A stretch of 64,000 bases of DNA, taken from the IMG/VR virus record IMGVR_UViG_2030936005_000025, positions 1-64,000 of that record; one strand, 5' to 3'. The position numbers were made by a program, and so were the translations under genes. The notes under the pieces are model-generated. The model was not told where the DNA came from, searched no databases, and saw only the letters and a program-made list of their open reading frames with translations. Shown here piece by piece: positions 1 through 64,000 of this stretch. This stretch comes from a virus. Its lineage: Duplodnaviria; Caudoviricetes. Positions within the stretch are counted from its first letter, which is position 1; each line of letters starts with the position of its first letter.

Positions 1-1530
1 TCGCTTGATGGAACCAATCCACTGAATCACACCGATTGTGAATACTTTATTATCTATAAAGAGAATCTGCGTTCAGGGGAATACGATCCATTAATCAATG
101 CGATCTCTAAGAATGGTAAAGAACCGGTTAAGATCATTGTGGACGAATCTCATAACTATAATGAGTCGAAGTCACAACAGTCTCAAGGTTTGATTCAGTT
201 AGGCTCTCATCCGTATGTTTCTGATGTGTTGTTTATGTCAGGCACGCCGATTAAAGCACAGGGTCGTGAGACCTTTGTTCTGTTCAAAGTTATTGATAAG
301 TATTTCGATAACTATGTTCAGGATGACTTTAACAAGATGTACGGTCGTGACAATGCCTTCTTGAATGAAATGCTGGCTCACCGTTTGGGTCGCATCAAAT
401 ATACCATCAGTGCTGTTGATGGGATGGGTAAACCACCTGAACCGATTCCTTGGCCTGTGGCATTCCCTGGTGCTGAACGTTACACCCTCAATGCAATCCG
501 TGCTGAGATGATGGATTTCATTTCTGAGCGTGTGAAGTATTACCATAAAGTGATGCCGGAGTATATTGATAACTGGCGTCGCTATGTGGATAACTATCGC
601 TCCTGGATTAAAGGCGATGCGCTTGAAGAAGCAGAACTCACTCAGTATGTCGATACTGTCGAATACTTCCGTAAGTTTGGTTACAACAATTTCACGGATG
701 CTGACAAGTCGAAGTTCTGTCATCGGGTAGAAGCGAAGATTGAAAACGAGTTGCGTGGTGACGATCTCAAGTATTTCCGTAATATCAAATCTGCGGTGAA
801 ATACCTCAGCTTGAAGATACGTGGAGAAGCGCTAGGACGCGTTCTGTCGAGAGCACGAATGGATGCAGTACGTGACACCATTCAACACGCTAGACTGCCT
901 GAGCTTGTGAATGCGGTGAAGAAAAAGACGGTTATCTATACGTCCTACATCGAGACAGTTAATGAACTGGTGACTTACTTTGCAAGCATCGGTATGAAAG
1001 CATTAGCGGTCCACGGTGAGAACAGTAAGGACATCGATAAGATCGTCAATCAGTTCCGTGATGATAAAGATGTTCAAGTTCTGATCACCACGTTCAACAC
1101 CTTGAAAGAAGGTTATCCGTTGACCATGGCTAACCAGATCATCTGCATGAACGCACCTTTCCGTTCTTACGAAATGAAGCAGACCATTGCGCGTATTTAT
1201 CGTAAAGGTCAGGATACTGAATGTTTCGTTTATCTGCTTGATCTTGACACCGGGAATGAGGAGAACATTACCTCTCGTTCAATCGATATCATGGAGTGGA
1301 GTAAGGAACAGGTGGATGTGCTTCTGGGTGGCGGTAAGTTGCCGACTCAGATTGATGGTAACTCACTGGCGGTTAAAGGTCTCTGGGGTACATCCTTCGC
1401 TGGCTTTGAAAGCTATTGGGATGTTGCGCCTTCTGGTGCTGAGGAATGTGATAGCGAGTTGTACCAATATCACAACCATTTCAATCACCAGACTTCGTTC
1501 CGTAAAGTCACAGCCAACGCATTATTCTAA
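1..1530 (+). CDS. Superfamily 2 (SNF2/Rad-like) helicase, 5'-truncated by the window
   Basis: Frame 1 is open from base 1, so the track start at 139 is internal. Motif II DESH, motif III SGTP, HelicC region (TLKEGYPL, QTIARIYRKGQ). Confidence 0.85.
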   Translation, partial: SLDGTNPLNHTDCEYFIIYKENLRSGEYDPLINAISKNGKEPVKIIVDESHNYNESKSQQSQGLIQLGSHPYVSDVLFMSGTPIKAQGRETFVLFKVIDKYFDNYVQDDFNKMYGRDNAFLNEMLAHRLGRIKYTISAVDGMGKPPEPIPWPVAFPGAERYTLNAIRAEMMDFISERVKYYHKVMPEYIDNWRRYVDNYRSWIKGDALEEAELTQYVDTVEYFRKFGYNNFTDADKSKFCHRVEAKIENELRGDDLKYFRNIKSAVKYLSLKIRGEALGRVLSRARMDAVRDTIQHARLPELVNAVKKKTVIYTSYIETVNELVTYFASIGMKALAVHGENSKDIDKIVNQFRDDKDVQVLITTFNTLKEGYPLTMANQIICMNAPFRSYEMKQTIARIYRKGQDTECFVYLLDLDTGNEENITSRSIDIMEWSKEQVDVLLGGGKLPTQIDGNSLAVKGLWGTSFAGFESYWDVAPSGAEECDSELYQYHNHFNHQTSFRKVTANALF

Positions 1531-1535
1531 TTGTG

Positions 1536-1563
1536 ATCCTACCTGCCGAAAGGTAGGTAGGAT
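1536..1563 (+). terminator. Intrinsic terminator hairpin
   Basis: ATCCTACCTGCC-GAAA-GGTAGGTAGGAT followed by TATTTGTT. Confidence 0.75.
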
Positions 1564-1600
1564 TATTTGTTATTCACTCTTCTTCTTTAGGGATATAGGT

Positions 1601-2590
1601 ATGAGCTTTTCCGACATTGAACACTTTGGGACAATGATTGACGGCTGTGAAGCATTGCAGTCCGGTGACCGTAAATCAGAGTCTGCACGTTATGCTTTTT
1701 CTGTTTTGAGAATTCAACAACCTGACATGGCGTCCGTCGCCGGTCAAGAAAGTTTCACCAGCACGATTGTTAATGCAGGTAAACACCTGTATGAGATGAT
1801 CAAAAACTTTATCCGATCCATCAGAGATTTCTTCTTTGGTTCTAAGGGAGCCAAGCAAGAGGTTGCAGTTAAGAAAGCAGAGGCTGACCTTAAGGATAAG
1901 AACAAAGAAATTAAAGAGGCGCTGAAGAAGAATAACTCTGACGGTATGGGCGATTCACCTTTAGCTAACGACATCCGTAAAGCGGTTAGCAGTGCTGAAG
2001 CCCTGAACAAAGTTCTGTCAGGTGACGGTGTTATCATCAGCTTTGAATCTATCATTGATAACAAAAAGCTGGATCACGTCACTCTCTTCGATATGATCCA
2101 CAACTCCCATGATCTGGGTGTGGGACTGTCACCAGACGACTATAAACTGTATCAAGTACAGAAAGAGATTCAGGAGTTCATTAATAAGTTCAAGCATGAG
2201 TCTGGCATTACTGATCGTTCTCCAAATTCAGTTATTATCACCTCATCTTACAACGCTGAACTTGCTGGTGCACAGTTAGGTGAAATCTTCCGTCTTGCTC
2301 GTAAAGGTCTGGAACAAGTTAACAAGGATCTGGAGAAAGTCAATAATCAGTTCAAACGCCATGAAACAGGTAACAATGAAAAAGGTATGGCAATGGCTCG
2401 TACTGTTCTGATTGCCCTCAGTAAAGTAGGTAGCCGCCTCACTGATCTGATTCGTCTCTGCCTGAACACCTTAGGTGAGTTGGAGAAGAAAATGAATTCA
2501 ATAATGAGTTCATTAGAGCTTGATACCAACAAAGATGCAGCTAATGAATTGATGGACGCTTTCGATACCACTCGCAAGTTTGCCTTATAA
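1601..2590 (+). CDS. Probable internal head (virion) protein, phiKZ-like paralog family, 329 aa
   Basis: ATG at 1601 after AGGGA/AGGT. The track extension to 1187 overlaps the helicase and crosses a terminator. Propeptide motifs GCE and GQE precede an amphipathic helix (YEMIKNFIRSIRDFFFG). Confidence 0.7.
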   Translation: MSFSDIEHFGTMIDGCEALQSGDRKSESARYAFSVLRIQQPDMASVAGQESFTSTIVNAGKHLYEMIKNFIRSIRDFFFGSKGAKQEVAVKKAEADLKDKNKEIKEALKKNNSDGMGDSPLANDIRKAVSSAEALNKVLSGDGVIISFESIIDNKKLDHVTLFDMIHNSHDLGVGLSPDDYKLYQVQKEIQEFINKFKHESGITDRSPNSVIITSSYNAELAGAQLGEIFRLARKGLEQVNKDLEKVNNQFKRHETGNNEKGMAMARTVLIALSKVGSRLTDLIRLCLNTLGELEKKMNSIMSSLELDTNKDAANELMDAFDTTRKFAL

Positions 2591-2595
2591 TATAT

Positions 2596-2623
2596 TCCTC
2601 TGTGCCTCTCGGGGCATGGAGGA
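2596..2623 (+). terminator. Hairpin terminator
   Basis: TCCTCTGTGCC...GGCATGGAGGA followed by TTATTTGTT. Confidence 0.65.
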
Positions 2624-2662
2624 TTATTTGTTATCACTCACTTTCACTTATTAAGGTTTATT

Positions 2663-3724
2663 ATGGATCGTTCTTTTGCTGCATGCGCGGGCTTCGAACA
2701 CGAAGCAGAATTACTTATTGGCTATGGTGACTTGTTAGATGCTCAGGAAAATAATGTAGAGAAAACCCCTGAAGCAGTTTACACCGAAACCGTATTGAGG
2801 TTGGACGGTGGAGTTTATGATATCGTTGATGGTCAGGAAGGTTTTCTGGACAATATCAAACGTGGGGCTAACAAAGTCTACGAATGGATCAAGTCCATTA
2901 TCAAAGCGATCAAAGAGTGGTTGTTTGGTAAGCCTCGCCGTGAAGTTATTGAGGTAGAAAAATCAATCACTAAAACTTCAGTTGATCTTGACAAGTTACT
3001 TGATAGCCCAGTGCCTATGTCAATCCCCGATGTATCAATCGAACGATCAATTGAAGAAAGTAAGATGGAAGTTGCTAAACGCATTAAAGTGTTAAATGCA
3101 GTTAAGAAAGTTAAAAATGAAGATCGTAAAATTATTGACGGGACTGTTATCGAACACACTCCGTTGGTTGAACACGATCGCTCAGAAAAATTGGTGAACG
3201 AGATGGGTGTGAAGTTAACATCTCGATTGGACTCTGCTGCTAAGAACATTGAAGAAATTGAACGGGTCGATCCAGAGAGAATCATTTCTAAGGAACTGGG
3301 AATCAACAAGTTCTTAATCCTTTATTCAAAAACAGGCATTAGTGGTTCCAGAGTTTTATTGAATTTCGCTGACACTAAAACAATTACGTTGGCGGCTGAA
3401 CGAATTGTTAAGGTTGCACGTGAATTCGATACTGCTTTATCTCAAGCTACAAAGGGCTTAGAGAAAATGAATAACGAAGGACCGTTCGCCGTTGAAGATG
3501 AACGTGCCCGTCAAGTTTCTCGTGCTGGTAAAGTAGTGTTGGAACTGGGTAATGCGGCTAACAAAATGCGTGACTTAGTCATGACGTTAGACTCCCAGTT
3601 ACTTAAGACTGCTGGTCAGATTGAAGCGGCAGAAATAAGAGCAAGACTAACTGAGGCGATGAAGCATACCAGCGAAGCTTCGAATCAGTATCTGCAAATG
3701 GCGCTTGATGAATTAAAGTTCTAA
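2663..3724 (+). CDS. Probable internal head protein, paralog of 1601..2590
   Basis: GFE, AQE, GQE motifs, then GFLDNIKRGANKVYEWIKSIIKAIKEWLFG, homologous to the upstream gene. Confidence 0.7.
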   Translation: MDRSFAACAGFEHEAELLIGYGDLLDAQENNVEKTPEAVYTETVLRLDGGVYDIVDGQEGFLDNIKRGANKVYEWIKSIIKAIKEWLFGKPRREVIEVEKSITKTSVDLDKLLDSPVPMSIPDVSIERSIEESKMEVAKRIKVLNAVKKVKNEDRKIIDGTVIEHTPLVEHDRSEKLVNEMGVKLTSRLDSAAKNIEEIERVDPERIISKELGINKFLILYSKTGISGSRVLLNFADTKTITLAAERIVKVAREFDTALSQATKGLEKMNNEGPFAVEDERARQVSRAGKVVLELGNAANKMRDLVMTLDSQLLKTAGQIEAAEIRARLTEAMKHTSEASNQYLQMALDELKF

Positions 3725-3735
3725 ACAGACTTATA

Positions 3736-3763
3736 CCTCTCTACTCCAATTGGAGTAGAGAGG
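3736..3763. terminator. Bidirectional terminator, perfect 28-bp palindrome
   Basis: CCTCTCTACTCCAATTGGAGTAGAGAGG between convergent genes. Confidence 0.75.
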
Positions 3764-3796
3764 CTTGAGTAAAGTAAAGAGTATTGCTTTATATTT

Positions 3797-5218
3797 TTAT
3801 CTGCCTAATTCTTTTAGGCTATAAACACGCAGATTCGAAATACTGTTTGAATGGATGTAATCGTAATCTGGCGTTGAGACAATGGTGCGATAGCTCACGC
3901 CTGCTGGATCATTGAAGTCTAATGCGAGATAGACTTTAATGTCTTCCACTTTATTTACGATCAAACTGTTCAGCGAGTTACGCTCTGGCATATCGTACTT
4001 CACCGATAAGTTAATCTTTACCGGTTTAACACAACCTGGTGCTTCGATCATGATAGGGACTGACAAGGTGTTGTTTGTGAAGTCTGGATGGATCTTCCAT
4101 TTACCCTTAGGGTCCTTCACAAAGAAGTTATCAGTAATATCGATGAACTGATTCTTACGATACCAACCTTTGTCATCACGTTTGCGGAAGAACCCATAAA
4201 TGAGATCTAAAGCAATGTGAGCATCACGGATGCGATAACTTAATCCTGGCGGGTCAATGAACTCAACCAGAACTGCATCCTCAGTACTCCCCACTGTCAT
4301 AGGGGCAACCAAATCCTTCTTGCCAAATACGCCAGGGATTGTATCGATCACTCGGGCAATCTCTTTTGACTTGACGAAGTTTAAGTTACCAGCCGACATG
4401 ATGTTATATGGATTCGGCTTATGCTTCTGACAGAAGTTAAACAGTTTATCCAACACCGTGATAGGAGTCTTGGTATAGAGCGACGAATAGAACACATCCG
4501 GCGTTGCTTTACCGTAATAGTTTTTATCAGGGTCAACACGACCAAAGGTGTATTTACGATACCCTAATTCGTCGACATTAAAGAAGTCAGATTTGTCACC
4601 GGTGTTGAAGTACCAACGCGATGCAGTTACTAACTTGTTAAAGTCAACTTCTGGATCCCTGTAGCTTTTCAGGTCAAGCTTATCCAGTACCAACTCGTCA
4701 GAAGCAGGGAGTTCGGAAAGTGCAACCGCGAGTTCCATTTGCTTGTGTGCAACTTTACAACCTTCGCCCCCTTTCGCGTAATACTCGATATCAAGAATGA
4801 TGTCTTTCTTGTGCGCTTCGTACAGACCGTGAACACGTTTGAACAGCTCAGCATCCAATGAATCTGGATGACGACCTGCCATCACCATTTTGTGTCCTTT
4901 GGTGCAGTTGGTAATCACCAGCAATTTATTTCCGTCAGTTTTGTTTGACAACCATTCGTTGATTATCATTTCAAACTGGAGCAGGAAAGCTGCTGTTTCA
5001 TTCAGTTGGTTCAGGACGCGTCCGTTATAAATATCGACCATATCCACAGGGATACTTTGATAGTTACCATTCACAAAGAAACCGTAAACAGTAGGTGCGT
5101 CTTTAATAAGTTTGCGTTTGCTCTGGTTTGCAGGATCATAAGAATACCCATGACCACCTGCCAGACCAACGTTCTTATCTTTAACGAATGAGCTAACAAT
5201 GTAATAGACAATGTTCAT
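3797..5218 (-). CDS. RNase H-like protein (phiKZ-type, long C-terminal domain) with degenerate catalytic residues
   Basis: N-terminal pattern YIVSS...GGHGYSY...NETAA...ITNC...GGEGCKVAH parallels RNase HI YTDGS...ELxA...TDS...GNExAD. Assignment from memory of the family. Confidence 0.55.
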   Translation of the reverse strand: MNIVYYIVSSFVKDKNVGLAGGHGYSYDPANQSKRKLIKDAPTVYGFFVNGNYQSIPVDMVDIYNGRVLNQLNETAAFLLQFEMIINEWLSNKTDGNKLLVITNCTKGHKMVMAGRHPDSLDAELFKRVHGLYEAHKKDIILDIEYYAKGGEGCKVAHKQMELAVALSELPASDELVLDKLDLKSYRDPEVDFNKLVTASRWYFNTGDKSDFFNVDELGYRKYTFGRVDPDKNYYGKATPDVFYSSLYTKTPITVLDKLFNFCQKHKPNPYNIMSAGNLNFVKSKEIARVIDTIPGVFGKKDLVAPMTVGSTEDAVLVEFIDPPGLSYRIRDAHIALDLIYGFFRKRDDKGWYRKNQFIDITDNFFVKDPKGKWKIHPDFTNNTLSVPIMIEAPGCVKPVKINLSVKYDMPERNSLNSLIVNKVEDIKVYLALDFNDPAGVSYRTIVSTPDYDYIHSNSISNLRVYSLKELGR

Positions 5219-5276
5219 CTGTAAATACCTGACGTGTTTTTGTTATCTAACATTCTATTCACGTCCTTGTCTTATT

Positions 5277-5681
5277 TTATTTCTTCCGTGTCTTATCAGT
5301 TAACTGTGCAATGTCCGACTTCAGTTTAGCGTTCTCATCCATTAGGTTGTGAATATCAGCATCCATTTCTTTCAGCTTGGTATTTTTCTTTTGGATTTCG
5401 CCATACTGGTCGGTGTTAATGCGGAATAACTGGTTCATGTTTTCCTGTTGAGTTCCCATGAAGGTATCGATCTTCTCCACAGAACGCTCCAGGTCATTCA
5501 TATACCAACCGGTAACAATATACTTAGCGGTCATCGTCGCTGCCATAAGCGCCATCATGAGAGCAAACAAAAGCACCTTCTTAAGAAGTTGTTCTTGTTT
5601 CTCTTCATAGGTAGCACCTTTGGATACACGAATGAGATAACTGATAATCCTGTTGGTTAATTCCCTAAGAAAAATGTTCAT
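5277..5681 (-). CDS. Membrane-anchored coiled-coil protein
   Basis: Hydrophobic segment VLLFALMMALMAATMTA followed by a heptad-rich C-terminus. Confidence 0.7.
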   Translation of the reverse strand: MNIFLRELTNRIISYLIRVSKGATYEEKQEQLLKKVLLFALMMALMAATMTAKYIVTGWYMNDLERSVEKIDTFMGTQQENMNQLFRINTDQYGEIQKKNTKLKEMDADIHNLMDENAKLKSDIAQLTDKTRKK

Positions 5682-5732
5682 TGCTGCGGTTCCACCAAAT
5701 TAATAATGTTTATTATAGCTAAAGGTTAATTT

Positions 5733-7064
5733 ATGTCAACAAACCTCTATAGTTGCTTTGCTGTAATCAATGACTTGATTATCAATGGATCAACGTCACC
5801 ATTAGGTGAATTAACAAATAACACAATCACGTACGCCAAAGAGCCTGACTTTTATAGTCAAGCCGCAACACCAATTACGTTGGTGGGTTTCCGTGGTGTG
5901 TCGGAAACTTCAAATTACGAGAAGGTTCCAACTGACTTTGTTAAACCTGTGATCGACATGATCAATTGGCTTTACGGGCAAGCGACAGCCAGCAAGACCA
6001 CGAATTCATCTCAAGCTTGTTTGCAATTGCTTAAAGCAACTTACGTGACAAACTGGACATGGAATGATGTCGGCGTGATGGTCACCAACAATGCGATCTG
6101 GTTGCCCTCAAGCATCAGCTTTACTTTGAAAGTGGGAACAGCTACTCACGACTTCAAAATTTGGCTTGCTAATGAGTATTTCGCTGTTGAGTTCCCTTAT
6201 CGCGAAATTTATGTGGTCCATCCAATTCCCATTACGGATATCGACTCACTTGCGGATAAAAACTATAAGCAAGTACAGGCGTTAATTCAGGCGCAAACCA
6301 CTTCAAAAATTGAAGCTCGTGTTGATGCTCTATTAGGAAAAGGTTACCCCCCTTATAGTGCTCGTATTGTGTACAGCTTCGATATTTATGATTTGGTAAA
6401 TACACCAAACAAGAATAGCGGAGACTGGACGGTAATCTATTATGGTAACCCGAACGACGCGGAAGAACAGACGTATGAGCAAATCAAAAGCTGCATACTG
6501 TCTAATTCCAAATATGGCGAAGACAAATGGGCTGACATCATCCCCGATTTGTTTAACCCGTTAGAGTTTGCCATTGTTCCTTATTGGAATAATATCGGTA
6601 TTCAAAACGAAACCGTTAAGGGTTCTACCCTGAGTCCTATCTTTACTTACGACGGCGGTACTGATCTCCCAACGAAATATGGTGCCCTGTGGGATAGCAG
6701 TCAGATCATAAAATCGTTACAGGTTGTTCCTTCTCTCTATAAGTCCGCTTCAATGGCCTTTGTTGGGAAGCCAACCAACCATAATGATCTGATCCACATC
6801 CAGGATATCTTCCCGGATTATCAGCTGATTCCTTCTACCGATTCTCAAGCGGGCATGATGAGCAAGAAGACATCTCAGTTCATCTTTGATCTGGAAGGTC
6901 TGTTAGCAGCCGGTGAGTCAGTTACGCCTGACGGCATGCCACCAACGGGTATTCAGCGTGTAACCAAAAACGGTATGCTTTATATTACGCGTCGATCTTC
7001 CGGCGTTAAGCTTAGCATGATCACCCGTTATCAATTCGTTAAAGATGGAATTCTTTCTGAATGA
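5733..7064 (+). CDS. Putative virion structural protein, 443 aa
   Basis: Long ORF with AGGT RBS in a plus-strand late block. Function inferred from context. Confidence 0.6.
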   Translation: MSTNLYSCFAVINDLIINGSTSPLGELTNNTITYAKEPDFYSQAATPITLVGFRGVSETSNYEKVPTDFVKPVIDMINWLYGQATASKTTNSSQACLQLLKATYVTNWTWNDVGVMVTNNAIWLPSSISFTLKVGTATHDFKIWLANEYFAVEFPYREIYVVHPIPITDIDSLADKNYKQVQALIQAQTTSKIEARVDALLGKGYPPYSARIVYSFDIYDLVNTPNKNSGDWTVIYYGNPNDAEEQTYEQIKSCILSNSKYGEDKWADIIPDLFNPLEFAIVPYWNNIGIQNETVKGSTLSPIFTYDGGTDLPTKYGALWDSSQIIKSLQVVPSLYKSASMAFVGKPTNHNDLIHIQDIFPDYQLIPSTDSQAGMMSKKTSQFIFDLEGLLAAGESVTPDGMPPTGIQRVTKNGMLYITRRSSGVKLSMITRYQFVKDGILSE

Positions 7065-7723
7065 CAGATACAAACATTATTCCCCAGCTATACGCTAAGG
7101 GTTCGTTTGTAGCTAATGCTCCTTTTGATAGTGTCGTCAGTCCCGCTGCTTTCTATACAGTAGTGGACACAGTAACTCCTTCCCAGATGCAAGCCAGAAA
7201 AGCTGACTTGTTTAAACTGGTGTGGGAGCCTGCTGGCGTTAGTGACGCGGACTATCAAGTACAACTGAATACCTTGATTAATCTCAATGGTGCGATTGTT
7301 GTACTCTCCAGTAAGAACGGGCCTGATGTTTATGTGCCTTCTACATACATCAAGTCTTTCCCACTGGTTGATGGCGTTATCTACGAACACCTGTGTATCA
7401 TCACAGATTGTGGTGCAGTTCCACCTGATTTCAAAGATGTGCTTAATTCAGCTGTTGATCATTTCAATAACTATATGAAAGACAACTGTGGATTAGAGAA
7501 TCCTCGTACAGTAATCGGCACTATCCAAACACGTGGATACGTTCCTAAGGAACAAGCCGAAGCCTGGGAGAATACTCGTCAGTCTAAGATCAAAGAGAAT
7601 CCCTCTGATCTGGTCAGACTGAATAATGCACTGGCAACCAATGCACAGTTAACTGCATACGTTGCGGAATTGGAAGCTGCACTCAAAGCGGTTCAAACCA
7701 CTTCGACTGAAGATAAAAAATAA
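7061..7723 (+). CDS. Putative virion structural protein, 220 aa
   Basis: ATGA overlap with the upstream gene, C-terminal coiled coil. Confidence 0.6.
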   Translation: MTDTNIIPQLYAKGSFVANAPFDSVVSPAAFYTVVDTVTPSQMQARKADLFKLVWEPAGVSDADYQVQLNTLINLNGAIVVLSSKNGPDVYVPSTYIKSFPLVDGVIYEHLCIITDCGAVPPDFKDVLNSAVDHFNNYMKDNCGLENPRTVIGTIQTRGYVPKEQAEAWENTRQSKIKENPSDLVRLNNALATNAQLTAYVAELEAALKAVQTTSTEDKK

Positions 7724-7733
7724 AACAAGATTA

Positions 7734-7764
7734 ACTCCACTCTCCCATCACGGGAGAGTGGAGT
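7734..7764. terminator. Bidirectional terminator
   Basis: ACTCCACTCTCCC-ATCAC-GGGAGAGTGGAGT between convergent genes. Confidence 0.8.
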
Positions 7765-7771
7765 ATCTTTA

Positions 7772-8395
7772 TTACAGGTTAAAAATTTTAGTTGTGATTT
7801 GTTCTAAACAAACATTGCGAGCTTGGAGCTTAGTTCCTTTCAGAATGTCCCAGCCACCGTATGTGCTTGTTTCGATCCAGAGATCATCACCAATCTGATA
7901 ACGTGAGAACAATCCACTGGAGATTGAATCGATCGCTTTAAAGATTGCTTTTCTTACTTTGTTAGGTTGAGATACGATTCTATCAAAATGATATTTCAGC
8001 ATCCCTTGTTTAAGGAATCCAAGATAAAGGTCAAAGTGACTTTTATCAGGCTTCGTTACACCAACTTCTTTCCATTGAACAAACAAAGTAATCCGTTTAT
8101 TCAGCGCATGACAATCAAGTTGTAACCCGCGCTTATCGGCACTTAAAAAGATCACCGATGATTTAAATACTGATGCAGCTGCACGCTCCCATAAAGCACA
8201 TTCAATATAGGGACGAGCGATATCTGATTTCACCCGCATTGGGTAAACGATTAATGGAGTTTTATCCGATGTTCTAAAAGCCTCGTAAAAGTTACCTTTG
8301 CGAATATCCAGTGTCTGGATAGATTTTGAGACGATGTCTATTTCACGAAACATAGGAGCAGGTTTCGCGGTTAACGTACTTTGGTGATTGTACAT
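7772..8395 (-). CDS. Hypothetical protein (start MYNHQ, about 207 aa)
   Basis: ATG at 8395 avoids overlap with the upstream gene ending at 8418. Confidence 0.65.
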   Translation of the reverse strand: MYNHQSTLTAKPAPMFREIDIVSKSIQTLDIRKGNFYEAFRTSDKTPLIVYPMRVKSDIARPYIECALWERAAASVFKSSVIFLSADKRGLQLDCHALNKRITLFVQWKEVGVTKPDKSHFDLYLGFLKQGMLKYHFDRIVSQPNKVRKAIFKAIDSISSGLFSRYQIGDDLWIETSTYGGWDILKGTKLQARNVCLEQITTKIFNL

Positions 8396-8417
8396 TATCT
8401 TATTCCGGTTGTAGGTA

Positions 8418-9110
8418 TTAAACGAAGAAACGTGGTTCCGGCGTAGCGGCTTTAGCAGCACGTAACTCAGCGCTTTTTAATCCAGCTTCTCTGCCGAATT
8501 CCTGTTTGTCTTTCGCATACTTGCTTTTGGGGTTATCTGACGGTTGAACAAAGCTACGGAAATCTTTGTCTTCGTGCAGGAACACCATGGCAGCAATCTG
8601 CATTGTGAAGTCATACACGCCATCAGCACGGCCTTCACGATCATAGAAGATGCATTGGTTAAGATCATGACCAATGTGCTCCTGGATCAGCTTAGCTTCA
8701 CTAAGACTGTCGCCTTGCAGTTTTGTGTAGTAATCTGATTTCACGTTGACGATCTTTTCCAGATCAATGATATCAGAAATATCCACTGCCTTAATAAAAG
8801 TGCGTTCACGGTTATTGCGAATCCCGAGTTCAGGAACAAACCCGTTGATATGTAACAGGATAGGGGAACGTTCTTTGATCCCAACATGCGCACCGTGAGT
8901 TGGATAGATCTTCCAGCCCATGCAGATGCGCAGTTGGATGAACTCTTTTGGATCGTAGAGCTGACGCGTCTTATCGGGTATATGCTTGAACAGGTTGGTT
9001 TTAAAACGATTCAACACCTGGTTGATTTCGTAAACGTATTCAGCAGGGTGGTCGATTTTATTGCAGTTGTTCAGGGACAGCTTTAATGCCCCAATAATAC
9101 TGTCGATCAT
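8418..9110 (-). CDS. Hypothetical protein, 230 aa
   Basis: ORF in a translationally coupled operon. Confidence 0.7.
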   Translation of the reverse strand: MIDSIIGALKLSLNNCNKIDHPAEYVYEINQVLNRFKTNLFKHIPDKTRQLYDPKEFIQLRICMGWKIYPTHGAHVGIKERSPILLHINGFVPELGIRNNRERTFIKAVDISDIIDLEKIVNVKSDYYTKLQGDSLSEAKLIQEHIGHDLNQCIFYDREGRADGVYDFTMQIAAMVFLHEDKDFRSFVQPSDNPKSKYAKDKQEFGREAGLKSAELRAAKAATPEPRFFV

Positions 9111-9637
9111 GAGATTGAATCCTTAACTTTATTTGATAACTGTATGTAACGTTCTAATCTGAAAATGACGGACTTACCATTGATGATGCTGAGCTTATCC
9201 TTATTGAGATAGAACCGTAATGCATCTGGCGTTTCCTTTCCGACATAGCCACGGACTACATCAGGCAGGAGAGGTCGAACAGCCAACAACCCGAAGTTAC
9301 GATTACGGTTAGACAAACGACCGTTATCAAAGTCCAGGAGAATGGCAAAGATCGCATGGAGTAACTCACGCTTTTTATTGGTATCAGGCAAATCATGCAA
9401 CTTGAATGTACGTGGTTTCTGATTCCGGTTATATGGGAACACCACCAACACTCCGACGTCTGACACCCCATCTGCTTTGTTGTGAAATTTAACTAGAGTC
9501 ATATCCTCAGATAAATTGATCAGGAGTGGACTGTGGTTTGCATTCATTGCAACCTTCACCCAAACGTTCTCATTATCATCGGGGACTTCACCTTCGCCTA
9601 GGATAAGCGTTCCATGCTGACTTACGAATAGATTCAT
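9107..9637 (-). CDS. Hypothetical protein, 176 aa
   Basis: Abuts both neighbours (4-nt overlap and 0-nt gap). Confidence 0.7.
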   Translation of the reverse strand: MNLFVSQHGTLILGEGEVPDDNENVWVKVAMNANHSPLLINLSEDMTLVKFHNKADGVSDVGVLVVFPYNRNQKPRTFKLHDLPDTNKKRELLHAIFAILLDFDNGRLSNRNRNFGLLAVRPLLPDVVRGYVGKETPDALRFYLNKDKLSIINGKSVIFRLERYIQLSNKVKDSIS

Positions 9638-10162
9638 TTAGGCTACCATAATAGTGATCTGAGAAAGACCGCCCGCTACCACCGTTGTCTGTACAGCATA
9701 ACCGTCGTCCACACCCAGTGCGACCAGGTTACCTGTAATGAAATCTTCAACACTTGACACGATGTCGTCGGTGTACATTACTTCTGCATTCATGGCGAAC
9801 ATATCGATCTTCATGTTCACGTCTTCCGCAGCTGCCTGAATAAGATCAGATAAGATCTCATACAGATAGTTACCGCCATCCATCAGTTCAACTTCATGAT
9901 ACTGAGCCGGCTGGATGTTGTTGTCTTTAATATCCGCCATGGAATATTTCAAGATAGCTTTCTCTTCTGGACCTTCTGCTTTAAAGGTCACAGTGTGATG
10001 CAGAGAACAGCTTACTGCTTTACCTGGGGCTTTTTCAATCAACGCAGCACGTTGTTTACGAACCTCAGCACGCAGGTTCAACAGGTACATGCGCGGAGAC
10101 ATTTCTTGATCAATGCTGAACATAACTAAATCCTTATCTAAAGTTAATAGTGGTTTATACAT
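9638..10162 (-). CDS. Hypothetical protein, 174 aa
   Basis: First ORF after the promoter-like motif. The start overlaps the motif, so a downstream ATG is possible. Confidence 0.65.
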   Translation of the reverse strand: MYKPLLTLDKDLVMFSIDQEMSPRMYLLNLRAEVRKQRAALIEKAPGKAVSCSLHHTVTFKAEGPEEKAILKYSMADIKDNNIQPAQYHEVELMDGGNYLYEILSDLIQAAAEDVNMKIDMFAMNAEVMYTDDIVSSVEDFITGNLVALGVDDGYAVQTTVVAGGLSQITIMVA

Positions 10163-10193
10163 AGTAATGATATCGAACTAAAAAATAATGTAA
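10157..10193 (-). promoter_or_regulatory. Phage promoter-like motif, copy A
   Basis: Minus strand TTTTTTAG-TTCG-ATATCAT-TACTA-TGTA. Confidence 0.6.
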
Positions 10194-10207
10194 ATGAACA
10201 TGCATAA

Positions 10208-10235
10208 GTCTAAGGCGGGTTTCCCCACCTTAGAC
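10208..10235 (-). terminator. Hairpin terminator
   Basis: GTCTAAGG.GGG-TTTC-CCC.CCTTAGAC on plus, GAAA loop on minus. Confidence 0.7.
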
Positions 10236-10244
10236 CTAGTTCAC

Positions 10245-11180
10245 TTATTTAACTTTGTTCTGCTCTTGCTTAGATTTGAAGCCAGCTTCGTTTTCCTTAG
10301 CTGTTTCTTCATTCTCTTTTGCAGTTTCAGCAGGATCTGAGGTAGCGTCCGCTGAGTTAGACTGACCTTCTGGGCCGTTGTCAGACTGACCTGGCTCTGC
10401 CGGGGTCTTCAGCTCATGCTGAGTGCTACCTGGGTTTGCCTGATCGCCTTCGTTAGAATCAGCAACAGAGTTCTGGCTGTTAACCTGAGTGTTCTGCTGG
10501 TCATTCTGCTGGCCGTTTTCCTGACCGTTCTGTTGGTCGTTGTTTTGGGCGTTATCTGAACTCACGTTAGTACCACCTTTCATTTTTAAGTCAGTTTCCT
10601 GACTTTGGGTTTTAACCTTACTATCATCCTGCACCGAAGACTTGGGCGCATTGAAGTAGTAAAGCAGGAATCGACCAGCCACGATTGGATGATCGATATC
10701 AACCTGGCCGACGGCCTTGCTGTCTTTCTTCGCTTCACCGTAAACGGTTGGGACGAAGGAATCGGCAGGGAACTCGTACCCGGTTAATTTCAGCGCTTCA
10801 TACAGGTTGCTGTCTTGTTGAATGGCCAGGTAACGAGAATCGTTTTCCTGAACATAGATCAGACCTGGAGCGGTAACCATTTCAAGTGCAGAGATCTGTG
10901 CAGCACCCTGCTGGTTCTGACGAGACAGTGCTTCGATAGTACCGGTGTTGAACGTCATCTTCTCGATGGTCCAGTTGCGGCTCTTAGCCACAATCTTCAC
11001 ACTGTACTTACCGGTCTTGTCATCACGAACGAATTTACCGAAAGTAACTTCAGATTCGGTCAGACCTTCGTAGTTCTTTTTCGCCAGTGCGATCTTTTTA
11101 GAGTCACCGGTTTTTTCAGCGGCAGCAATCTGCGATTTAGACAGCAGATCCAACAGATACTGATTAATAGTTGGGATCAT
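10245..11180 (-). CDS. Hypothetical protein with Q/N/D/E-rich disordered C-terminal third
   Basis: NAQNNDQQNGQENGQQNDQQNTQ and a TAKENEETAKENE repeat. Confidence 0.75.
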   Translation of the reverse strand: MIPTINQYLLDLLSKSQIAAAEKTGDSKKIALAKKNYEGLTESEVTFGKFVRDDKTGKYSVKIVAKSRNWTIEKMTFNTGTIEALSRQNQQGAAQISALEMVTAPGLIYVQENDSRYLAIQQDSNLYEALKLTGYEFPADSFVPTVYGEAKKDSKAVGQVDIDHPIVAGRFLLYYFNAPKSSVQDDSKVKTQSQETDLKMKGGTNVSSDNAQNNDQQNGQENGQQNDQQNTQVNSQNSVADSNEGDQANPGSTQHELKTPAEPGQSDNGPEGQSNSADATSDPAETAKENEETAKENEAGFKSKQEQNKVK

Positions 11181-11287
11181 TATTTTATTCCATGGAATAT
11201 GAAAGAGTTAATTTTCATAGTGAAAATTGTGAGGTACCTTCATAGGATGTTAAAGGTAGTGAAACAAAAAAAATAAACATAGATAAA

Positions 11288-11309
11288 GGCACTCCCGATT
11301 GGGAGTGCC
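11288..11309 (-). terminator. Hairpin terminator
   Basis: GGCACTCCC-GATT-GGGAGTGCC. Confidence 0.75.
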
Positions 11310-11316
11310 TCTAATA

Positions 11317-11796
11317 TTACTCGTCGTTACCCAGGTTGCCAGGGAAGTAATCAGCAGTGATACGACCCGCGGACATACTGACGAAAGAAGTCAGTGTACC
11401 TGCAGCTGCTGCAATGCCTGTTGCCTGTGGAGCTACTTTCAGAACTGGCGCTACTACTGCCAGCACTGCACCGCCTGCCAAACCAGAAACCAGAGCAGAA
11501 GTTTTAGAACCGGTTGGAGACAGCAGTTCCAGACCCACACCGATACCCACGCCCAGCGCTGCGCCGATCAGGTTACGGTTGTCAGTCATGAACTTACCGG
11601 TTTTAACGTGGAACAGTTTACCTTCAGCAATCACACCGGCGATCACTTCGTCGATCGATTTACCTGCGATTTCTGCACCCACCTCACCCGCTTCTTTCTT
11701 GATCGCATTCAGGCGATCGCCAGCATCGTCGTTTGCAGTCCACAGTGCTTCAGCTTCAGCAGATTCGTGACCGTTGAATTGGTTTTCCATTTTCAT
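11317..11796 (-). CDS. Gly/Ala-rich (glycine-zipper-like) putative membrane protein
   Basis: AGGA RBS, acidic N-half, GAALGVGIGVG and GLAGGAV segments. Confidence 0.7.
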   Translation of the reverse strand: MKMENQFNGHESAEAEALWTANDDAGDRLNAIKKEAGEVGAEIAGKSIDEVIAGVIAEGKLFHVKTGKFMTDNRNLIGAALGVGIGVGLELLSPTGSKTSALVSGLAGGAVLAVVAPVLKVAPQATGIAAAAGTLTSFVSMSAGRITADYFPGNLGNDE

Positions 11797-11840
11797 ATCC
11801 TTTACTTTAATTTAAATGAGTGAGAACATTATTGTTCATA

Positions 11841-11867
11841 TACACTTAAATGATATAGGTCTGAAAA
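11841..11867 (-). promoter_or_regulatory. Phage promoter-like motif, copy B
   Basis: TTTTCAG-ACCT-ATATCAT-TTAAG-TGTA. Confidence 0.55.
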
Positions 11868-11881
11868 TAAATCCAACTGAA

Positions 11882-12469
11882 TCACTTACCTTTTATTTCC
11901 CCAGTGCGATGATGTTTACGACAGACAGAAACATAAGAATCGTTTCCACCTATCTCAACCTGGTTACCCTCCCTGACTACCTCACCATTTCCATTTAACC
12001 GCAACACCATGTCGGCACGTTTACCACACCAACAGATCGTTCTGATTTCAACGAGTCTGTCAGATCTCGCAAATAACATACTGGTACCGTCAAACAAATT
12101 ACCTTGGAAGTCAGTGCGAAGACCATAAGCCATCACAGGGATCCCCAAGATATCAACTACTTCAGTAAGCTGAATAACTTGCTCTTTGGTTAAGAACTGA
12201 ACTTCGTCAATAAAGACGCAGACAATTTTTGGATTCTCTACCCACTTGTCACCGATAAAGGTATACAGGTTTTCTTCAGGAGAGAACAAGACGCAGGGAG
12301 TTTCCTGACCCATACGAGAACGAACCACCGCTTTATCTTCACGGGTATCAATACCTGGCTTCAACACCAACGTTTGCATACCCCGTTCGATATAGTTGTG
12401 ATTATCCTTTAACAGGAGTGCAGACTTTCCTGCATTCATGGTGCTGTAGTGAAAATGGAGAGAGGCCAT
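11882..12469 (-). CDS. tdk: Thymidine kinase
   Basis: P-loop STMNAGKS, VFIDEVQF, YGLRTDFQG, Zn-lasso CWCG...YVSVCRKHH. Confidence 0.97.
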   Translation of the reverse strand: MASLHFHYSTMNAGKSALLLKDNHNYIERGMQTLVLKPGIDTREDKAVVRSRMGQETPCVLFSPEENLYTFIGDKWVENPKIVCVFIDEVQFLTKEQVIQLTEVVDILGIPVMAYGLRTDFQGNLFDGTSMLFARSDRLVEIRTICWCGKRADMVLRLNGNGEVVREGNQVEIGGNDSYVSVCRKHHRTGEIKGK

Positions 12470-12481
12470 AGAGGTCCTTGA

Positions 12482-12757
12482 TTAACGGTAAAATGTCCAA
12501 AGGAATTGAGCAGGTACACCTATTCCTAATACATACATTAGGAAAGGTTTGTCTAACATATTGCCTTTCAATTCAAAAATTACTTCAAAGAGTCGTGTAA
12601 CCAAAACGCCCAAAGTAAAATAGGCAAAAACACCGTAATTAAGGATTAACGCAATTGTCACAACCATAACAAGAAAAATAAATGCATATAAATTCTCTTG
12701 AGAGAATAACGTCTTTCTCCCACCGTCCTTTACAGCTGCCAATCTCTTCAACGACAT
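12482..12757 (-). CDS. Small multi-TM membrane protein, holin-like topology
   Basis: 91 aa, basic N-terminus, about three hydrophobic segments, AGGAGG RBS. Confidence 0.65.
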   Translation of the reverse strand: MSLKRLAAVKDGGRKTLFSQENLYAFIFLVMVVTIALILNYGVFAYFTLGVLVTRLFEVIFELKGNMLDKPFLMYVLGIGVPAQFLWTFYR

Positions 12758-12861
12758 TTCACACCTCCTTCACAGGAGGGCACTACGTTTATCAGCTGCA
12801 TGCTGCGCCTCGATAGCTTTACAACATTATCATCGAGATCAGGGCTGATTATCCCTTGCAT
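12748..12861 (-). CDS. Candidate 37-aa upstream ORF (MQGIISPDLDDNVVKLSRRSMQLINVVPSCEGGVKCR)
   Basis: Translated by hand. AAGGA lies about 14 nt upstream, and the stop overlaps the start of the 91-aa gene. Confidence 0.3.
   Translation of the reverse strand: MQGIISPDLDDNVVKLSRRSMQLINVVPSCEGGVKCR
12764..12779 (-). promoter_or_regulatory. RBS-sequestering hairpin
   Basis: CCUCCU-GUGA-AGGAGG. The 3' arm is the SD, 6 nt before the ATG at 12757. Confidence 0.6.
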
Positions 12862-12922
12862 GATAGTTATCAGATTCCTTTCTACCCCTTATTTTTATCA
12901 AAAAAAAAATATAAGGAAGACA

Positions 12923-12948
12923 CTGACTCAGGGAGATCCCTGAGTCAG
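12923..12948 (-). terminator. Terminator after the chaperonin gene
   Basis: CTGACTCAGGG-AGAT-CCCTGAGTCAG, with a T-tract at 12900-12909 on minus. Confidence 0.8.
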
Positions 12949-12955
12949 CACCTGG

Positions 12956-14521
12956 TTACTTGTAGCTCTGATTAGAACGACCCATGACATTACTGGTCTT
13001 GCCCAGAGTCTTCGCGGTTGCCCACGCGCCATCTAAAGCAATCATTGTTGCAGCAGCATTGTCAAATACAGCGGTCGGTTTATCAGAAACTTCACCGGTA
13101 ACCAAATCAATATATTTACCGTAATCTGCATCGCCTAATTTCAGGCCAGTCAGATGAGTATATTGATAGGTCAACAGGTCGGAAAGTTCTATCCGCAGCT
13201 GTTCGAGTTCCTCATCAGATTGTTCAGGTTGTGCTGCAAGCCATTTAGAGGCTTCCATATACGCATAACCGATACCTGGGAGGACGCCGAACTGCAGACC
13301 GGTACGAGCCGCTTTCATCACATCTTCGTAACGATAATAACGTTCAGACGCATCCGAATCCGTTATGCCGGTTACACGGATGGTGACGTTGTTTGCACGC
13401 AGACGAGAGATACGCTTAAACAGAGACATACCGATAACGGTTGCACGTTCTACCGCACCCATCTCTTTATAACGCTCATCCAACGGAGCCAGGATCTCAT
13501 TGGTGATCTTAGCCACATCAGGTTGCTTGCCATCAATGAAGAAGCCACGCGCACGAATGGTGAAGTCATTCGCATTGTGAACCACATCTTCTTTGGTCAG
13601 TGCACCCAGTTCAAAGATCGGTCGAGTCCCCAGCAACGCTGCCAGGTCACTGAACATTACCGCACCCAGTCGGCCGGCTGCTGTCAGTTGTACTGGAATA
13701 ATAGCTTTACGACCCAGAGATGCATTGTACTGATTGATGCGCTGAATCGCTGCCATCTCGAAGTTACGTGCAATGAACAGCACCGGAACTTTGAAGTCCA
13801 CATTTGTCATCGTACTCAGGATGTCGTCATGGATGGTACGAACACCATCATCCAGAAGAACAATCAGTGCACCGCCTTTGTCCACAGTGAAGGCACCCAT
13901 ACCGATTTTGTCATTCATCTGATCATCAGCGAATCCACCTTCGAAGAAGATCTGACTGGTCAGAATGACCTCATCTTCTTTCAGCGCAGGAACACGCTGC
14001 AGAGTGATGTTCGGTTTGTCATATGTCTGATACACTTCCAGCACTTTGTCAACGATGGTTTCTTCATAGTTCGAAGAAGTCATCAACATTGCACGGAAAT
14101 GATCGTCGGTGACTTTACAGTCGATGATCATGCTGGAGATAAAGCTGCGAACTTCAGCAATCGTCTTATCCAGATAACGCAGGTTCTTAAACGTCATCTT
14201 GTCTTTGAACATTTCAAAGAGTTGATAAGTCTGGAACACGGTAGTGGTTGTACCGTCACCGACCTCGTTATCCGTTTTGATTGACGGTTCGGTAATGATC
14301 TTGGCAAACAGATTACGACGCGCTTCGTTGAAGTCCAGCGCCTTAGCCACCGACACACCGTCCTTCGTTACCTTAGGAAGATTGGTCTGATTGATCACCA
14401 CATAACGACCGTTTGGACCCATCGTCGAACACACAGACTCGAATGCGTTCTGCATAACTTCGTTGATGATATCGCGGGTATCGTCTTTATTGGTGAAAGT
14501 TTGCTCAGCTAATACGGACAT
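12956..14521 (-). CDS. groEL: Phage GroEL-like chaperonin
   Basis: TMGPNG, VTKDGVSVA, VGDGTTTT, GVLPGIG, FDNAAA; 521 aa, no GGM tail. Confidence 0.92.
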   Translation of the reverse strand: MSVLAEQTFTNKDDTRDIINEVMQNAFESVCSTMGPNGRYVVINQTNLPKVTKDGVSVAKALDFNEARRNLFAKIITEPSIKTDNEVGDGTTTTVFQTYQLFEMFKDKMTFKNLRYLDKTIAEVRSFISSMIIDCKVTDDHFRAMLMTSSNYEETIVDKVLEVYQTYDKPNITLQRVPALKEDEVILTSQIFFEGGFADDQMNDKIGMGAFTVDKGGALIVLLDDGVRTIHDDILSTMTNVDFKVPVLFIARNFEMAAIQRINQYNASLGRKAIIPVQLTAAGRLGAVMFSDLAALLGTRPIFELGALTKEDVVHNANDFTIRARGFFIDGKQPDVAKITNEILAPLDERYKEMGAVERATVIGMSLFKRISRLRANNVTIRVTGITDSDASERYYRYEDVMKAARTGLQFGVLPGIGYAYMEASKWLAAQPEQSDEELEQLRIELSDLLTYQYTHLTGLKLGDADYGKYIDLVTGEVSDKPTAVFDNAAATMIALDGAWATAKTLGKTSNVMGRSNQSYK

Positions 14522-14559
14522 GTCTTTTCCTTCTTTCTCTAAAGTATGGGGGCAATTAC

Positions 14560-14877
14560 TTATTCTGTTACAGGGATCATGCGATTATCGAAATCTTTCT
14601 GTTCCCGATGGAATAACTGTTGGGACACTACATCACGATAAATAACACGAGGGGTATAACTGACACCGAATACACTGATGTCACGTTCGTAAACCAGGAT
14701 ACCATTAGGTCCCTGATGAACTACAAAACTTTCAGTACGAGAATGGCCCGCACCGATAGTTGTGCCGAGCTTAGCAAAGTCCAGAGGAATGCTAAGCGGA
14801 TATTCAGGCTTGGCGATACCTAATAACTCATAGGTTCCGCCCTTACCTTCACAGGTGAACAGTTTGTATTCCGACAT
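14560..14877 (-). CDS. DUF1653-like hypothetical protein
   Basis: KGGTYELLGIA...VIYRD...LFHRE..DF..R resembles the DUF1653 pattern. Confidence 0.55.
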   Translation of the reverse strand: MSEYKLFTCEGKGGTYELLGIAKPEYPLSIPLDFAKLGTTIGAGHSRTESFVVHQGPNGILVYERDISVFGVSYTPRVIYRDVVSQQLFHREQKDFDNRMIPVTE

Positions 14878-15100
14878 GGTTTACCTCTGGTTTGGTTTTC
14901 TTGGCCAACCAGTAATAGAACACTGGCCAACCGACAATGAGACCCAGGGTGATTGCCAGATATTTCACACGTTTCTTGATTCCCTTGGACTGGGTGTAAG
15001 ATTCACTACAACACCACATGAACTTAGCCCAGGTAAAGAAGCCCGTTGAGAACCACATGAAAAGAAAGATCACTGCTGCAATAGTCAATAAGTATGCCAT
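14849..15100 (-). CDS. Small two-TM membrane protein
   Basis: 83 aa, two hydrophobic runs. Confidence 0.65.
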   Translation of the reverse strand: MAYLLTIAAVIFLFMWFSTGFFTWAKFMWCCSESYTQSKGIKKRVKYLAITLGLIVGWPVFYYWLAKKTKPEVNHVGIQTVHL

Positions 15101-15105
15101 TGTTT

Positions 15106-15747
15106 TTATTCTACCACTGGAAGGTCTTTGATATCAGACCGTTTATGTTTAGTGATGTCAATGATTTTATTACCATCACGCGTTTTGATTAAGAATTGGG
15201 TAGCGGTCAATTCTCTTAAAATTAACCCATCAATAAATCCATGTTGCCCAACATCTAAAAGCTGATAACCAAATTGAATAAGGTCATAGCCATTGTATTT
15301 CTTAAATTCCTTTTTGGTTAGCCCCACCTTTTCCATGACCAGGTCATTAATGAGATTGATGGCTTCAAAACTATAATTCTCTAAGCTCTTTAATTCATCC
15401 AGAGAACCGGTGTGTTTGAAAGCAACTTCATGGAAAGTGAAAACAGAGTGAGGATAAGTCAAACGGATGTAGTCACCAATCTGAGGCATCAGTGCCCCCA
15501 TTGACGCATTGAAAAGACGAGAGATGAAAGTAACGTCAAGCGCTTTACTTTCTAACTTCTCTTTCAACATCAACCCTGTATGAACAGAACCCCCGTTACT
15601 GTTAATCCAAATCAACAGTTTGCTACCTGAAGGAATATCGTCGATCAGGTCGAAGATCTGTTCCATGTAGGTTTGATTAAACTCCCCATTGAAATTAATC
15701 TCATAGCTGTCGGGAGATTCAACTTCTTTTACTTCTTCAAATGCCAT
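15106..15747 (-). CDS. clpP: ClpP-family serine protease
   Basis: INSNGGSV..G, ASMGA (catalytic Ser), FTFHE (His), GFID. Confidence 0.8.
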   Translation of the reverse strand: MAFEEVKEVESPDSYEINFNGEFNQTYMEQIFDLIDDIPSGSKLLIWINSNGGSVHTGLMLKEKLESKALDVTFISRLFNASMGALMPQIGDYIRLTYPHSVFTFHEVAFKHTGSLDELKSLENYSFEAINLINDLVMEKVGLTKKEFKKYNGYDLIQFGYQLLDVGQHGFIDGLILRELTATQFLIKTRDGNKIIDITKHKRSDIKDLPVVE

Positions 15748-15778
15748 GGCGTATCCCCATTAAAATAATTGTACAGTA

Positions 15779-15805
15779 TACACACTAATAATATCTGCTT
15801 GATTT
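15779..15805 (-). promoter_or_regulatory. Phage promoter-like motif, copy C
   Basis: AAATCAA-GCAG-ATATTAT-TAGTG-TGTA upstream of the clpP-like gene. Confidence 0.55.
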
Positions 15806-15836
15806 ATTTTTAAGAACAAAAATAAAAGAAGAGAAG

Positions 15837-15856
15837 TAGGGGACAGATGTCCCCTA
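15837..15856 (-). terminator. Hairpin terminator
   Basis: TAGGGGAC-AGAT-GTCCCCTA. Confidence 0.7.
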
Positions 15857-15863
15857 TTCTTAA

Positions 15864-16238
15864 TTAGTACCACATCCTTTCAGGATAATACTGATACAAC
15901 GTACTTCGGACAACCATAAAGATAACAACCAATATAGCGATTCGAACCAGTTGCGCATGATAGCCGGTAATCCAAGAAGCGTTCTTCTCTAGCCAGTCTT
16001 TTGTACTGGGAGCCCAGAGTATTACACCCGCGCCGCTCATTAATCCCCAGAACACAATGGGAAGATAAGACACCACAAACGGGTGTAACATCAGAATCGC
16101 TCCACCGACAATAAGAAAAGTATTACCTTTGAAGAAGGTCACCTTTCTTTCCAGTAGTGTACAGAACCATCCCCACACAAGAGCATAGAGACAGAAGCCC
16201 AGAATTTCCCAACCAAAACCAAAGATGAAAGCTTTCAT
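15864..16238 (-). CDS. Multi-TM membrane protein, 124 aa
   Basis: About four hydrophobic segments, AAGGA RBS. Confidence 0.7.
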   Translation of the reverse strand: MKAFIFGFGWEILGFCLYALVWGWFCTLLERKVTFFKGNTFLIVGGAILMLHPFVVSYLPIVFWGLMSGAGVILWAPSTKDWLEKNASWITGYHAQLVRIAILVVIFMVVRSTLYQYYPERMWY

Positions 16239-16245
16239 ACATTCC

Positions 16246-16560
16246 TTAACGACGTTTGCGTGGATTCTTTCTTTTCGCCAACTGGGAGTAAGAGATCACT
16301 TTCCCGGCTGCTTTGCCAACGCGCTCAGTAGCGGCGAGAAGTGCATGACGTACTTTCTTGTACTCTTCCATCTCCCCTTCACGAACAATCACGTTCTGTG
16401 GGGTATTGAAAAAGCGCTGACCCAGACGAATCCCGATACCAGGAACTTCCATCGAACCGTGCTGACCTGCGATAATCATTTTACCGCCCTGACAACGTAC
16501 CGCCCAGAAAGGATCATTGTTGGATGCTTTCTGAGATAATTCTGGCGTTAACTTAAACAT
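16246..16560 (-). CDS. Hypothetical basic protein, 104 aa
   Basis: Coupled ORF, C-terminal KRKNPRKRR. Confidence 0.65.
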   Translation of the reverse strand: MFKLTPELSQKASNNDPFWAVRCQGGKMIIAGQHGSMEVPGIGIRLGQRFFNTPQNVIVREGEMEEYKKVRHALLAATERVGKAAGKVISYSQLAKRKNPRKRR

Positions 16561-17269
16561 CTTTCTTCTCCGCTCTTTCTTTCATGATTTCAGCAGCGAT
16601 GCCATCGGCTTCACGATAGACGTGTTCGATCTTCATGATGTCGGCATCATCGCGTTTAGCTGCCGCTTCAGTGACATCCCAGATCTCAAAGTTCAATTCA
16701 GACTGACGCATCTTGTCCCGATAGATCAGATCAAAATCAGTCAGGTCGAGATGAACGAAAGTGTCTGCTTCAAACTCACCATCAAAGGTAGTCAGATAGA
16801 TACGAGAAGTATGCGGCATGAATGCTTCATAAATCTTCGCACCACCGATGACCATCATCTCGCCACCATCGTTCCAGTCGCCCATCCCGTGATTAATTGC
16901 TTCGATCACCTTTTCAGGAGATTGTGCTACAATCACTCTTGGTGTAACTTTACCAGCTTGGGTTGCAATACCCATGTTGGTTTTAATATCTTCGGTCACT
17001 TCTTCAATATGATTACCAGTGACAACAATATTGACACGACCCGGCAGAGGTTTACGACCCAGACTCACCCAGGTATTATAACCCATGATGACAACTTTAC
17101 CTTTGGTGTGATCCTTGAACCACTCCATGTCGAGTTTGTTATTGATGAAACCATCCCACGGAAGTCCGTTTCTAACACCAATAGCACCTCGGTTATCCAC
17201 TGCCATGATCATGGCGAAGGTAATGTATTTAACTGGTTTGGAAAATGTGTAATAAGAGAAGCTATCCAT
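16553..17269 (-). CDS. folA: Dihydrofolate reductase
   Basis: AIG..NGLPW, DMEWFKDHT, IMGYNTW.SL..KPLPGRVNIVVT, VIGGAKIY, ADTF; C-terminal extension. Confidence 0.93.
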   Translation of the reverse strand: MDSFSYYTFSKPVKYITFAMIMAVDNRGAIGVRNGLPWDGFINNKLDMEWFKDHTKGKVVIMGYNTWVSLGRKPLPGRVNIVVTGNHIEEVTEDIKTNMGIATQAGKVTPRVIVAQSPEKVIEAINHGMGDWNDGGEMMVIGGAKIYEAFMPHTSRIYLTTFDGEFEADTFVHLDLTDFDLIYRDKMRQSELNFEIWDVTEAAAKRDDADIMKIEHVYREADGIAAEIMKERAEKKDV

Positions 17270-17278
17270 AATGGATCC

Positions 17279-17770
17279 TTAGATTCGTTTAGCTAAGTAA
17301 ACTTGTGTGGGTTCATAATTCATCGCGTCATAGAAAGCCCGCGCGTGTTCGTTATTGGACAGGACCGCCAGATGAATCTCTGAACATCCCATCTTCTTCG
17401 AAATAGATTCGGCTTGTTGCATCAAGTGTTCAGCATATCCTTTTCTACGATATTGCGGATTGATGTACAGGAAGCCAAAGAGACCAACCATATGGTCGAC
17501 TGATTTCACAGGTTGGACTAGAACGGTACCAATGACGTCATTGGTCTTCTTATGCTCCAGTACCAAGAGATAAGAACCTTCTCGAACGAAATCGATCAGA
17601 TGCTGTTTCTTAATAGAACCTGTGTCTTTCTGGAATTGATAAGTACGAAGCGGTGCTTCATATTCAATCAATCCGTTCAACGTTTCGACAATCGCCGATT
17701 CCCAAGCTGGGAGTAAACCTTTGGCGATATCTTCGTGAGGGAGTATCCACAGCTCGGTGTTGTTTTTCAT
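17279..17770 (-). CDS. GNAT-family acetyltransferase
   Basis: Motif A LYINPQYRRKGYAEHLM, NEHARAFY. Confidence 0.88.
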   Translation of the reverse strand: MKNNTELWILPHEDIAKGLLPAWESAIVETLNGLIEYEAPLRTYQFQKDTGSIKKQHLIDFVREGSYLLVLEHKKTNDVIGTVLVQPVKSVDHMVGLFGFLYINPQYRRKGYAEHLMQQAESISKKMGCSEIHLAVLSNNEHARAFYDAMNYEPTQVYLAKRI

Positions 17771-18444
17771 TTGCTATTGTCATCCCGTCCGGCAAGATCC
17801 ATGATCATACTGCCGAGTGCGTTAACAGAACTGAACTTGTTCTGATGTTTATAAGCCTCATAGTTACAAAGCTCTTGATAAACCAGAACCGATTCGTTAG
17901 GAGCATGAACTGTATGGAGATCACCAAACGGGTTATCATCCAGTAACAGGATTTCATGTTCAGGGAAAAACGACTTCAGGTAATCAATTTTGTTGCTGTG
18001 TTTACCACCGTGAATAAAGTGAACGTCGTCGAGATGTCGAGAAACATCATGGCGATCCAGCCAGTCGTGAGTGTTTTCTTTCACACCGCTTTCCGCGTTA
18101 CGGTGAGTGGCGATGATAGTGGCAAGATCGTCACCCAGCACAACTTTCAAACGGTTAAGCATGGTAAGAAATTCACCGTCGGTGATCAGCTTGGTTGGTT
18201 TTACGGTTTTAACGTAACTGCCTTCACGGATGATATCACGTGTGATGATCTTGCGAAGGTGATCAGGATAAAGCATAGTAGAATGCAGACCGTCTTTACG
18301 GTTAGCGTGAACTGCGTCATATACCCACTTCAAGTCATCCCATGCTGCCATGTCATAAAGCTTATGACGTAAACGGATCACCACTTCTTCTTGGGTGTCT
18401 GTCATGGTGTCGTCCATGTCAATCGCTAAAAGTACTTTACTCAT
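17767..18444 (-). CDS. HAD-superfamily 5'(3')-nucleotidase-like hydrolase
   Basis: Motif I IDMDDTMTDT, motif III/IV K...LLLDDNP. Confidence 0.8.
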   Translation of the reverse strand: MSKVLLAIDMDDTMTDTQEEVVIRLRHKLYDMAAWDDLKWVYDAVHANRKDGLHSTMLYPDHLRKIITRDIIREGSYVKTVKPTKLITDGEFLTMLNRLKVVLGDDLATIIATHRNAESGVKENTHDWLDRHDVSRHLDDVHFIHGGKHSNKIDYLKSFFPEHEILLLDDNPFGDLHTVHAPNESVLVYQELCNYEAYKHQNKFSSVNALGSMIMDLAGRDDNSK

Positions 18445-18485
18445 TATAGTTCCTCAGAACAAAAAAATTTAGATTGATAAACATT

Positions 18486-18534
18486 CAATTGCACCGACAG
18501 TTAAGGAGTAATCCCTAAGTTGCCGATGCAATTG
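18486..18534 (-). terminator. Long imperfect hairpin (terminator or processing site)
   Basis: CAATTGCATCGGCA...TGTCGGTGCAATTG, with a T7 tract about 20 nt downstream on minus. Confidence 0.55.
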
Positions 18535-18546
18535 TTTATGCTCATC

Positions 18547-18876
18547 TTACGCACTCATTACGATGCTGTTGAATGCAGCTGCAGTAGCTTCATCCCATAC
18601 ACCGGTGTTACGCAGAGGTTTCATGTTGTTCACTTCAGCCAGATCGTTGTACCAAGTCTGGAAAGTTTCAACACCGCAATCAGTGATGCGAGTACGGAAC
18701 AGTGGCAGTGAACCGAATACTTTACGAGCCAAAGTTTTCAGAACTGACATTGCTGCATAACCGATAGTTGTTTCAGTAGAGATAGATGCATCGATTTTAG
18801 CCAGAGACTTCAGCATGAATGCAACGCCTTCTTTGTTACGGGTACCAAAATGATTTACTTCAGCATAGTTGTACAT
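18547..18876 (-). CDS. Small protein with peptidoglycan-binding-domain-like repeats, paralog 3
   Basis: GVETFQTWYN...TGVWDEATAAAF. Confidence 0.55.
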   Translation of the reverse strand: MYNYAEVNHFGTRNKEGVAFMLKSLAKIDASISTETTIGYAAMSVLKTLARKVFGSLPLFRTRITDCGVETFQTWYNDLAEVNNMKPLRNTGVWDEATAAAFNSIVMSA

Positions 18877-18916
18877 AGCACATTCCTTTTAAATTAGTTA
18901 AAACTGTTATAGTTTA

Positions 18917-18942
18917 TTCACTGTAATTATATATGTCTGAAA
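18917..18942 (-). promoter_or_regulatory. Phage promoter-like motif, copy D
   Basis: TTTCAG-ACAT-ATATAAT-TACAG-TGAA. Confidence 0.55.
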
Positions 18943-18966
18943 TTGAATGCAGATGAAATCTAAGCC

Positions 18967-19000
18967 CTCCTACTCTCCCTTTCGGAAGAGTAGGAAGAAT
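18967..19000 (-). terminator. Terminator, copy 1 of a 34-bp direct repeat
   Basis: CTCCTACTCTCCCTTTCGGAAGAGTAGGAAGAAT. Confidence 0.75.
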
Positions 19001-19004
19001 AGAC

Positions 19005-19391
19005 TTAAGGTTTATTAAAATCAGCGATAAGAGAAACCAAACACAAATACGTGTTCTCTCCCCATTTACCGTCTTTCTGTGGTTTACGGAAATGAACAGT
19101 TCCGTATTGTTCTTTTACCTTATAATAAAGCGTTTTATACCATTGCTGAAATACATCAACACCATTTTCCCAATAACCAGTTTCAGGTAAAGGAGGAATT
19201 TTAAGTTCTTCAGCCATTACCTGACGGGCGGGGGAACGGTGCCATCGAACGAATGCATTCAGTGCATTCAGCGTTTCAGGACCAAACATACCGTCCACAG
19301 CAATCTTCGGATGATAACCAACAATCTCTGCGTTGATTAAAGTTTGGATTGAACCTACACCGGCGATATTAATTAATTCTTGACGCGTCAT
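19005..19391 (-). CDS. Tandem PG_binding_1-like protein, paralog 2
   Basis: IQTLIN...VDGMFGPETLNAL and FQQWY...DGKWGENT. Confidence 0.7.
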   Translation of the reverse strand: MTRQELINIAGVGSIQTLINAEIVGYHPKIAVDGMFGPETLNALNAFVRWHRSPARQVMAEELKIPPLPETGYWENGVDVFQQWYKTLYYKVKEQYGTVHFRKPQKDGKWGENTYLCLVSLIADFNKP

Positions 19392-19413
19392 AACACTAAC
19401 CTCTAAAGTTGAA

Positions 19414-19447
19414 CTCCTACTCTTCTTTTCGGAAGAGTAGGAAGAAT
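19414..19447 (-). terminator. Terminator, copy 2 of a 34-bp direct repeat
   Basis: CTCCTACTCTTCTTTTCGGAAGAGTAGGAAGAAT, 32/34 identical to copy 1. Confidence 0.75.
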
Positions 19448-19451
19448 GGAT

Positions 19452-19856
19452 TTATTTGATTGTGTTGTTCATGGCAACACCGAAGATGATAAGAAACTGG
19501 AGCTGAGTTTTGTCACCCCACTTACCATCAGTCTCAGGCGACCTGGTGAACAAACGCCGTTTGGAATGCTCGTGAGCTTGAATGTGATTGTAGACATTGA
19601 TGAACCATTCCTGGAATGTCTGGATCCCTTTCTCCCAAACATCGGGGGAATTGAAATCCCGTTTATCCACAAACTTAGGAACATCCATCTTCCAACATTT
19701 AGAGATTAAAAGATCCAATGCTTCAATCGTTTTAGGTCCAAACATACCATCTACTCTGAGGCCTTCTATCTCGATATCACATTGAGTCAGCCCAGTTAGG
19801 CACATACCCTGGATATAGCCCACACCTGCAAAGTTAATAATGTCTTGACGTTGCAT
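19452..19856 (-). CDS. Tandem PG_binding_1-like protein, paralog 1
   Basis: VDGMFGPKTIEAL and FQEWF...TDGKWGDKT. Confidence 0.7.
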   Translation of the reverse strand: MQRQDIINFAGVGYIQGMCLTGLTQCDIEIEGLRVDGMFGPKTIEALDLLISKCWKMDVPKFVDKRDFNSPDVWEKGIQTFQEWFINVYNHIQAHEHSKRRLFTRSPETDGKWGDKTQLQFLIIFGVAMNNTIK

Positions 19857-19865
19857 TCTCTTTCC

Positions 19866-21032
19866 TTAAATAGCGATTGGGAATTTGATCTTGTCGCCTG
19901 ACTTGTAATCAGTAACAGGAACAAAGTTTGAACGATGATAGTCAAAGAGTGTCGGTGCTTCATTCAGACGCAGTTTGAACTCACTGTTGTGATGCTCACC
20001 TGTTGCCCAACGTTGTTGGAGTTCTTTCACACCTTCCAGATGGTTGGTGTAAACATGAGAATCCCAGCCCCAGTAGTTGACATAACGTGGAATCATATTC
20101 AGCTGTTGAGCGAACATCATCAACAGAGCAGAATACATATTCATGTTAGCCGGCTGACCGAGTACCCAGTCATTGCTTCGCATCGTGAAACTGATGTCCA
20201 GGTAATGAGTAGGAACGTTATACAAAATAAGATCATTAATCTTATTCTCGATTGAAGTTTCTTGTCTTTCTCTTGAAACAAGTGATACATGGTTGTTGTT
20301 AGGAAGAAGTGCTAAACGTTCTTCCAGTGACAGTTCCCAGGTGTAGAACCCGAAGTTAAAGTGGCATGGGGTAAGTGCCATGTTTCCTTTAGCCGCATTC
20401 TCACGAGGAGAAATCTTCGGATCCGGTAAGAACGATGGGTTCCAGCAATCCACAACCAGACGACGACTGTTAGGATCACGTTTAAGCGTGTCCAGAGCGT
20501 ACTGGAGCTGATCAAATGTGGTACCGTCAGGATTAGGCCAGTTACGCCATTGAACGCCGTAGACTGGACCCAGTTCGCCATCAGGTACTTTCTCATCGAC
20601 GAAATTAGGAACTTCATGTTTATCCAGAAGCTCATCGATTTCTGCGTGAGTGACAACCGCCATCGCCGCCATCATTTCTGTGACAGGCACGCCGCGATTA
20701 TTAGCGTGGATTTTCAAACGTTCAACACGATTCAGTTCGATCTTGTTAACCATGTTGTCTTTGGTTGCAAAACCATTCCAGAAAGGACAACCGTTGTCTT
20801 TCAGGTACTGAATGTTTGAACTGCCCGACATCATCCAGATCATCTCGGTAATCGGCTGATGGAAGACAAAGTTACGACCAAACATCAATGGGTAGTTTTC
20901 ACGAAGATCGTGAGTGTAGTGAATGTTCGGTAAAGAGATAACACCTGTACCGGTACGATCACCACGATGCTGACCATTCTCAATGATATTGGCCAGTTGT
21001 TCCATATACCACTGTTCGTATTTGTTTTTCAC
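19866..21032 (-). CDS. thyA: Thymidylate synthase
   Basis: DRTGTG, LGPVYGVQWR, PNSRR, LTPCH (catalytic Cys), RSND..LG.PAN, DSHVY.NH; two insertions. Confidence 0.95.
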   Translation of the reverse strand: MKNKYEQWYMEQLANIIENGQHRGDRTGTGVISLPNIHYTHDLRENYPLMFGRNFVFHQPITEMIWMMSGSSNIQYLKDNGCPFWNGFATKDNMVNKIELNRVERLKIHANNRGVPVTEMMAAMAVVTHAEIDELLDKHEVPNFVDEKVPDGELGPVYGVQWRNWPNPDGTTFDQLQYALDTLKRDPNSRRLVVDCWNPSFLPDPKISPRENAAKGNMALTPCHFNFGFYTWELSLEERLALLPNNNHVSLVSRERQETSIENKINDLILYNVPTHYLDISFTMRSNDWVLGQPANMNMYSALLMMFAQQLNMIPRYVNYWGWDSHVYTNHLEGVKELQQRWATGEHHNSEFKLRLNEAPTLFDYHRSNFVPVTDYKSGDKIKFPIAI

Positions 21033-21259
21033 TTACATGTTCTCCAATCTTTATAAGCTGCTTTAATAATTTCCAAAATAACAGGAAGGAATATCCAGAA
21101 CACGCCAACCCAGGTTGCGATCCAGAGATAACTTAACTTCTCAGACCAGAATCCATCTTCCATGAACGGCCATGCAAATGTTAGCATGATGGTCAGTGTA
21201 ATGGTCATCGCTACGCCCGCATCGATTAGTTCTATAACAAACCGGCTAAGCAGATTCAT
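21029..21259 (-). CDS. Small two-TM membrane protein
   Basis: 76 aa, coupled ORF. Confidence 0.65.
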   Translation of the reverse strand: MNLLSRFVIELIDAGVAMTITLTIMLTFAWPFMEDGFWSEKLSYLWIATWVGVFWIFLPVILEIIKAAYKDWRTCK

Positions 21260-21260
21260 G

Positions 21261-21482
21261 TCAAGGACCTTTTAAGGTAGAGGGTTTCTTGTTAGCATCC
21301 CAACCCAGGATATAACCGAACAGCCCACAATAAACACTGAAGACCATTTTAATAGCCAATTCAATCCACGGGTTGAATGGGCCGTCATTAGAAATCAACA
21401 GACCTATCACCGCTAACACTGCGCAAGTTAATGCTGCAATGAAACGCGCTTTGACAGCGATCTCTCGTTTGTTGTTTTTCAT
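21261..21482 (-). CDS. Small two-TM membrane protein
   Basis: 73 aa, coupled ORF. Confidence 0.65.
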   Translation of the reverse strand: MKNNKREIAVKARFIAALTCAVLAVIGLLISNDGPFNPWIELAIKMVFSVYCGLFGYILGWDANKKPSTLKGP

Positions 21483-21697
21483 TTCTTAATCTCCTTGCGA
21501 TAGAGAATAGCCCAGTGAAGGAACGCGATACCCACCACGGTCAGAACCACAGGTGCGATCTCTTCCAGCATCACGATTGTCCAAACACCATCCCACTTCA
21601 ATAATCCAATTACCATCACGGCAATCCAAACAGCTGCCGTTGCGCAGTATAACTTCACTAGCAGGACATGGATCATATCTTTGATCAGATGTTTCAC
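21479..21697 (-). CDS. Small two-TM membrane protein
   Basis: 72 aa, coupled ORF. Confidence 0.65.
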   Translation of the reverse strand: MKHLIKDMIHVLLVKLYCATAAVWIAVMVIGLLKWDGVWTIVMLEEIAPVVLTVVGIAFLHWAILYRKEIKK

Positions 21698-21924
21698 GAG
21701 ACCTGCCCTTTGTCAGCTTTGTCATTCTTGTAAGCGTTGTACAAGAATGCGTGGCATATACCGAAGAGTACCACACCTAGGATATAAGGTGCGAACTGAT
21801 TTAACCAACGTAGACCGACTTCTTCATTGACACCACGGAACAGGAATAAGAAACCAGTACCCATTCCAGCGAGCACATACACAGTAATAAACAGACCGTT
21901 AAGAAAAGCGATGAACTTATCCAT
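21694..21924 (-). CDS. Small two-TM membrane protein (start MDKFIAF, 76 aa)
   Basis: ATG at 21924 overlaps the end of the phosphoesterase gene. The track extension to 22125 lies inside that gene. Confidence 0.65.
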   Translation of the reverse strand: MDKFIAFLNGLFITVYVLAGMGTGFLFLFRGVNEEVGLRWLNQFAPYILGVVLFGICHAFLYNAYKNDKADKGQVS

Positions 21925-22441
21925 TGACAATACCTCTGATTGGTTCAGGTTTACGATAAGTACGGTATTCGCCAGAAGAGATAGCTTCCAGGTCAACCGG
22001 ACCGTCTTGTAACAAATCCCAGCACACATTGATGTAGCGTTCATCTTTGATGATCTCATCATGCGTGTGTCCATGGATCTGACGGCGTCCACGGAGCTGA
22101 GATGGATGAAGGGGTGCATGAGCAAACCAGAAGCCTTTACGGTGCTTCCAGAGCCCTTCTACGCGGTCATACACTTCCAACACATCACGGATATCATTAT
22201 CCCGTTCAATGTCGTGATTCCCCAGGATAAGAATCTTCTTACCCGGAAGTTTCTTAATCAGTGCAAGACCTTCATAGTAGAGCGCCGCATCCCCACCCAA
22301 GATAATAGTGGTGCGAGGTGTCACATGTTTCACCCAGGCATCCATTACTTTCTCTTGGTACTCTTTCAAACTTGCAAAGCCTCGAACCTTAGCAGCCTTT
22401 GCATGATCTAAGTGCAGATCAGACCAGCATACAGTATTCAT
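21917..22441 (-). CDS. Calcineurin-like metallophosphoesterase
   Basis: WSDLHLDH, LGGD, LGNHD, HAP, HGHTH. Confidence 0.9.
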   Translation of the reverse strand: MNTVCWSDLHLDHAKAAKVRGFASLKEYQEKVMDAWVKHVTPRTTIILGGDAALYYEGLALIKKLPGKKILILGNHDIERDNDIRDVLEVYDRVEGLWKHRKGFWFAHAPLHPSQLRGRRQIHGHTHDEIIKDERYINVCWDLLQDGPVDLEAISSGEYRTYRKPEPIRGIVNG

Positions 22442-22454
22442 AACTACCCCAGAA

Positions 22455-22928
22455 TTATTTACCTAATGATCGGAGCTCTGGTACAATTAAACCATTAAGT
22501 ACCCACTTCCAATTTTCTTCCCCTTTCTTTCTGTCGTAGGTGCATGTATTGAAATCATAAGAAAATGCCTTAATGAAATCTTCTTTAGCAAGCCCCATCT
22601 CTACAGTATAAAGCAGGCAAGGTTTCTGGATAGAAAATGCATCGTTACGACTTTCCGCAATATAAAAGTCACGATGGAAACTTTCGGCTATCTTAAATAA
22701 GGTGGTTAGATTTTTAAAAGCTTCTAACGCACCTCTTCTGTGGAAGTATCCGAGAACACCTTTTTGTTTTTGTGGATAAAAGTTATCCTGAAGGTGTTTC
22801 AGTCTTTCAGCTGAGACAGCAATTTCTTTACCGGTAGCAAAGATACGTTCTTTGACTAACGCATGAGTATCGACTAATGCGGGAATGCCTTTCATATTGA
22901 AGTTTTCCTTTGGTAACTGGGTGCTCAT
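22455..22928 (-). CDS. Hypothetical protein, 157 aa
   Basis: Coupled ORF with GGAGG RBS. Confidence 0.65.
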   Translation of the reverse strand: MSTQLPKENFNMKGIPALVDTHALVKERIFATGKEIAVSAERLKHLQDNFYPQKQKGVLGYFHRRGALEAFKNLTTLFKIAESFHRDFYIAESRNDAFSIQKPCLLYTVEMGLAKEDFIKAFSYDFNTCTYDRKKGEENWKWVLNGLIVPELRSLGK

Positions 22929-23299
22929 ATCGCGCCTCCGTAAGTATAGATGTCGAAGAGATCTTCCGGTGTTTCAGAAGGATGGAGTTTGGCAAGATTC
23001 ATATAAGTAATGAACGTCGCGCGGTAGTCTCTGACCAGGTCTGAGAACTCACACAGAAAGTCGTGCGCTTCTTTGAAGTCAGTTGTGGTACCCAACAAGG
23101 CTAGCAACTTAGCCCCTTCTGTTTCGAACTTGACAATACGGTTCAGCAGATAAGGAACTTCGAACAGCTGAAGAGAGAAGATCCACTTGCGTTTGTTGTT
23201 GCGAGCCCATTGGGTGAAATCACGGTTTAAACGATTGATGTCATCATAGATGTCATTTGCACGATCAATGCGCTCAGCAGTTACGGTATCAATGATCAT
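22925..23299 (-). CDS. Hypothetical protein, 124 aa
   Basis: Coupled ORF with GGAG RBS. Confidence 0.65.
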   Translation of the reverse strand: MIIDTVTAERIDRANDIYDDINRLNRDFTQWARNNKRKWIFSLQLFEVPYLLNRIVKFETEGAKLLALLGTTTDFKEAHDFLCEFSDLVRDYRATFITYMNLAKLHPSETPEDLFDIYTYGGAI

Positions 23300-23696
23300 A
23301 TCTGTATTTCTCCACGTTTACACTTTTGAGAATTTTCTGATGGTCGTTACAGAATTCATTCACCTGTTCATTGAGTTCATTGAAGAAGAACTTTACCGGA
23401 AGAGGTCGCATGGTTTTGTAACGAGCAATAAAGGAATCAATCTTTTTACTGAATCGGGGAACGAATGCCCACATCACGATATGGTAAGCAAGCTTTGACC
23501 ACAGATCCCACCATGGTGCAGCGTCATACTCACGGCGCAGGCCAGCAGGAACTAGCTCCTTTATCTCTTCAAGATAAACAATGCGTTCATTGATCTCTTT
23601 TAAGATAGGGCTATTGCGATAGTTATCAACCGAACCAAACAAAGCGATGATTGCCGCATCGTAATCTTTCACGTTAACTTTATCAAATGTAGCCAT
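23289..23696 (-). CDS. Hypothetical protein (start MATFDK, about 135 aa)
   Basis: AAGGA RBS before the ATG at 23696. Confidence 0.6.
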   Translation of the reverse strand: MATFDKVNVKDYDAAIIALFGSVDNYRNSPILKEINERIVYLEEIKELVPAGLRREYDAAPWWDLWSKLAYHIVMWAFVPRFSKKIDSFIARYKTMRPLPVKFFFNELNEQVNEFCNDHQKILKSVNVEKYRYDH

Positions 23697-23830
23697 GTCT
23701 TTTATCCTTAAATTAAAAATGTGATAGGCATTACATGACGATAATATCAGTCTCAGATTCTTTCCAATTGAAATGAAAAGAATCGTTTGGATTAACAAAT
23801 CTTTGAGTTCCAGACATAGGTAAAAAGTTT

Positions 23831-24430
23831 ATGATCATTGTATCAGGCACTAACAGCAAAAAGATCAATGACCCGGTGTTCTTATCTGCACGCAAATTCA
23901 TGCAAGAGCGACTTGCCAAACTTGAAGCTCAAGGTCCAAGTGCCGAACTTGATCTTGAACGTGAGCGTTACACGGGGTTGACAGCTAAGGACGTTCAGAT
24001 CGAACCTCCCGTAGATTTTGCAAGTGACATCGTACGTTGTTGCTTTGTTTCTCGTAAGACTGGTTTCTTCCGTGCAGATATTGAAGTCGAACATGTTGAC
24101 ATTTCAGCGATCTTTAAAGAGTTCTCAGTAGGGGTTACTGAGTATGCTGATGTCGACACTTTGGTCATCAAGATCAAAGCGGGTGAGCAGGTGGAAGGCG
24201 TTGTGTTGCTTCGTGACACTAACACTTATGGAATCGTATTAGCTAAAGCAGATGCGACACCAGAACAAGTTATGCGCATTATGGGTGATATCTACTGGGA
24301 CAAGATCACAGTAAATACATCTGATGCTATCGACAGTACAACTAAAAGTAGCGGCACGTTTTCTGTAGAGGCGATTAATATTACGCCGACCCAAGGAAAC
24401 CTGTACGTACTTGAAGATATCACAGCTTAA
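23831..24430 (+). CDS. Stand-alone paralog of the N-terminal domain of the giant fibre protein
   Basis: NSKKINDPVF..ERLAKLEAQGP..RYTGL..VRCCFVSRKTGFFRAD aligns with residues 1-200 of 34555..48549. Confidence 0.8.
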   Translation: MIIVSGTNSKKINDPVFLSARKFMQERLAKLEAQGPSAELDLERERYTGLTAKDVQIEPPVDFASDIVRCCFVSRKTGFFRADIEVEHVDISAIFKEFSVGVTEYADVDTLVIKIKAGEQVEGVVLLRDTNTYGIVLAKADATPEQVMRIMGDIYWDKITVNTSDAIDSTTKSSGTFSVEAINITPTQGNLYVLEDITA

Positions 24431-24447
24431 AAAAAATAAGTCATAGT

Positions 24448-24477
24448 TCCTACTCTACCCATCTGGGTAGAGTAGGA
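24448..24477. terminator. Bidirectional terminator
   Basis: TCCTACTCTACCC-ATCT-GGGTAGAGTAGGA between convergent genes. Confidence 0.8.
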
Positions 24478-24487
24478 GTATGTTTGC

Positions 24488-24958
24488 TTACCAGTTAAAA
24501 GGCGAGCTGTTCTCTTCAATCTCTTTACGCATAGTGGCTTTAACTTCTGCGTATTGAATTGGTTCCCACTCCACATTACTCAGTAGTGAAGAAGGAATAT
24601 AGCCAGCCGGTGCGCCACAGAACGTAGTGAACTTAGAACCATTGGAATTAGTATAGGTGTGTTTATACCAATCCCCTTCCTTGGTCAGCGGGTAATAGAG
24701 TTCCAGCATCGACTCATCAGTCTGAACACGACAGGAGATGGATTCACCGTAGAAGTTCTCTTCACCCGGTTTACCCAGACCTTTAACGAAACCACCGGTA
24801 GAAGGATGGATGCGATAAAGTTTTGCCATATCCGCATGTTGATAAACATCATGCTTACGAACGATGAACAGCAGGTCTTTATACTGAACGTTGGTTGGTG
24901 AGTCTTCCGACCCGGTGGGAATAACCCGCTCAGTACCGAACAAGAACTTAGCAATCAT
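24488..24958 (-). CDS. Hypothetical protein (start MIAKF, about 156 aa)
   Basis: GGAG RBS before the ATG at 24958. Confidence 0.65.
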   Translation of the reverse strand: MIAKFLFGTERVIPTGSEDSPTNVQYKDLLFIVRKHDVYQHADMAKLYRIHPSTGGFVKGLGKPGEENFYGESISCRVQTDESMLELYYPLTKEGDWYKHTYTNSNGSKFTTFCGAPAGYIPSSLLSNVEWEPIQYAEVKATMRKEIEENSSPFNW

Positions 24959-25403
24959 CTTTATTCTCCAGTACCACACTTGTGCGATCGTTGACTTCAC
25001 GGATAAAGGCTTCCGTTGAAATCTCCGTCCACAGGTCGAGATCGATCACGCAGGGATTGGAAACAACGACCAGCGGTGGTTTACCAGGACGATCTTCCGG
25101 CAGTGTCTTCAGAACATAACAGTAACCACACCAGTTGAGTTCATCGAAGACATCTTGGAGATAGTCGAGATCACAACCGTATTTACGTGGTTGATAGTTT
25201 TCAACCAACTCTTCGATTGTTTTCTCAACCGGCTTTACAATCGGCACAACTGGTTCGCGGTTGTCATTGATGTCAAACCCAACCAAGTTTGTCGGCAAGC
25301 TGAGATCTTTATGACCGATAAGAAACCCTTTGACAATGATCCTTCGATTTATTGCTTTCTCTGAGAAAACTACGCCCCAGATACCTTCGTATTCTGCTTC
25401 CAT
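24948..25403 (-). CDS. Hypothetical protein, 151 aa
   Basis: AAGGT RBS, coupled ORF. Confidence 0.65.
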   Translation of the reverse strand: MEAEYEGIWGVVFSEKAINRRIIVKGFLIGHKDLSLPTNLVGFDINDNREPVVPIVKPVEKTIEELVENYQPRKYGCDLDYLQDVFDELNWCGYCYVLKTLPEDRPGKPPLVVVSNPCVIDLDLWTEISTEAFIREVNDRTSVVLENKDDC

Positions 25404-25404
25404 T

Positions 25405-26193
25405 TTAACGACCTTTCATGTTGTTGATGGTAAAGGTCGCAAGGTTGTTATTAGCAACCCAGACCATGCTTTTGATACTGGCTTCGATCTTATCGGTAAT
25501 ATCCCCTCTTGACTTCATTCCTTCAATGAACTCAATCAGTTCAACATCCCACTGAGGCTTAAGCCGTTGGCTGAACTTACTGGTGTGTTGTTGTCCTTCA
25601 GTGGAACAGTTCAGGTCGAAGCACACATAGCCGGTGCTGAGATGATAGTAACCGTAAATCAATAGATAGTTACCATCAACCACTGCACTCACTCCCCCTA
25701 TCAACATCATGTCAGGTGTCGTATGAATCGCGTTCATAAGGGAGAAGGTTTGATCGGAGACATAATCAATGGCAATCGCACCGTTAAACAAGTGCATCTG
25801 TTCGAAACGCCAATCGTAATCACGACGGCACAATTTCAAACGAACACCTTTGTTACCATGGCGGTTATACTTATACCAATCGATTAACGGATAGATGTCA
25901 CCATTGAAGAGAAAATTAGCTTGTTCAACACCAAGGCATTTAGCCATCTTCTCAGCCACTTCATCCGGAAGGTAATGAACCCAACGACTATTGTCCTTGG
26001 AGGTCATCAGACGAACGTCAGTGCGTTTAACGAGCACTTCACGAACCTCTTTCCAGAGTGACGGAGTGTATACTTGAGGTGTTACAGGAAATTCAACTTG
26101 GTGGGTAAATTCACCCCCACCACGAATCAAGACACGAAACCATTGCCCGGTCTCCTTGTCTTGTCGAAACCAATCACAACTGTTATTTACCAT
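25405..26193 (-). CDS. Hypothetical protein, 262 aa
   Basis: Long ORF in the operon. Confidence 0.7.
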   Translation of the reverse strand: MVNNSCDWFRQDKETGQWFRVLIRGGGEFTHQVEFPVTPQVYTPSLWKEVREVLVKRTDVRLMTSKDNSRWVHYLPDEVAEKMAKCLGVEQANFLFNGDIYPLIDWYKYNRHGNKGVRLKLCRRDYDWRFEQMHLFNGAIAIDYVSDQTFSLMNAIHTTPDMMLIGGVSAVVDGNYLLIYGYYHLSTGYVCFDLNCSTEGQQHTSKFSQRLKPQWDVELIEFIEGMKSRGDITDKIEASIKSMVWVANNNLATFTINNMKGR

Positions 26194-26237
26194 AAAGATA
26201 TTCTCTAAATAAAAGAGGGTTCATTGAACCCTAGGGA

Positions 26238-26624
26238 TTATTTCAATGCATCATTAAAGCGACCGCTAAGATCGTAATAATCTTCGCAGCTACGAATGCT
26301 GATATGGTCAACAAGGAACACAACTGCGTGTTGATTGTGACGACGGATAAAGCGGACATCTCCCAAGCGAACTGTTGTGAGGCTATCTTCGTGATCTCTG
26401 AATTCGAAAGGACGCTCACCCTTTCCGACAATAGAACGGTTTGATTCAAACCACTCTTTCCACTCACGTTCCGATTCATCGAAACAATCAGTGATAGGTG
26501 TGCCGACACCATTGATCAGAACGTACCCGGTCCCTCTTTTATTGCCAGTGATAAAACCGGTAATAGAAGATGCGAGGATATTTGCTTTACCCTGCTGGGT
26601 TTGTAATAACATGATTTTATCCAC
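26238..26624 (-). CDS. Hypothetical protein, 128 aa (two similar small beta-rich halves)
   Basis: GAGG RBS, coupled ORF. Confidence 0.65.
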   Translation of the reverse strand: MDKIMLLQTQQGKANILASSITGFITGNKRGTGYVLINGVGTPITDCFDESEREWKEWFESNRSIVGKGERPFEFRDHEDSLTTVRLGDVRFIRRHNQHAVVFLVDHISIRSCEDYYDLSGRFNDALK

Positions 26625-26626
26625 GA

Positions 26627-27040
26627 TCAGTTTTCCTCTTTGTAATCGGGTTCACAACCTTCCCACCAGAACCATTTGCGGGTAATCAATTCACCTTTGT
26701 AACCATGTTGCCGAGTGAATGTCGCCAGCTTGATCTGGAAAAGACGTGCATCAGGTTCATGGAGAAAGCGAGTACGGATTGCTTTCTTAATGGCATCGAT
26801 CTCAGGTTTTGTATCTGGGTATTGAGCCAGGAACAAATCCAGCCAGGCAACAACGTCATAGCGCTTACCGAACACTTTGAGTGCGTGAGTTCCGCCATGG
26901 TGAGGATAGCCAGTGTACTCGATCAAGCTGAGTAATGTATCACCCGTTTTACCGCTGTAATACAAATCACGCAGTGCTTTAGGCATGGCCGAAGTAGCGT
27001 GAGATTCAGGTGCTGATAAATCTACATAGACCGTTGTCAT
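26627..27040 (-). CDS. Hypothetical protein (start MTTVYV, about 137 aa)
   Basis: TAATG stop-start overlap at 27040. Confidence 0.65.
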   Translation of the reverse strand: MTTVYVDLSAPESHATSAMPKALRDLYYSGKTGDTLLSLIEYTGYPHHGGTHALKVFGKRYDVVAWLDLFLAQYPDTKPEIDAIKKAIRTRFLHEPDARLFQIKLATFTRQHGYKGELITRKWFWWEGCEPDYKEEN

Positions 27041-27345
27041 TATTTCGCATCCTGACACTTGATGATGGAATCCACACGAGTCACTGACTTCTTGGTAGGA
27101 TTGATGTGGGAACCCTGATACCAACGAGATTCAGAACTCAGTACTTTACCGGGAACAGCTTCTGCTTTTGGCATAATAATGTCAGAGCAGGTTTCACCTA
27201 ACTGATCAGAAATCATGTTACCGATAGAAAGGGTGAAACGTTCGATCTTGTTACAGATACGAACTTTACACATCGGCTGATCTAATTCATCAGCCTGTAC
27301 AGAACCTGCCATTAAAACCAACACCACCAAAAGTAACTTTTTCAT
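27040..27345 (-). CDS. Secreted or periplasmic protein with 4 Cys
   Basis: Signal peptide MKKLLLVVLVLMAGSVQA. Confidence 0.75.
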   Translation of the reverse strand: MKKLLLVVLVLMAGSVQADELDQPMCKVRICNKIERFTLSIGNMISDQLGETCSDIIMPKAEAVPGKVLSSESRWYQGSHINPTKKSVTRVDSIIKCQDAK

Positions 27346-27347
27346 TA

Positions 27348-27803
27348 TTATTCCTTAACGAAGCTATCACGAATGCCATTAACTACCGTGTCCGAATCCA
27401 GGATGATTTCTGCAATTGGACCTTTACCGGCGTCAATCACTGTCAGGTAATCCAGCCCGGAGTTAAGCATTAAGTCTTCGGTGTGACCAACCTCATAGAT
27501 TGTCTTACCATTTTTGATGAGCAACGATTCAGCGCTCAGCGACTTGTTGTCATTAATGACGCTGTCAACACTTTTGGCAGGAAGTTTGATATCCAACTCA
27601 GGTTTCTTCCCAACCTTACCGAAACGGTAAAACACCGTTGTGTTCCATTGACAGACCAGCACTTCTTTCTTATGGTCTTGAGTCTGACCGTAGAACAGAA
27701 CGTCGCCTGGTGCGCAACGATCACCAACCAGGTCCAGAGGATCTGGGTTAGCAGAAACAGCGAAAGACAAAGTGAACAGAACCAGAGCAATAATCTTTTT
27801 CAT
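27348..27803 (-). CDS. Secreted or periplasmic protein (start MKKIIAL, about 151 aa)
   Basis: GAGG RBS, signal peptide ending AVSA, 2 Cys. Confidence 0.75.
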   Translation of the reverse strand: MKKIIALVLFTLSFAVSANPDPLDLVGDRCAPGDVLFYGQTQDHKKEVLVCQWNTTVFYRFGKVGKKPELDIKLPAKSVDSVINDNKSLSAESLLIKNGKTIYEVGHTEDLMLNSGLDYLTVIDAGKGPIAEIILDSDTVVNGIRDSFVKE

Positions 27804-27907
27804 AGTGACCTCAAAATAGTTTTTCGATAATCCAGCTAACAAGGGGAATGCCAATTGCTAAAGCAAAAGCAATCAGCACAATGATAATGCTTTCTTTCTG
27901 ATTGATA

Positions 27908-28219
27908 CTACTGAACTTTTGAGGTCTCATTAAAACCCTCAACACGTTTCAGTATATCCGCTTGATCAATGATCGCGTCATTTAACTGCAACATTCCTTT
28001 TGCGAGATCATAGATCTTCATGCCGTTCTTGGTCACGAACTTATTGCGACCAACACGCTCAAACAGCTCGAGTCCCAGTTCTGTTTCCAGGCGGTCCATC
28101 TGCTGAGAAATAGCAGACTGAGTACGGTTTGATTCTTCACCCGCTAACTTGAAGGTCCCCAGTTCAACAACACGAACGAAACTGCGCAAGATAGCGGTAT
28201 CGATATTTTTAAAAGGCAT
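27908..28219 (-). CDS. LysR-type HTH DNA-binding-domain-only protein, LrhA/HexA-like
   Basis: LRSFVRVVELGTF..A....RTQSAISQQMDRLE..LG..LFER.GRNK.VT..G; ends after the linker helix, no effector domain. Confidence 0.88.
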   Translation of the reverse strand: MPFKNIDTAILRSFVRVVELGTFKLAGEESNRTQSAISQQMDRLETELGLELFERVGRNKFVTKNGMKIYDLAKGMLQLNDAIIDQADILKRVEGFNETSKVQ

Positions 28220-28251
28220 TACAGATCCTCATTCAAGAAATGACAGAGATC

Positions 28252-28695
28252 TTAGTTAAACAGATACTCTAATTTAGAAGGACGGTACTGACCCTTAGTA
28301 ACATGATTCAATCGGAAGTTATAGCGGTTCACAAAGATACGACTATAATGGTGAATCAGTTCTTCAGAGACAGTAACAGCAGGCCGATCATTTTCCAACA
28401 GTTCGAGCATCTCATCGATAAGACGGATACCTAGTCCATTGCCCTGATAATCAGGATGAACACGTACACAACGAAGTTTGGTTTCTTCAGGTGTGTACTT
28501 ACCCAGAGCCACACCGGCGATATGTTCACCGTCGCGTGCAATTAACAGCTTGTCGTTCCCAGTCATCAGACCAGGAACAACTTGATTTACGTACCAGTAG
28601 GATACATCAGGATAGAACTTGTCGAGAGTAGCGATAAACGGCAGGACTTGAAAGGCTGCCGTCATTGAAGTTTCGGGACGGATAGCAACACTCAT
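28252..28695 (-). CDS. GNAT-family acetyltransferase
   Basis: Motif A CVRVHPDYQGNGLGIRL. Confidence 0.85.
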   Translation of the reverse strand: MSVAIRPETSMTAAFQVLPFIATLDKFYPDVSYWYVNQVVPGLMTGNDKLLIARDGEHIAGVALGKYTPEETKLRCVRVHPDYQGNGLGIRLIDEMLELLENDRPAVTVSEELIHHYSRIFVNRYNFRLNHVTKGQYRPSKLEYLFN

Positions 28696-28973
28696 TTGAT
28701 ATCTCTTGTTTCCGTAATGAGGTCATCGTTTAATTGAATCAGAAGTTTGGCTTTCTCATATACAACTTTACCAAGATCAGTTAACGCACCCTGACGCTGG
28801 AATTTCTGCATTAAAGGTCCACCAATGGTTTCTTCTAGATTCGCGATATGTGTGGCCAGTGAATGTTGACTTTTACCAAGTATAAGAGCCGCCCCCTTAT
28901 AGGAGCGACCCTCAACAACGGCCACAAATGTTCTCAAATATTTAATTGAGATATTTGCGATAGCGGTTTTCAT
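28692..28973 (-). CDS. Second, diverged LysR HTH-only protein
   Basis: YLRTFVAVVE.RSY..AA..LG.SQ..L...I..LE..IG..L...LT..G...QLND. Confidence 0.8.
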   Translation of the reverse strand: MKTAIANISIKYLRTFVAVVEGRSYKGAALILGKSQHSLATHIANLEETIGGPLMQKFQRQGALTDLGKVVYEKAKLLIQLNDDLITETRDIK

Positions 28974-29446
28974 TCTTCGGCGGAGTCTTCTTCCAGATGT
29001 TTGTTGACTTGATCAACCAGATCAGAATCATCAAACGGGAATTGAATGACGAAGTCCTGGAGCCCGAAGTCAGCTTTGGTGATGATTTGTTTCACCGTAT
29101 CTGAATATTTCAGGATGTACAGCCCGTCAGTACTAATCGTCACGAAAATATCTTCAGGACGAATGTCACTGGTCAGCCGAGGTAAAGAGTTGGCGTACCA
29201 TCTTTCGGCATCTTCCTGAAGTTGTTTCTTCAATCCTTCAATCCCACCCATGACATTGCTTCCATCGAACTTAGGCTCATCCGACGTAAGGAAAAAGCTG
29301 AGACTCTTTAACAGAGTGAACTTAAGCGCATTAGCAATGGTGCGGCGTTCTTTGGCTTCATACACCGGGGTCAAGATTTGCTTAATCTCGTCACGCTCTG
29401 CATCAGTGAGTGGAAGAGAGTAACGGGTGACAGTTTTCTTAGCCAT
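28970..29446 (-). CDS. Hypothetical protein, 158 aa
   Basis: AAGGA RBS, coupled ORF. Confidence 0.65.
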   Translation of the reverse strand: MAKKTVTRYSLPLTDAERDEIKQILTPVYEAKERRTIANALKFTLLKSLSFFLTSDEPKFDGSNVMGGIEGLKKQLQEDAERWYANSLPRLTSDIRPEDIFVTISTDGLYILKYSDTVKQIITKADFGLQDFVIQFPFDDSDLVDQVNKHLEEDSAEE

Positions 29447-29457
29447 GGCAATGTTCC

Positions 29458-29934
29458 TTATATGTCAAGATAATGAAAGGGATCATTCAATACGAGTGTC
29501 CCGTCTTTACGCTGCATGATATTACGGTAATGTAGATCAAGCCTTGTTACCGGCATCTCTAACTCATCGGTAACGTACCGATACAATTCGAAGGCTTTAT
29601 CTAACAATGCTTTCAGCTGTTCATTTTTAACGTCAACCAAACAGGTGATATGTTTGTTGATGATATCCCAATCAGTCTGACCCAGTTCTTGGAACAAGGC
29701 ATGTCCAACAGGATACAGTCTCTCCATAACAGCCCAGTGGTAATCTTCCTCATCAACCTCGAGGATCCTCGGTAAACAAAAGCGTTCACGATCTTCATCG
29801 CTTAACCAACAGACGGCCCGAAAGCCATCTGTTTCATCATCGCTTTCACGCAGCACGGTATCTTCATCAAGTTCATACACTGTTGCACAAACACCTTGAC
29901 CCAGACGTTTACCTAATGTCTTTCCGTGTGACAT
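29458..29934 (-). CDS. Minimal protein-kinase-like (PKL fold) enzyme
   Basis: Gly loop LGQGVCATVY, hinge VMERL, catalytic loop RLDLHYRNIM, DFG-equivalent LNDP. Confidence 0.75.
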   Translation of the reverse strand: MSHGKTLGKRLGQGVCATVYELDEDTVLRESDDETDGFRAVCWLSDEDRERFCLPRILEVDEEDYHWAVMERLYPVGHALFQELGQTDWDIINKHITCLVDVKNEQLKALLDKAFELYRYVTDELEMPVTRLDLHYRNIMQRKDGTLVLNDPFHYLDI

Positions 29935-29961
29935 AATGATATTCTCTAAAGTAAGTGAGAA

Positions 29962-30309
29962 TTATTGAGCTACGGGTTTCTTCCGAGACTTGCGGATGTC
30001 CACCATTGTAGAAGTTGCGGTCCCAATCGTAACTGTCACCCCACCCAGTGTACAGAGCCGCACTACTCCGCCGGCAATACCTTTACCGCCATGTTTGATT
30101 GCCCCGCCACCAATAGTTGAGAGAACAGTGGTAACAAGTGCAGCACCTTTGAGACCATGTTGTTTGATCAGTTGACGCGCAACCACACCCACCGTTCCGG
30201 TCATGACTAATACACCCAACCCTAAACCGATAGCGGTAGCTTTCCAAGCGATGTCGGCGTTGGACTTCTTCACGTTGTTATCTTTATCGAAATTAATTGA
30301 ACCGGACAT
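29962..30309 (-). CDS. Gly-rich putative membrane protein
   Basis: AIGLGLGVLV...IGGGAI...GIAGGVV. Confidence 0.65.
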   Translation of the reverse strand: MSGSINFDKDNNVKKSNADIAWKATAIGLGLGVLVMTGTVGVVARQLIKQHGLKGAALVTTVLSTIGGGAIKHGGKGIAGGVVRLCTLGGVTVTIGTATSTMVDIRKSRKKPVAQ

Positions 30310-30318
30310 AGTGTTTCC

Positions 30319-30825
30319 TTAATCCTTAAAACGATTAATTGGGAAGTTGCTTTTCCTTAACAGGATTTCATTGGCAAGAGAGATTGCTTTAACAATGTCC
30401 TCATTGCCGTTAAATGCTCGTTGAGCGAGTTGATAAAGAGTTTTATCTTTAGCAAATGCTCGTTGGATTCCAGAAGAGTATTCAAATGTAAAGGTGGTGT
30501 CACCAATGACTTTGACTTCGAATACCTCATCAGAGTCCAGCGTTGCAAAGTGCATGCTGAGTCTACCGAACTCATCTTTCCAACTATTGACCGCTTCATT
30601 GATTAGTAATACTAATTTCTCACGGTACAAGTCAGGGCCAAATTGACGGTGACTTCTGCTGACATAAAACTTTTCTTTGGCTGTTTCGAGATGGTCCTCT
30701 AACATCAGTACAGATTTGTAAACAACGTCTTCGAGATGTTTATTATCGATAACGTCGTAGATTTCTTTCTTCTGTTTATCATTCTCAACAGGAAGCATAA
30801 ACAGTTCGATACTTTTCTTAGCCAT
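30319..30825 (-). CDS. Hypothetical protein, 168 aa
   Basis: First ORF after promoter motif E. Confidence 0.65.
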   Translation of the reverse strand: MAKKSIELFMLPVENDKQKKEIYDVIDNKHLEDVVYKSVLMLEDHLETAKEKFYVSRSHRQFGPDLYREKLVLLINEAVNSWKDEFGRLSMHFATLDSDEVFEVKVIGDTTFTFEYSSGIQRAFAKDKTLYQLAQRAFNGNEDIVKAISLANEILLRKSNFPINRFKD

Positions 30826-30857
30826 GATGATTATCCTAAAATAAATAAGTGAGTTTG

Positions 30858-30884
30858 TACAAGTAGATAATATCTGCTCGAAAA
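30858..30884 (-). promoter_or_regulatory. Phage promoter-like motif, copy E
   Basis: TTTTCGA-GCAG-ATATTAT-CTACT-TGTA. Confidence 0.55.
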
Positions 30885-31067
30885 GATTTACACCTGAAAA
30901 ACAAAAAGGATGATTACTACGTAATCGCTAATTATACAAATCCTCCCTACCCTCACCTCCGGTAACACCCTAAGTAAATAATATAAGCTCTCATAAAAAA
31001 TAATTTATTAGTCAGAGGTTAATTATTAGCTAAACAAATTTAACCTTCACCACAGGACTAATATCAC

Positions 31068-32198
31068 ATGGCTTACAGTACTTTTGACACCAACAAAAAT
31101 AACCAGCTCGAAGAACACATGTTCTTTGGTCAGAACGTTAACGTTTCCCGTTACGACCAACAGAAGTTCCAGATCTTCGAAAAGCTGATTGAAAAGCAAC
31201 TCTCTTTCTTCTGGCGTCCTGAAGAAGTTGATGTCTCTAAAGACCGCATCGACTACCAGAACCTTCCAGAACATGAAAAGCATATCTTCATCTCTAACCT
31301 GAAATACCAGACACTTCTGGATTCAGTACAGGGTCGTGGCCCGAATGCATGTCTGCTGGTCATCGCCTCTATTCCAGAACTGGAAACCTGGATCGAAACC
31401 TGGGCATTCTCAGAAACGATTCACTCCCGTTCTTACACGCACATCATCCGCAACATCGTCAATGATCCATCAATCGTCTTTGATGACATCGTTGGTAACG
31501 AACACATCATCGCTCGCGCAGCAGAAGTGTCTAAGTACTACGATGACCTGATCAATGCGATTCAATTGTGGCACCAGTTCGGTGAAGGCAATCACGTCTT
31601 TAACGGTGAGAAGGTTCGCATTGACCTTCGTGACATCAAGAAGAAACTGTACCTGTGTCTGCACTCTATCAACGCCCTGGAAGCTATCCGCTTCTATGTA
31701 TCGTTCGCTTGTTCGTTTGCATTTGCTGAACGTAAGCTGATGGAAGGTAATGCGAAGATCATTAAAATGATCGCGCGTGATGAAGCACTCCACATGACCG
31801 GTACTCAGCACATGCTGAACCTGATGGCTAATGGCGCTGATGATCCAGAGATGCAAGAGATTGCAATAGAGTGTAAGAAAGAAGTTGAGCAGATGTTCTT
31901 GCTGGCTGCTGAGCAAGAGAAAGACTGGGCCGACTACCTGTTCGAGGGTGGTTCCATGATCGGTCTGAACAAGAGCATCCTGTCTCAGTACATCGAGTAT
32001 ATCACCAACATCCGTATGCAGGCTGTAGGCCTCGATCTGCCGTACAAGACGACCTCTAACCCAATCCCATGGATCAATGGTTGGCTGGTCTCTGACAACG
32101 TTCAGGTGGCTCCTCAGGAGGTAGAAGTATCCTCTTATCTGGTTGGCCAGATTGATGCCGATGTTAATACCGATGACTTCGACAACTTCCAGCTGTAG
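31068..32198 (+). CDS. nrdB: Class Ia ribonucleotide reductase beta subunit
   Basis: [24 protein letters not shown] (radical Tyr), [16 protein letters not shown]-terminal [16 protein letters not shown]. Confidence 0.98.
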
Positions 32199-32207
32199 TA
32201 GATAACT

Positions 32208-32237
32208 TAGAGAGCTGGGGATTACCCTGGCTCTCTA
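32208..32237 (+). terminator. Hairpin after nrdB
   Basis: TAGAGAGCTGGGG-ATTA-CCCTGGCTCTCTA. Confidence 0.7.
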
Positions 32238-32282
32238 GGAATCATTTGCTTAGCGATTACAGTTTCATATATAAGAGGGTTT

Positions 32283-34433
32283 ATGAATAGTCAAAAGACA
32301 GCGTCCGTTGGTGGACGTGACATTTATTTGCGTGCAGACGGTGCGCTGACAGGTGACATTTTAACCGTCGCTTGTTTGATTGTCTGGGCTGATGATAAAT
32401 CACCAATTGAAGGTTTAGATATTTATCGTCGTATGTTGGCGGGCAATGTTCTTCCTTCTGGTGATCTGAGTTCTTTCAATGAGTACTATGATCAACTGAC
32501 CGGTACTTATTGGTTTGATATCAAAGTACGTCCTATTACTGAACCTACTGATGTGGTAATTCAAGCACGTGGGTTTGTTCATGGGACTGAGATTCCCGTT
32601 CTGTTTGAAATGCATATTCCAGGTCCCTCTCCATTAGTGGTGAGTCCAATTACCTTTGACGGTAATATCATGCGTTTTGAAATCGGTAACACTTCAGGTA
32701 AACTGCTTCAGTATCCGCTCTCGGTGAAAGCTGTACGCGAGATCGACGGTAACGCTGCTGCACTACCTTCTAAACAGAAACGCATTCCCTATGCCTTCTA
32801 TACACCAATTAACAACGGCCAGGTAGAAACCTTCGCAGTAATGGGTATGGCAGAAGTGGACGGCGTTAAACACAACTGGGTTGCTCGTACTGAAATCAAA
32901 ACCAATGATGGTGAACTGTCATTGGAGCAGAAAGGTGAAAACCTGCTGGGTGTATCTGTTAAGCTGGCTAACCCGAAAGCCACTACCGAAATTAACTTAC
33001 CCGTGAAGTTTGAACTGGGTGACGGAACTTACGGTATCGCGAATCAGGTTCATGATTATAATCAGATCGATGATGTTGTTTATTTCGACATCCCACTTTC
33101 TGATATCAAAGATCAGACCAGTGTGAAAGTTTCATTCCACCTGAATGAAACCAGCAACAGTAATGCACCAATCTTCCTGATGGGTCAAGCACCGGTAAAA
33201 CGCTGGAGCAATGGTCAGTCTAAAATCAAGATTGAAATTGACAGCCATACTTTCAAGCGCAATGTTGATACCTTATATGCACATGTGTTCTGGGAAGACG
33301 GTACGCCAGTAAAAGGTTTCCGTTTAAAGAACATTACTCCGGAATGTCATTCTGGTGTTAAAGGTAATCAGATCATCTTGTCCCGTAAGTTTGTTCCTAA
33401 TCAACACAAAGAGAATAAACTGACCCTGGGTGCAACGGTTGACCTGACTCCGTTTGGTATCGAAGAAGAAACGTCATTCGAAGACATACTGTCAATCGGT
33501 AGCGACATTCTGCCTATTCGTGTGGTTTCGGGTTTGGGTACAGTGCTGGGTGATGAAGTTCATTTCAATATTGCTGTCCGTCAGAATAACGGTGATATCT
33601 TCAACGATGCCGTACTGGATGTGTTTAACGCCAATGCGAAGATTAAAAATCAGAGCTATGACAAAGACAGCGGTATTGTTTCATTCACTGTTCCCAATAC
33701 TGCGATTAACGTTATTGATGAACGTGCCAATGTGGCAACCAAGTTCACGGTAACAACGGATGAAGCTTTGCAGGGAACGTTTAATGGAACTATCAAAATT
33801 GATGTTCCTTATACCATCAAAGCAGATCTTCCTATTTGGAAATATCGTCGTGACCAACTGACCGGCAGAATTTATATTGATGCAACGTGGGTGTTAAAAG
33901 GTAGTGATGGTAACTATCCAAATACAGCCAACATTGCCGATGTAAAACTCAACGGGATGGGTGTAACAGACTACAAGAAAAGTTACAACCAGTCATTTGG
34001 TGCGTTATCTCTTTCATTCCCTGTTAGTCTTCAGCCTGGTGGCATGCTTTATGTATCTGCTACTGCCAGTGCATCAGGTTTGGGTAATTTCTTTAACCTT
34101 CCTGCTTTGGACAGCCGATATCGTGAGCCAGGTACTGTTCGGTACGTGAATCATGAATTCACTGAAGACAATAAAGTAAAAGTCTTCTTTGATGTTCAGG
34201 GTTGGGATAGTTTACCTCCTGCCGAAGTCCAGATCGAAGATAACTCCTGGAACCGAGTTGAAGGCGTTAAGTATGGGAAGTCGTATTCTGAATACGATCC
34301 AAAGAAAGGCGTGTTGATGGTTCAGTTTGATTTGTTTGATCCGAATGCTCCGGTGTTCAAAGGTGAGACGTCAATGAAGTTGAACTATGCTGACATGACG
34401 ACGTATCCAATCAGTTTCTCCTTTACCAAATAA
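32283..34433 (+). CDS. Beta-rich repeat protein, putative fibre-associated virion protein, 716 aa
   Basis: Recurring Y[DN]xxxG-hydrophobic-F motifs, directly upstream of the giant fibre gene. Confidence 0.6.
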   Translation: MNSQKTASVGGRDIYLRADGALTGDILTVACLIVWADDKSPIEGLDIYRRMLAGNVLPSGDLSSFNEYYDQLTGTYWFDIKVRPITEPTDVVIQARGFVHGTEIPVLFEMHIPGPSPLVVSPITFDGNIMRFEIGNTSGKLLQYPLSVKAVREIDGNAAALPSKQKRIPYAFYTPINNGQVETFAVMGMAEVDGVKHNWVARTEIKTNDGELSLEQKGENLLGVSVKLANPKATTEINLPVKFELGDGTYGIANQVHDYNQIDDVVYFDIPLSDIKDQTSVKVSFHLNETSNSNAPIFLMGQAPVKRWSNGQSKIKIEIDSHTFKRNVDTLYAHVFWEDGTPVKGFRLKNITPECHSGVKGNQIILSRKFVPNQHKENKLTLGATVDLTPFGIEEETSFEDILSIGSDILPIRVVSGLGTVLGDEVHFNIAVRQNNGDIFNDAVLDVFNANAKIKNQSYDKDSGIVSFTVPNTAINVIDERANVATKFTVTTDEALQGTFNGTIKIDVPYTIKADLPIWKYRRDQLTGRIYIDATWVLKGSDGNYPNTANIADVKLNGMGVTDYKKSYNQSFGALSLSFPVSLQPGGMLYVSATASASGLGNFFNLPALDSRYREPGTVRYVNHEFTEDNKVKVFFDVQGWDSLPPAEVQIEDNSWNRVEGVKYGKSYSEYDPKKGVLMVQFDLFDPNAPVFKGETSMKLNYADMTTYPISFSFTK

Positions 34434-34437
34434 CATA

Positions 34438-34469
34438 TAGAACTTCTGGGGTCATTCCCAGAAGTTCTA
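34438..34469 (+). terminator. Hairpin terminator
   Basis: TAGAACTTCTGGG-GTCATT-CCCAGAAGTTCTA. Confidence 0.7.
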
Positions 34470-34554
34470 GTTATATTGTAGGGCGTTTCGAATCTTTTGC
34501 TTTAGTATGTATTTTTGACCTTAGATTATTTATTCATGTATAGGAGTCTGTCGC

Positions 34555-37500
34555 ATGGCAGAGTTGATTAAAGTTAATAAGAAAGTTATTAACGATCCAC
34601 TCTTCACGCCAGTCATTGCTTTCTTGAAAGAGCGTATTGCGAATCTTGAAATCAATGGACCGGAAGATGAGTTAGCATTATCCAAGCAGCGTTATGACGG
34701 CTTGGTGGCTGGCGATCTCGTTATTGAGAGTGCTGTCCGTTTTCCTGATAATGTCGTTCGTGTTTGTATCATTTCTCGTAAGACGGGCTTTGCTCGTGTA
34801 GACCTTGATATCAAGTACGCTAAGATGAAAGACATCTTAGAAGACTTTACTGTTCCTCTGGTAGAGATTGAAGATGTCGACCATCTGAAAACTTATGTCA
34901 AAGCGAACAGTGACATCGAACCGACTTTGCTATACCTGAAGTATAAAGACACTTACGGTGTTCTGATCACTCAGGATCAAGCGAAGACCCACGAAGGTCC
35001 GATGACTGCTTTCGGTAACTTGTTCTTCGAGAACTATACCACAACTCGTGAGAGCTTGAACTCGATCGATTGGGAAAGTCTTGAGTGCGGTACCGTTACC
35101 ATTACTGACCCGTCATTTGGTCAGGGTGTTTATCCGCTGTTCATTTATGAACTGGTTTTAGCTGAAGCCCAGCTTCCTGAAATCACCTCAAACCTGCCGA
35201 CTTCTATTACCAGTCGTCGTGGTGAAACCTTTGATATCCCGAACACTTACTGGTTCGCGGGCACTCAGGACATTACCACTACCGCCACGGTTGAACTCAG
35301 TACCAAGTTAGGTTACGCCAACCTTGAGCGTTCTTCTGACTTACTGCAGATCGACGGTGAAACCATCTATGGTTCTGCTGATCAAGAAATCACAGACACC
35401 ATCGTTGTGCGTGTGTCGTATGACTGGAACGGTAAGTTAGTTCGTAAGAACTTCTATATCGAACTGAAGATCGAGAAAGATTTACCCAGTGAATTGGTGA
35501 TCACTTCTGTTCCAACGGAAGTTAAAGCAACCAGCGGTGATATCGTTGAGCTGACCCTGACAGCTAAGCTGCGCGGTGACAAGGTTGAGATTCTCATCCC
35601 ACCAACTATGCTGCGTTCTCAGAAAGGTTTCGGTAACCTGGCTTATGTTAAAACTAACAAAGACCTGACCATGGTGTATCGTGGCAAGGTTAATGTGAGT
35701 TGGCCAAGGGATGTGGAACAAGTTGCTGATCTTTGGTATGCAGAGTTTAGTTATAACGATGCTGGTACCATTATCAAGAACACGGCCTACATCAACTCGA
35801 TTCTGGTTAAGCCTGAAACACTACCTGCCTTTACTGTGACTGGCGTTCCAACTCTGTTACAGGGTTACAAGAACCAGACCGGTAAATACAAACCTACTGT
35901 CATGTACGGTGAGCAAGAGATCGCTCTGACCCAAGTACAAATTGACACCGGGGTGCAGGGTAGTAAACAACTGGTTGATATTACCGAAGTCACTGATGCG
36001 GGTGTGAGTTGGAAACTGATTGATGATTCTCAGACTCCAGGAACAGCAATCCGTGATAGTTTCACTCAGACTTATGAGTGGCTGGATCCTCGCGGTGTAC
36101 TGCAAACCAAAAGCTTTGTTATCCAAGTAAACGTTTTACTGGATTCCATCGTTGAACTGGTTCCGGTTCCCCCACAACCTCGTAATGTGGTTCGTTATCA
36201 GACCGGTGGTCCAACCTTTACTTTCATGGTAAACGGTACCCCACGTTCTGGTTTGATTCGCACTATACGGGTTGATCCAATTGCGGATCCAAAGAAACAG
36301 TACATCGTTAACAACCCGAAAGCAAACAACCAATGGATGGTTGCGCTGGCAGATGAAACAGGTCCTGTGGATTACACAGCGAACTTCACAATCACTGCTC
36401 TGGTTGATGGTGTTATCAAGACGTACAAGTTCCCGCAAGAGTTTATCATTGCTAAATATGTGCCGGGTACTAACGACACGGGTAGCAATACTGGTCCTGG
36501 CGGGAATACCGGTCCTACAGATCCAACCAGTCCTGGCGGTGAGGGTAACCCAAATAGCCCAGGTAGTGGGGATGGTCCTTACAACACCAATATCAAAGCT
36601 GAACCTCTGTCGTACAGCATCGGTGATAAAGGTGAGAAGTCTGCTAAGTTAACCTTTAAGGTTCTTGAAGGTACGACTGATATTACCGCAGATTGCCATC
36701 TGTTAACCGAGTCGACAGTCACTCCATCTAACGTTTCGTTTGATAACCTCACGTATGACGCTGACAACAACGTCTTTGTGGTGGACTATACCAAACTGGG
36801 TAAAGGTCAGAGTGAAGGTGCGGTATTTGCTTGTAAGAAAGCAGATGCTAATCCAGCTAAGGTTGATATCGCTCGTATTTGGATTAACACCAAAATTGGT
36901 ATAGGTGATGGCCCCCCAGTTGACGACAGCGATCCAGACAACCCTGGTGGTGGTCCTGCTCCTGGTGAAACTGGCACAGGTCCTGGTGGTAGCACTGGCC
37001 CAACCGATCCAACTGAACCGGGTGGCGATCAGAACCCTGATAGTCCTGGTGAAGGCGACGGTCCGTATAACGCCGATATCACTGCGGTTCCAACTTCGTT
37101 CACTATTGGTGGTGAATCGGATAAGAACTATAAGATGTCCTTCAAGATCTTCCAAGGTACGGAAGACGTTACTGCTAAATCTGAGATCATGTCAGATTAC
37201 ACAGTACTCCCTGAATTCGTCACATTGAACCCTATCACTTACGATGCGACCAACAATGTGTTCGTGATGACCTACACCAAAGATAAAGGTGGTGAGTCTC
37301 AGGGTGCGATCTTTGCTAAGCTGAAAGCGACGCAGAATCCGACCAAGAAAGAGATTGCACGTGTTTGGCTGAACGTCAACATTACGCAAACTAAAATCTT
37401 GAAAGTCATCAACCCACCAAAATCCATTAACTTGGATGTGGGCGTTGGAAATGATTTCCCGCTGACAGTGGAGTTCTCTGGTAAAGAGATCAATCTGTTA

Positions 37501-40500
37501 GAACCTGGTCTTACCATCGAGAAGACACCGGTCACCGACACCCGTATTGAGGTCATTGATCTTAACGCGATTCTGTTGATGAACGATACCTGGTCTTACG
37601 TTGGTACGACAAATAAAGAAGTGTCTGGCTTCAAGTTAACTTATGTTGACCCAGAAGACAAAAAGGAATACACCACCAGTTTCCCATTTGACATCTATGT
37701 GACTTATCCTGCACTGGAATTAAAGTACACTGGACCTCAAGAGATCAATGCAAAGATCTGGGATACCGGAACGTTCCCGATTCAGTTGATCGCGGGAACC
37801 AAGGATTTCACTTCTTCTATTGTTGCGACCAGTGTAGTAACGGGTAAGAAATATGTTTCTGTCAACAAACTCGATTGGGATGTGATTCTTGCTGAATCTA
37901 CAGCAACCTCTCAGATTGTTGGTTTGAACATTGGCTGGCGTGTTGGTAAATCTAGCGGTAACTTCCCTGCTGACTTCAAGTTTAACTTGGCGGCTTGGGA
38001 TGGTATTACTTTCGCAGAAACCGCTCACAGCCCGGAAAAGATCGAAGGTGCTTCTGGCGACAAAGGCGAATTCACTGCCTCCTTTATCTATAAAGGTAAA
38101 GATGCCACAGCCACCACAAAGTTTGACAAAGCAAGTTCCACTATCCCTGATACGGTGATTCTGGGTACTCCAGCTTACGACGCAGATAAAGGTCTGGTGA
38201 TTCCTTACGAGTTGACGCTCGGCGGTGACTTCCCAATGACACTTGTTTTTGTTTCACCTTCTGACCCTGACATGACTGTCTCTATTAATGTTGACACGTC
38301 CGTGGCATGGCCTGACGATATTAACATCGTTAATAAAGGTGATAACGTTCGTGGGTATTGGAATGACTCGGTTACCTATCCACTGGTAATCAACGTTGCA
38401 GGTACGCCGGTTAATTTAACCGATGCTAACCTCAGCTTGAATTTCAGTTCAGGTGATGATAATCCGATTGAGCTGACGGAAGCCAAAGAAACAAGTCTGA
38501 TCTTGTTACTGGCCAAAGGTGGTGATCTGGGTACGTCCTACGATTACACCATCACGATTGACTTGGAATATACCAATCAGGCAACTGGTAAAGTGTACAA
38601 CAAGCAGATCGAAGTTCCTGCTACCATTCGTGTTCCTGATGTGAAGGCGACGAATAACCCGACCATCAATGCCAATGTGTTCGACATCGGTAAGATTCCA
38701 GTTACGCTGGTTGATGAGCGCGGTAAAACGATTGAAATCACCAAGTGGGGATTATCGGGCGCAGGTACTAACGTCATTCTCATGGATCCTAGCAACTGGT
38801 ACATCACTAACGGTTCAACCATTGGTTCTGTTCCAGGTGAGCTTCCACTTCGTCTGGGTTACACCATGGGCGGTGTTGAGCGCACTATTGATGTGCTCGA
38901 GAAGTTTACCATTGCTAAGTGGGATGGAGTTTACTTCAAAGCTACTACCAAAGTTGTCAAGATTGAAGGCAACGGTGGTGACACTGGCGAGATTCCTTTT
39001 GAGTTTACTTATCAGGGTCTACCGAGTGTAGGTGTTACGCTTGATCGTAGTCGTTCAGATATTCCAGACAACATTGCCATTGGCGAGTTGGATGATGAGA
39101 ACAATCTGACCTACACCCTGTCTGGACAAGATGAGGGAGATCTCAAACTGTGCTTCGTTCGTCCTGATGCTATTGAACCAATGCAGGAAGGTCGTGACTA
39201 TGCACTGGTCTCGTTCTCTGTTAAGACGACGTCTACCAACTTACCGTTCACGCTGGAAAGCAGCGATAACAAAGTTGATGTGGATTGGGGTAAAACGGCA
39301 ACGGTGAAGTTCGTTGTTAAATACGGCGACAAAGTTGTTCCTAATGACACTCCAGGTCTGAAGATCACGCTGGCTGATGCTGCAGTGCATGGTATCAGTA
39401 TTCAGAAAGTGACCAAAGACGGCATTGAGATCAAAGGGATTCGCTCTGATGTAGCAGGTTCGACTAAGTCGTACGCTGAGACATTCAATGTGAGCTATGA
39501 AGTGGGTGCACCAGAACCTAAGCAGGTGTCTTTCGATACCACTGCTAATGTGAGTATGGGTGCTGCGACCATCTTCAACAACAACGATGTCAAAGTTAAG
39601 ATTTGGGACACGGGTTCATTCGCACAGGTCGTGCAGTTCAATGGTATCACGTTGAACACCATCGATCACTTCGAAATTCAGAACAGTGCCGATAATAAAT
39701 ATATCGAAGTCACCCCTCCTCGCGGTTATGAAGTTATTGGTGCTGAGATTGCTACTGGATCTCAGGAAATCCCAATGACGGTTTACTACCGTGTTGATGG
39801 AACCACTGAGTTGCAGAAGTTAGACTTTAAAGCCACCTTCACCATTACTGGCTCAACGTCTGTACGATTCAAGGTCACACCAAGCCCAACCAAAGTTGAG
39901 GGTTCTCTCAACAATGAATCTGTGGTGCGTTGCACACCTATCTATAAAGACAAACCAGTTGGCGGACGTGCTACCTTCAAACCTGCACTTTCTACCATTC
40001 CTCCTCAGTTAACACTGAAAGATTTTAAAGTGGTCAACAATGACTACGTTATTACTTTCGTGGGTGCTAAAGGCGGTCTGGCAACAATGGACTTGGTCTT
40101 CTGGGCTCCAGATGTCACTGATCCACCGAAAGCACGTGATGTTGCTACTGCAACGTTTGATGTTAAAGTCATGGGTGAATTGGGACTTGAGATCGGTACA
40201 CGTGACAACCTGCTTACAGGTAAGAACGCAGACACCGGTACTTATCGTCTCCAGATCTTGTTTGGTGGTATTCCGATCGATGCTGCAGCAGATATTGCTT
40301 CAGGTAATCTGACTGCCACAAGGGAAGCAGGTGTTCCTTCGTCGATGAACGCTAACGTGATCACGATTGATAAATGGAACGCAGAGTCCTACGACTACAC
40401 CTTGGCTGGTTGTGTACAACCTAACGCAACAGTGAACGTATCCGATTTCATCAACTTGACTTATAAGTACGGTGGAACGAACTATACACGTCGCGTTGAG

Positions 40501-43500
40501 ATTCCTCTGAAGTATACCAGTAGCACGCCTGATTTCACCGGCTGGCCAACTGCGTACCTCAAGGTCTTCTCTAAAGGGACATTGTCACCAACCGTGAAAT
40601 GTGATGGGGTAACTATTAACGGTATCAACTCTATTGCCAACTATGGCGATACGGATGACGCTTATGTGACCCTGGGTGGAACAACTAAGCAATATGAGAT
40701 CTTTAACGGCGACACCGTCGATATTACTCATTTGGTTCATGCTCGTGTTATCGGTCTTTACCGTAACTGGACCTGGACTGCTGAAATTGACATTCCATTC
40801 AACATCCTGGCTTGGAACCAAAGAACCTGGGATCCGACATTATCGGGTGCTCCTTGGTCAGTGTATATGGACCTCACCGGTACAGCGACTCGTCAGGTTA
40901 ACTTGACGGCGTATTACCGCAATGGGCTTTACTCTGGGTTCTCAAGTAAAACAGGTGATTTGATTTACCGAGATAAGACTGATCTTCTTGGTTTAGTTGG
41001 TCTGGATTATTCAGCGTATGCATCCGCAACCACCCAGTTCTACCGGATGACTGCGAAGAAACCTGGAAAGGGAACATTAAAACTCTCCTTCCGCAATCCT
41101 GAAAGCACAACTGTTCCAGGTAAAGAAGGTGTGGATTACACCAACGTTGATTATGACGTTGAGGTAAAAGAAAACACACTGATTGGATCCACATCGGGCA
41201 CACCTACCGGTGGTAATGGCGATACTGCTACTATTACCTTGGTTGTTCGTCAGGAATCCAACAACAGTCAAATCCAAAACACTAACCAGTATTTGGAAAT
41301 TGCAACGGTTAATGAAGATGTGTTTAAAATCACATCGAAAGCTGCAAGTACGATTACTGTTCTGGTAACGGCACCGCTCTCTGTTCCTGATGGCGTTGTG
41401 AATGTTCCGATGACCTTTAAGTACACCGACCCTAACACTGGGTTTGTGACCAAAGGTACGTTTGACTATCCGTTTATCATTAAGCGTCCTTCTGATTATC
41501 CAACTGTGCGTCAGACTAACACAGTGCAGACTTACCGTCTGTTCGACTATGGACCTAACCCGTTCACAGTAACTTCAGAAGGCCAGAACGTTAGTGCTAA
41601 AGTTATCCCGATCTCCTGTAATGATACCATTAGCGCTGGAGTCGGAACAGGCAACCAACCTCCTTATATGGAGATGTCTTACAACGATCCGGTTGATGGT
41701 AACTGGTTCTGGATTACTAAGGTGTTCAATGTTAGTCAATCCCAGGGTCGTGTAAGTGAGTGGGTCATTCGTGTCCCTTATCGTGGCTCAACGGTTGATA
41801 TTACCGCACGGTTCAGTTATAACCTGTATGGCGGAACCAACATTACTGAGTTCTACGTTGCTGCTAACCAAAGCAAGTTCTTGACAATGAAGGTAGGTGA
41901 CCAAGTCACTCTTCCATTCACCATCAAGTATCGTAACCTTGCCTACGGTAAAGCGGTATTCAAGCCTGATGCAGTCGCCACAGAACAGGGTTATCCTACT
42001 CCGTTCAGTGAAAACTATAAGTTCATCAAGCAAGAATATGATCCTTCAACTCAATTGACGAACATTACCTTTGAGGTTGTGAAGTTAAATCTCAATGCAA
42101 CAGTACCGTTTATCTTTGACTTGAAAGCTGATCAAACTAACCCAGTGATGAACAGTAACCGCGGACTTGGTTTTTCCGTTGCTTATGGTTTAACGATTAC
42201 CCCATCGACAGATAACATCTGGAACATGTGGCAAACTCGTTTCCTGAGCGGCATGGTTTCTATCAAGGATGGTAGCACCGAACTGGTTTCAAGCTGTACA
42301 GTTCTGTCAGTAAGCAGCCCACTGTTCGTACAACAAAGTACCGGGGTCAACCCACGCTTTGCATTGCAGAGTGATGTGGCAATACCTGCTCAGAAACTTG
42401 ATGTTGTTTATGAGATTCAGCTGCCTGCAGCTTATTTCAATACGGTTATCAAAGTAACGATTCCAGCAAACATCAATGAGTATGACGGTGTTGAGTTCTA
42501 TATCGAACGTAATGGTAGTGGTCCAAGCTGGCCAGTTGCGGCGATCGGTAGCACTAAAGTTGCGGTTGACTATCTGTGGTGTTATTACCGTGGTTCTCGT
42601 ATGACTGCTAGTTTAATCCCTAGTCAGGTGACGAGTACAACGGCTGCATTAAGAGAAAAGAACAAGGATGTGGATGGCGGTTCTGGATTAATTTGGAATG
42701 GGATGTCGTACAATACCAGCTCCAACCTTCAGTTCCTGAGTTTCTCATCTGGCAGACAGATTAACGGTAAAGATGTTGTCTTCCCGATCGACTATAAAGG
42801 TCCGGGATATGATAATTACCCAGTAGGAACTAAAGGCAAGAACTACTTTGAGTATACGGTACCTGCTGCTAAGTTCTACGAGAATGCACTTTATCCTTAT
42901 CCATCGGACAAAGTGATTGATCAAGTACAAGGGTCTAAAGGGGATCGTGTTAACGTTCCAATTACCTTTACTGTGGGTAAAGACTTCACCGACAACCCAA
43001 TACTTCCAGGAAACCTGACAAGTTGGGTAATCATCAATGCCAGCGATTTAGCCGGTGTGGTGAGCAAGCCATCGAGTAACCCGAACACAGCAACGGGAAT
43101 TGTTCTTCAGGTTAACTTGGATAACCGTGGTGACGATGTTCTTGTAAATGTACCTATCCGCTTTACCTATAACACCACATATCGTGGGACTTCTATTAAC
43201 AGCTCTGTCGACATGACTGTTCCGCTGTTAATTAAAGGTACAGGGACAGGCGATCAGGTTGTTGTAACACCAGGCACTTTTACAAACTCTCGTGTGTGGG
43301 ATGTCAGTGGGCCAGCGTTGGCAATCACCGTTAACGGCGTGGCAATCACTTACAATCAGATTACCGATATTCAGATTGCTCCTAATCCGTATATCCGTCG
43401 GCCTGAGGTCAACCCTAATACGACAAGTCGTTGGTTTGAGATCTACAATGGTAAAACAGATGGACCGACGCAAACGACCGCAACGTTCACTGTGACGTTT

Positions 43501-46500
43501 AATGATGGTGCTCGTACTCGCACTATTACTCAAGACGTTCCAATTACCATTCAGAAGTACAGTGGTAGTCCTTGGGCAATCACGGTAATGGTTCCGAATA
43601 ACCCGAATAACACGACGTACAACATCGGTTTAAGTGGTTATCTTAATAGTTACCAAAACCTGAGCTTGATGGTTTACTACAAAAATGCTGCCTTGACTGA
43701 AGCATTTGCAAGCACCATTGGGATGGATGTAACTGCGGGGAGTTTCGACACTCCTGGATTCAGTAACCCAACGACACAACAGTACTACTATGTCACGGCT
43801 GGTAACACTAATCCTGGTCCTTGCTTCCAGATTCTGTTCCGGGCGGGTGCAGTTGATACTTTAGAGAAGAAAGCCGGTAAGATCAAGTTTGGTTTCCTTA
43901 ACAAACTGACTGACCCTAATTCTGTCGAAGGTCAAGACTGGGTGTATGTGGATGTATCTTGCTTAACTTATGTTTCTGGCAAGACCTACATTTACGAACA
44001 AGGTGTAACGGAATTCACCAGTAAATACACTAACCCAATTACCAAGGTCAAGTTGCCGTTCAAAATCCGTCGTGATAACCAAATGGTAGGATTGAACGTT
44101 ACTTCGTATAACCCTGCGCTTTCTAATCAGGGTAACTTGGCACTGGTGTTCAACGAGAGTGATGTGGCTACCAATATCACAGTAGGTTTCAATGCTGAAC
44201 TTGTTTCTCAGAAACAGCAGACGTTGGACACTATTGTCTGGATTGGTAACGGACAGAATAACACACTGTCTGCTCAGGGTGTGGTGAGAGCGACCCAAAT
44301 CTCCAACTACGACTTCCCAACTGTCGGAACGGTGAATTCTGTTAATGCTCAGTTGAACCAACGTGGTGGATTACCATTCACCTTGAAGGATGATTCTGGC
44401 AACGACATTACTTCTACTGCAACGATTACAGCGATCTCGACTAACGATTACGTTAAGTTAGATTCAGGTCAATGGCTCTGCTACAGTGTACGTTCTGCGG
44501 ATACTCAAATCCAAGTTACGTTCACGTATCAGCTCACTTACAAAGGCAACTTGCTCACCATGAAGCAAGATGTTCCGTTTGTGATTAAGCCGTTCACTGG
44601 TCAACCTACCGTTAGTGATGTTCAGGTTGTTAATGGGAAAGTATGGGATATCGGAAGTAAGATTCCGTTCACCATCAATATCAATGGCAATCCAGTACCG
44701 AGCACTTGGATCACAGCACTGACAGGAACCTCTGCCAATAACCGTGTTCAAGTTACCAGTCTGGCAGAACCTTGGTATATCGTAGCGGGTAGTAAGGATG
44801 CTGCTGTTTCTGATACCGTGAGCTACGTAGCAACAGTCACCGATGGAACCAATACCTGGACAGTTAAACAGGATGTGGTCTTCAACATCGCGAAATACGA
44901 TGGAGTGGAACTCTCAGCCCGTATTCTGACGTCAGGTGGTGGTAACGCTGAATTGCAAACGGTGTTCTATCCGTACAACGCAACCAGCATTGTGGGGATT
45001 ATCTTCAATCTCTACTCTAAAGGTAGGTTGGTCGCTAATACGGGGATTGCGAGTCTCAATGTAGGTAAAGGGCTCGTTGCTTCAGGAACAAGTGCATCTG
45101 GAGCCAATGCAACATGCAACATCAAAGGTAATAACACTGTTAGTGGAAATACTGAAACGTCCATGACAGTTCAGTTGACCATTCGTGGATCCGCTGCAAC
45201 AACAGAGGGTATCGACATTCTGACAGTGACCATTCCGGTGTTTATGGTTCAGGGTACGGGTCAGTTGTTGGTTCACCCAAGAACAACGAAAGCCATGACA
45301 GGCAAATACGGCACGCCGGTTTCTCTTGACGCTTATCTCATTAAGTATGTCAGTGAAGCAGGAAGTCGATTCGTTGATCTAACAACCGGTAACACTACTA
45401 TTACGTTTGCCCCATCAGACGTTATTACCTTGGTCCCTGGTTCTATTACAGCTCAAGGCTATAAGGTCAACTTCGCATCTCGTCTGTACGCGGACACGGT
45501 GAAGGATGTCGTGGTAACGGTAACCAATGGCGGTGTTTCGAAAACTTACACCTTGAACACAACGCAGTTGGCTTCTCCTGCTGATCAACCGGATGTGAAG
45601 GATAATAACGGTCAAACAGCAAGTGTCAACCAGTCTGGTGCAATGCCATTCAAGTTAGTTGATCCTGATACTCAGGAAGACGTAACCTCAAAAGCGACTA
45701 TCTCTTCTATTGCTAGCAACGATTACATCGAGCTGGTTAACGGTAAGTGGTACGCTAAGAAGGACGTGGCAACTGACACCCACACCAACGTGACCTTTAC
45801 CTTAACTTTGAATTATCGCGACAAAGATATCGGTATGGACGTTGTGGTTGATTTCTTGATCAAACCGTTTGATGGGAAGTTTACTGTCACGGACAAGAAA
45901 GATATCACCGCTAAGGTGTGGGATAGAGGAACAGTTCCTCCATTTGGTCTCAGTGTAAACGGCAACCCAGTTCCAACTTCTTGGATTACAAGCTGGGAAA
46001 CCTCGCCTACTGACACCTACGTAGCAGTTGCTGCAAATGGTTCATGGCAGGTTATTGCAGGCGATCAAACCAAAGGCGTCACTGTTACTGTTGGATATGC
46101 TGCGAACATTACTGTTCCGGGTGGGAATACCACTAAGAACGTAACGCAGGTTACTTTCAACATTAGTCAGTATGACGGTATTGAGTTCAAACTCAACCTG
46201 GCTAACCTTCAGGCAGGTAATAAAGAACTGCAAGCTATCTTCCTCACCTATAATGCCAGCAGTACCAATGGCATTTATTTCGAAGGTCGATACCGCGGAG
46301 ATCTTGTACCGAGTCCTATTGGTGTGTCGTTGAGTGGGGGTTATCTGAGAATCGGTAACGGACCTATTAATGGTGCGTCTTCCGTTGCTTGGGCAGTTCA
46401 ACCTTCCGGTGCTCCGGCTAGAGGCACAGCTGCCTGGACGGCGAGAATTAAGCGTGCAAGTAGTGCTGGTAACATTGAGAACTCAGATGTTGCTTCATTA

Positions 46501-48549
46501 CCGATCCCAGCTTATTTCGTAGTAGGTGCTGGCGATATGTTCGTTCACACTGGTACAACAAAAACAGCTTCGGGCAAGAAAGGTGATCAACTTGATCTTG
46601 TACTGAATATGTTCCGTTATTCCGGTACGCCGACGACCACAACCCTGACAGATTTGACCGCTGGCAGTACAACAGTTGAGTTCTCCCCTGCAAATGTGAT
46701 TGAACTGGTTCCTGGTTCTATTACAGCGCATGGGTATAAGGTGCGTTTCATCAACACCCTGTATCAAGACACAAATACCCAAGTTACCGCTACTGTGAAA
46801 ACAGCATCAGGTAATGTAAGTTATGTGATTGATGTGACTCAGTTGGCTTCTCCTGCTGCACAGCCTGATGTGGTTGGTAATAACACACAGACTGCTGGCA
46901 TCAACCAGACTGGCACCATGCCGTTTAAACTGGTAGATCCAGACACCCAAGAAGACGTCACTTCTGCCGCCACCGTTACTTCTGTCGACAGTAATCCTTA
47001 TGTCGAGTGGGTTGACGGTAAATGGCGAGTGAAATCAGATGTTTCAGCGGATACCCATTCCGATGTAACATTTAATCTGACGATCACTTACCGCGGCATC
47101 ACCAGTGACATGCATGTTACCACGGACTTCCTGATTAAACCATTCGACGGTGTATTCACGTTTGGTAATGTCGAGCCGATCTCTGGTAACGTGTGGGATC
47201 GTGGTACTGCTATTGACATGGGTATTAAAGTCAACGGCAACGCGATCCCGGTAGATTGGATCACAGGTTATCTGGCGACTCCAGAAAGCAACTACGTTAC
47301 TGTTGGAGCTAACGGTGTATGGCAGATTGTTGCGGGCAGTAAAGACGAAGCAATCACCGAAACTGTAGGTTACACAGCGACTGTTGCTGTTCCAGGAACC
47401 ACCTCTTATCCAGCCACTGTTCAAGTGACATACAACATCGGTAAGTACGATGGGGTTGAATTCAAACTTCGACTCACTAATCTGAACGCGGATGATGTGT
47501 TGTTTGGTCAGGCAGGATTGGCGGCTCGTGGTTATCTGGAAGGCAGGTATCGTAATGATCTGATTGGTGGAACTTCAGGATATGGATGGACAGTAATCAC
47601 TCGCGTGAACTTACATCCGACGACGCCGATTTCAGGTGTTAACCTCAGTGGGTCTTCTAAGATCTATGACTTTAATACTGTTGACGCGCCGGCTGCTCGG
47701 GCACAGAACGTGGTTCGTTTCGTTCGCCCTGGTGGTAAAGATCCTAAGACTGATAACACTGCTGTTAAAGATGTTGACTACGTTGATATGGTTATTCCGA
47801 TCACCACCTGGAAATCCGACACACTCGTAGCTGGTCAGACCCCAGATAAGTTTGAAGGTAAACTGGGTGATGTACTGGATGTGAGAGCCAACGCTTACTA
47901 CAGTAGCACCAGACTCAGTCTTGACTCCAGTGTACTTCAAATCACGCCTGACGCCTCCCTGGGTATTGAGATCGTTCCTGACTCTATCACCGCGGATGGT
48001 TTCAAAGTGAGATTCGTTGCTGACGTAACAGAACAGACAACTGTCGCATCTGTTATCACGTACAAGTACACGAATGGATCTACTACTGGAACGGCTACCC
48101 CAGCGTTTACAGTGGTTCAGAATCCAGGAGATGTCAGTCCTGATGTTAACGCCACCGGCACCATGGCACCTATGAAATACGGCGAGACTGGTAACATCGT
48201 CTTGACGGGCACTGTAGGTTCTGATGCACTGGCTGGTAAAGTCACCTTCGTTCCTGAAAGCAGTGACAATAAGGGACTGGTCACGTTCGGTGATCCTGTT
48301 AACAATGAAGACGGTACAGTTTCTATTCCTGTTACCGCTGACAAAGTTGGTAAAGATAACCTGACTATCCATATTACGGTAAATGGTGCAACCGGAAATG
48401 TCTCTGGCAAGGATTATTTGGATGTCATCGTCGCAGCTGAAGTTACCTATGGTGATCTCGGTGAAGGTGATGGCTTTGAAACCAATGCCACAGGCACGAG
48501 CGGTGAACCTGTAACTGTTATTCAATGGACGTACATGCCAGAAGAGTAA
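34555..48549 (+). CDS. Giant (4664 aa) Ig-like repeat tail fibre or virion appendage protein
   Basis: Uninterrupted 14-kb ORF, AGGAG RBS, Thr/Val/Gly-rich modules of about 100 aa with recurring K[IV]WDxG and [KA][YW]DG motifs. Confidence 0.85.
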   Translation: MAELIKVNKKVINDPLFTPVIAFLKERIANLEINGPEDELALSKQRYDGLVAGDLVIESAVRFPDNVVRVCIISRKTGFARVDLDIKYAKMKDILEDFTVPLVEIEDVDHLKTYVKANSDIEPTLLYLKYKDTYGVLITQDQAKTHEGPMTAFGNLFFENYTTTRESLNSIDWESLECGTVTITDPSFGQGVYPLFIYELVLAEAQLPEITSNLPTSITSRRGETFDIPNTYWFAGTQDITTTATVELSTKLGYANLERSSDLLQIDGETIYGSADQEITDTIVVRVSYDWNGKLVRKNFYIELKIEKDLPSELVITSVPTEVKATSGDIVELTLTAKLRGDKVEILIPPTMLRSQKGFGNLAYVKTNKDLTMVYRGKVNVSWPRDVEQVADLWYAEFSYNDAGTIIKNTAYINSILVKPETLPAFTVTGVPTLLQGYKNQTGKYKPTVMYGEQEIALTQVQIDTGVQGSKQLVDITEVTDAGVSWKLIDDSQTPGTAIRDSFTQTYEWLDPRGVLQTKSFVIQVNVLLDSIVELVPVPPQPRNVVRYQTGGPTFTFMVNGTPRSGLIRTIRVDPIADPKKQYIVNNPKANNQWMVALADETGPVDYTANFTITALVDGVIKTYKFPQEFIIAKYVPGTNDTGSNTGPGGNTGPTDPTSPGGEGNPNSPGSGDGPYNTNIKAEPLSYSIGDKGEKSAKLTFKVLEGTTDITADCHLLTESTVTPSNVSFDNLTYDADNNVFVVDYTKLGKGQSEGAVFACKKADANPAKVDIARIWINTKIGIGDGPPVDDSDPDNPGGGPAPGETGTGPGGSTGPTDPTEPGGDQNPDSPGEGDGPYNADITAVPTSFTIGGESDKNYKMSFKIFQGTEDVTAKSEIMSDYTVLPEFVTLNPITYDATNNVFVMTYTKDKGGESQGAIFAKLKATQNPTKKEIARVWLNVNITQTKILKVINPPKSINLDVGVGNDFPLTVEFSGKEINLLEPGLTIEKTPVTDTRIEVIDLNAILLMNDTWSYVGTTNKEVSGFKLTYVDPEDKKEYTTSFPFDIYVTYPALELKYTGPQEINAKIWDTGTFPIQLIAGTKDFTSSIVATSVVTGKKYVSVNKLDWDVILAESTATSQIVGLNIGWRVGKSSGNFPADFKFNLAAWDGITFAETAHSPEKIEGASGDKGEFTASFIYKGKDATATTKFDKASSTIPDTVILGTPAYDADKGLVIPYELTLGGDFPMTLVFVSPSDPDMTVSINVDTSVAWPDDINIVNKGDNVRGYWNDSVTYPLVINVAGTPVNLTDANLSLNFSSGDDNPIELTEAKETSLILLLAKGGDLGTSYDYTITIDLEYTNQATGKVYNKQIEVPATIRVPDVKATNNPTINANVFDIGKIPVTLVDERGKTIEITKWGLSGAGTNVILMDPSNWYITNGSTIGSVPGELPLRLGYTMGGVERTIDVLEKFTIAKWDGVYFKATTKVVKIEGNGGDTGEIPFEFTYQGLPSVGVTLDRSRSDIPDNIAIGELDDENNLTYTLSGQDEGDLKLCFVRPDAIEPMQEGRDYALVSFSVKTTSTNLPFTLESSDNKVDVDWGKTATVKFVVKYGDKVVPNDTPGLKITLADAAVHGISIQKVTKDGIEIKGIRSDVAGSTKSYAETFNVSYEVGAPEPKQVSFDTTANVSMGAATIFNNNDVKVKIWDTGSFAQVVQFNGITLNTIDHFEIQNSADNKYIEVTPPRGYEVIGAEIATGSQEIPMTVYYRVDGTTELQKLDFKATFTITGSTSVRFKVTPSPTKVEGSLNNESVVRCTPIYKDKPVGGRATFKPALSTIPPQLTLKDFKVVNNDYVITFVGAKGGLATMDLVFWAPDVTDPPKARDVATATFDVKVMGELGLEIGTRDNLLTGKNADTGTYRLQILFGGIPIDAAADIASGNLTATREAGVPSSMNANVITIDKWNAESYDYTLAGCVQPNATVNVSDFINLTYKYGGTNYTRRVEIPLKYTSSTPDFTGWPTAYLKVFSKGTLSPTVKCDGVTINGINSIANYGDTDDAYVTLGGTTKQYEIFNGDTVDITHLVHARVIGLYRNWTWTAEIDIPFNILAWNQRTWDPTLSGAPWSVYMDLTGTATRQVNLTAYYRNGLYSGFSSKTGDLIYRDKTDLLGLVGLDYSAYASATTQFYRMTAKKPGKGTLKLSFRNPESTTVPGKEGVDYTNVDYDVEVKENTLIGSTSGTPTGGNGDTATITLVVRQESNNSQIQNTNQYLEIATVNEDVFKITSKAASTITVLVTAPLSVPDGVVNVPMTFKYTDPNTGFVTKGTFDYPFIIKRPSDYPTVRQTNTVQTYRLFDYGPNPFTVTSEGQNVSAKVIPISCNDTISAGVGTGNQPPYMEMSYNDPVDGNWFWITKVFNVSQSQGRVSEWVIRVPYRGSTVDITARFSYNLYGGTNITEFYVAANQSKFLTMKVGDQVTLPFTIKYRNLAYGKAVFKPDAVATEQGYPTPFSENYKFIKQEYDPSTQLTNITFEVVKLNLNATVPFIFDLKADQTNPVMNSNRGLGFSVAYGLTITPSTDNIWNMWQTRFLSGMVSIKDGSTELVSSCTVLSVSSPLFVQQSTGVNPRFALQSDVAIPAQKLDVVYEIQLPAAYFNTVIKVTIPANINEYDGVEFYIERNGSGPSWPVAAIGSTKVAVDYLWCYYRGSRMTASLIPSQVTSTTAALREKNKDVDGGSGLIWNGMSYNTSSNLQFLSFSSGRQINGKDVVFPIDYKGPGYDNYPVGTKGKNYFEYTVPAAKFYENALYPYPSDKVIDQVQGSKGDRVNVPITFTVGKDFTDNPILPGNLTSWVIINASDLAGVVSKPSSNPNTATGIVLQVNLDNRGDDVLVNVPIRFTYNTTYRGTSINSSVDMTVPLLIKGTGTGDQVVVTPGTFTNSRVWDVSGPALAITVNGVAITYNQITDIQIAPNPYIRRPEVNPNTTSRWFEIYNGKTDGPTQTTATFTVTFNDGARTRTITQDVPITIQKYSGSPWAITVMVPNNPNNTTYNIGLSGYLNSYQNLSLMVYYKNAALTEAFASTIGMDVTAGSFDTPGFSNPTTQQYYYVTAGNTNPGPCFQILFRAGAVDTLEKKAGKIKFGFLNKLTDPNSVEGQDWVYVDVSCLTYVSGKTYIYEQGVTEFTSKYTNPITKVKLPFKIRRDNQMVGLNVTSYNPALSNQGNLALVFNESDVATNITVGFNAELVSQKQQTLDTIVWIGNGQNNTLSAQGVVRATQISNYDFPTVGTVNSVNAQLNQRGGLPFTLKDDSGNDITSTATITAISTNDYVKLDSGQWLCYSVRSADTQIQVTFTYQLTYKGNLLTMKQDVPFVIKPFTGQPTVSDVQVVNGKVWDIGSKIPFTININGNPVPSTWITALTGTSANNRVQVTSLAEPWYIVAGSKDAAVSDTVSYVATVTDGTNTWTVKQDVVFNIAKYDGVELSARILTSGGGNAELQTVFYPYNATSIVGIIFNLYSKGRLVANTGIASLNVGKGLVASGTSASGANATCNIKGNNTVSGNTETSMTVQLTIRGSAATTEGIDILTVTIPVFMVQGTGQLLVHPRTTKAMTGKYGTPVSLDAYLIKYVSEAGSRFVDLTTGNTTITFAPSDVITLVPGSITAQGYKVNFASRLYADTVKDVVVTVTNGGVSKTYTLNTTQLASPADQPDVKDNNGQTASVNQSGAMPFKLVDPDTQEDVTSKATISSIASNDYIELVNGKWYAKKDVATDTHTNVTFTLTLNYRDKDIGMDVVVDFLIKPFDGKFTVTDKKDITAKVWDRGTVPPFGLSVNGNPVPTSWITSWETSPTDTYVAVAANGSWQVIAGDQTKGVTVTVGYAANITVPGGNTTKNVTQVTFNISQYDGIEFKLNLANLQAGNKELQAIFLTYNASSTNGIYFEGRYRGDLVPSPIGVSLSGGYLRIGNGPINGASSVAWAVQPSGAPARGTAAWTARIKRASSAGNIENSDVASLPIPAYFVVGAGDMFVHTGTTKTASGKKGDQLDLVLNMFRYSGTPTTTTLTDLTAGSTTVEFSPANVIELVPGSITAHGYKVRFINTLYQDTNTQVTATVKTASGNVSYVIDVTQLASPAAQPDVVGNNTQTAGINQTGTMPFKLVDPDTQEDVTSAATVTSVDSNPYVEWVDGKWRVKSDVSADTHSDVTFNLTITYRGITSDMHVTTDFLIKPFDGVFTFGNVEPISGNVWDRGTAIDMGIKVNGNAIPVDWITGYLATPESNYVTVGANGVWQIVAGSKDEAITETVGYTATVAVPGTTSYPATVQVTYNIGKYDGVEFKLRLTNLNADDVLFGQAGLAARGYLEGRYRNDLIGGTSGYGWTVITRVNLHPTTPISGVNLSGSSKIYDFNTVDAPAARAQNVVRFVRPGGKDPKTDNTAVKDVDYVDMVIPITTWKSDTLVAGQTPDKFEGKLGDVLDVRANAYYSSTRLSLDSSVLQITPDASLGIEIVPDSITADGFKVRFVADVTEQTTVASVITYKYTNGSTTGTATPAFTVVQNPGDVSPDVNATGTMAPMKYGETGNIVLTGTVGSDALAGKVTFVPESSDNKGLVTFGDPVNNEDGTVSIPVTADKVGKDNLTIHITVNGATGNVSGKDYLDVIVAAEVTYGDLGEGDGFETNATGTSGEPVTVIQWTYMPEE
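36457..37390 (+). repeat. Tandem duplication (about 162 aa period) of a Gly/Pro/Asp/Thr linker plus one domain
   Basis: TGPGGNTGPTDPTSPGGEGNPNSPGSGDGPYN versus TGPGGSTGPTDPTEPGGDQNPDSPGEGDGPYN. Confidence 0.85.
44296..48117 (+). repeat. Three tandem super-repeats of about 425 aa (four modules each)
   Basis: Equivalent Gln codons at 44296, 45565, 46840 and 48118. CAGTTGGCTTCTCCTGCTG is identical at 45565 and 46840. Confidence 0.85.
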
Positions 48550-48581
48550 TAGATCGTATCCCTTAATAAAGGACTTTATGA

Positions 48582-50153
48582 ATGACCACCGCTAACCAAG
48601 TGTTAAGCGTTAACGGTCAGAAGTTAAGTAATAAGGATCCTGATTTGACAATCACTCTGGACGATCATCCGGTCGTCCAGATTTCTTCTATTCAAGAGGA
48701 GTCCATTACGTACTCCTTCTTGACGAATGTCGAAGCAGAAATCTCTTACAACCTTAACCTGACATTTACGTACAAGAACAAATATCGCCTTGTTGTTCCG
48801 ATGACCTTTGTTCACAAAGTGTTCACGGAGAACTTCGTGATTGCACCTGAGTTGTCAGAACTCTCGACAACCACTGATCATGACTTCACCCTTCTGTTTG
48901 ATGCAACGCTAAACGGAACTGGGAATGCTCGTGACATCTCACTGGACACCGCTAACTCGACATTGAGTGCAGGCATCAGTGTGGTTTCTCAAGCAGCACA
49001 GAGTGACACGCAATACCAGGTTGTCCTGAATGCGCAGTCACCGGTTGAAGCCGATAACACCTTCTTGTTCTTAAGAGAAGGGAAAACCGCCGATGGTAAA
49101 GAAGGCAGTGACTTTGCGAAAGCTGTGATTAAACTGGATATCAAGAATGGTATCAACACAGCCACGTGGGATCCTAACTTCAAAGCCGTGGGTGCAGATC
49201 GAAACTACATCCCAATTACCGTTGTTGATAAAGACGGTAATCCGCTGGAAGGTGTCACCATTTCTTCACTGAACATTACTGCTAATCCGCGTAATGGGGT
49301 GTTGAATGGATACAGTAACACGCTCTTAGCAGGGGATGACGGTCAACCGGGTAGTTACAAAATCCGTGTTGATTTGGATCATTTGCCAGGAACAATTACT
49401 GTTAAGTTGGCACTCTCCTTTAACGGGACTACTTTCACTATTCCTGATGAAGTCTTTACGGTCCCAGCCGGTCCTTATACCGTGACCGTGGATCCAGCTT
49501 CTGTTGTTCAAGATCAAACGGTTGATCTGAGTCTGAACATTATTCAAGCACGTTATGGTGACAGTAACCACAAGTTCACTGGTCGCATTACTGCAATTGA
49601 ATCAACTGAAGATTCGATTACTGTTAACACTCCAACGCCTATCACGATTACCGATGGTGTGGCTTCTATTAATGTCACCGGTAAGAATCCTGCTGAAAGT
49701 ACCATTGCGGCCACTGCACAGGAATATGATAGCAATATGGATGTGTGGCGTGAAGCCGGTGAAATTCACATTTATGTGAAGACTATCGCTGCGCCTGATG
49801 TTGAACCAGAAATCCAAGATGGCACCACAGACATGACTCTGAATCTGTGGGATACACAAGCTATCAATTATAAAGTAATGGCAGGTGAAACGGATATCAC
49901 GTCTAGCGTTACGAATGTCACGGATCAAACTGATCCTAACGACGCGATCGAGCTGGTTAAAGTCGACGATACCCACTGGGGCTTCCAAGCCGTTAAAGCA
50001 CGCACTGATGAGGATCTGGTTATCGATGCTATGGTAGATGTTCACGTTATGTATCAAGGTACCGAGCGTGTCATCCCAATGACTATCGATGTGGTAGTGA
50101 AAGCCAATACTACTGGCATTCCTGAAAACCGCTTCAACGTCGAAATGCTTTAA
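48582..50153 (+). CDS. Ig-like repeat fibre-associated protein, 523 aa (starts mid-module)
   Basis: AAGGA RBS. The N-terminus aligns with the distal part of the giant-protein modules. C-terminal GIPENRFNVEML. Confidence 0.8.
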   Translation: MTTANQVLSVNGQKLSNKDPDLTITLDDHPVVQISSIQEESITYSFLTNVEAEISYNLNLTFTYKNKYRLVVPMTFVHKVFTENFVIAPELSELSTTTDHDFTLLFDATLNGTGNARDISLDTANSTLSAGISVVSQAAQSDTQYQVVLNAQSPVEADNTFLFLREGKTADGKEGSDFAKAVIKLDIKNGINTATWDPNFKAVGADRNYIPITVVDKDGNPLEGVTISSLNITANPRNGVLNGYSNTLLAGDDGQPGSYKIRVDLDHLPGTITVKLALSFNGTTFTIPDEVFTVPAGPYTVTVDPASVVQDQTVDLSLNIIQARYGDSNHKFTGRITAIESTEDSITVNTPTPITITDGVASINVTGKNPAESTIAATAQEYDSNMDVWREAGEIHIYVKTIAAPDVEPEIQDGTTDMTLNLWDTQAINYKVMAGETDITSSVTNVTDQTDPNDAIELVKVDDTHWGFQAVKARTDEDLVIDAMVDVHVMYQGTERVIPMTIDVVVKANTTGIPENRFNVEML

Positions 50154-50162
50154 TTTTAAATA

Positions 50163-50180
50163 GAACCTCTTCGGGGGTTC
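50163..50180 (+). terminator. cUUCGg hairpin between fibre genes
   Basis: GAACCTC-TTCG-GGGGTTC followed by ATTCTTTATT. Confidence 0.6.
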
Positions 50181-50204
50181 ATTCTTTATTACATAGAGGT
50201 AAAA

Positions 50205-51449
50205 ATGGATAAGCAACTTACATTGCTTGAAGGTCAGAGTGGTAGCATCAAAGTCAAACCTACTTTCGAAGGCAAGGCAGCTGCAGATAAGGTTGAACTG
50301 TCGCAGTCACTGAGTAACGCGGATATTCTCCAACTGACCTCGGCACCTGTTGCCAGTGAGAACAACACTGTTGCTACTGTCGCCGTCAAAGTGGGTGCGA
50401 TTGCTGATCTGACCGGTAACCTGGTGTTTAAATACACCGGCAATGAATCTGAAGTCGAAAACATCGGCATCAGTACCAAAGAGATCGGCATTAAAGTTAA
50501 TGCTGCTCAACTGGCGACCCAAGAAGCTCCCTCACCAACCAAGTTCAAGTACACGCCGGGTGCCCAGCTTGTTATCAACGTTCTGTATAAGAATGGCGAT
50601 GAGAATCTGGAAAACACCGATCCACATCTGAATCTGTCTGTGGGTGACTCTGTGTTGGAACTGGTGAGTCGTGATGCGACTGGCGTGACTTTGAAAATCA
50701 AAGACGACGCTGATCCAGCCACTGCTCCAGGTGTTCTGCAACTTCTGGCAACTTACTACTCCGGTAGTTCAAGCACTGACTTGACTCTGGTTGCTAAACC
50801 AAACCTGACTATCGAGACCACTCCACTGAGTCTGACCAATGGTGAAAACCATGCGTTCCCAGTTGTGGTTAAGAAGGGTGATGACGATATTACTTCTTCT
50901 ATCACCAACATTCAGGCCACCGCGGATGAATACTTCACTGTTGATGCCAACGGTAACATCACTGTTATCAAAGCAGATACCGCTGAAGTTCAACGTACCA
51001 TCCACTACACCTTCGACTACACCGAAGATGGTCTGACCTGGACCTACACTGCTGACGTTACTGCGACTATCGCAGCGACCGAAACTCCTGACCAGTTCTC
51101 GCTGACCGATGTGTCAACGCCACTGACGATGGATCTGTGGGCTAAACAGACCCTGAGCTACAAAGTGATGGACGGCGAAACTGATGTTACTTCAAGCGTG
51201 ACCTCTGTGACTGTTAGCAATGCTGACGCGATCAAAGACAAGTTCGAAGTTACTCAGGACGGCGTTACCACGACCTTCCAGTCTGTTAGTTCTAGCAGCA
51301 CTGAGCAGGTTACCGCGACAGCTAACGTTGTTATCGCTGGTACCTACAACGGTCAAGAGTTCAGCCTCCCTGCTGACATCAATCTGGTTACTAACGTTAA
51401 CGACGGTAGCATCCCTACCAACCGTTTCGACGTTCAGATGGATCAGTAA
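50205..51449 (+). CDS. Four-domain Ig-like protein, 414 aa
   Basis: GAGG RBS, N-terminal LLEGQSGSIKVKPTFEGK, C-terminal GSIPTNRFDVQM, high-expression codon choice. Confidence 0.8.
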   Translation: MDKQLTLLEGQSGSIKVKPTFEGKAAADKVELSQSLSNADILQLTSAPVASENNTVATVAVKVGAIADLTGNLVFKYTGNESEVENIGISTKEIGIKVNAAQLATQEAPSPTKFKYTPGAQLVINVLYKNGDENLENTDPHLNLSVGDSVLELVSRDATGVTLKIKDDADPATAPGVLQLLATYYSGSSSTDLTLVAKPNLTIETTPLSLTNGENHAFPVVVKKGDDDITSSITNIQATADEYFTVDANGNITVIKADTAEVQRTIHYTFDYTEDGLTWTYTADVTATIAATETPDQFSLTDVSTPLTMDLWAKQTLSYKVMDGETDVTSSVTSVTVSNADAIKDKFEVTQDGVTTTFQSVSSSSTEQVTATANVVIAGTYNGQEFSLPADINLVTNVNDGSIPTNRFDVQMDQ

Positions 51450-51459
51450 TTTAACGAGC

Positions 51460-51485
51460 GAGAGGGTTCCGAAAGGAGCCTTCTC
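51460..51485 (+). terminator. GAAA-tetraloop hairpin after the 414-aa gene
   Basis: GAGAGGGTTCC-GAAA-GGAGCCTTCTC followed by CTCTTT. Confidence 0.7.
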
Positions 51486-51507
51486 CTCTTTAACATAAGG
51501 AGGTAAT

Positions 51508-52398
51508 GTGAACGCTAAAGTCAATATTCTAGAAGGACAGACCGGACATGTAAAAGTGACCCCTACGTTTGAAGGAAAGTCTGCACTTGGTAAAGTAGAA
51601 ATTGATTGGAGTAACACAGATATGCGAGGGATGGTGATATTGAATAAATCAATGTTGCCGATAGACAATGCCAATGCGTATTTGGTCTTGACTGCATTAG
51701 CTACTTCTCAAGGCACGGGAAAGGTGGTGTTTAAGTACGTGGGAAGTAAATCAGATGTAGAGAATGTAGGGACCGCCACTAAGACGGTTGACATTACGGT
51801 TTCTCCTGCGGTATTAAATGTAGTGAGTGTTTCTCCTACTTATATTAAATGGATTCCAGGACAGGAAACCGATATAGCAATAACCTGGGTTAATGGAACG
51901 CAACCTGTATTAGCAACTAACCCATTACTCGACCTATCCACAACCGGAGACAACATTACGATTGTTTCCCGTAGTGAAACAGGAATAAGAGTGAAGGTTA
52001 ATAGTAATGCTAATGCAACGGCACTTCCGTTAAAAGAACAAGTCATTGTGGCCAAGTATTATTCTGGTCAGGCAAAGACGGTTTTGAACTACGCATTGAA
52101 ACCTGCTTTAACCATTACGTTGAATGGAACCATTAACTTGAAAGGTGTGGGTGCTAAGAGCCCGTTCCCGTTTAAGATTATGGACGGAACCAAAGACGTT
52201 ACCAAGCTTGTTAAAAATATCAAAGCCTCTGACAGTTATCTTAAGTTTAATGATGATGGGAGTTTCGTTGTCATTAAGGTGGATCTATTGGCTGTGGTCA
52301 GAACGGTGACTTACACGTTCGATTACGAAGTGAATGGATTAGTGTGGAGCTATACCACCAAAGCAACTGTTACTATAGGCAACCTCATTAATCTTTGA
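51508..52398 (+). CDS. Three-domain Ig-like protein, 296 aa, paralog of 50205..51449 lacking domain 4
   Basis: AAGGAGG RBS with GTG start, N-terminal ILEGQTGHVKVTPTFEGK, Lys-rich. Confidence 0.8.
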   Translation: MNAKVNILEGQTGHVKVTPTFEGKSALGKVEIDWSNTDMRGMVILNKSMLPIDNANAYLVLTALATSQGTGKVVFKYVGSKSDVENVGTATKTVDITVSPAVLNVVSVSPTYIKWIPGQETDIAITWVNGTQPVLATNPLLDLSTTGDNITIVSRSETGIRVKVNSNANATALPLKEQVIVAKYYSGQAKTVLNYALKPALTITLNGTINLKGVGAKSPFPFKIMDGTKDVTKLVKNIKASDSYLKFNDDGSFVVIKVDLLAVVRTVTYTFDYEVNGLVWSYTTKATVTIGNLINL

Positions 52399-52471
52399 TT
52401 GGTGATTGTTTACGGGTTCTGATAGTCACGATCAGGTAATCCCTTTAAACAAAAAAAATAAAGACTAAACT

Positions 52472-52500
52472 AGAGAACCTACCCATTGGGTAGGTTCTCT
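52472..52500. terminator. Bidirectional terminator at the late/early block boundary
   Basis: AGAGAACCTACCC-ATT-GGGTAGGTTCTCT. Confidence 0.8.
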
Positions 52501-52511
52501 ATTATGTTTGT

Positions 52512-53030
52512 TTAATCGAACTTGTAGTACGGTGAGGATAGAGATTCTTTCGAACCTATTATGAAGTTATAACACTCGGTGCTTTTGTTAAACTTCAATG
52601 CAATAGGAAGAATCGGTTTCGCCACTCGGGTATCGACATACGTCAACAATTCCCCTTTGAAGGTTTCGACTTTATATCGACCCTCATCACCTGACACATG
52701 CTCTTTAGGATGGTCGTACCATTTAGGATACGTGTCCTCCAGTAGCAACTCACATCCAGATAACGAATCGATGTCGTCCAGAAGTTCGCGCGCTTCGAGC
52801 ATGTTCATCCCCATATCACAACCAGAGACTTTCAGATATGGATCACCTTTCTCTGGCGTAACTCGATAGATGAAAGGGTCTTTACTGAAAGACAATGGCT
52901 TAACGTCTGGGCTGTGGATCGCTTCAACCAACCAGATTGACAAAGCCGTCAGATAGAACTTATCCAGACTACGTGTTTGAAGTGGACCACCGATCTGAAT
53001 TTCAAACAGAGTAATAACTTTAATTCCCAC
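52512..53030 (-). CDS. Hypothetical protein, paralog family X
   Basis: LTALSIWL..KPLSF and LPIALKFNK motifs shared with 53419 and 53964. Confidence 0.65.
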   Translation of the reverse strand: MGIKVITLFEIQIGGPLQTRSLDKFYLTALSIWLVEAIHSPDVKPLSFSKDPFIYRVTPEKGDPYLKVSGCDMGMNMLEARELLDDIDSLSGCELLLEDTYPKWYDHPKEHVSGDEGRYKVETFKGELLTYVDTRVAKPILPIALKFNKSTECYNFIIGSKESLSSPYYKFD

Positions 53031-53039
53031 AACTGCTCC

Positions 53040-53387
53040 TTATTGGGTGATCTCGCCACCATTCAAATAACGTTCTCCCACAGACGTTCCCCAGTCATTA
53101 CTACAATGGGTAAATCCGTTGGCTGTTTGACATTCCAGATAAACCATACGACCTATCTGAACATCACCGATAATCTTCCCTGCATGGCGTGTGCCGTTTG
53201 TTTCGACCACACCAAGGCAAGTAGACGAGACTCGAGTCGCGCTGCTGTAGCACGATTCTAGCGCCGCAATTTTGCCTTTAACGAAATGCTGACCAGTCGT
53301 GTTCTCAGCCATGGCATGAGGAGTATCCATCATTACGCCCATACCGATCATGCCCAAAGCCACAATAAGAACAACTGCACGTTTCAT
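53040..53387 (-). CDS. Secreted protein with 4 Cys
   Basis: Signal-peptide-like N-terminus ending HAMA, GAGG RBS. Confidence 0.7.
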   Translation of the reverse strand: MKRAVVLIVALGMIGMGVMMDTPHAMAENTTGQHFVKGKIAALESCYSSATRVSSTCLGVVETNGTRHAGKIIGDVQIGRMVYLECQTANGFTHCSNDWGTSVGERYLNGGEITQ

Positions 53388-53418
53388 TTTCTTTCCTCTG
53401 TAGGAGAACTGCGATTAA

Positions 53419-53967
53419 TTAAATAGCTTGTTGAATTTTGTCGAACTCATAAACCCATGACGGGTCTTGGAATCCTTTCGACGGTGTTCCAATCGCGCCA
53501 AAGTAAACGGGAGCTTGTTCACTTGGAATCATGGCAATATCCCAGGCGATCTCACGATGATCGGGGATCCCCACAACCCACATACCGTCTTTGGTTTGAG
53601 TCAAGGTTCCGGATCGGACAACACCTTCACCTTTAGGATCCAACGTCTTGATAGGAGGATGAATACTCTTACCATAGATGTTGATTTCAGTAAGAAGTTC
53701 TTCCACTTCGTCACGACTCAGATCAATCAGGGCGTTACACTCCACCGATGACTTTGTCGTAAAGACACATTTCTCTTCGCCATTAACTTCTCTTAATTCA
53801 ACACCAACTAAATCGCAATAGTCGTTAAAATAGAGAGTCTTTGGCTTATGACCTAAAAGGTAACAAGCAAGGAAGATAGATAATAACGTTAACTGCTCGT
53901 CATTAAGATTTGCACGATAGTTACTTGTCTCTAACACATGAAGAGTTCTGGTCCAAATGGTATTCAT
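53419..53967 (-). CDS. Hypothetical protein, paralog family X
   Basis: EQLTLLSIFL..HKPKTLYF. Confidence 0.65.
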   Translation of the reverse strand: MNTIWTRTLHVLETSNYRANLNDEQLTLLSIFLACYLLGHKPKTLYFNDYCDLVGVELREVNGEEKCVFTTKSSVECNALIDLSRDEVEELLTEINIYGKSIHPPIKTLDPKGEGVVRSGTLTQTKDGMWVVGIPDHREIAWDIAMIPSEQAPVYFGAIGTPSKGFQDPSWVYEFDKIQQAI

Positions 53968-54446
53968 ACTTGACCTCTGTGGAGTGCTTTGAACTTATAA
54001 CGAGAGAAGTTACTCTTACCCATAAACTTCTCACCGCAAATAACGTAGAACTCGTTTTCCTTTTTATCCAGCTGTAACGCCACAGGAAGCAAGCTCTCGT
54101 TGTTTTTGTCGAAGTAACCCAATGTGTTATTGACATAACGAACGCTGTTTACAGCGTGTTCTGGGGTACTCATTTCCGATGGGAATGTGAAGTAAGGCAT
54201 GAGTGTGTGCATTTCAGATGTTAACTCGATTACACGACTCACATTTAAGCAACCTTCACAGTCACCGATACGAATCACTTCACCCTCACGCCAAATGCGG
54301 AACTGATTGAAAACCAGACTCGGTGGCTTTTCATGGTAAGCGAGAACAGACCAGATGATAAACGCAATCAACTGTTCCATGGTGAATTCGACTTTCTCAT
54401 CACGAGGCATGTCCAATTCATATTTGGTAATACGGGAAAGTAACAT
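53964..54446 (-). CDS. Hypothetical protein, paralog family X
   Basis: EQLIAFIIW..EKPPSLVF and LPVALQLDK. Confidence 0.65.
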   Translation of the reverse strand: MLLSRITKYELDMPRDEKVEFTMEQLIAFIIWSVLAYHEKPPSLVFNQFRIWREGEVIRIGDCEGCLNVSRVIELTSEMHTLMPYFTFPSEMSTPEHAVNSVRYVNNTLGYFDKNNESLLPVALQLDKKENEFYVICGEKFMGKSNFSRYKFKALHRGQV

Positions 54447-54465
54447 AAAAAATATCTCTAATAAA

Positions 54466-54493
54466 GGTTAGGTATCCATATGGATACCTAACC
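54466..54493 (-). terminator. Perfect 28-bp palindrome, terminator-like
   Basis: GGTTAGGTATCCATATGGATACCTAACC. Confidence 0.7.
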
Positions 54494-54499
54494 GAGTTA

Positions 54500-55264
54500 T
54501 TAAGCAGGAGAGTTAGCAGAGATCTCTACCATATCGTGAAGACGCTGTTCGAACACCTGAGGAACCGCCAACTGGAAGACTTCAGGACGATCAGGGTAAT
54601 CAGTACCCCAACCGATATAGGCCTGGATGTTCTGATTTTTGAACACACGAATACCCAGCTTCCCGATCTTGCCTTCCATGTAGATATTACCAACGGCATG
54701 AACGACGTTGAATTCAATATCTTCATCAGAAGAAGTTTTCCCTTCGAACACTCTCACGCCCTGACCTGCAGGATCCCAAGCATCCTGATAAAACATGAAT
54801 TGTACCAGGTCAAGGATTGCCTGGCTGGGTTTCTGTTCATCGTCCAGGCTCAGTCTGCCCGTGCTAAGACCTACCGCCAGATTAGCGATACCGATTGACT
54901 GAGAGACCGCGTTATTACCGTTGACTTCATCGAAGCCATTGATAATGTCCTCATTCATGCGGGTCAGATCACAGTCACCCATTTCTTCATACTGATGCGC
55001 CATCTTCAAACGAAGATCAGAATCAATGTCGAAACGGAAGATCGGTTTGAGATCAACCGGACCCCTGATGATCTGATCGCGAATCGGTGCCGGTGCAGTA
55101 ACCAGTTCACACGCCAGGAAGCCGATGGTCTCCCAGATGTTCTGGTTGATCGTAATAGCTTTCAGTGTATGAAGACCACTGGTCATGGAAATCGCGATCT
55201 CTGGTTGATTGGACTGAACATCGATAGCGGTCAGCGTAATCAAATCTTTAGTTCTTGACTTCAT
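54500..55264 (-). CDS. Hypothetical protein (start MKSRTK, about 254 aa)
   Basis: AGGAG RBS before the ATG at 55264. Confidence 0.7.
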   Translation of the reverse strand: MKSRTKDLITLTAIDVQSNQPEIAISMTSGLHTLKAITINQNIWETIGFLACELVTAPAPIRDQIIRGPVDLKPIFRFDIDSDLRLKMAHQYEEMGDCDLTRMNEDIINGFDEVNGNNAVSQSIGIANLAVGLSTGRLSLDDEQKPSQAILDLVQFMFYQDAWDPAGQGVRVFEGKTSSDEDIEFNVVHAVGNIYMEGKIGKLGIRVFKNQNIQAYIGWGTDYPDRPEVFQLAVPQVFEQRLHDMVEISANSPA

Positions 55265-55742
55265 GGTCGTACTCCTGAAATTGGTGGTTAACAATAGACG
55301 CTTTGAGTTTCTGATGTTTTTCATGCTTTTCGTTACTGGCTCGAATTTCCTGATTACATTCAAAGACCTTGTCATTGACAGTGGCAACGATGTCGTGAGG
55401 AATTCGACCTAAAGGATGAGCGGTTTCATCAGTACACTGCGTACCTGAATATTTCTTCCGATAAGCAAAAGGAAGATTACGACGTTTCCAGCGATAAACA
55501 ATATCTCGAACACGTGTCTGAGTATGTTTACCCTGAATATATTCCCAATCCTTATCAACAGATACCGTGATGACAACCAGTTCACCTAAGAACTGGTCTT
55601 TGAAGTGGCGCTTATAAGTCCACCACTTCATATTCCAAACCGCCACCTGAGCTTTCCACAATACAGGAAGTTTAGAATGCATAACTAAAGCGACTAACCA
55701 GTTTACTGGACTGTTCCAGAAACTCGTCTTCATTTTATTCAT
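55248..55742 (-). CDS. Hypothetical basic, Trp-rich protein
   Basis: Coupled ORF. Confidence 0.6.
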   Translation of the reverse strand: MNKMKTSFWNSPVNWLVALVMHSKLPVLWKAQVAVWNMKWWTYKRHFKDQFLGELVVITVSVDKDWEYIQGKHTQTRVRDIVYRWKRRNLPFAYRKKYSGTQCTDETAHPLGRIPHDIVATVNDKVFECNQEIRASNEKHEKHQKLKASIVNHQFQEYDHEVKN

Positions 55743-56235
55743 GTTTCTTTTCTCGAAGTTTAATGCGTTTCTCTATGCCCCAGAAATAGAAATCAAATAC
55801 ACGATCAATGTCTGCGTTAACAGCAGCTTCCGGAATGTAAGTTCCATAATCCCTGCAACGAGGTTGGCCCTTGTACATCCCGTAGTTATCAACGACACAT
55901 TCACAGTAGCGTTTGATTTCAAAAACCTCTTGATCTTCCGGGTCATGACATTTGAATATATCAGCCATGAATGCATGAAAGAGAGGTTCCGAGCAATCTC
56001 TTACCCGAGGCATAATAAGTAACCAGCCACCTGGAGCACTCCAAGTCACTGGAACGAGATACTGGGAATCAGGATAGCTTCTAGAGAGCATGGCCTCATT
56101 GAGATTAGCCAGTAACCCTCTTAAGAAACTGTTCCACTTTTTCCAGTTAGGAACTTTGATAACGAACGTATCAAAGATAAAGACGATACGGGTACTCCCA
56201 TACCGCCTCTTCACTGGAAAGCCAAACACTACCAA
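55735..56235 (-). CDS. Minimal protein-kinase-like protein with a variant catalytic loop
   Basis: GSTRIVF..FVIKVP (beta3 Lys), NLNE (alphaC Glu), LLIMPR, ECVVDNYG, RDYG. The start may be the GTG at 56229. Confidence 0.6.
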   Translation of the reverse strand: MVVFGFPVKRRYGSTRIVFIFDTFVIKVPNWKKWNSFLRGLLANLNEAMLSRSYPDSQYLVPVTWSAPGGWLLIMPRVRDCSEPLFHAFMADIFKCHDPEDQEVFEIKRYCECVVDNYGMYKGQPRCRDYGTYIPEAAVNADIDRVFDFYFWGIEKRIKLREKKHE

Positions 56236-56582
56236 ATACCCAACAGCAGGATTTCAACATTACGACACGACTTATAAACGTCGTTGGTGAAACCCACAGT
56301 CTGGCGCAGATACAACATGGACAGTTTGTCCTGCAGTGTCATACCAGACAGGTTGATGTTCATCAGGCCTTTTTCCAGAGCCACGCGGAGTGCTTGGTCA
56401 ACAACATCTTCCACCATGATGCGGAAGTGTTTGTCGAGCACTGAATCAACTGCCTTGTTTTGAGAAATGGTTGGAGAGAACCCGTTTAACTTCTCTCCTT
56501 CAAACTCGGCTTCTAACTTGAGTTCAACACTGAACTCGTCGTGGTGTTCTTCATAACGGGTAAACTTTAATACGTGTAACAT
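56229..56582 (-). CDS. Hypothetical protein, 117 aa
   Basis: TAATG-coupled ORF. Confidence 0.65.
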   Translation of the reverse strand: MLHVLKFTRYEEHHDEFSVELKLEAEFEGEKLNGFSPTISQNKAVDSVLDKHFRIMVEDVVDQALRVALEKGLMNINLSGMTLQDKLSMLYLRQTVGFTNDVYKSCRNVEILLLGIW

Positions 56583-57238
56583 TAGACGGTCTCCTCGATC
56601 ATATTAGTTTTAAGTGCTTTACTATTGACCAGTGAGAATTTCTCACCAGCGATAGCACGCAGGATTTTCTCGGCGGTGCAGGTGCATACTTCAGGGTTAA
56701 TTGCTGCAAAGTCATTATTGACCTTGAACAAAGAACTTATTATGTCATCTTCCATCAGGTCCATACGGAGACCATCTCCGTAATTAATGTAATACCCATA
56801 GAAGACATAATTCTCTTCCGTTAAACCTTCATCTGTGCCGATGATCGAGTTCTTTAGAAGTTGAATATTTTCTTCTGCTGCATCCCCAACTTCATTTAAG
56901 AGTGCGTCGGGAATTTGCATAATAGATGGAACCACTTCCATCTTTCCATCTACATCAAAGAAATGATACACAGCGAACACCCAATCACGGCGCTCGCCAT
57001 AAAAGAATTTGGTCATCTCTTGCAGGCCAACATTTAAGGCACTGCCTCTCAGCATCATGTTGACTTCACTGAGGTGGAACGACATCGGGTCGTGGTTCAT
57101 ATCCCCGATCATATAAAACTTGTTGATCGCAGTATTCAGTACATGTGCAACTTGTTTGGTCATTGCTTTTACTGGACTGTACTTCTTATTGCGTGGTGCT
57201 TTAGTCTTTGCCATTTTACTACTTTCCTTCTTTGTCAA
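56582..57238 (-). CDS. Hypothetical protein, 218 aa, basic N-terminal arm
   Basis: KTKAPRNKKYSP followed by an acidic globular part. Confidence 0.7.
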   Translation of the reverse strand: MTKKESSKMAKTKAPRNKKYSPVKAMTKQVAHVLNTAINKFYMIGDMNHDPMSFHLSEVNMMLRGSALNVGLQEMTKFFYGERRDWVFAVYHFFDVDGKMEVVPSIMQIPDALLNEVGDAAEENIQLLKNSIIGTDEGLTEENYVFYGYYINYGDGLRMDLMEDDIISSLFKVNNDFAAINPEVCTCTAEKILRAIAGEKFSLVNSKALKTNMIEETV

Positions 57239-57264
57239 TTTTAATATGAGGTCGTCCAGAAAAA

Positions 57265-57510
57265 TTAATCTTTCCGAACACCTGCTTTTGGTTTGGTGAC
57301 TTCATAACCCAACCAACGAGTCAGGAGATCAATTTTACCTTTCACTGCAGCGATCTGCATTTCAGGAGCTTTCTTAGCAACCAGCTTCTCCAGCTGCTTT
57401 TCCAGCCTTTTGATTTTGATCTTTCTGTCACAATCGGACATGTACTGTGCTTCGATAATGTCAGGGTGATGCTTCAGGCTGTTTATTGTACTGATAGAAA
57501 TTTGTTCCAT
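57265..57510 (-). CDS. Hypothetical basic protein, 81 aa
   Basis: GGAG RBS. Confidence 0.65.
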   Translation of the reverse strand: MEQISISTINSLKHHPDIIEAQYMSDCDRKIKIKRLEKQLEKLVAKKAPEMQIAAVKGKIDLLTRWLGYEVTKPKAGVRKD

Positions 57511-57526
57511 GGTTTACTCCAGGGAC

Positions 57527-57751
57527 TTATTTAGTGGATTGTTCTTTGTGGTTAAGTTCAGCGAGTGCCTCAATTCGGGATGCGAACATAGCGACATCGG
57601 TGTACATACCAGCAAGCAACGCTCGACGGATGTCACCCATATGGTAACCGATCATGGTATCACGCTGTGTGGTAGTCATGTTCTTTGGATCAACACCGAC
57701 AACACGTCGTGCTACGCGACGACCAATTGGTAATACTTCCTTTCTAGCCAT
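57527..57751 (-). CDS. Hypothetical protein, 74 aa
   Basis: AAGGA RBS. Confidence 0.6.
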   Translation of the reverse strand: MARKEVLPIGRRVARRVVGVDPKNMTTTQRDTMIGYHMGDIRRALLAGMYTDVAMFASRIEALAELNHKEQSTK

Positions 57752-57754
57752 AAC

Positions 57755-57958
57755 TTATCCTTTATACATTTCGTTCAGATCACGGTGAGTGCGACGTGGA
57801 TTGTTGTAAGCAACGGTGCCATTGTTCTCTGCTTTAACACGAGCCAGGATGCGCAGCTGTTCTTCGATGGTCACTTCGGTTACTTTAATGGTAGAAGTGG
57901 TTTTAGCATCTTGACGAGCCAGAACGCGTTTCAGTACTGCAGCGAAATTATTTTTCAT
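57755..57958 (-). CDS. Hypothetical protein, 67 aa
   Basis: GAGGA RBS. Confidence 0.6.
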   Translation of the reverse strand: MKNNFAAVLKRVLARQDAKTTSTIKVTEVTIEEQLRILARVKAENNGTVAYNNPRRTHRDLNEMYKG

Positions 57959-58178
57959 TTGAATCTTCCTCTATATAACAGTCAATACAATAGTCCTCCC
58001 ACTGTCCGTAGACTTCCGTGGAAGATAAGGGGCGACCACAATCCGAACATTTGCTGTAAGGCTTGTTGTCAATAAGTGAACGCTTTACGGTCTCGTTCAT
58101 TTGACCTGCTGACAATCGAAGATTATTGATCCTGCGAGTTACAGCACTTTCCAATACACTACCAAAGAGTTTAGCCAT
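57948..58178 (-). CDS. Zinc-ribbon protein (start MAKLFG, about 76 aa)
   Basis: CSDCG...CIDC. Confidence 0.6.
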   Translation of the reverse strand: MAKLFGSVLESAVTRRINNLRLSAGQMNETVKRSLIDNKPYSKCSDCGRPLSSTEVYGQWEDYCIDCYIEEDSNEK

Positions 58179-58179
58179 G

Positions 58180-58398
58180 TTAGTACCACGGCTTTTTGGT
58201 AGGTTTAACATCCAGGTTTGGTGTCATTCGTTTGAAATAAACAGGAACGAAGAACACCACTGCAACTGTACCAACGGCAAGCCAGCCCAAGATATCATGG
58301 TCACGGATATTAAACCCTGACGCGATATAACTTGCGATGACCATTCCAATACAAATAGATGCAACCAACCACACTAATACCAACAATACTGTTTTCAT
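58180..58398 (-). CDS. Small two-TM membrane protein
   Basis: 72 aa, two hydrophobic runs. Confidence 0.65.
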   Translation of the reverse strand: MKTVLLVLVWLVASICIGMVIASYIASGFNIRDHDILGWLAVGTVAVVFFVPVYFKRMTPNLDVKPTKKPWY

Positions 58399-58607
58399 TT
58401 ACTTATCTTCCCAGATTGAATACCAGAGATGACAGAATGAGAACCGTACATTTTACTAACACGAATATACGCCTCATACTCTTCATCTTTTACTTTCTCG
58501 AGGTCATAAATCTCAAGAATGATTTCGTTTGCTTTAAGACGATCTCCATAAGCACGCGCTTTACGAAGATCCGTATTTAACTGATCAAGATGTTCCTGTC
58601 TTGTCAT
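58395..58607 (-). CDS. Hypothetical protein, 70 aa
   Basis: Coupled ORF. Confidence 0.6.
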   Translation of the reverse strand: MTRQEHLDQLNTDLRKARAYGDRLKANEIILEIYDLEKVKDEEYEAYIRVSKMYGSHSVISGIQSGKISK

Positions 58608-59191
58608 TCCTCTTTCTTTCCTGGATTAAATATGTCACGTTGTTTAGGTTCGCACCCAGGTTGCGACTGCTGATGTATGGCTTCAGAACCCATTCTGTCA
58701 AGTAGGATATGGTGTTCTATAGCCGCTTGTGTTTTAAACATATCGACCCTAGCTTCGCCATCTGGATAAGTCGTAGTAAGAGTTGGGATAGGTGTCCGTC
58801 TAGCACGTTCTTGGTTAAACCGTTTAATCAATTTAACAAGACGATTTTTAACATTATCAATATCGTCTTCATTGATGATAACAGTAGTATTGTCCCGGAT
58901 GTTTGGGAACACTTTGATGATGTAGACATCGCGATGAGTTGCTTTTTGTTTTTCAACAAAAGAAATTGTTATTTTAGAGACTGTCTTTTCACAGTTCCGA
59001 CTTTCATTGCCGGCGGATTGTTTTTCTACATCCAGCTCTAACTCTGGATTTTTAGGACCCACTTGATCTAAACCGTGATTGAGTAGTTCCAGAACTTTGA
59101 TTGCCTGATCGATACTAGCAACGCGCAAACGAAGTTTACGGTCATCGGTGATGTGAATCTCACGGACATGATGATCAAAAATGTTTTTCAT
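58604..59191 (-). CDS. Hypothetical protein, 195 aa
   Basis: Coupled ORF, GAGG RBS. Confidence 0.65.
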   Translation of the reverse strand: MKNIFDHHVREIHITDDRKLRLRVASIDQAIKVLELLNHGLDQVGPKNPELELDVEKQSAGNESRNCEKTVSKITISFVEKQKATHRDVYIIKVFPNIRDNTTVIINEDDIDNVKNRLVKLIKRFNQERARRTPIPTLTTTYPDGEARVDMFKTQAAIEHHILLDRMGSEAIHQQSQPGCEPKQRDIFNPGKKEE

Positions 59192-59320
59192 TTACTCTTC
59201 CTCAGTTTCAATTGTTTTACCGATACGATGCCAACAGCTGTAACACCAAACATCATAGATGCCGAAAGTCTCATCGTCACAAAGTTTACAACCACATGCC
59301 CTGCAATTTTTATAGATCAT
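59192..59320 (-). CDS. 42-aa zinc-ribbon protein missed by the ORF track
   Basis: MIYKNCRACGCKLCDDETFGIYDVWCYSCWHRIGKTIETEEE, GAGG RBS, stop abuts the next ATG. Confidence 0.7.
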   Translation of the reverse strand: MIYKNCRACGCKLCDDETFGIYDVWCYSCWHRIGKTIETEEE

Positions 59321-59334
59321 GACAACCTCTTAAT

Positions 59335-59352
59335 GAGGGAGTTTCCTCCCTC
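59335..59352 (-). terminator. GAAA-tetraloop hairpin
   Basis: GAGGGAG-GAAA-CTCCCTC on minus. Confidence 0.5.
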
Positions 59353-59364
59353 CATCAGAATAGC

Positions 59365-59859
59365 TTATTTGTTACCGTCAACATCAGGTTGATAATTCTG
59401 ACGATGGTTCAGGTCAGTTTTACCTACCGGAGAAGATTTAGTTGGTTTCCTGATATCAGCAAAAGCAACATCTGGATGAAGACCAGGATGACCGTTACCT
59501 TTAAGGTTAACGCGACCATCAGGAGAATGTTTCTGATGACGATTACCTTGCTTGGTAATTGACATCTGTTCAGCCCATGATGGGTTAACAACCGGACGCG
59601 GACTAACAACGACGTTCCGTTCTTTCACTGGCAGGCCCAGGGATTTGCTCAGCAGGTCGATCTTGTCCTGCACTTCATCAATCTGAGCACACAGCTCAGC
59701 CCACTGCTGACCAGAACCCTTTACACCTTTCAGTGCTTGGCGTTGTTCGCGCAGAGCTTTGACCTTGGTAATCAAACTAAAGCGTTGCTCTTTGAGCTGG
59801 TCTTTCAAAACGTTCATACGTGGAGCAGGAGTAAATGGTTTCTTAGCGGCTACGTTCAT
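59365..59859 (-). CDS. Basic coiled-coil protein (start MNVAAKK, about 164 aa)
   Basis: AAGGA RBS. Confidence 0.65.
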   Translation of the reverse strand: MNVAAKKPFTPAPRMNVLKDQLKEQRFSLITKVKALREQRQALKGVKGSGQQWAELCAQIDEVQDKIDLLSKSLGLPVKERNVVVSPRPVVNPSWAEQMSITKQGNRHQKHSPDGRVNLKGNGHPGLHPDVAFADIRKPTKSSPVGKTDLNHRQNYQPDVDGNK

Positions 59860-59896
59860 ACTGGTCTTTCCTTCTATCAATAAGTGGTTGGGTTAA

Positions 59897-60055
59897 TTAA
59901 ACGAGTGATTCTAAATCTTTGCGCACTACACGGGCTATTTCCATTAGCCTGTCATGTTCTTCTCCTTCAGCTTCTTTGAGTTTCAGCTGCAGAGTACCCA
60001 GACGGTCAGCGAGTTCAATCATAATGGCATTGACTTCTGCTGTTTTACTATCCAT
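59897..60055 (-). CDS. 52-aa helical protein missed by the ORF track
   Basis: MDSKTAEVNAIMIELADRLGTLQLKLKEAEGEEHDRLMEIARVVRKDLESLV, AAGGA RBS, first ORF after promoter F. Confidence 0.7.
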   Translation of the reverse strand: MDSKTAEVNAIMIELADRLGTLQLKLKEAEGEEHDRLMEIARVVRKDLESLV

Positions 60056-60082
60056 AACAAATCCTTAAATATTTGGTTTACT

Positions 60083-60118
60083 TACACTTTAATAATATCG
60101 AACTAAAAAATAATGTAA
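60083..60118 (-). promoter_or_regulatory. Phage promoter-like motif, copy F
   Basis: TTTTTTAG-TTCG-ATATTAT-TAAAG-TGTA, 28/29 identical to copy A. Confidence 0.65.
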
Positions 60119-60126
60119 GTGAAAAG

Positions 60127-60150
60127 GGACGAGAGCTTTCGCCCCCGTCC
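60127..60150 (-). terminator. Intrinsic terminator
   Basis: GGACGGGGGC-GAAA-GCTCTCGTCC followed by CTTTT on minus. Confidence 0.8.
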
Positions 60151-60157
60151 TTTTTAA

Positions 60158-60865
60158 TTAATGAATTGAGTAATCTTCCTTGGGGAGAACCACATACATC
60201 CCGCTTTCTTCATCCTTAACCAGGTAGTCACCTTTCTCAGGTGCCCAGTAGATTTTGTTGCGGAAGTAGATGAGTTTCTCCAACTCTACTTCATATTCCT
60301 TACCGTTAGCTACAACGAAACATGACTTAACCTTGGGTTGGTCAAAGTCATCAATCTGCCCCAGGAATGTGTACTTGTTGGCTGCGATAAACTCGCCGGC
60401 GACAAATTCATTGCAAAGAGGTTTCAGTGTAACTACGATAACAGGAATGTCAGAACCTTCCAGTTTAAGCTCAAACGTGTACTGTTTCTTGTAGTGAGTG
60501 TCGACCAGGTTTTTCATTTCCTTTTCGATACCGTCTACGAACTCTTTCCACTGTACACTATCAGGAACATGTTCCTCATTGATACTGCTGTTGAGATGCG
60601 GAGCACAGTCCAGGTTATACAGGAAGTCCAGCGCACTATCCAAAGCACAAGTTGGATAGGATTCATAAGGGCGCAGGCAACCTACATCACCAGAAACAAT
60701 TGTACTCGTCATCCCTACCCAGGCGTTGCTTTGTCCCAATGCACGTCGGAAGTCAACCTTGGCTTCACCAGATACATGGACTTGAAGGTTACCGAAAGTA
60801 CTCATGAGCTTCAACAACTCAGCGGAGATATTACGGTTATAGACTTCCGTATCAAAGTCTGACAT
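60158..60865 (-). CDS. Hypothetical protein, 235 aa
   Basis: AAGGAG RBS. Confidence 0.7.
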   Translation of the reverse strand: MSDFDTEVYNRNISAELLKLMSTFGNLQVHVSGEAKVDFRRALGQSNAWVGMTSTIVSGDVGCLRPYESYPTCALDSALDFLYNLDCAPHLNSSINEEHVPDSVQWKEFVDGIEKEMKNLVDTHYKKQYTFELKLEGSDIPVIVVTLKPLCNEFVAGEFIAANKYTFLGQIDDFDQPKVKSCFVVANGKEYEVELEKLIYFRNKIYWAPEKGDYLVKDEESGMYVVLPKEDYSIH

Positions 60866-60881
60866 GATGACAGCTCCTTTA

Positions 60882-62252
60882 TTAGTTTAGTGTGGAGATC
60901 TCCGCATAGATGTTAATGCGGGACCGGATTTGATCAAGCAGGGAATTGACAATGGTTTCACCCACTTTACCAATCACTGCTTTCTCTTTCTCAAATGCAA
61001 TTGACGCTGCTTTCTTCCACAACGCACTGCTTCGAGAATACTGGCCACCGAATGGAGCAATCGGGAATGATGGTGGAGTATAGCCCCAACCGCCAGGACG
61101 CTGCTCAGTTTCCAATTTCGGTGGTTCTTGTTCAGTCACCAGCTCAGGGAAGAATTCCTTGATGCTGAAAATTTGATCGCCGACCATAATGTCACACTGG
61201 TTGACGCGAACAAATGGAACGGGTTTGGTTGCCGCGAACATACCGTAGTCAATACGACGTTCAACCGTCAACATCCACTCACCTTCATAGTAGCCGGCGT
61301 AATCGGATACAGGTTCATACCCTTTACCGATTTTACCATATCCGTGAGCGACATACGGATGCAAATACTGGTTAGCCGCTTTGAAGGAGAACTGGTTATT
61401 GTTAGGCATGCTGTGCATTGAAATAGTGAAATCATTTCCACCCGATGCACGATCCATGTTGATTGACTTCACGCCGGTAATAGACGCGCCAGTGATATCA
61501 GTATCAGTAATCGTTACAGAGTACTGAGCATGCAGGTAAACGCCGTAAAGATGAGTGTCATCAATCGTTGAGTACTGATGAGAACCGCAGATTGTTGAGA
61601 ACTCGATACTTGAGTCAATCAGGGTCAACATTCCGTCACCGGTTACAGAGGCATTTTTCAGAGAGACATCACCCGCTACAACCAGAGATTTAGCAGAGAG
61701 CTCACTCGCCACAATAACCAGTTTTGGAGCTTGTTTGACGTGTGGAGTTTCTTCCCAACCTAAGTCCGCATTCATGCGCTGAGAAATGGTAAGCTTGGAG
61801 CCATTAGTGATGTAAATGTCAACACCAGCAATGTGGTAATGTTTAAACTTAACATCTTTGGAAAGAAGCTCGGCATGCGGGTTGGCATGATAAGACTGGT
61901 TGGTGTATCTTTTATGGTAAGAACGACCAACAAGAATATTCTCTTTACTAAACTTACTCCAGGTTGCCAGTCCCAGTTTACTCACTTCCTCAGGAGTGAC
62001 GTCACGACCTGTGAAAGTTTTACCTGCCACCTCGACGATACCGTCAGCCAAAAGTTCTGTGCGATAAGGACGAGAAACAGAATAGTCTCCTGCTGGCTTC
62101 AGGAATGGGATACCTTGGTTGTCCATGTCAAACGAAGCAGCTGGTAGTTCTTCTCCAACTTCTTCTTGAGCAGCGACTACTGAATCGAGAACTTTCTCGA
62201 CAACTTCAACCGGCTTTAATTCAACAGTGGTTTCTTTTGATTTCTTGGTCAT
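60882..62252 (-). CDS. Hypothetical protein, 456 aa, central beta-solenoid-like segment
   Basis: AAGGT RBS, short hydrophobic/Ser/Thr periodicity around residues 185-275. Confidence 0.7.
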   Translation of the reverse strand: MTKKSKETTVELKPVEVVEKVLDSVVAAQEEVGEELPAASFDMDNQGIPFLKPAGDYSVSRPYRTELLADGIVEVAGKTFTGRDVTPEEVSKLGLATWSKFSKENILVGRSYHKRYTNQSYHANPHAELLSKDVKFKHYHIAGVDIYITNGSKLTISQRMNADLGWEETPHVKQAPKLVIVASELSAKSLVVAGDVSLKNASVTGDGMLTLIDSSIEFSTICGSHQYSTIDDTHLYGVYLHAQYSVTITDTDITGASITGVKSINMDRASGGNDFTISMHSMPNNNQFSFKAANQYLHPYVAHGYGKIGKGYEPVSDYAGYYEGEWMLTVERRIDYGMFAATKPVPFVRVNQCDIMVGDQIFSIKEFFPELVTEQEPPKLETEQRPGGWGYTPPSFPIAPFGGQYSRSSALWKKAASIAFEKEKAVIGKVGETIVNSLLDQIRSRINIYAEISTLN

Positions 62253-62311
62253 GATTATACCTTTTTAAGAAGGTGAATTTTAGTCCACCTTATGGAGAGG
62301 GTTGTTATTTA

Positions 62312-62764
62312 TTATTCTACGATTGAGTTCTTACGCAGCAATTCTTCTGTGTCATGCACCAATTCAGCCTGATACATATTCATGGCGTAATTGATGACCT
62401 GAATCAGACGAGGGTCAAACACAACGTCATTACCCTGTCTAACGGTGCGTTGGAATCCGCAGTTACTCAGGATGAACTCTTTGTGTGACATATCAATCGA
62501 AGACGGCATCCACAAATCTTTCTTTGCAGATTCGATGGTGTCCGATTCACTGCTCGTCATGGTGGCTGTTTTCTTCAGCTTCACCATACGGTCGTGAGTG
62601 TCTTTGAGTGGAGAGCTTCCGATTTCTGGTTTACCGTAAACCTTTACCGGTGGTTCTACCTCTGCTTTAATATGAGAGAACCCGTGCTTACGAGAAATCT
62701 TGTTGTGAGTTTTCTCTTTAACAGAGAAGAACCACTTGATGCCTTCCCAAATAGATCTGAACAT
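62312..62764 (-). CDS. Hypothetical protein, 150 aa
   Basis: TAATG-coupled ORF. Confidence 0.65.
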   Translation of the reverse strand: MFRSIWEGIKWFFSVKEKTHNKISRKHGFSHIKAEVEPPVKVYGKPEIGSSPLKDTHDRMVKLKKTATMTSSESDTIESAKKDLWMPSSIDMSHKEFILSNCGFQRTVRQGNDVVFDPRLIQVINYAMNMYQAELVHDTEELLRKNSIVE

Positions 62765-63057
62765 TAGTTATACCTCACGTTCCATGAACCTAAAAACAAA
62801 CCGTTTTTACACATCACTCCTTGAACGTCTTTACCTCGTTCATTCTTACCTTTGAAGTGATACCCATACTGCTTATCAGGACAACCCCAGAAAGCCAGTG
62901 TAGAGATTTCCGCTGACTCGATGCCGTTAGATTCCAGGACACGTTTCTCTTCATCGCCAGGATTCCACACACTGAGGACACAGAAAGCCGCAATCAACCC
63001 GAAGAACAACCAGACGATGATTTTGGCTTGTAAAGAGATAGGACGACCTTTTGACAT
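62764..63057 (-). CDS. Single-TM protein with a small 2-Cys periplasmic domain
   Basis: TM followed by FWGC...F...G.DV.GVMC..G. Confidence 0.7.
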   Translation of the reverse strand: MSKGRPISLQAKIIVWLFFGLIAAFCVLSVWNPGDEEKRVLESNGIESAEISTLAFWGCPDKQYGYHFKGKNERGKDVQGVMCKNGLFLGSWNVRYN

Positions 63058-63066
63058 GATGACCTC

Positions 63067-63444
63067 TTACAGTGAGTCAGTTGCTTTACCGGCACGTAAC
63101 ATATAGACCGTACCTTTGTGATGTTTGCTATTCTCAGTTACGAAACAAAGAACGAAGTATTCATCATGCTGCCAAAACCAGAAGTAGCCATCACCTTTGG
63201 TATCCTTGGTAGGATCAAGTCTCTTAGCAGCTTTGTCACCGATTAAGAAAGTATCAGGTTTGGTATCCAATACTTCTTTGCTGAGAACACGATCTAACTC
63301 GGATGGTTGATTTGGATCAATCTTTATTTTATCCGCGCCGGTATAAATGAAAACCTTACCTTCGCGGACATAAAAGATTCCTTTCTTGTCCTTTAACAAC
63401 TTCAAATTAAAGAAATCCATTTCTTCTAATTGATGTACAGCCAT
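63067..63444 (-). CDS. Hypothetical protein, paralog family Y
   Basis: FYVREGKVFIY. Confidence 0.65.
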   Translation of the reverse strand: MAVHQLEEMDFFNLKLLKDKKGIFYVREGKVFIYTGADKIKIDPNQPSELDRVLSKEVLDTKPDTFLIGDKAAKRLDPTKDTKGDGYFWFWQHDEYFVLCFVTENSKHHKGTVYMLRAGKATDSL

Positions 63445-63451
63445 AATGACC

Positions 63452-63790
63452 TTAGTTGATTGTTGGACGAGGTGCGATACGCAATACGACCAGAGGGTTA
63501 GAACGAATGGCAGGATTCATGATACCGAGAATCCAACCCTGTGCGTTTTGGTTGAAGTAGATCTGACCTTCGTAGGTAAAGTCTTTAGAGAAATCCAGAC
63601 TCGCTGTCTTCACATTCTCAGAAAGGTCTTCATCCTGCCACTGATCTTCTTTACGAAGAGGGACAACTTCATAACGCTTTTCAGCGATATAGATGAAACA
63701 TTTACCTTTACGAACATAAACCTTTGCAGGTTCTCTGTTCAATGCCTGACACTGATACATGTCAAGCGATTTCAATTCAACACGATCCAT
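63452..63790 (-). CDS. Hypothetical protein, paralog family Y
   Basis: VYVRKGKCFIY. Confidence 0.65.
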   Translation of the reverse strand: MDRVELKSLDMYQCQALNREPAKVYVRKGKCFIYIAEKRYEVVPLRKEDQWQDEDLSENVKTASLDFSKDFTYEGQIYFNQNAQGWILGIMNPAIRSNPLVVLRIAPRPTIN

Positions 63791-63999
63791 TAACGCACTC
63801 CCTTACGTTTAGCAACAGGATACTGGTTACCTGCTTTACCTGTCACCACTTTCTTGTGACCACGGCCATTGGTAGAAATATCATGACCTAAGTCAGCTGA
63901 CTTAGGATCCTCTTTAGCAGGATTAAGAACTGATTCAACGGCATTGCACAGTAAATGTGTCTGGACATCTTTGAACGCACTCTCAGGAGGGATAGATCC
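63790..63999 (-). CDS. 3' end of a gene starting beyond the window
   Basis: Open frame GSIPPESAFKD...KRKGVR* with a TAATG overlap into the next gene. Confidence 0.55.
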   Translation of the reverse strand, partial: GSIPPESAFKDVQTHLLCNAVESVLNPAKEDPKSADLGHDISTNGRGHKKVVTGKAGNQYPVAKRKGVR

Positions 64000-64000
64000 C

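Follow-up and report, generated by a model that had tools for sequence, protein, structure and literature searches.

An Ig-like module split between two adjacent genes of a jumbo phage: a candidate strand-complementation joint between their products

The gene junction and its translation signals

The DNA analysed here (the window; 64,000 nt, positions 1 to 64,000 of IMG/VR record IMGVR_UViG_2030936005_000025) is part of the complete 264-kb genome of a jumbo phage whose relatives include Erwinia phage AH04 and Pseudomonas phage OBP. The junction of interest lies between a giant ORF, whose product ends in ...VTVIQWTYMPEE, and the next ORF, which encodes a 523-residue protein (Table 1). Orthologues of the giant ORF are AH04 gp197, OBP_207 and the giant protein of pEt-SU. 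The giant ORF has no family match in Pfam or PHROG, and searches of Pfam, PHROGs and PDB sequences with the junction proteins returned no family. No family, solved structure or paper places the giant or next-gene proteins among the parts of the virion: the N1M2 paper, in which EM showed no visible tail fibres, and the Kc263 paper, which mentions visible fibres, are both silent on these junction genes.

Table 1. Features at and near the junction between the giant ORF and the next gene (window positions)
Feature	Position	Strand	Remarks
Giant ORF, 4664 residues	34555..48549	+	Chain of Ig-like modules
Second copy of the intact internal module	46555-46872	+	
Intact internal module, of the type compared in the preliminary description	47821..48138	+	Alignment; hhalign against N-domain, P 1.6e-4
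Conserved C-terminal tail of the giant protein, 29 residues	48460..48546	+	First strands of the seam module; uncut-seam profile columns 11-49, E 3e-6
Tail copy of the duplicated strand, VTVIQWTYM	48511..48537	+	Includes CAA 48523
Tandem in-frame stops	48547..48552	+	TAA 48547-49, then TAG 48550-52
Shine-Dalgarno-like AAAGGA	48568..48573	+	8 nt upstream of ATG 48582
Next ORF, 523 residues	48582..50153	+	Starts at ATG 48582; N-domain, variable middle, conserved C-terminal domain
N-domain, residues 1-84	48582..48833	+	Acceptor part of the seam module; AlphaFold2: Ig-like sandwich
N-domain copy of the duplicated strand, TTANQVLSV	48585..48611	+	Includes CAA 48597

A preliminary description of this locus had proposed that one Ig-like module is split across the two genes and could be rejoined at two CAA (Gln) codons, 48523 in the frame of the giant ORF and 48597 in that of the next gene, which are 74 nt apart. 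Its coordinates and reading frames agreed with the sequence on recheck. One reading of this arrangement is that ribosomes bypass the 74 nt between the CAA codons in the manner of T4 gene 60, or that they frameshift or read through, so that a fused giant protein is made. As in T4 gene 60, identical codons flank a short untranslated gap in the window, and joining CAA to CAA gives a seamless module of the right length. The defining features of bypass are, however, absent or not conserved at this junction. First, the Gln codons are identical in just 3 of 16 phages, 3/16 lack a Gln at the landing site, the Gln-to-Gln distance varies from 50 to 74 nt among relatives, and their intergenic gaps of 11-32 nt include frame offsets of 0, 1 and 2. 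Second, the stop lies seven codons past the take-off site rather than directly after it and is doubled (TAA-TAG) in the window, and the 5-8 residues that follow the take-off Gln are conserved, including an invariant Pro. Third, start signals are present: the downstream ATG is found at 16/16 loci, the N-terminal pattern Met-x-x-x-x-Q is conserved, and most loci have a GGA-type Shine-Dalgarno sequence (A/G-GGA) just past or overlapping the stop, which is replaced by AAGAGAA at four related loci (L011, L012, L013 and L016). Fourth, no significant RNA hairpin was detected (fold of 48505-48610, z -1.5). Bypass of the T4 gene 60 type was rejected on these grounds, and a fused product is considered extremely improbable; this agrees with the earlier view that the ribosome-binding site and the position of the stop favour strand complementation or gene fission. 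A split intein was also dropped as a candidate, as residue 2 of the N-domain is not a conserved nucleophile.

Two halves of one module and a mobile cut

The tail (~29 residues) and N-domain (~84 residues) recur as a pair at 16 distinct phage junctions, and the pair stays conserved while the sequence flanking it diverges. The tail has an alternating hydrophobic pattern, and its F, G, Q and P do not vary between phages. A profile search gave 56 N-domain matches; in approximately 47 of these the domain begins no more than four residues from the protein start (one at profile position 9), with 84-3124 residues of diverse make-up behind it. A single-sequence scan of IMG/VR gave no match, and a profile scan identified three loci; a scan of JGI metagenomes found no locus.

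Fused homologues, which the preliminary description had suggested looking for, were found in six giant proteins (P0068, P0074, P0078, P0079, P0080 and P0082) in which tail motif and N-domain form a single uninterrupted module. From these six modules a profile was built (the uncut-seam profile); it matches 16/16 N-domains at E 1e-20 to 1e-25 and 14/16 tails at E 1e-10 to 1e-4, each count being of phages. Tails occupy columns 11-52 of this profile and N-domains columns 44-127, with an overlap of 9 columns. Based on this placement, tail and N-domain are halves of one module that share a 9-residue strand, and the conserved pair at 16 junctions, the uncut homologues and the profile overlap together put the split far beyond chance. 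Of 63 registers in which the strand copies were aligned, the Gln-to-Gln one scores highest (+99, against +42 for the next best). Because this strand surrounds the Gln in both proteins, the seam can be placed at the two Gln positions, and the join first proposed from the codons proves to be the true evolutionary seam. Strand copies paired within one phage resemble each other slightly more than those paired across phages (17 pairs; permutation p 0.027), a weak signal that is confounded by relatedness.

The preliminary description had also likened the split module to an internal module of the giant protein. This resemblance stands at the profile level but is not detectable by BLASTP (N-domain versus giant: nothing significant, E at least 0.66), and the tail taken alone is not significant. 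The profile tests were prompted by a MAFFT alignment in which the intact internal module fell on the N-domain. In hhalign, the intact internal module matches the N-domain family with P 1.6e-4 (module columns 30-107 to N-domain residues 11-84) and the uncut seam modules of relatives with P 7e-4, in the register first proposed; the tail matches the intact module with E 0.013, which is not significant, and does so at the last strand rather than the first. Rows consisting of the tail alone were unusable when added to the alignment, since they ended up on the N-domain in MAFFT. Compared with intact paralogous modules, the N-domain is missing the first 22-29 columns; compared with the uncut seam modules, it is missing columns 11-43.

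Gene fission is supported by these sequence comparisons as the origin of the split module, uncut versions of exactly this seam being found in relatives. The cut site shifts between modules among relatives and is always inside a module, never at a domain border. In two relatives, L018 and L019, the seam is uncut and the cut in the giant protein comes one module further on; this cut, too, is inside a module and is accompanied by a duplicated strand. Gene order is kept in L018 (RNR small subunit, ~900-residue protein, giant, next gene); in L019 the last three of these were confirmed, and the first upstream gene has no Pfam match. The giant protein of pEt-SU combines one uncut seam in its interior with a tail at its end, and in OBP the tail/N-domain junction occurs twice in succession (207/206/205). 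The chain is partitioned as 4664/523/414/296 in the window phage versus 4079/1859/939/230/507 in OBP. Because tail and N-domain are each preserved in several phage genera and OBP has the junction twice in succession, the junction is not a relic in the sense of decay, as had been one of the original options. In its own right, OBP_206 bears a socket and a plug of the same type (N-domain and tail, respectively), an observation that weighs against the joint proposed below, as it raises the question of specificity or self-polymerisation.

This pattern is reminiscent of Rosetta-stone fission and fusion, in which pieces that are fused in some genomes are separate in others; such occurrence is the usual sign of interacting partners. 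The present case differs in that the break is inside a single structural domain, leaves a 9-residue overlap and shifts between modules.

Structure predictions and the proposed joint

AlphaFold2 predicts the N-domain alone as an Ig-like beta-sandwich (pLDDT 84.5; core block means of 85-96). Confidence is low (mean 59) over residues 1-10, which form the N-domain's copy of the shared strand, and this counts in favour of the joint proposed below. The best fold matches of this model are to cadherin, Rib, intimin and pilin domains, a weak and generic Ig-like similarity (Foldseek probability up to 0.96, E at least 0.09; VIA Z 4.6-5.6). For a close relative in which the two genes are in the same frame (L017), the stops were read as Gly and the tail, a linker of the 8 natural residues and the N-domain were folded as one chain. 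Mean pLDDT was 55 and that of the tail 26-41, so that the tail was not placed with confidence in a prediction with three tail alignment rows and an artificial linker; DSSP marks two strands in the tail, and the N-domain falls to 71-82. This model speaks neither for nor against docking.

Because it is predicted alone as a confident sandwich with its own N-terminal strand, the N-domain may need no donor strand. The junction could then be the scar of a fission with no contact across it: an autonomous N-domain would use its own strand, whose conservation (Q6 and L8 nearly invariant) fits such a role, and the two proteins would attach elsewhere or not at all. The tail would in that case be conserved for another purpose, such as capping the last domain of the giant protein or binding to some other component of the virion or to an assembly chaperone. 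Against this, the tail motif was never seen without an N-domain module, which lies either beside it within one polypeptide or at the beginning of the downstream gene; the cut moves between modules while always falling within one; and relatives with the same gene order partition the chain differently. We regard a scar of this kind as unlikely.

A plug-and-socket joint is probable because the cut is conserved, the strand is duplicated and the module is uncut in some relatives. We predict, with a probability of roughly 60%, that the split module is a strand-complementation joint that links the giant protein end to end with the 523-residue protein. Under the proposed mechanism, the two would be made as separate polypeptides, with the last 29 residues of the giant supplying the first strands of the module and the first ~84 residues of the next protein the remainder. 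The tail would dock onto the N-domain by beta-strand complementation, replacing or flanking the N-domain's own strand copy, and docking would connect both proteins non-covalently. Donor-strand complementation, an option in the preliminary description, thus gains a partner with a conserved, matching strand-like extension (14/16 tails), but the acceptor retains its own copy of the strand; for this reason the tail strand may be exchanged for that copy or added at an edge, instead of simply filling an empty groove. The N-domain would act as a conserved socket bearing very different distal parts, a connector that relatives reuse or relocate. In the window the chain may continue through two more junctions, of a different type, from the 523-residue protein to one of 414 and then one of 296 residues; the C-terminal domain of the 523-residue protein ends with a second kind of tail (..IPENRFNVEML). 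We infer from the comparisons above both the binding and its geometry, as well as the identity of the chain as a virion fibre.

More tentatively, the pair may represent a portable split-Ig connector, in which the N-domain's own N-terminal strand closes the socket until the C-terminal strand of the preceding protein displaces it. In the extreme version of this idea the docked tail would be covalently locked to the N-domain by an autocatalytic side-chain cross-link, as in a natural SpyTag/SpyCatcher-like pair. Isopeptide or Thr-Gln ester bonds occur in Ig-like domains of Gram-positive adhesins, and residues of reactive types are conserved here (the tail Gln; invariant Asn, Asp and Thr and nearly invariant Lys and His in the N-domain). 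These residues can, however, be purely structural, they are all that speaks for the bond, and no match to any cross-link domain family was found; a covalent lock is therefore considered highly improbable.

Comparison with known systems and implications

Chaperone-usher pili resemble the proposed joint in that a beta-strand from a neighbour completes an Ig-like fold, giving end-to-end non-covalent chains. There the donor, an N-terminal extension, replaces a missing last strand, whereas here the candidate donor is a C-terminal tail that would supply first strands to a candidate acceptor that retains its own copy of one of them. Pilus assembly also needs a chaperone and an usher, whereas the huge heterologous proteins considered here, in a proposal drawn from sequence, would be made in the cytoplasm of the infected cell. 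In type V pili (FimA, Mfa1) the monomer is self-complementing and, following cleavage, its C-terminal donor strand enters the groove of a neighbour (PMC13655056). The C-terminal donor is a shared trait, and the self-complemented monomer parallels a socket that would initially hold its own strand. Type V pilins are, however, lipoproteins cleaved by gingipain, and no cleavage site, link to a protease, or sequence or family relation to them was found here. The N-terminal attachment domains of phage tail fibres and spikes offer a third parallel, in that a conserved N-domain of ~84 residues precedes a variable distal part and its gene adjoins that of the putative partner; the difference is that the attachment domain here is part of a module completed on the partner, with a duplicated strand. 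To our knowledge, no split-module junction of this kind has been described in phage fibres. A literature search found no paper on split-Ig junctions in phage fibres, which is not proof of absence.

Even if the two proteins do not bind, the junction is a clean documented case of gene fission within a domain, with a duplicated strand. If the proposed joint is real, a split Ig-like pair that self-assembles and has a placeholder strand could serve as a protein-joining tool. For the phages themselves, it would explain how chains of ~6000-7600 residues are assembled from several genes and why relatives divide the chain in such different ways, and it would give an assembly order for five "hypothetical" genes in Meadowvirus, Petsuvirus, Nimduovirus and unclassified relatives. 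The N-domain would be the constant socket, and the parts distal to it, which probably bind the host, would be exchanged. If strand exchange in particular is correct, these jumbo phages could combine interchangeable, gene-sized segments into fibres several thousand residues long, and the cut sites would be free to move.

Genomic setting of the giant gene and its neighbour

The window forms part of a complete virus record of 264,203 bp. Among named phages, the closest to it are Erwinia phage AH04 (Meadowvirus), Pseudomonas phage OBP and Klebsiella phage N1M2, together with Serratia phage Yubaba and Edwardsiella phage pEt-SU (Petsuvirus), Pantoea phage Survivor and Shewanella phage SXP01. The giant ORF, which encodes a chain of Ig-like modules, is closed by tandem stop codons (TAA, TAG) and is followed directly by an ORF encoding a 523-residue protein, whose ATG is preceded at 8 nt by AAAGGA. 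The positions reported in the preliminary description, including the spacing of the CAA pair and a stop 7 codons past the first CAA, were all correct. Immediately 5' of the giant lies a 716-residue ORF that belongs to no family; it lies downstream of the ribonucleotide reductase small subunit gene and is syntenic in relatives (716-938 residues), and its product could be part of the same structure as the giant. Searches of families, structures and the literature identified no family, solved structure or paper that assigns the proteins of the giant/next-ORF chain.

Coordinates of the giant gene, its junctions and neighbouring features (window positions unless a related locus is named)
Feature	Position	Remarks
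ORF 5' of giant, 716 residues	32283-34433	
Giant ORF, 4664 residues	34555-48549	
Repeated cassettes, distal giant	46555-46872; 47821-48138	another copy upstream
Duplicated strand, tail copy	48511-48537	VTVIQWTYM
In-frame CAA codons	48523 and 48597	74 nt apart
Tandem in-frame stops	48547-48552	TAA, TAG
Next ORF, 523 residues	48582-50153	32 nt after giant
Duplicated strand, N-domain copy	48585-48611	TTANQVLSV
Second-type junctions	50100-50260; 51400-51560	
Gap 5' of 414-residue gene	50154-50204	51 nt; exceeds the 32-nt gap after giant
Gap 5' of 296-residue gene	51450-51507	58 nt; exceeds the 32-nt gap after giant
Shifted cut, related loci L018 and L019	L018 14040-14200; L019 14060-14230	giant end ..V-E-Y-G-K-S-Y-A-x-P-F-K-V..stop

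One Ig-like module encoded by two genes

We compared 16 distinct junctions, seven from GenBank records and nine from IMG/VR and assembled runs. At every one, a large upstream gene stops 11-32 nt before a gene encoding the same starting domain of ~84 residues (the N-domain). The bodies of the upstream proteins are often unalignable, yet they share a C-terminal pattern of ~29 residues (the tail), [D/E/N]-F-x-T...G....P-V-T-L-T-Q-x-x-x-L-P-x-stop, in which F, G, Q and P are invariant. A word-seeded search placed the N-domain at residue 1 in 18 of 18 further proteins. When 1.84 billion cluster representatives were searched exhaustively with a profile, it had 56 matches; in ~47 of these it begins at residues 1-4 (one from profile position 9), and the lengths of these ~47 proteins run from 84 to 3124 residues. 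The phage carrying the window has a single copy.

In the six profile matches where the N-domain is internal to the chain, all of them giants, the tail motif lies immediately ahead of it in the same polypeptide (6/6). A profile made from these six uncut seams matched the N-domain in each of the 16 split phages over columns 44 to ~127 (E-values: 1e-20 to 1e-25) and the tail in 14 of them over columns 11-52 (E-values: 1e-10 to 1e-4). Because one profile matches both on successive columns, the tail and the N-domain are, on sequence grounds, consecutive parts of one module.

Columns 44-52 are present in both halves, and among 63 registers scanned between the two strand copies the Gln-to-Gln register was by far the best (+99; runner-up, +42). 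When the halves are joined at the Gln codons, one of the two copies of the duplicated strand is therefore lost, and the seamless join proposed earlier corresponds to a true evolutionary seam and not to a coincidence of module length. The likeness to intact internal modules that had also been proposed held at the profile level, in the register described: an intact internal module aligned by hhalign with the N-domain family (P = 1.6e-4) and with the uncut seams (P = 7e-4). BLASTP of the N-domain against the giant gave no significant match, and the similarity of the tail alone to the first strands of an intact internal module, a further part of that claim, was not significant. The repeated cassettes of the distal giant include the seam-homologous module type, every intact copy of which finishes ..V-T-Q.

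The preliminary description had also considered translational bypass, which would join the halves into a fusion peptide, ...VTVIQVLSVNGQK. Bypass, frameshift and read-through were rejected, as relatives show frame offsets of 0, 1 and 2. In addition, the supposed take-off and landing Gln codons are identical in only 3 of 16 phages, three phages encode Ser, Asn or Ala where landing would occur, and the residues past the supposed take-off are conserved (x-h-x-L-P). Finally, all downstream genes have retained an ATG of their own, and a Met-x-x-x-x-Gln start is conserved among them. A GGA-type Shine-Dalgarno motif precedes most downstream genes (AAGAGAA at four related loci), and no significant RNA structure was found in the gap between the giant and the next gene.

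Cut position and additional junctions

In the related loci L018 and L019, the seam is uncut and the giant ends ~24 residues later, within the next module. The following gene has a GTG start and encodes ..K-Q-S-x-x-V-P-F-x-V.., so that a strand (..P-F-x-V..) is again duplicated between the giant's C-terminus and the next protein's N-terminus. L018 has the gene order of the window (ribonucleotide reductase small subunit, ~900-residue protein, giant, next gene); the first upstream gene of L019 has no Pfam match. OBP carries the tail/N-domain junction twice running (OBP_207, 206 and 205), and the pEt-SU giant has one internal uncut seam plus a terminal tail. One collinear chain is thus divided differently among phages, always within a module and never at a domain border. 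The sequences strongly support a split that is conserved, mobile and located within a module.

A second junction type (...I-P-x-N-R-F-x-V-x-x-stop followed by M-x-x-K-x-L-x-L-x-x-G......K-P-T-F-E-G), conserved in 11 related loci, extends the chain through the 523-, 414- and 296-residue proteins of the window and through 205, 204 and 203 of OBP. In the window, the 523- and 414-residue proteins share the end ..G-S/I-I-P-x-N-R-F-N/D-V-x-x-stop, and the 414- and 296-residue proteins share the start M-x-x-K-x-x-L-L-E-G-Q-x-G-x-x-K-V-x-P-T-F-E-G-K. The 296-residue protein, whose gene has a GTG start, is without an NRF-type tail. Many relatives have just one protein of ~223 residues bearing both second-type ends. 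In OBP (178000-203000), OBP_207 to OBP_203 are five consecutive genes with matched ends head-to-tail, comprising two tail/N-domain junctions (207/206 and 206/205) and then two NRF-type junctions. OBP_206 has an N-terminal socket (the N-domain) and a C-terminal plug (the tail), both of the same type, which poses the question of order-keeping or self-polymerisation.

Proposed docking of the tail

The best explanation for the joint is a non-covalent connector, in which the giant's tail would dock by beta-strand complementation onto the N-domain that begins the next protein, so rebuilding a full Ig-like module. By itself, the N-domain was modelled by AlphaFold2 with confidence as an Ig-like sandwich (block means 85-96 over residues 11-80). 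The N-domain keeps a conserved copy of the shared strand, in which Q6 and L8 are nearly invariant, but confidence in the modelled position of this first strand is low (59). Strand exchange is thus one way in which the joint may work: a trans strand from the tail would displace the cis strand of the N-domain. Edge addition is a possible alternative to strand exchange. A close relative with both genes in one frame, whose sequence is not that of the window, was also modelled as one chain read through the stops; the tail had no confident placement in this model, which weighs neither for nor against docking.

The proposed connector resembles donor-strand complementation in how it would work, with binding inferred. 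It differs in that the donor is C-terminal and equivalent to first strands, the acceptor retains a duplicate of one strand, and the two proteins joined are giant, heterologous and of phage origin; the junction is a member of no pilus family. The literature searched contained no account of a phage-fibre junction of this kind, which is not proof of absence. Type V pilins have self-complementing and donor-strand-extended states (PMC13655056), and the proposed cis/trans exchange would resemble these two states. From the architecture of the chain, and from its combination of a conserved N-terminus and a distal part that varies, we infer that the chain is a virion fibre.

What the first reader, a model, noticed from the sequence alone, without database searches (positions are those of the whole stretch)
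48582..52398. Candidate pilus-like, self-polymerising virion filament: adaptor, major subunit, cap
The 523-aa and 414-aa proteins end in the same domain plus an extra conserved strand (GIPENRFNVEML, GSIPTNRFDVQM). The 414-aa and 296-aa proteins begin with the same domain (LEGQxGxxKVxPTFEGK). So 523 has only the putative donor end, 414 has both ends and 296 has only the putative acceptor end. That is the logic of an initiator, a head-to-tail polymerising subunit and a terminator, as in strand-exchange pili. Expression signals agree: the 414 gene uses high-expression codons and is bracketed by a cUUCGg hairpin and a terminator, while the 296 gene lies past that terminator, starts with GTG, uses AT-rich codons and encodes a basic protein suited to a tip adhesin. 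With the split module upstream, gene order would equal assembly order: giant fibre, 523, (414)n, 296. The sequence relationships are seen directly. The polymer model is inference.
Basis: partly seen in the sequence, partly recalled or inferred. Interest (0 to 1): 0.85.

Follow-up and report, generated by a model that had tools for sequence, protein, structure and literature searches.

The report
Phage fibre proteins docked end to end
Three neighbouring genes of an uncultured nucleus-forming jumbo phage encode strings of Ig-like beads that probably join head to tail, each by a conserved C-terminal peptide that docks on the first bead of the next protein; this pilus-like way of building a phage fibre has not been described, and it is not yet shown that the middle protein polymerises.

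Summary
The 523-aa and 414-aa proteins share a C-terminal domain plus tail. The 296-aa protein matches the first three of the four domains of the 414-aa protein, not only domain 1.

Findings that support head-to-tail docking:
- AlphaFold gives rods of beta-sandwich domains. In both tail-bearing proteins the tail is unfolded, yet it is the most conserved segment.
- In the 30 strong tail-bearing hits among 1.84 billion representative proteins, the domain-plus-tail always ends the protein.
- At all 29 junctions read in relatives, the next gene begins with the PTFEG domain.
- The tail's invariant Arg and the next protein's invariant Glu are swapped reciprocally in one sublineage.

Expression signals also hold. 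The 414 gene has codon usage like highly expressed genes (97th percentile). The 296 gene is near the bottom (3rd percentile). The same order holds in 11 relatives, and a GNRA hairpin between the two genes is conserved with compensatory changes.

Not shown: homopolymerisation of 414, true donor-strand completion, and presence in the virion.

This scan noted the same architecture before in another genome (e1-5376098).

Verdict: a new variant of multi-protein phage fibre. The junction is likely (about 0.55). The capped-polymer reading is about 0.3.

The parts
34555..48549 (+). Giant 4664-aa protein of Ig-like modules, the proximal part of the proposed fibre. Its last full module (about residues 4533-4633) is Ndom-like but lacks the PTFEG motif.
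   Evidence: ORF. Ndom profile hit at 48175-48369, with the alignment. In some relatives one polypeptide runs from the same N-terminal domain to the Cdom+tail (P0046, P0047).
48582..50153 (+). 523-aa adaptor. It consists of N-terminal junction module J1 (residues 1-90, nt 48582-48851), a low-confidence insert (82-189), two beta-sandwich domains (190-402), Cdom (405-506, nt 49794-50099) and a class-1 tail (507-523, nt 50100-50150, ...IPENRFNVEML).
   Evidence: The AlphaFold model has mean pLDDT 78. The tail is coil with pLDDT falling from 68 to 48.
50163..50180 (+). 7-bp hairpin with a UUCG loop, followed by ATTCTTTATT, lying between the 523 and 414 genes.
   Evidence: A hairpin lies at this position in 9 of the 13 relatives folded, with a UUCG loop in OBP, pEt-SU, Kc263 and L021; AH04, L017, SXP01 and L025 have none.
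50205..51449 (+). 414-aa extender. Its parts are D1/Ndom (1-100, with the KPTFEGK motif at residues 18-24, nt 50256-50276), D2 (101-198), D3 (199-292), D4/Cdom (296-396, nt 51090-51392) and a class-2 tail (397-414, nt 51393-51446, ...IPTNRFDVQMDQ).
   Evidence: AlphaFold model: pLDDT 85.7, four beta-sandwich domains, tail coil. Foldseek matches cadherin/titin-like rods. Codon adaptation index 0.618, 97th percentile.
51460..51485 (+). 11-bp hairpin with a GAAA loop between the 414 and 296 genes. It is a likely attenuator or 3' stabiliser. The CUCUUU that follows can pair with the AAGGAG ribosome-binding site of 296 (51496-51502).
   Evidence: In the six-phage alignment, 6 of 12 stem pairs show compensatory double changes.
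51508..52398 (+). 296-aa tail-less terminal protein (cap). It consists of Ndom (1-100, with the TPTFEGK motif at nt 51559-51579) plus D2 and D3. It has no Cdom and no tail, a pI of 9.2 and a GTG start.
   Evidence: Its codon adaptation index is 0.269 (3rd percentile), and it scores lowest in the genome on the expression-linked codon axis.
52471..52501 (.). 14-bp bidirectional terminator that closes the + strand fibre operon against the converging - strand genes.
   Evidence: Near-identical sequence is found at the same place in OBP, Yubaba and L020.

Best explanation
The three genes encode the distal pieces of one long beads-on-a-string fibre of a nucleus-forming (chimallin/PhuZ) jumbo phage. 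The pieces are made separately and joined without covalent bonds, in gene order.

Proposed junction: each upstream piece ends in a beta-sandwich domain (Cdom) followed by a free peptide of about 17 residues (...N-x-N-D-G-S-I-P-x-N-R-F-[DN]-[VI]-[EQ]-hydrophobic...). This peptide lies as an added antiparallel strand against the [KT]-P-T-F-E-G edge of the first domain (Ndom) of the next gene product. The proposed pairs are tail Arg with Glu22, Phe beside Phe21, and tail Glu/Gln with Lys/Thr18.

Proposed roles: 523 is the adaptor. Its N-terminal module takes the end of the giant protein and its tail offers the docking peptide. 414 is the extender, with both an acceptor and a donor end. 296 is the tail-less terminator.

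Copy number: the extender is made in excess and the cap sparingly, so the extender may add in more than one copy. I put that at about even odds, given that the junction is real.

Shown: the domain sharing, the folds, the unfolded conserved tail, the strict terminal positions, gene adjacency, the covariation, and the codon and hairpin signals.

Inferred: physical docking, the register, the copy number and the location in the virion.
For: (1) Domain sharing.
(2) AlphaFold shows rods of Ig-like domains. Both tails are coil at low pLDDT while the neighbouring domains score above 88. The fold is confirmed by Foldseek.
(3) The tail core IPTNRFDV is the most conserved segment: entropy 0.48 bits against 1.54 for the domain body. 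The Ndom motif region scores 1.06 against 1.69 for the rest of Ndom.
(4) Exhaustive search of 1.84 billion representatives gave only 34 hits. In all 30 strong hits that include the tail, the match ends within 2 residues of the C-terminus. The weak internal hits lack the tail.
(5) In the 29 junctions read, from about 25 genomes and contigs, the gene after a tail always starts with Ndom at residues 1-12. Whole-record searches of the window's genome and of pEt-SU, Kc263, SXP01, N1M2 and Yubaba find no strong extra copies elsewhere.
(6) Reciprocal charge swap: the tail has RF and the Ndom has F-E in 26 of 29 junctions. In Yubaba, L033 and L034 the tail has E-F and the downstream Ndom has F-R. There are no mixed cases.
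(7) The second covarying pair fits the same antiparallel register. Class-1 tails carry E/D with Lys/Arg18 in 17 of 22 junctions. Class-2 tails carry Q with Thr/Val18 in 6 of 6.
(8) 22 of 23 class-1 tails stop exactly 5 residues after the Phe and end in two hydrophobic residues. This suggests a buried C-terminus.
(9) Continuity with the giant protein: in some relatives one polypeptide runs from the giant's N-terminal domain to Cdom+tail. Minimal adaptors of 201-202 aa consist of the N-terminal junction module and Cdom only.
(10) Expression: codon adaptation is high for the extender and low for the cap in this genome and in all 11 relatives tested. The GNRA hairpin between the two genes is conserved.
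Against: - There is no structural or biochemical test of binding.
- The charge swap is one evolutionary event (one sublineage). The class covariation is confounded with paralogue identity.
- Gene adjacency across relatives is largely shared ancestry, not independent replication.
- AlphaFold gives domain 1 seven strands. Domain 1 is as long as its in-chain homologue in the giant protein, so no groove or missing strand is evident.
- N1M2 keeps an intact tail although its only Ndom gene is a 62-aa remnant.
- pEt-SU, Kc263, SXP01, L021 and L025 end the operon with an extender whose tail has no downstream partner.
- The locus lies beside a ribonucleotide reductase gene and small unknown genes, not in a recognised structural block.
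- Pfam and PHROGs give no assignment.
- EM of N1M2 reported no visible fibres (PMC7058600).
Confidence: 0.55

Rival explanations
1. Common-anchor (Hoc-like) model. Cdom plus tail is a module that fixes each protein independently to the same kind of site on the capsid or tail, as the C-terminal domain does for T4 Hoc. On this view 414 is an abundant four-domain decoration protein. The giant/523 chain is a rarer long fibre anchored by the same module, and the N-terminal domains point outward.
For: 414 has four tandem Ig-like domains, and its conserved attachment-like element is at the C-terminus. Its codon usage is like that of abundant virion proteins. Extender tails stay conserved in phages that lack a cap gene. 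The extender gene is dispensable in Survivor, Yubaba and N1M2.
Against: The model does not explain the reciprocal Arg/Glu swap between the tail and the next gene's N-terminal domain, nor the class-specific E-Lys and Q-Thr pattern. It leaves the tail-less 296-type proteins without a means of attachment. The N-terminal (outward) domain carries the most conserved motif, which is unusual for an exposed tip. There is no sequence similarity to Hoc or other decoration families.
Confidence: 0.2
2. Independent paralogues. The three proteins are products of domain shuffling and duplication within a family of Ig-like fibre or adhesin proteins and do not touch one another. The tail would be a folding, chaperone-recognition or stability element of its own domain.
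For: All domains are distantly related Ig-like modules, and the middle parts are shuffled extensively (class-1 proteins range from 201 to more than 4000 aa). Conserved synteny alone could produce the gene-order syntax.
Against: The tail is predicted unfolded in two independent models. It is more conserved than the domain. It covaries with the next protein rather than with its own domain. Its strictly C-terminal position is kept despite heavy shuffling.
Confidence: 0.12
3. Non-virion, exported adhesin-like proteins. The acidic-then-hydrophobic C-terminus would act as a type I secretion-like signal, and the proteins would work outside the particle.
For: The giant Ig-repeat architecture resembles LapA/SiiE-type adhesins. 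Class-1 tails end in an acidic residue followed by two hydrophobic residues. The locus lies outside a recognised structural block.
Against: There are no GGxGxD repeats, no signal peptide and no membrane segment in any of the five proteins. No transporter genes lie nearby. The tail covaries with the next protein. The family is confined to one clade of lytic jumbo phages.
Confidence: 0.05

Closest known systems
Type V pili of Bacteroidota (FimA/Mfa1 with tip and anchor subunits)
   Same: The subunits are Ig-like. The donor element is a C-terminal strand that binds the N-terminal domain of the neighbouring subunit. Separate tip, shaft and terminating subunits are encoded in one operon.
   Different: Type V pilins are lipoproteins that need a protease to remove an N-terminal strand and open a groove. 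Here there is no lipobox, no protease and no evident groove. There is no sequence similarity. Assembly would take place in the cytoplasm of an infected cell.
Chaperone-usher pili (Pap/Fim): adaptor, major subunit, terminator
   Same: The logic is initiator/adaptor, both-ended major subunit and terminator. From general knowledge of the pap operon, its major-subunit mRNA segment is stabilised and followed by a hairpin that limits expression of the downstream minor subunits. The hairpin-bracketed 414 gene looks like this.
   Different: In these pili the donor strand is an N-terminal extension that fills a missing G strand. A periplasmic chaperone and an outer-membrane usher are required. Neither feature is seen here.
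Chaperone-free strand-complemented filaments (TasA, archaeal cannulae)
   Same: These are self-assembling filaments of beta-sandwich subunits joined by a donated terminal strand without an usher (papers listed: PMC10151520; bioRxiv 10.1101/2024.12.30.630787).
   Different: They are cellular, extracellular-matrix filaments of single-domain subunits. No phage example was found in the literature searches.
T4 long tail fibre (gp34-gp35-gp36-gp37)
   Same: It is a phage fibre built from several gene products joined end to end, with gene order equal to assembly order (general knowledge).
   Different: T4 fibre proteins are trimeric beta-structures that need chaperones. Their joints are not known to use a terminal peptide docking on an Ig-like domain. 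Each protein is present in a fixed small copy number.
T4 Hoc / T5 pb10 decoration proteins
   Same: They are monomeric strings of Ig-like domains on phage particles. Hoc has four domains with its capsid-binding element at the C-terminus (general knowledge; review PMC7602432 listed).
   Different: There is no sequence match. The Hoc analogy does not explain the tail-less paralogue or the covariation with the next gene product.
Docking domains of modular polyketide and non-ribosomal peptide synthases
   Same: Short C-terminal and N-terminal partner elements on consecutive gene products enforce the order of assembly. Class-specific pairs prevent mis-joining (general knowledge).
   Different: Those elements are helical docking domains on enzymes. 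They are unrelated in fold and in biology.

Membership tests
Donor-strand-complemented pilins (chaperone-usher or type V) | Terminal peptide that is unstructured in the free subunit and conserved as the donor strand | tested here: met
   The tails 397-414 (414) and 507-523 (523) are coil with pLDDT 40-68. The tail core has entropy 0.48 bits against 1.54 for the domain body.
Donor-strand-complemented pilins (chaperone-usher or type V) | Acceptor domain with an incomplete Ig-like fold (missing strand, open groove) | tested here: inconclusive
   AlphaFold gives D1 seven strands, but its confidence is lower than for D2-D4 (pLDDT 55-84 against above 88). D1 is as long as its in-chain homologue in the giant protein. 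Model coordinates could not be inspected.
Donor-strand-complemented pilins (chaperone-usher or type V) | Intermolecular insertion of the donor strand into the next subunit | not testable with these tools
The only indirect support is the Arg/Glu charge swap and the E-Lys / Q-Thr covariation.
Donor-strand-complemented pilins (chaperone-usher or type V) | Sequence membership in a pilin family, with a dedicated chaperone/usher or maturation protease in the operon | tested here: not met
   No Pfam or PHROG family reaches its threshold for the three proteins. The neighbouring genes give no such hit.
Tandem Ig-like/cadherin-like rod proteins | Consecutive beta-sandwich domains in a row | tested here: met
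   The top Foldseek matches are protocadherin, desmoglein and titin fragments with E about 1e-11 to 1e-12. The closest matches in the viral structure library are the same phage clade.
Hoc-like capsid decoration proteins | Homology to Hoc or a known decoration family, and binding to capsid hexamers | tested here: not met
   There is no PHROG or Pfam match. Capsid binding cannot be tested here.
Type I-secreted RTX/Ig-repeat adhesins | GGxGxD repeats before a C-terminal secretion signal, and an adjacent transporter | tested here: not met
   The five proteins contain no GGxGxD motifs. No transporter genes lie near the locus.

The most novel reading that the evidence does not exclude
414-type extenders self-polymerise head to tail on the tail of the adaptor. 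They would form a pilus-like filament of Ig-like rods on a phage particle. The tail-less 296-type cap stops growth, and filament length would be set by the extender-to-cap expression ratio (codon bias, the hairpin attenuator and masking of the cap's ribosome-binding site). No chaperone, usher or protease would be needed. A rarer sub-variant, which I put at about 0.05, is a covalent lock of the docked tail, as in engineered split Ig-like domains or the HK97 capsid cross-link.
Probability: 0.3. Interest if true: 0.85.

Novelty: new variant of a known kind. Interest (0 to 1): 0.65.

Why it matters
If the junction is real, it is a simple, portable way to join Ig-like strings in a fixed order. It would also be a phage use of the strand-docking principle otherwise known from bacterial and archaeal filaments. 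It would explain how jumbo phages of this clade build appendages from 3-6 consecutive giant genes, and why the ends of these genes stay fixed while their middles are shuffled. It gives clear mutational predictions: an Arg/Glu swap, and E-Lys against Q-Thr specificity. A peptide-domain pair of this kind could be of use for protein assembly. If 414 polymerises, it would be the first capped, self-assembling filament described on a phage.

Tried and rejected
- No RNA holder was listed for the stretch, so no reads were laid.
- The idea that the tail is the ordinary interdomain linker or A strand of a split module was tested and dropped. The tail motif does not recur inside the giant protein. Profile comparison of Ndom with Cdom finds no similarity. 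The giant's Ndom-like module has no tail-like sequence in front of it.
- Pfam and PHROGs gave nothing usable for the three proteins, the 716-aa upstream protein, the giant's N-terminus or the longer cap proteins of OBP, Yubaba and Survivor. PDB sequence searches of the 716-aa protein and the giant's N-terminus gave no hits.
- Virion proteomics: the OBP genome paper (PMC3264338) is not held. The N1M2, Kc263 and Yubaba papers give no mass spectrometry for these genes.
- Only 5 loci were found in IMG/VR by pattern scan. The family is rare.
- A type I secretion reading was considered and given low odds.


Full report
WHAT IS THERE. The window is the first 64 kb of a 264,203-bp uncultured viral genome. 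The genome encodes a nuclear-shell protein (chimallin), PhuZ tubulin and a phiKZ-type major head protein. It is therefore a nucleus-forming jumbo phage. Its nearest cultured relative is Erwinia phage AH04. More distant relatives are OBP, pEt-SU, Kc263, N1M2, Survivor, Yubaba and SXP01.

On the + strand, between two strong bidirectional terminators (34438-34469 and 52471-52501), lie four genes:
- a 4664-aa protein of Ig-like modules (34555-48549);
- a 523-aa protein (48582-50153);
- a 414-aa protein (50205-51449);
- a 296-aa protein (51508-52398, GTG start).

523 and 414 share their last ~137 residues (36% identity, E 9e-13), including the terminal peptides. 414 and 296 share not only domain 1. 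The whole of 296 aligns with residues 1-290 of 414 (37% identity, E 2e-55). So 296 is 414 without its last domain and tail. Pfam and PHROGs assign nothing.

FOLDS. AlphaFold2 with a 16-row alignment gives 414 as four beta-sandwich domains in a row:
- D1, residues 1-100, pLDDT 55-84;
- D2, residues 101-198;
- D3, residues 199-292;
- D4, residues 296-396, with D2-D4 mostly above 88.
Residues 397-414 are coil, with pLDDT falling to 40. Foldseek matches cadherin, protocadherin and titin rods. In the viral library the closest matches are the same genes of the same phage clade.

The model of 523 shows a folded N-terminal module (1-80), a low-confidence insert (82-189) and three confident beta-sandwiches (190-506). 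It again ends in an unfolded tail, 507-523.

The unfolded tail is the most conserved part of the family. Entropy is 0.48 bits for IPTNRFDV against 1.54 for the domain body. In the N-terminal domain the LEGQ...KPTFEGK stretch is likewise the most conserved part.

A CONSERVED SYNTAX. I built profiles of the N-terminal domain (Ndom, alignment A3) and of the C-terminal domain plus tail (Cdom, alignment A4). I ran them over eight annotated phage loci, three new IMG/VR loci and thirteen metagenomic contigs.
- Every strong Cdom match ends at the protein's C-terminus.
- Every strong Ndom match starts at residues 1-12.
- Every tail-bearing gene that is not last in the operon is followed at once by an Ndom gene.

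An exhaustive HMMER search of 1.84 billion representative proteins found only 34 hits. In all 30 strong hits that include the tail, the match ends within two residues of the C-terminus. The three weak internal hits lack the tail. Whole-record searches of this genome and of five relatives (pEt-SU, Kc263, SXP01, N1M2, Yubaba) find no further strong copies elsewhere.

Four operon endings occur:
- adaptor | extender | cap: this window, AH04, OBP, L015-L017, L020;
- adaptor | extender: pEt-SU, Kc263, SXP01, L021, L025;
- adaptor | cap: Survivor, Yubaba, L033-L036;
- adaptor | 62-aa Ndom remnant: N1M2.

The adaptor ranges from 201 aa (N-terminal module plus Cdom only) to more than 4000 aa. In the longest cases the giant protein itself carries Cdom and the tail. 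This argues that the giant protein and the adaptor belong to one physical fibre. Much of this syntax is shared ancestry and cannot be counted as independent replication. What matters is that the termini stay fixed while the middles are heavily reshuffled.

EVIDENCE FOR DIRECT CONTACT. I read 29 junctions.
- In 26 of them the tail has Arg-Phe and the next protein's motif has Phe-Glu.
- In Yubaba, L033 and L034 the tail has Glu-Phe and the next protein has Phe-Arg. The carrier proteins in these three fall in separate clusters at the library's 50%-identity level.
- No mixed state was seen, and both positions are otherwise invariant.

A reciprocal charge swap of this kind is the classical signature of a salt bridge. 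It is, however, a single evolutionary event.

A second pattern fits the same antiparallel register (Arg with Glu22, Asn/Asp with Thr20, Glu/Gln with residue 18).
- Tails of adaptors carry Glu/Asp, and the following Ndom has Lys/Arg18, in 17 of 22 junctions.
- Tails of extenders carry Gln, and the following cap has Thr/Val18, in 6 of 6 junctions.
- 22 of 23 adaptor tails stop exactly five residues after the Phe and end in two hydrophobic residues.
- Extender tails end in polar residues.

These patterns were noticed after the fact and are confounded with paralogue class, so I treat them as suggestive only.

DONOR-STRAND COMPLETION OR EDGE ADDITION? The tail motif does not recur inside the giant protein. 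Ndom and Cdom profiles are not detectably similar. The giant's last full module is Ndom-like and of the same length, but it lacks PTFEG and has no tail-like strand in front of it. AlphaFold gives D1 seven strands. I therefore see no evidence that D1 lacks a strand. Docking as an added edge strand fits better than classical complementation. An earlier follow-up of this scan on another genome (e1-5376098) read D1 as strand-deficient. I could not confirm that here.

EXPRESSION. The first principal axis of codon usage is led by chimallin, major head protein, an internal head protein and PhuZ.
- On that axis 414 is at the 94th percentile, and 296 is the lowest gene in the genome.
- With weights taken from those abundant genes, 414 scores 0.618 (97th percentile of 190 genes), 296 scores 0.269 (3rd percentile), and 523 and the giant score about 0.45.
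- The order 'extender high, adaptor and giant middling, cap low' holds in all 11 relatives tested and is independent of GC3. The window's weights are only an approximation for phages of other hosts.

Hairpins:
- The hairpin between the extender and cap genes is conserved in six phages, with compensatory changes in 6 of 12 stem pairs.
- A second weaker helix can pair the ribosome-binding site of the cap gene.
- A hairpin precedes the extender gene in most relatives, often with a UUCG loop, but not in all. In OBP it sits only 10 nt before the ribosome-binding site, so it cannot be a full stop followed by a new promoter.

The cap is basic (pI about 9) only in the AH04-like subclade. The longer caps of OBP, Survivor and Yubaba are acidic.

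POLYMER OR RELAY?
For more than one extender per fibre:
- its conserved high codon adaptation;
- the attenuator-like hairpin and the weakly expressed cap;
- extender tails that are just as conserved in phages without any cap gene, which implies another partner, most simply the extender's own Ndom.
Against:
- the Gln-Thr pairing suggests that the extender tail is matched to the cap, not to its own Lys18 domain;
- the extender is missing from some relatives;
- there is no direct test.
I put the junction at about 0.55, and a true capped polymer at about 0.3 overall.

WHAT IS NOT KNOWN. No evidence places these proteins in the virion. The locus sits beside a ribonucleotide reductase small-subunit gene and small genes of unknown function. 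The OBP proteome paper is not held. EM of N1M2 saw no fibres (PMC7058600), while EM of Kc263 saw 'visible fibers' (PMC8402661). No RNA data were found. The complex predictor was unavailable.

COMPARISON AND NOVELTY. The system works most like strand-docked filaments: type V and chaperone-usher pili, TasA and archaeal cannulae. It also resembles multi-gene phage fibres such as the T4 long tail fibre. It is a member of none of these families (see the membership tests). Two literature searches found no description of such a junction in phages. I class it as a new variant of a known kind. This scan saw the same architecture before on another genome (e1-5376098), which is not independent evidence.

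Noticed in passing
window 48460-48851; L002-L008 gene borders: A second conserved junction type recurs at one to three consecutive gene borders in relatives. The upstream protein ends ...PVTLTQxxxLPx, and the next starts MxTLxQxxxVNGQxISNxDPxxVITLD (module J1, folded with pLDDT 80-90 in the 523 model). J1-like modules also occur inside giant proteins. Some relatives have no such split at all (P0046, P0047).
   Followed up: partly
window 52471-52501; L002 13989-14060; L007 18829-18900; L020 9281-9412: The bidirectional terminator that closes the operon (core GAGAAC(C/T)TACCC...GGGTA(G/A)GTTCTC, then TAT(T)ATG) is nearly identical in this phage, OBP, Yubaba and L020. The nearest cultured relative's fibre locus matched this stretch over only 12% of its length in the near-identity DNA search. 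This is unusually strong conservation for a terminator.
   Followed up: no
window 51486-51507: The CUCUUU run after the GNRA hairpin can pair with the AAGGAG ribosome-binding site of the 296 gene. The pairing is clearer in L017 and L020. It may mask translation of the cap.
   Followed up: partly
L003 12263-12451 (Klebsiella phage N1M2): The gene after the tail-bearing protein is a 62-aa ORF. It keeps only the first ~28 residues of Ndom, including the ILQGQTGQ...FYEG motif, and then diverges. It is either a recent remnant or a minimal cap.
   Followed up: no
window 48825-49148 (523 residues 82-189): An insert of about 108 residues is predicted with pLDDT below 50. It is absent from the shorter adaptors (201-304 aa) of relatives. 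It appears to be a lineage-specific variable region.
   Followed up: no
genome G000:C1 172160-174088, 180747-181697, 112898-115054: The genome encodes chimallin, PhuZ and a phiKZ-type major head protein, so it is a nucleus-forming phage. The first codon-usage axis separates these abundant genes from the rest, and it could be used to rank expression genome-wide.
   Followed up: partly
L037 7394-10314: In one distant contig the Ndom protein after the tail is 598 aa. It is followed by a further + strand gene without Ndom, so some relatives extend the operon beyond the cap.
   Followed up: no
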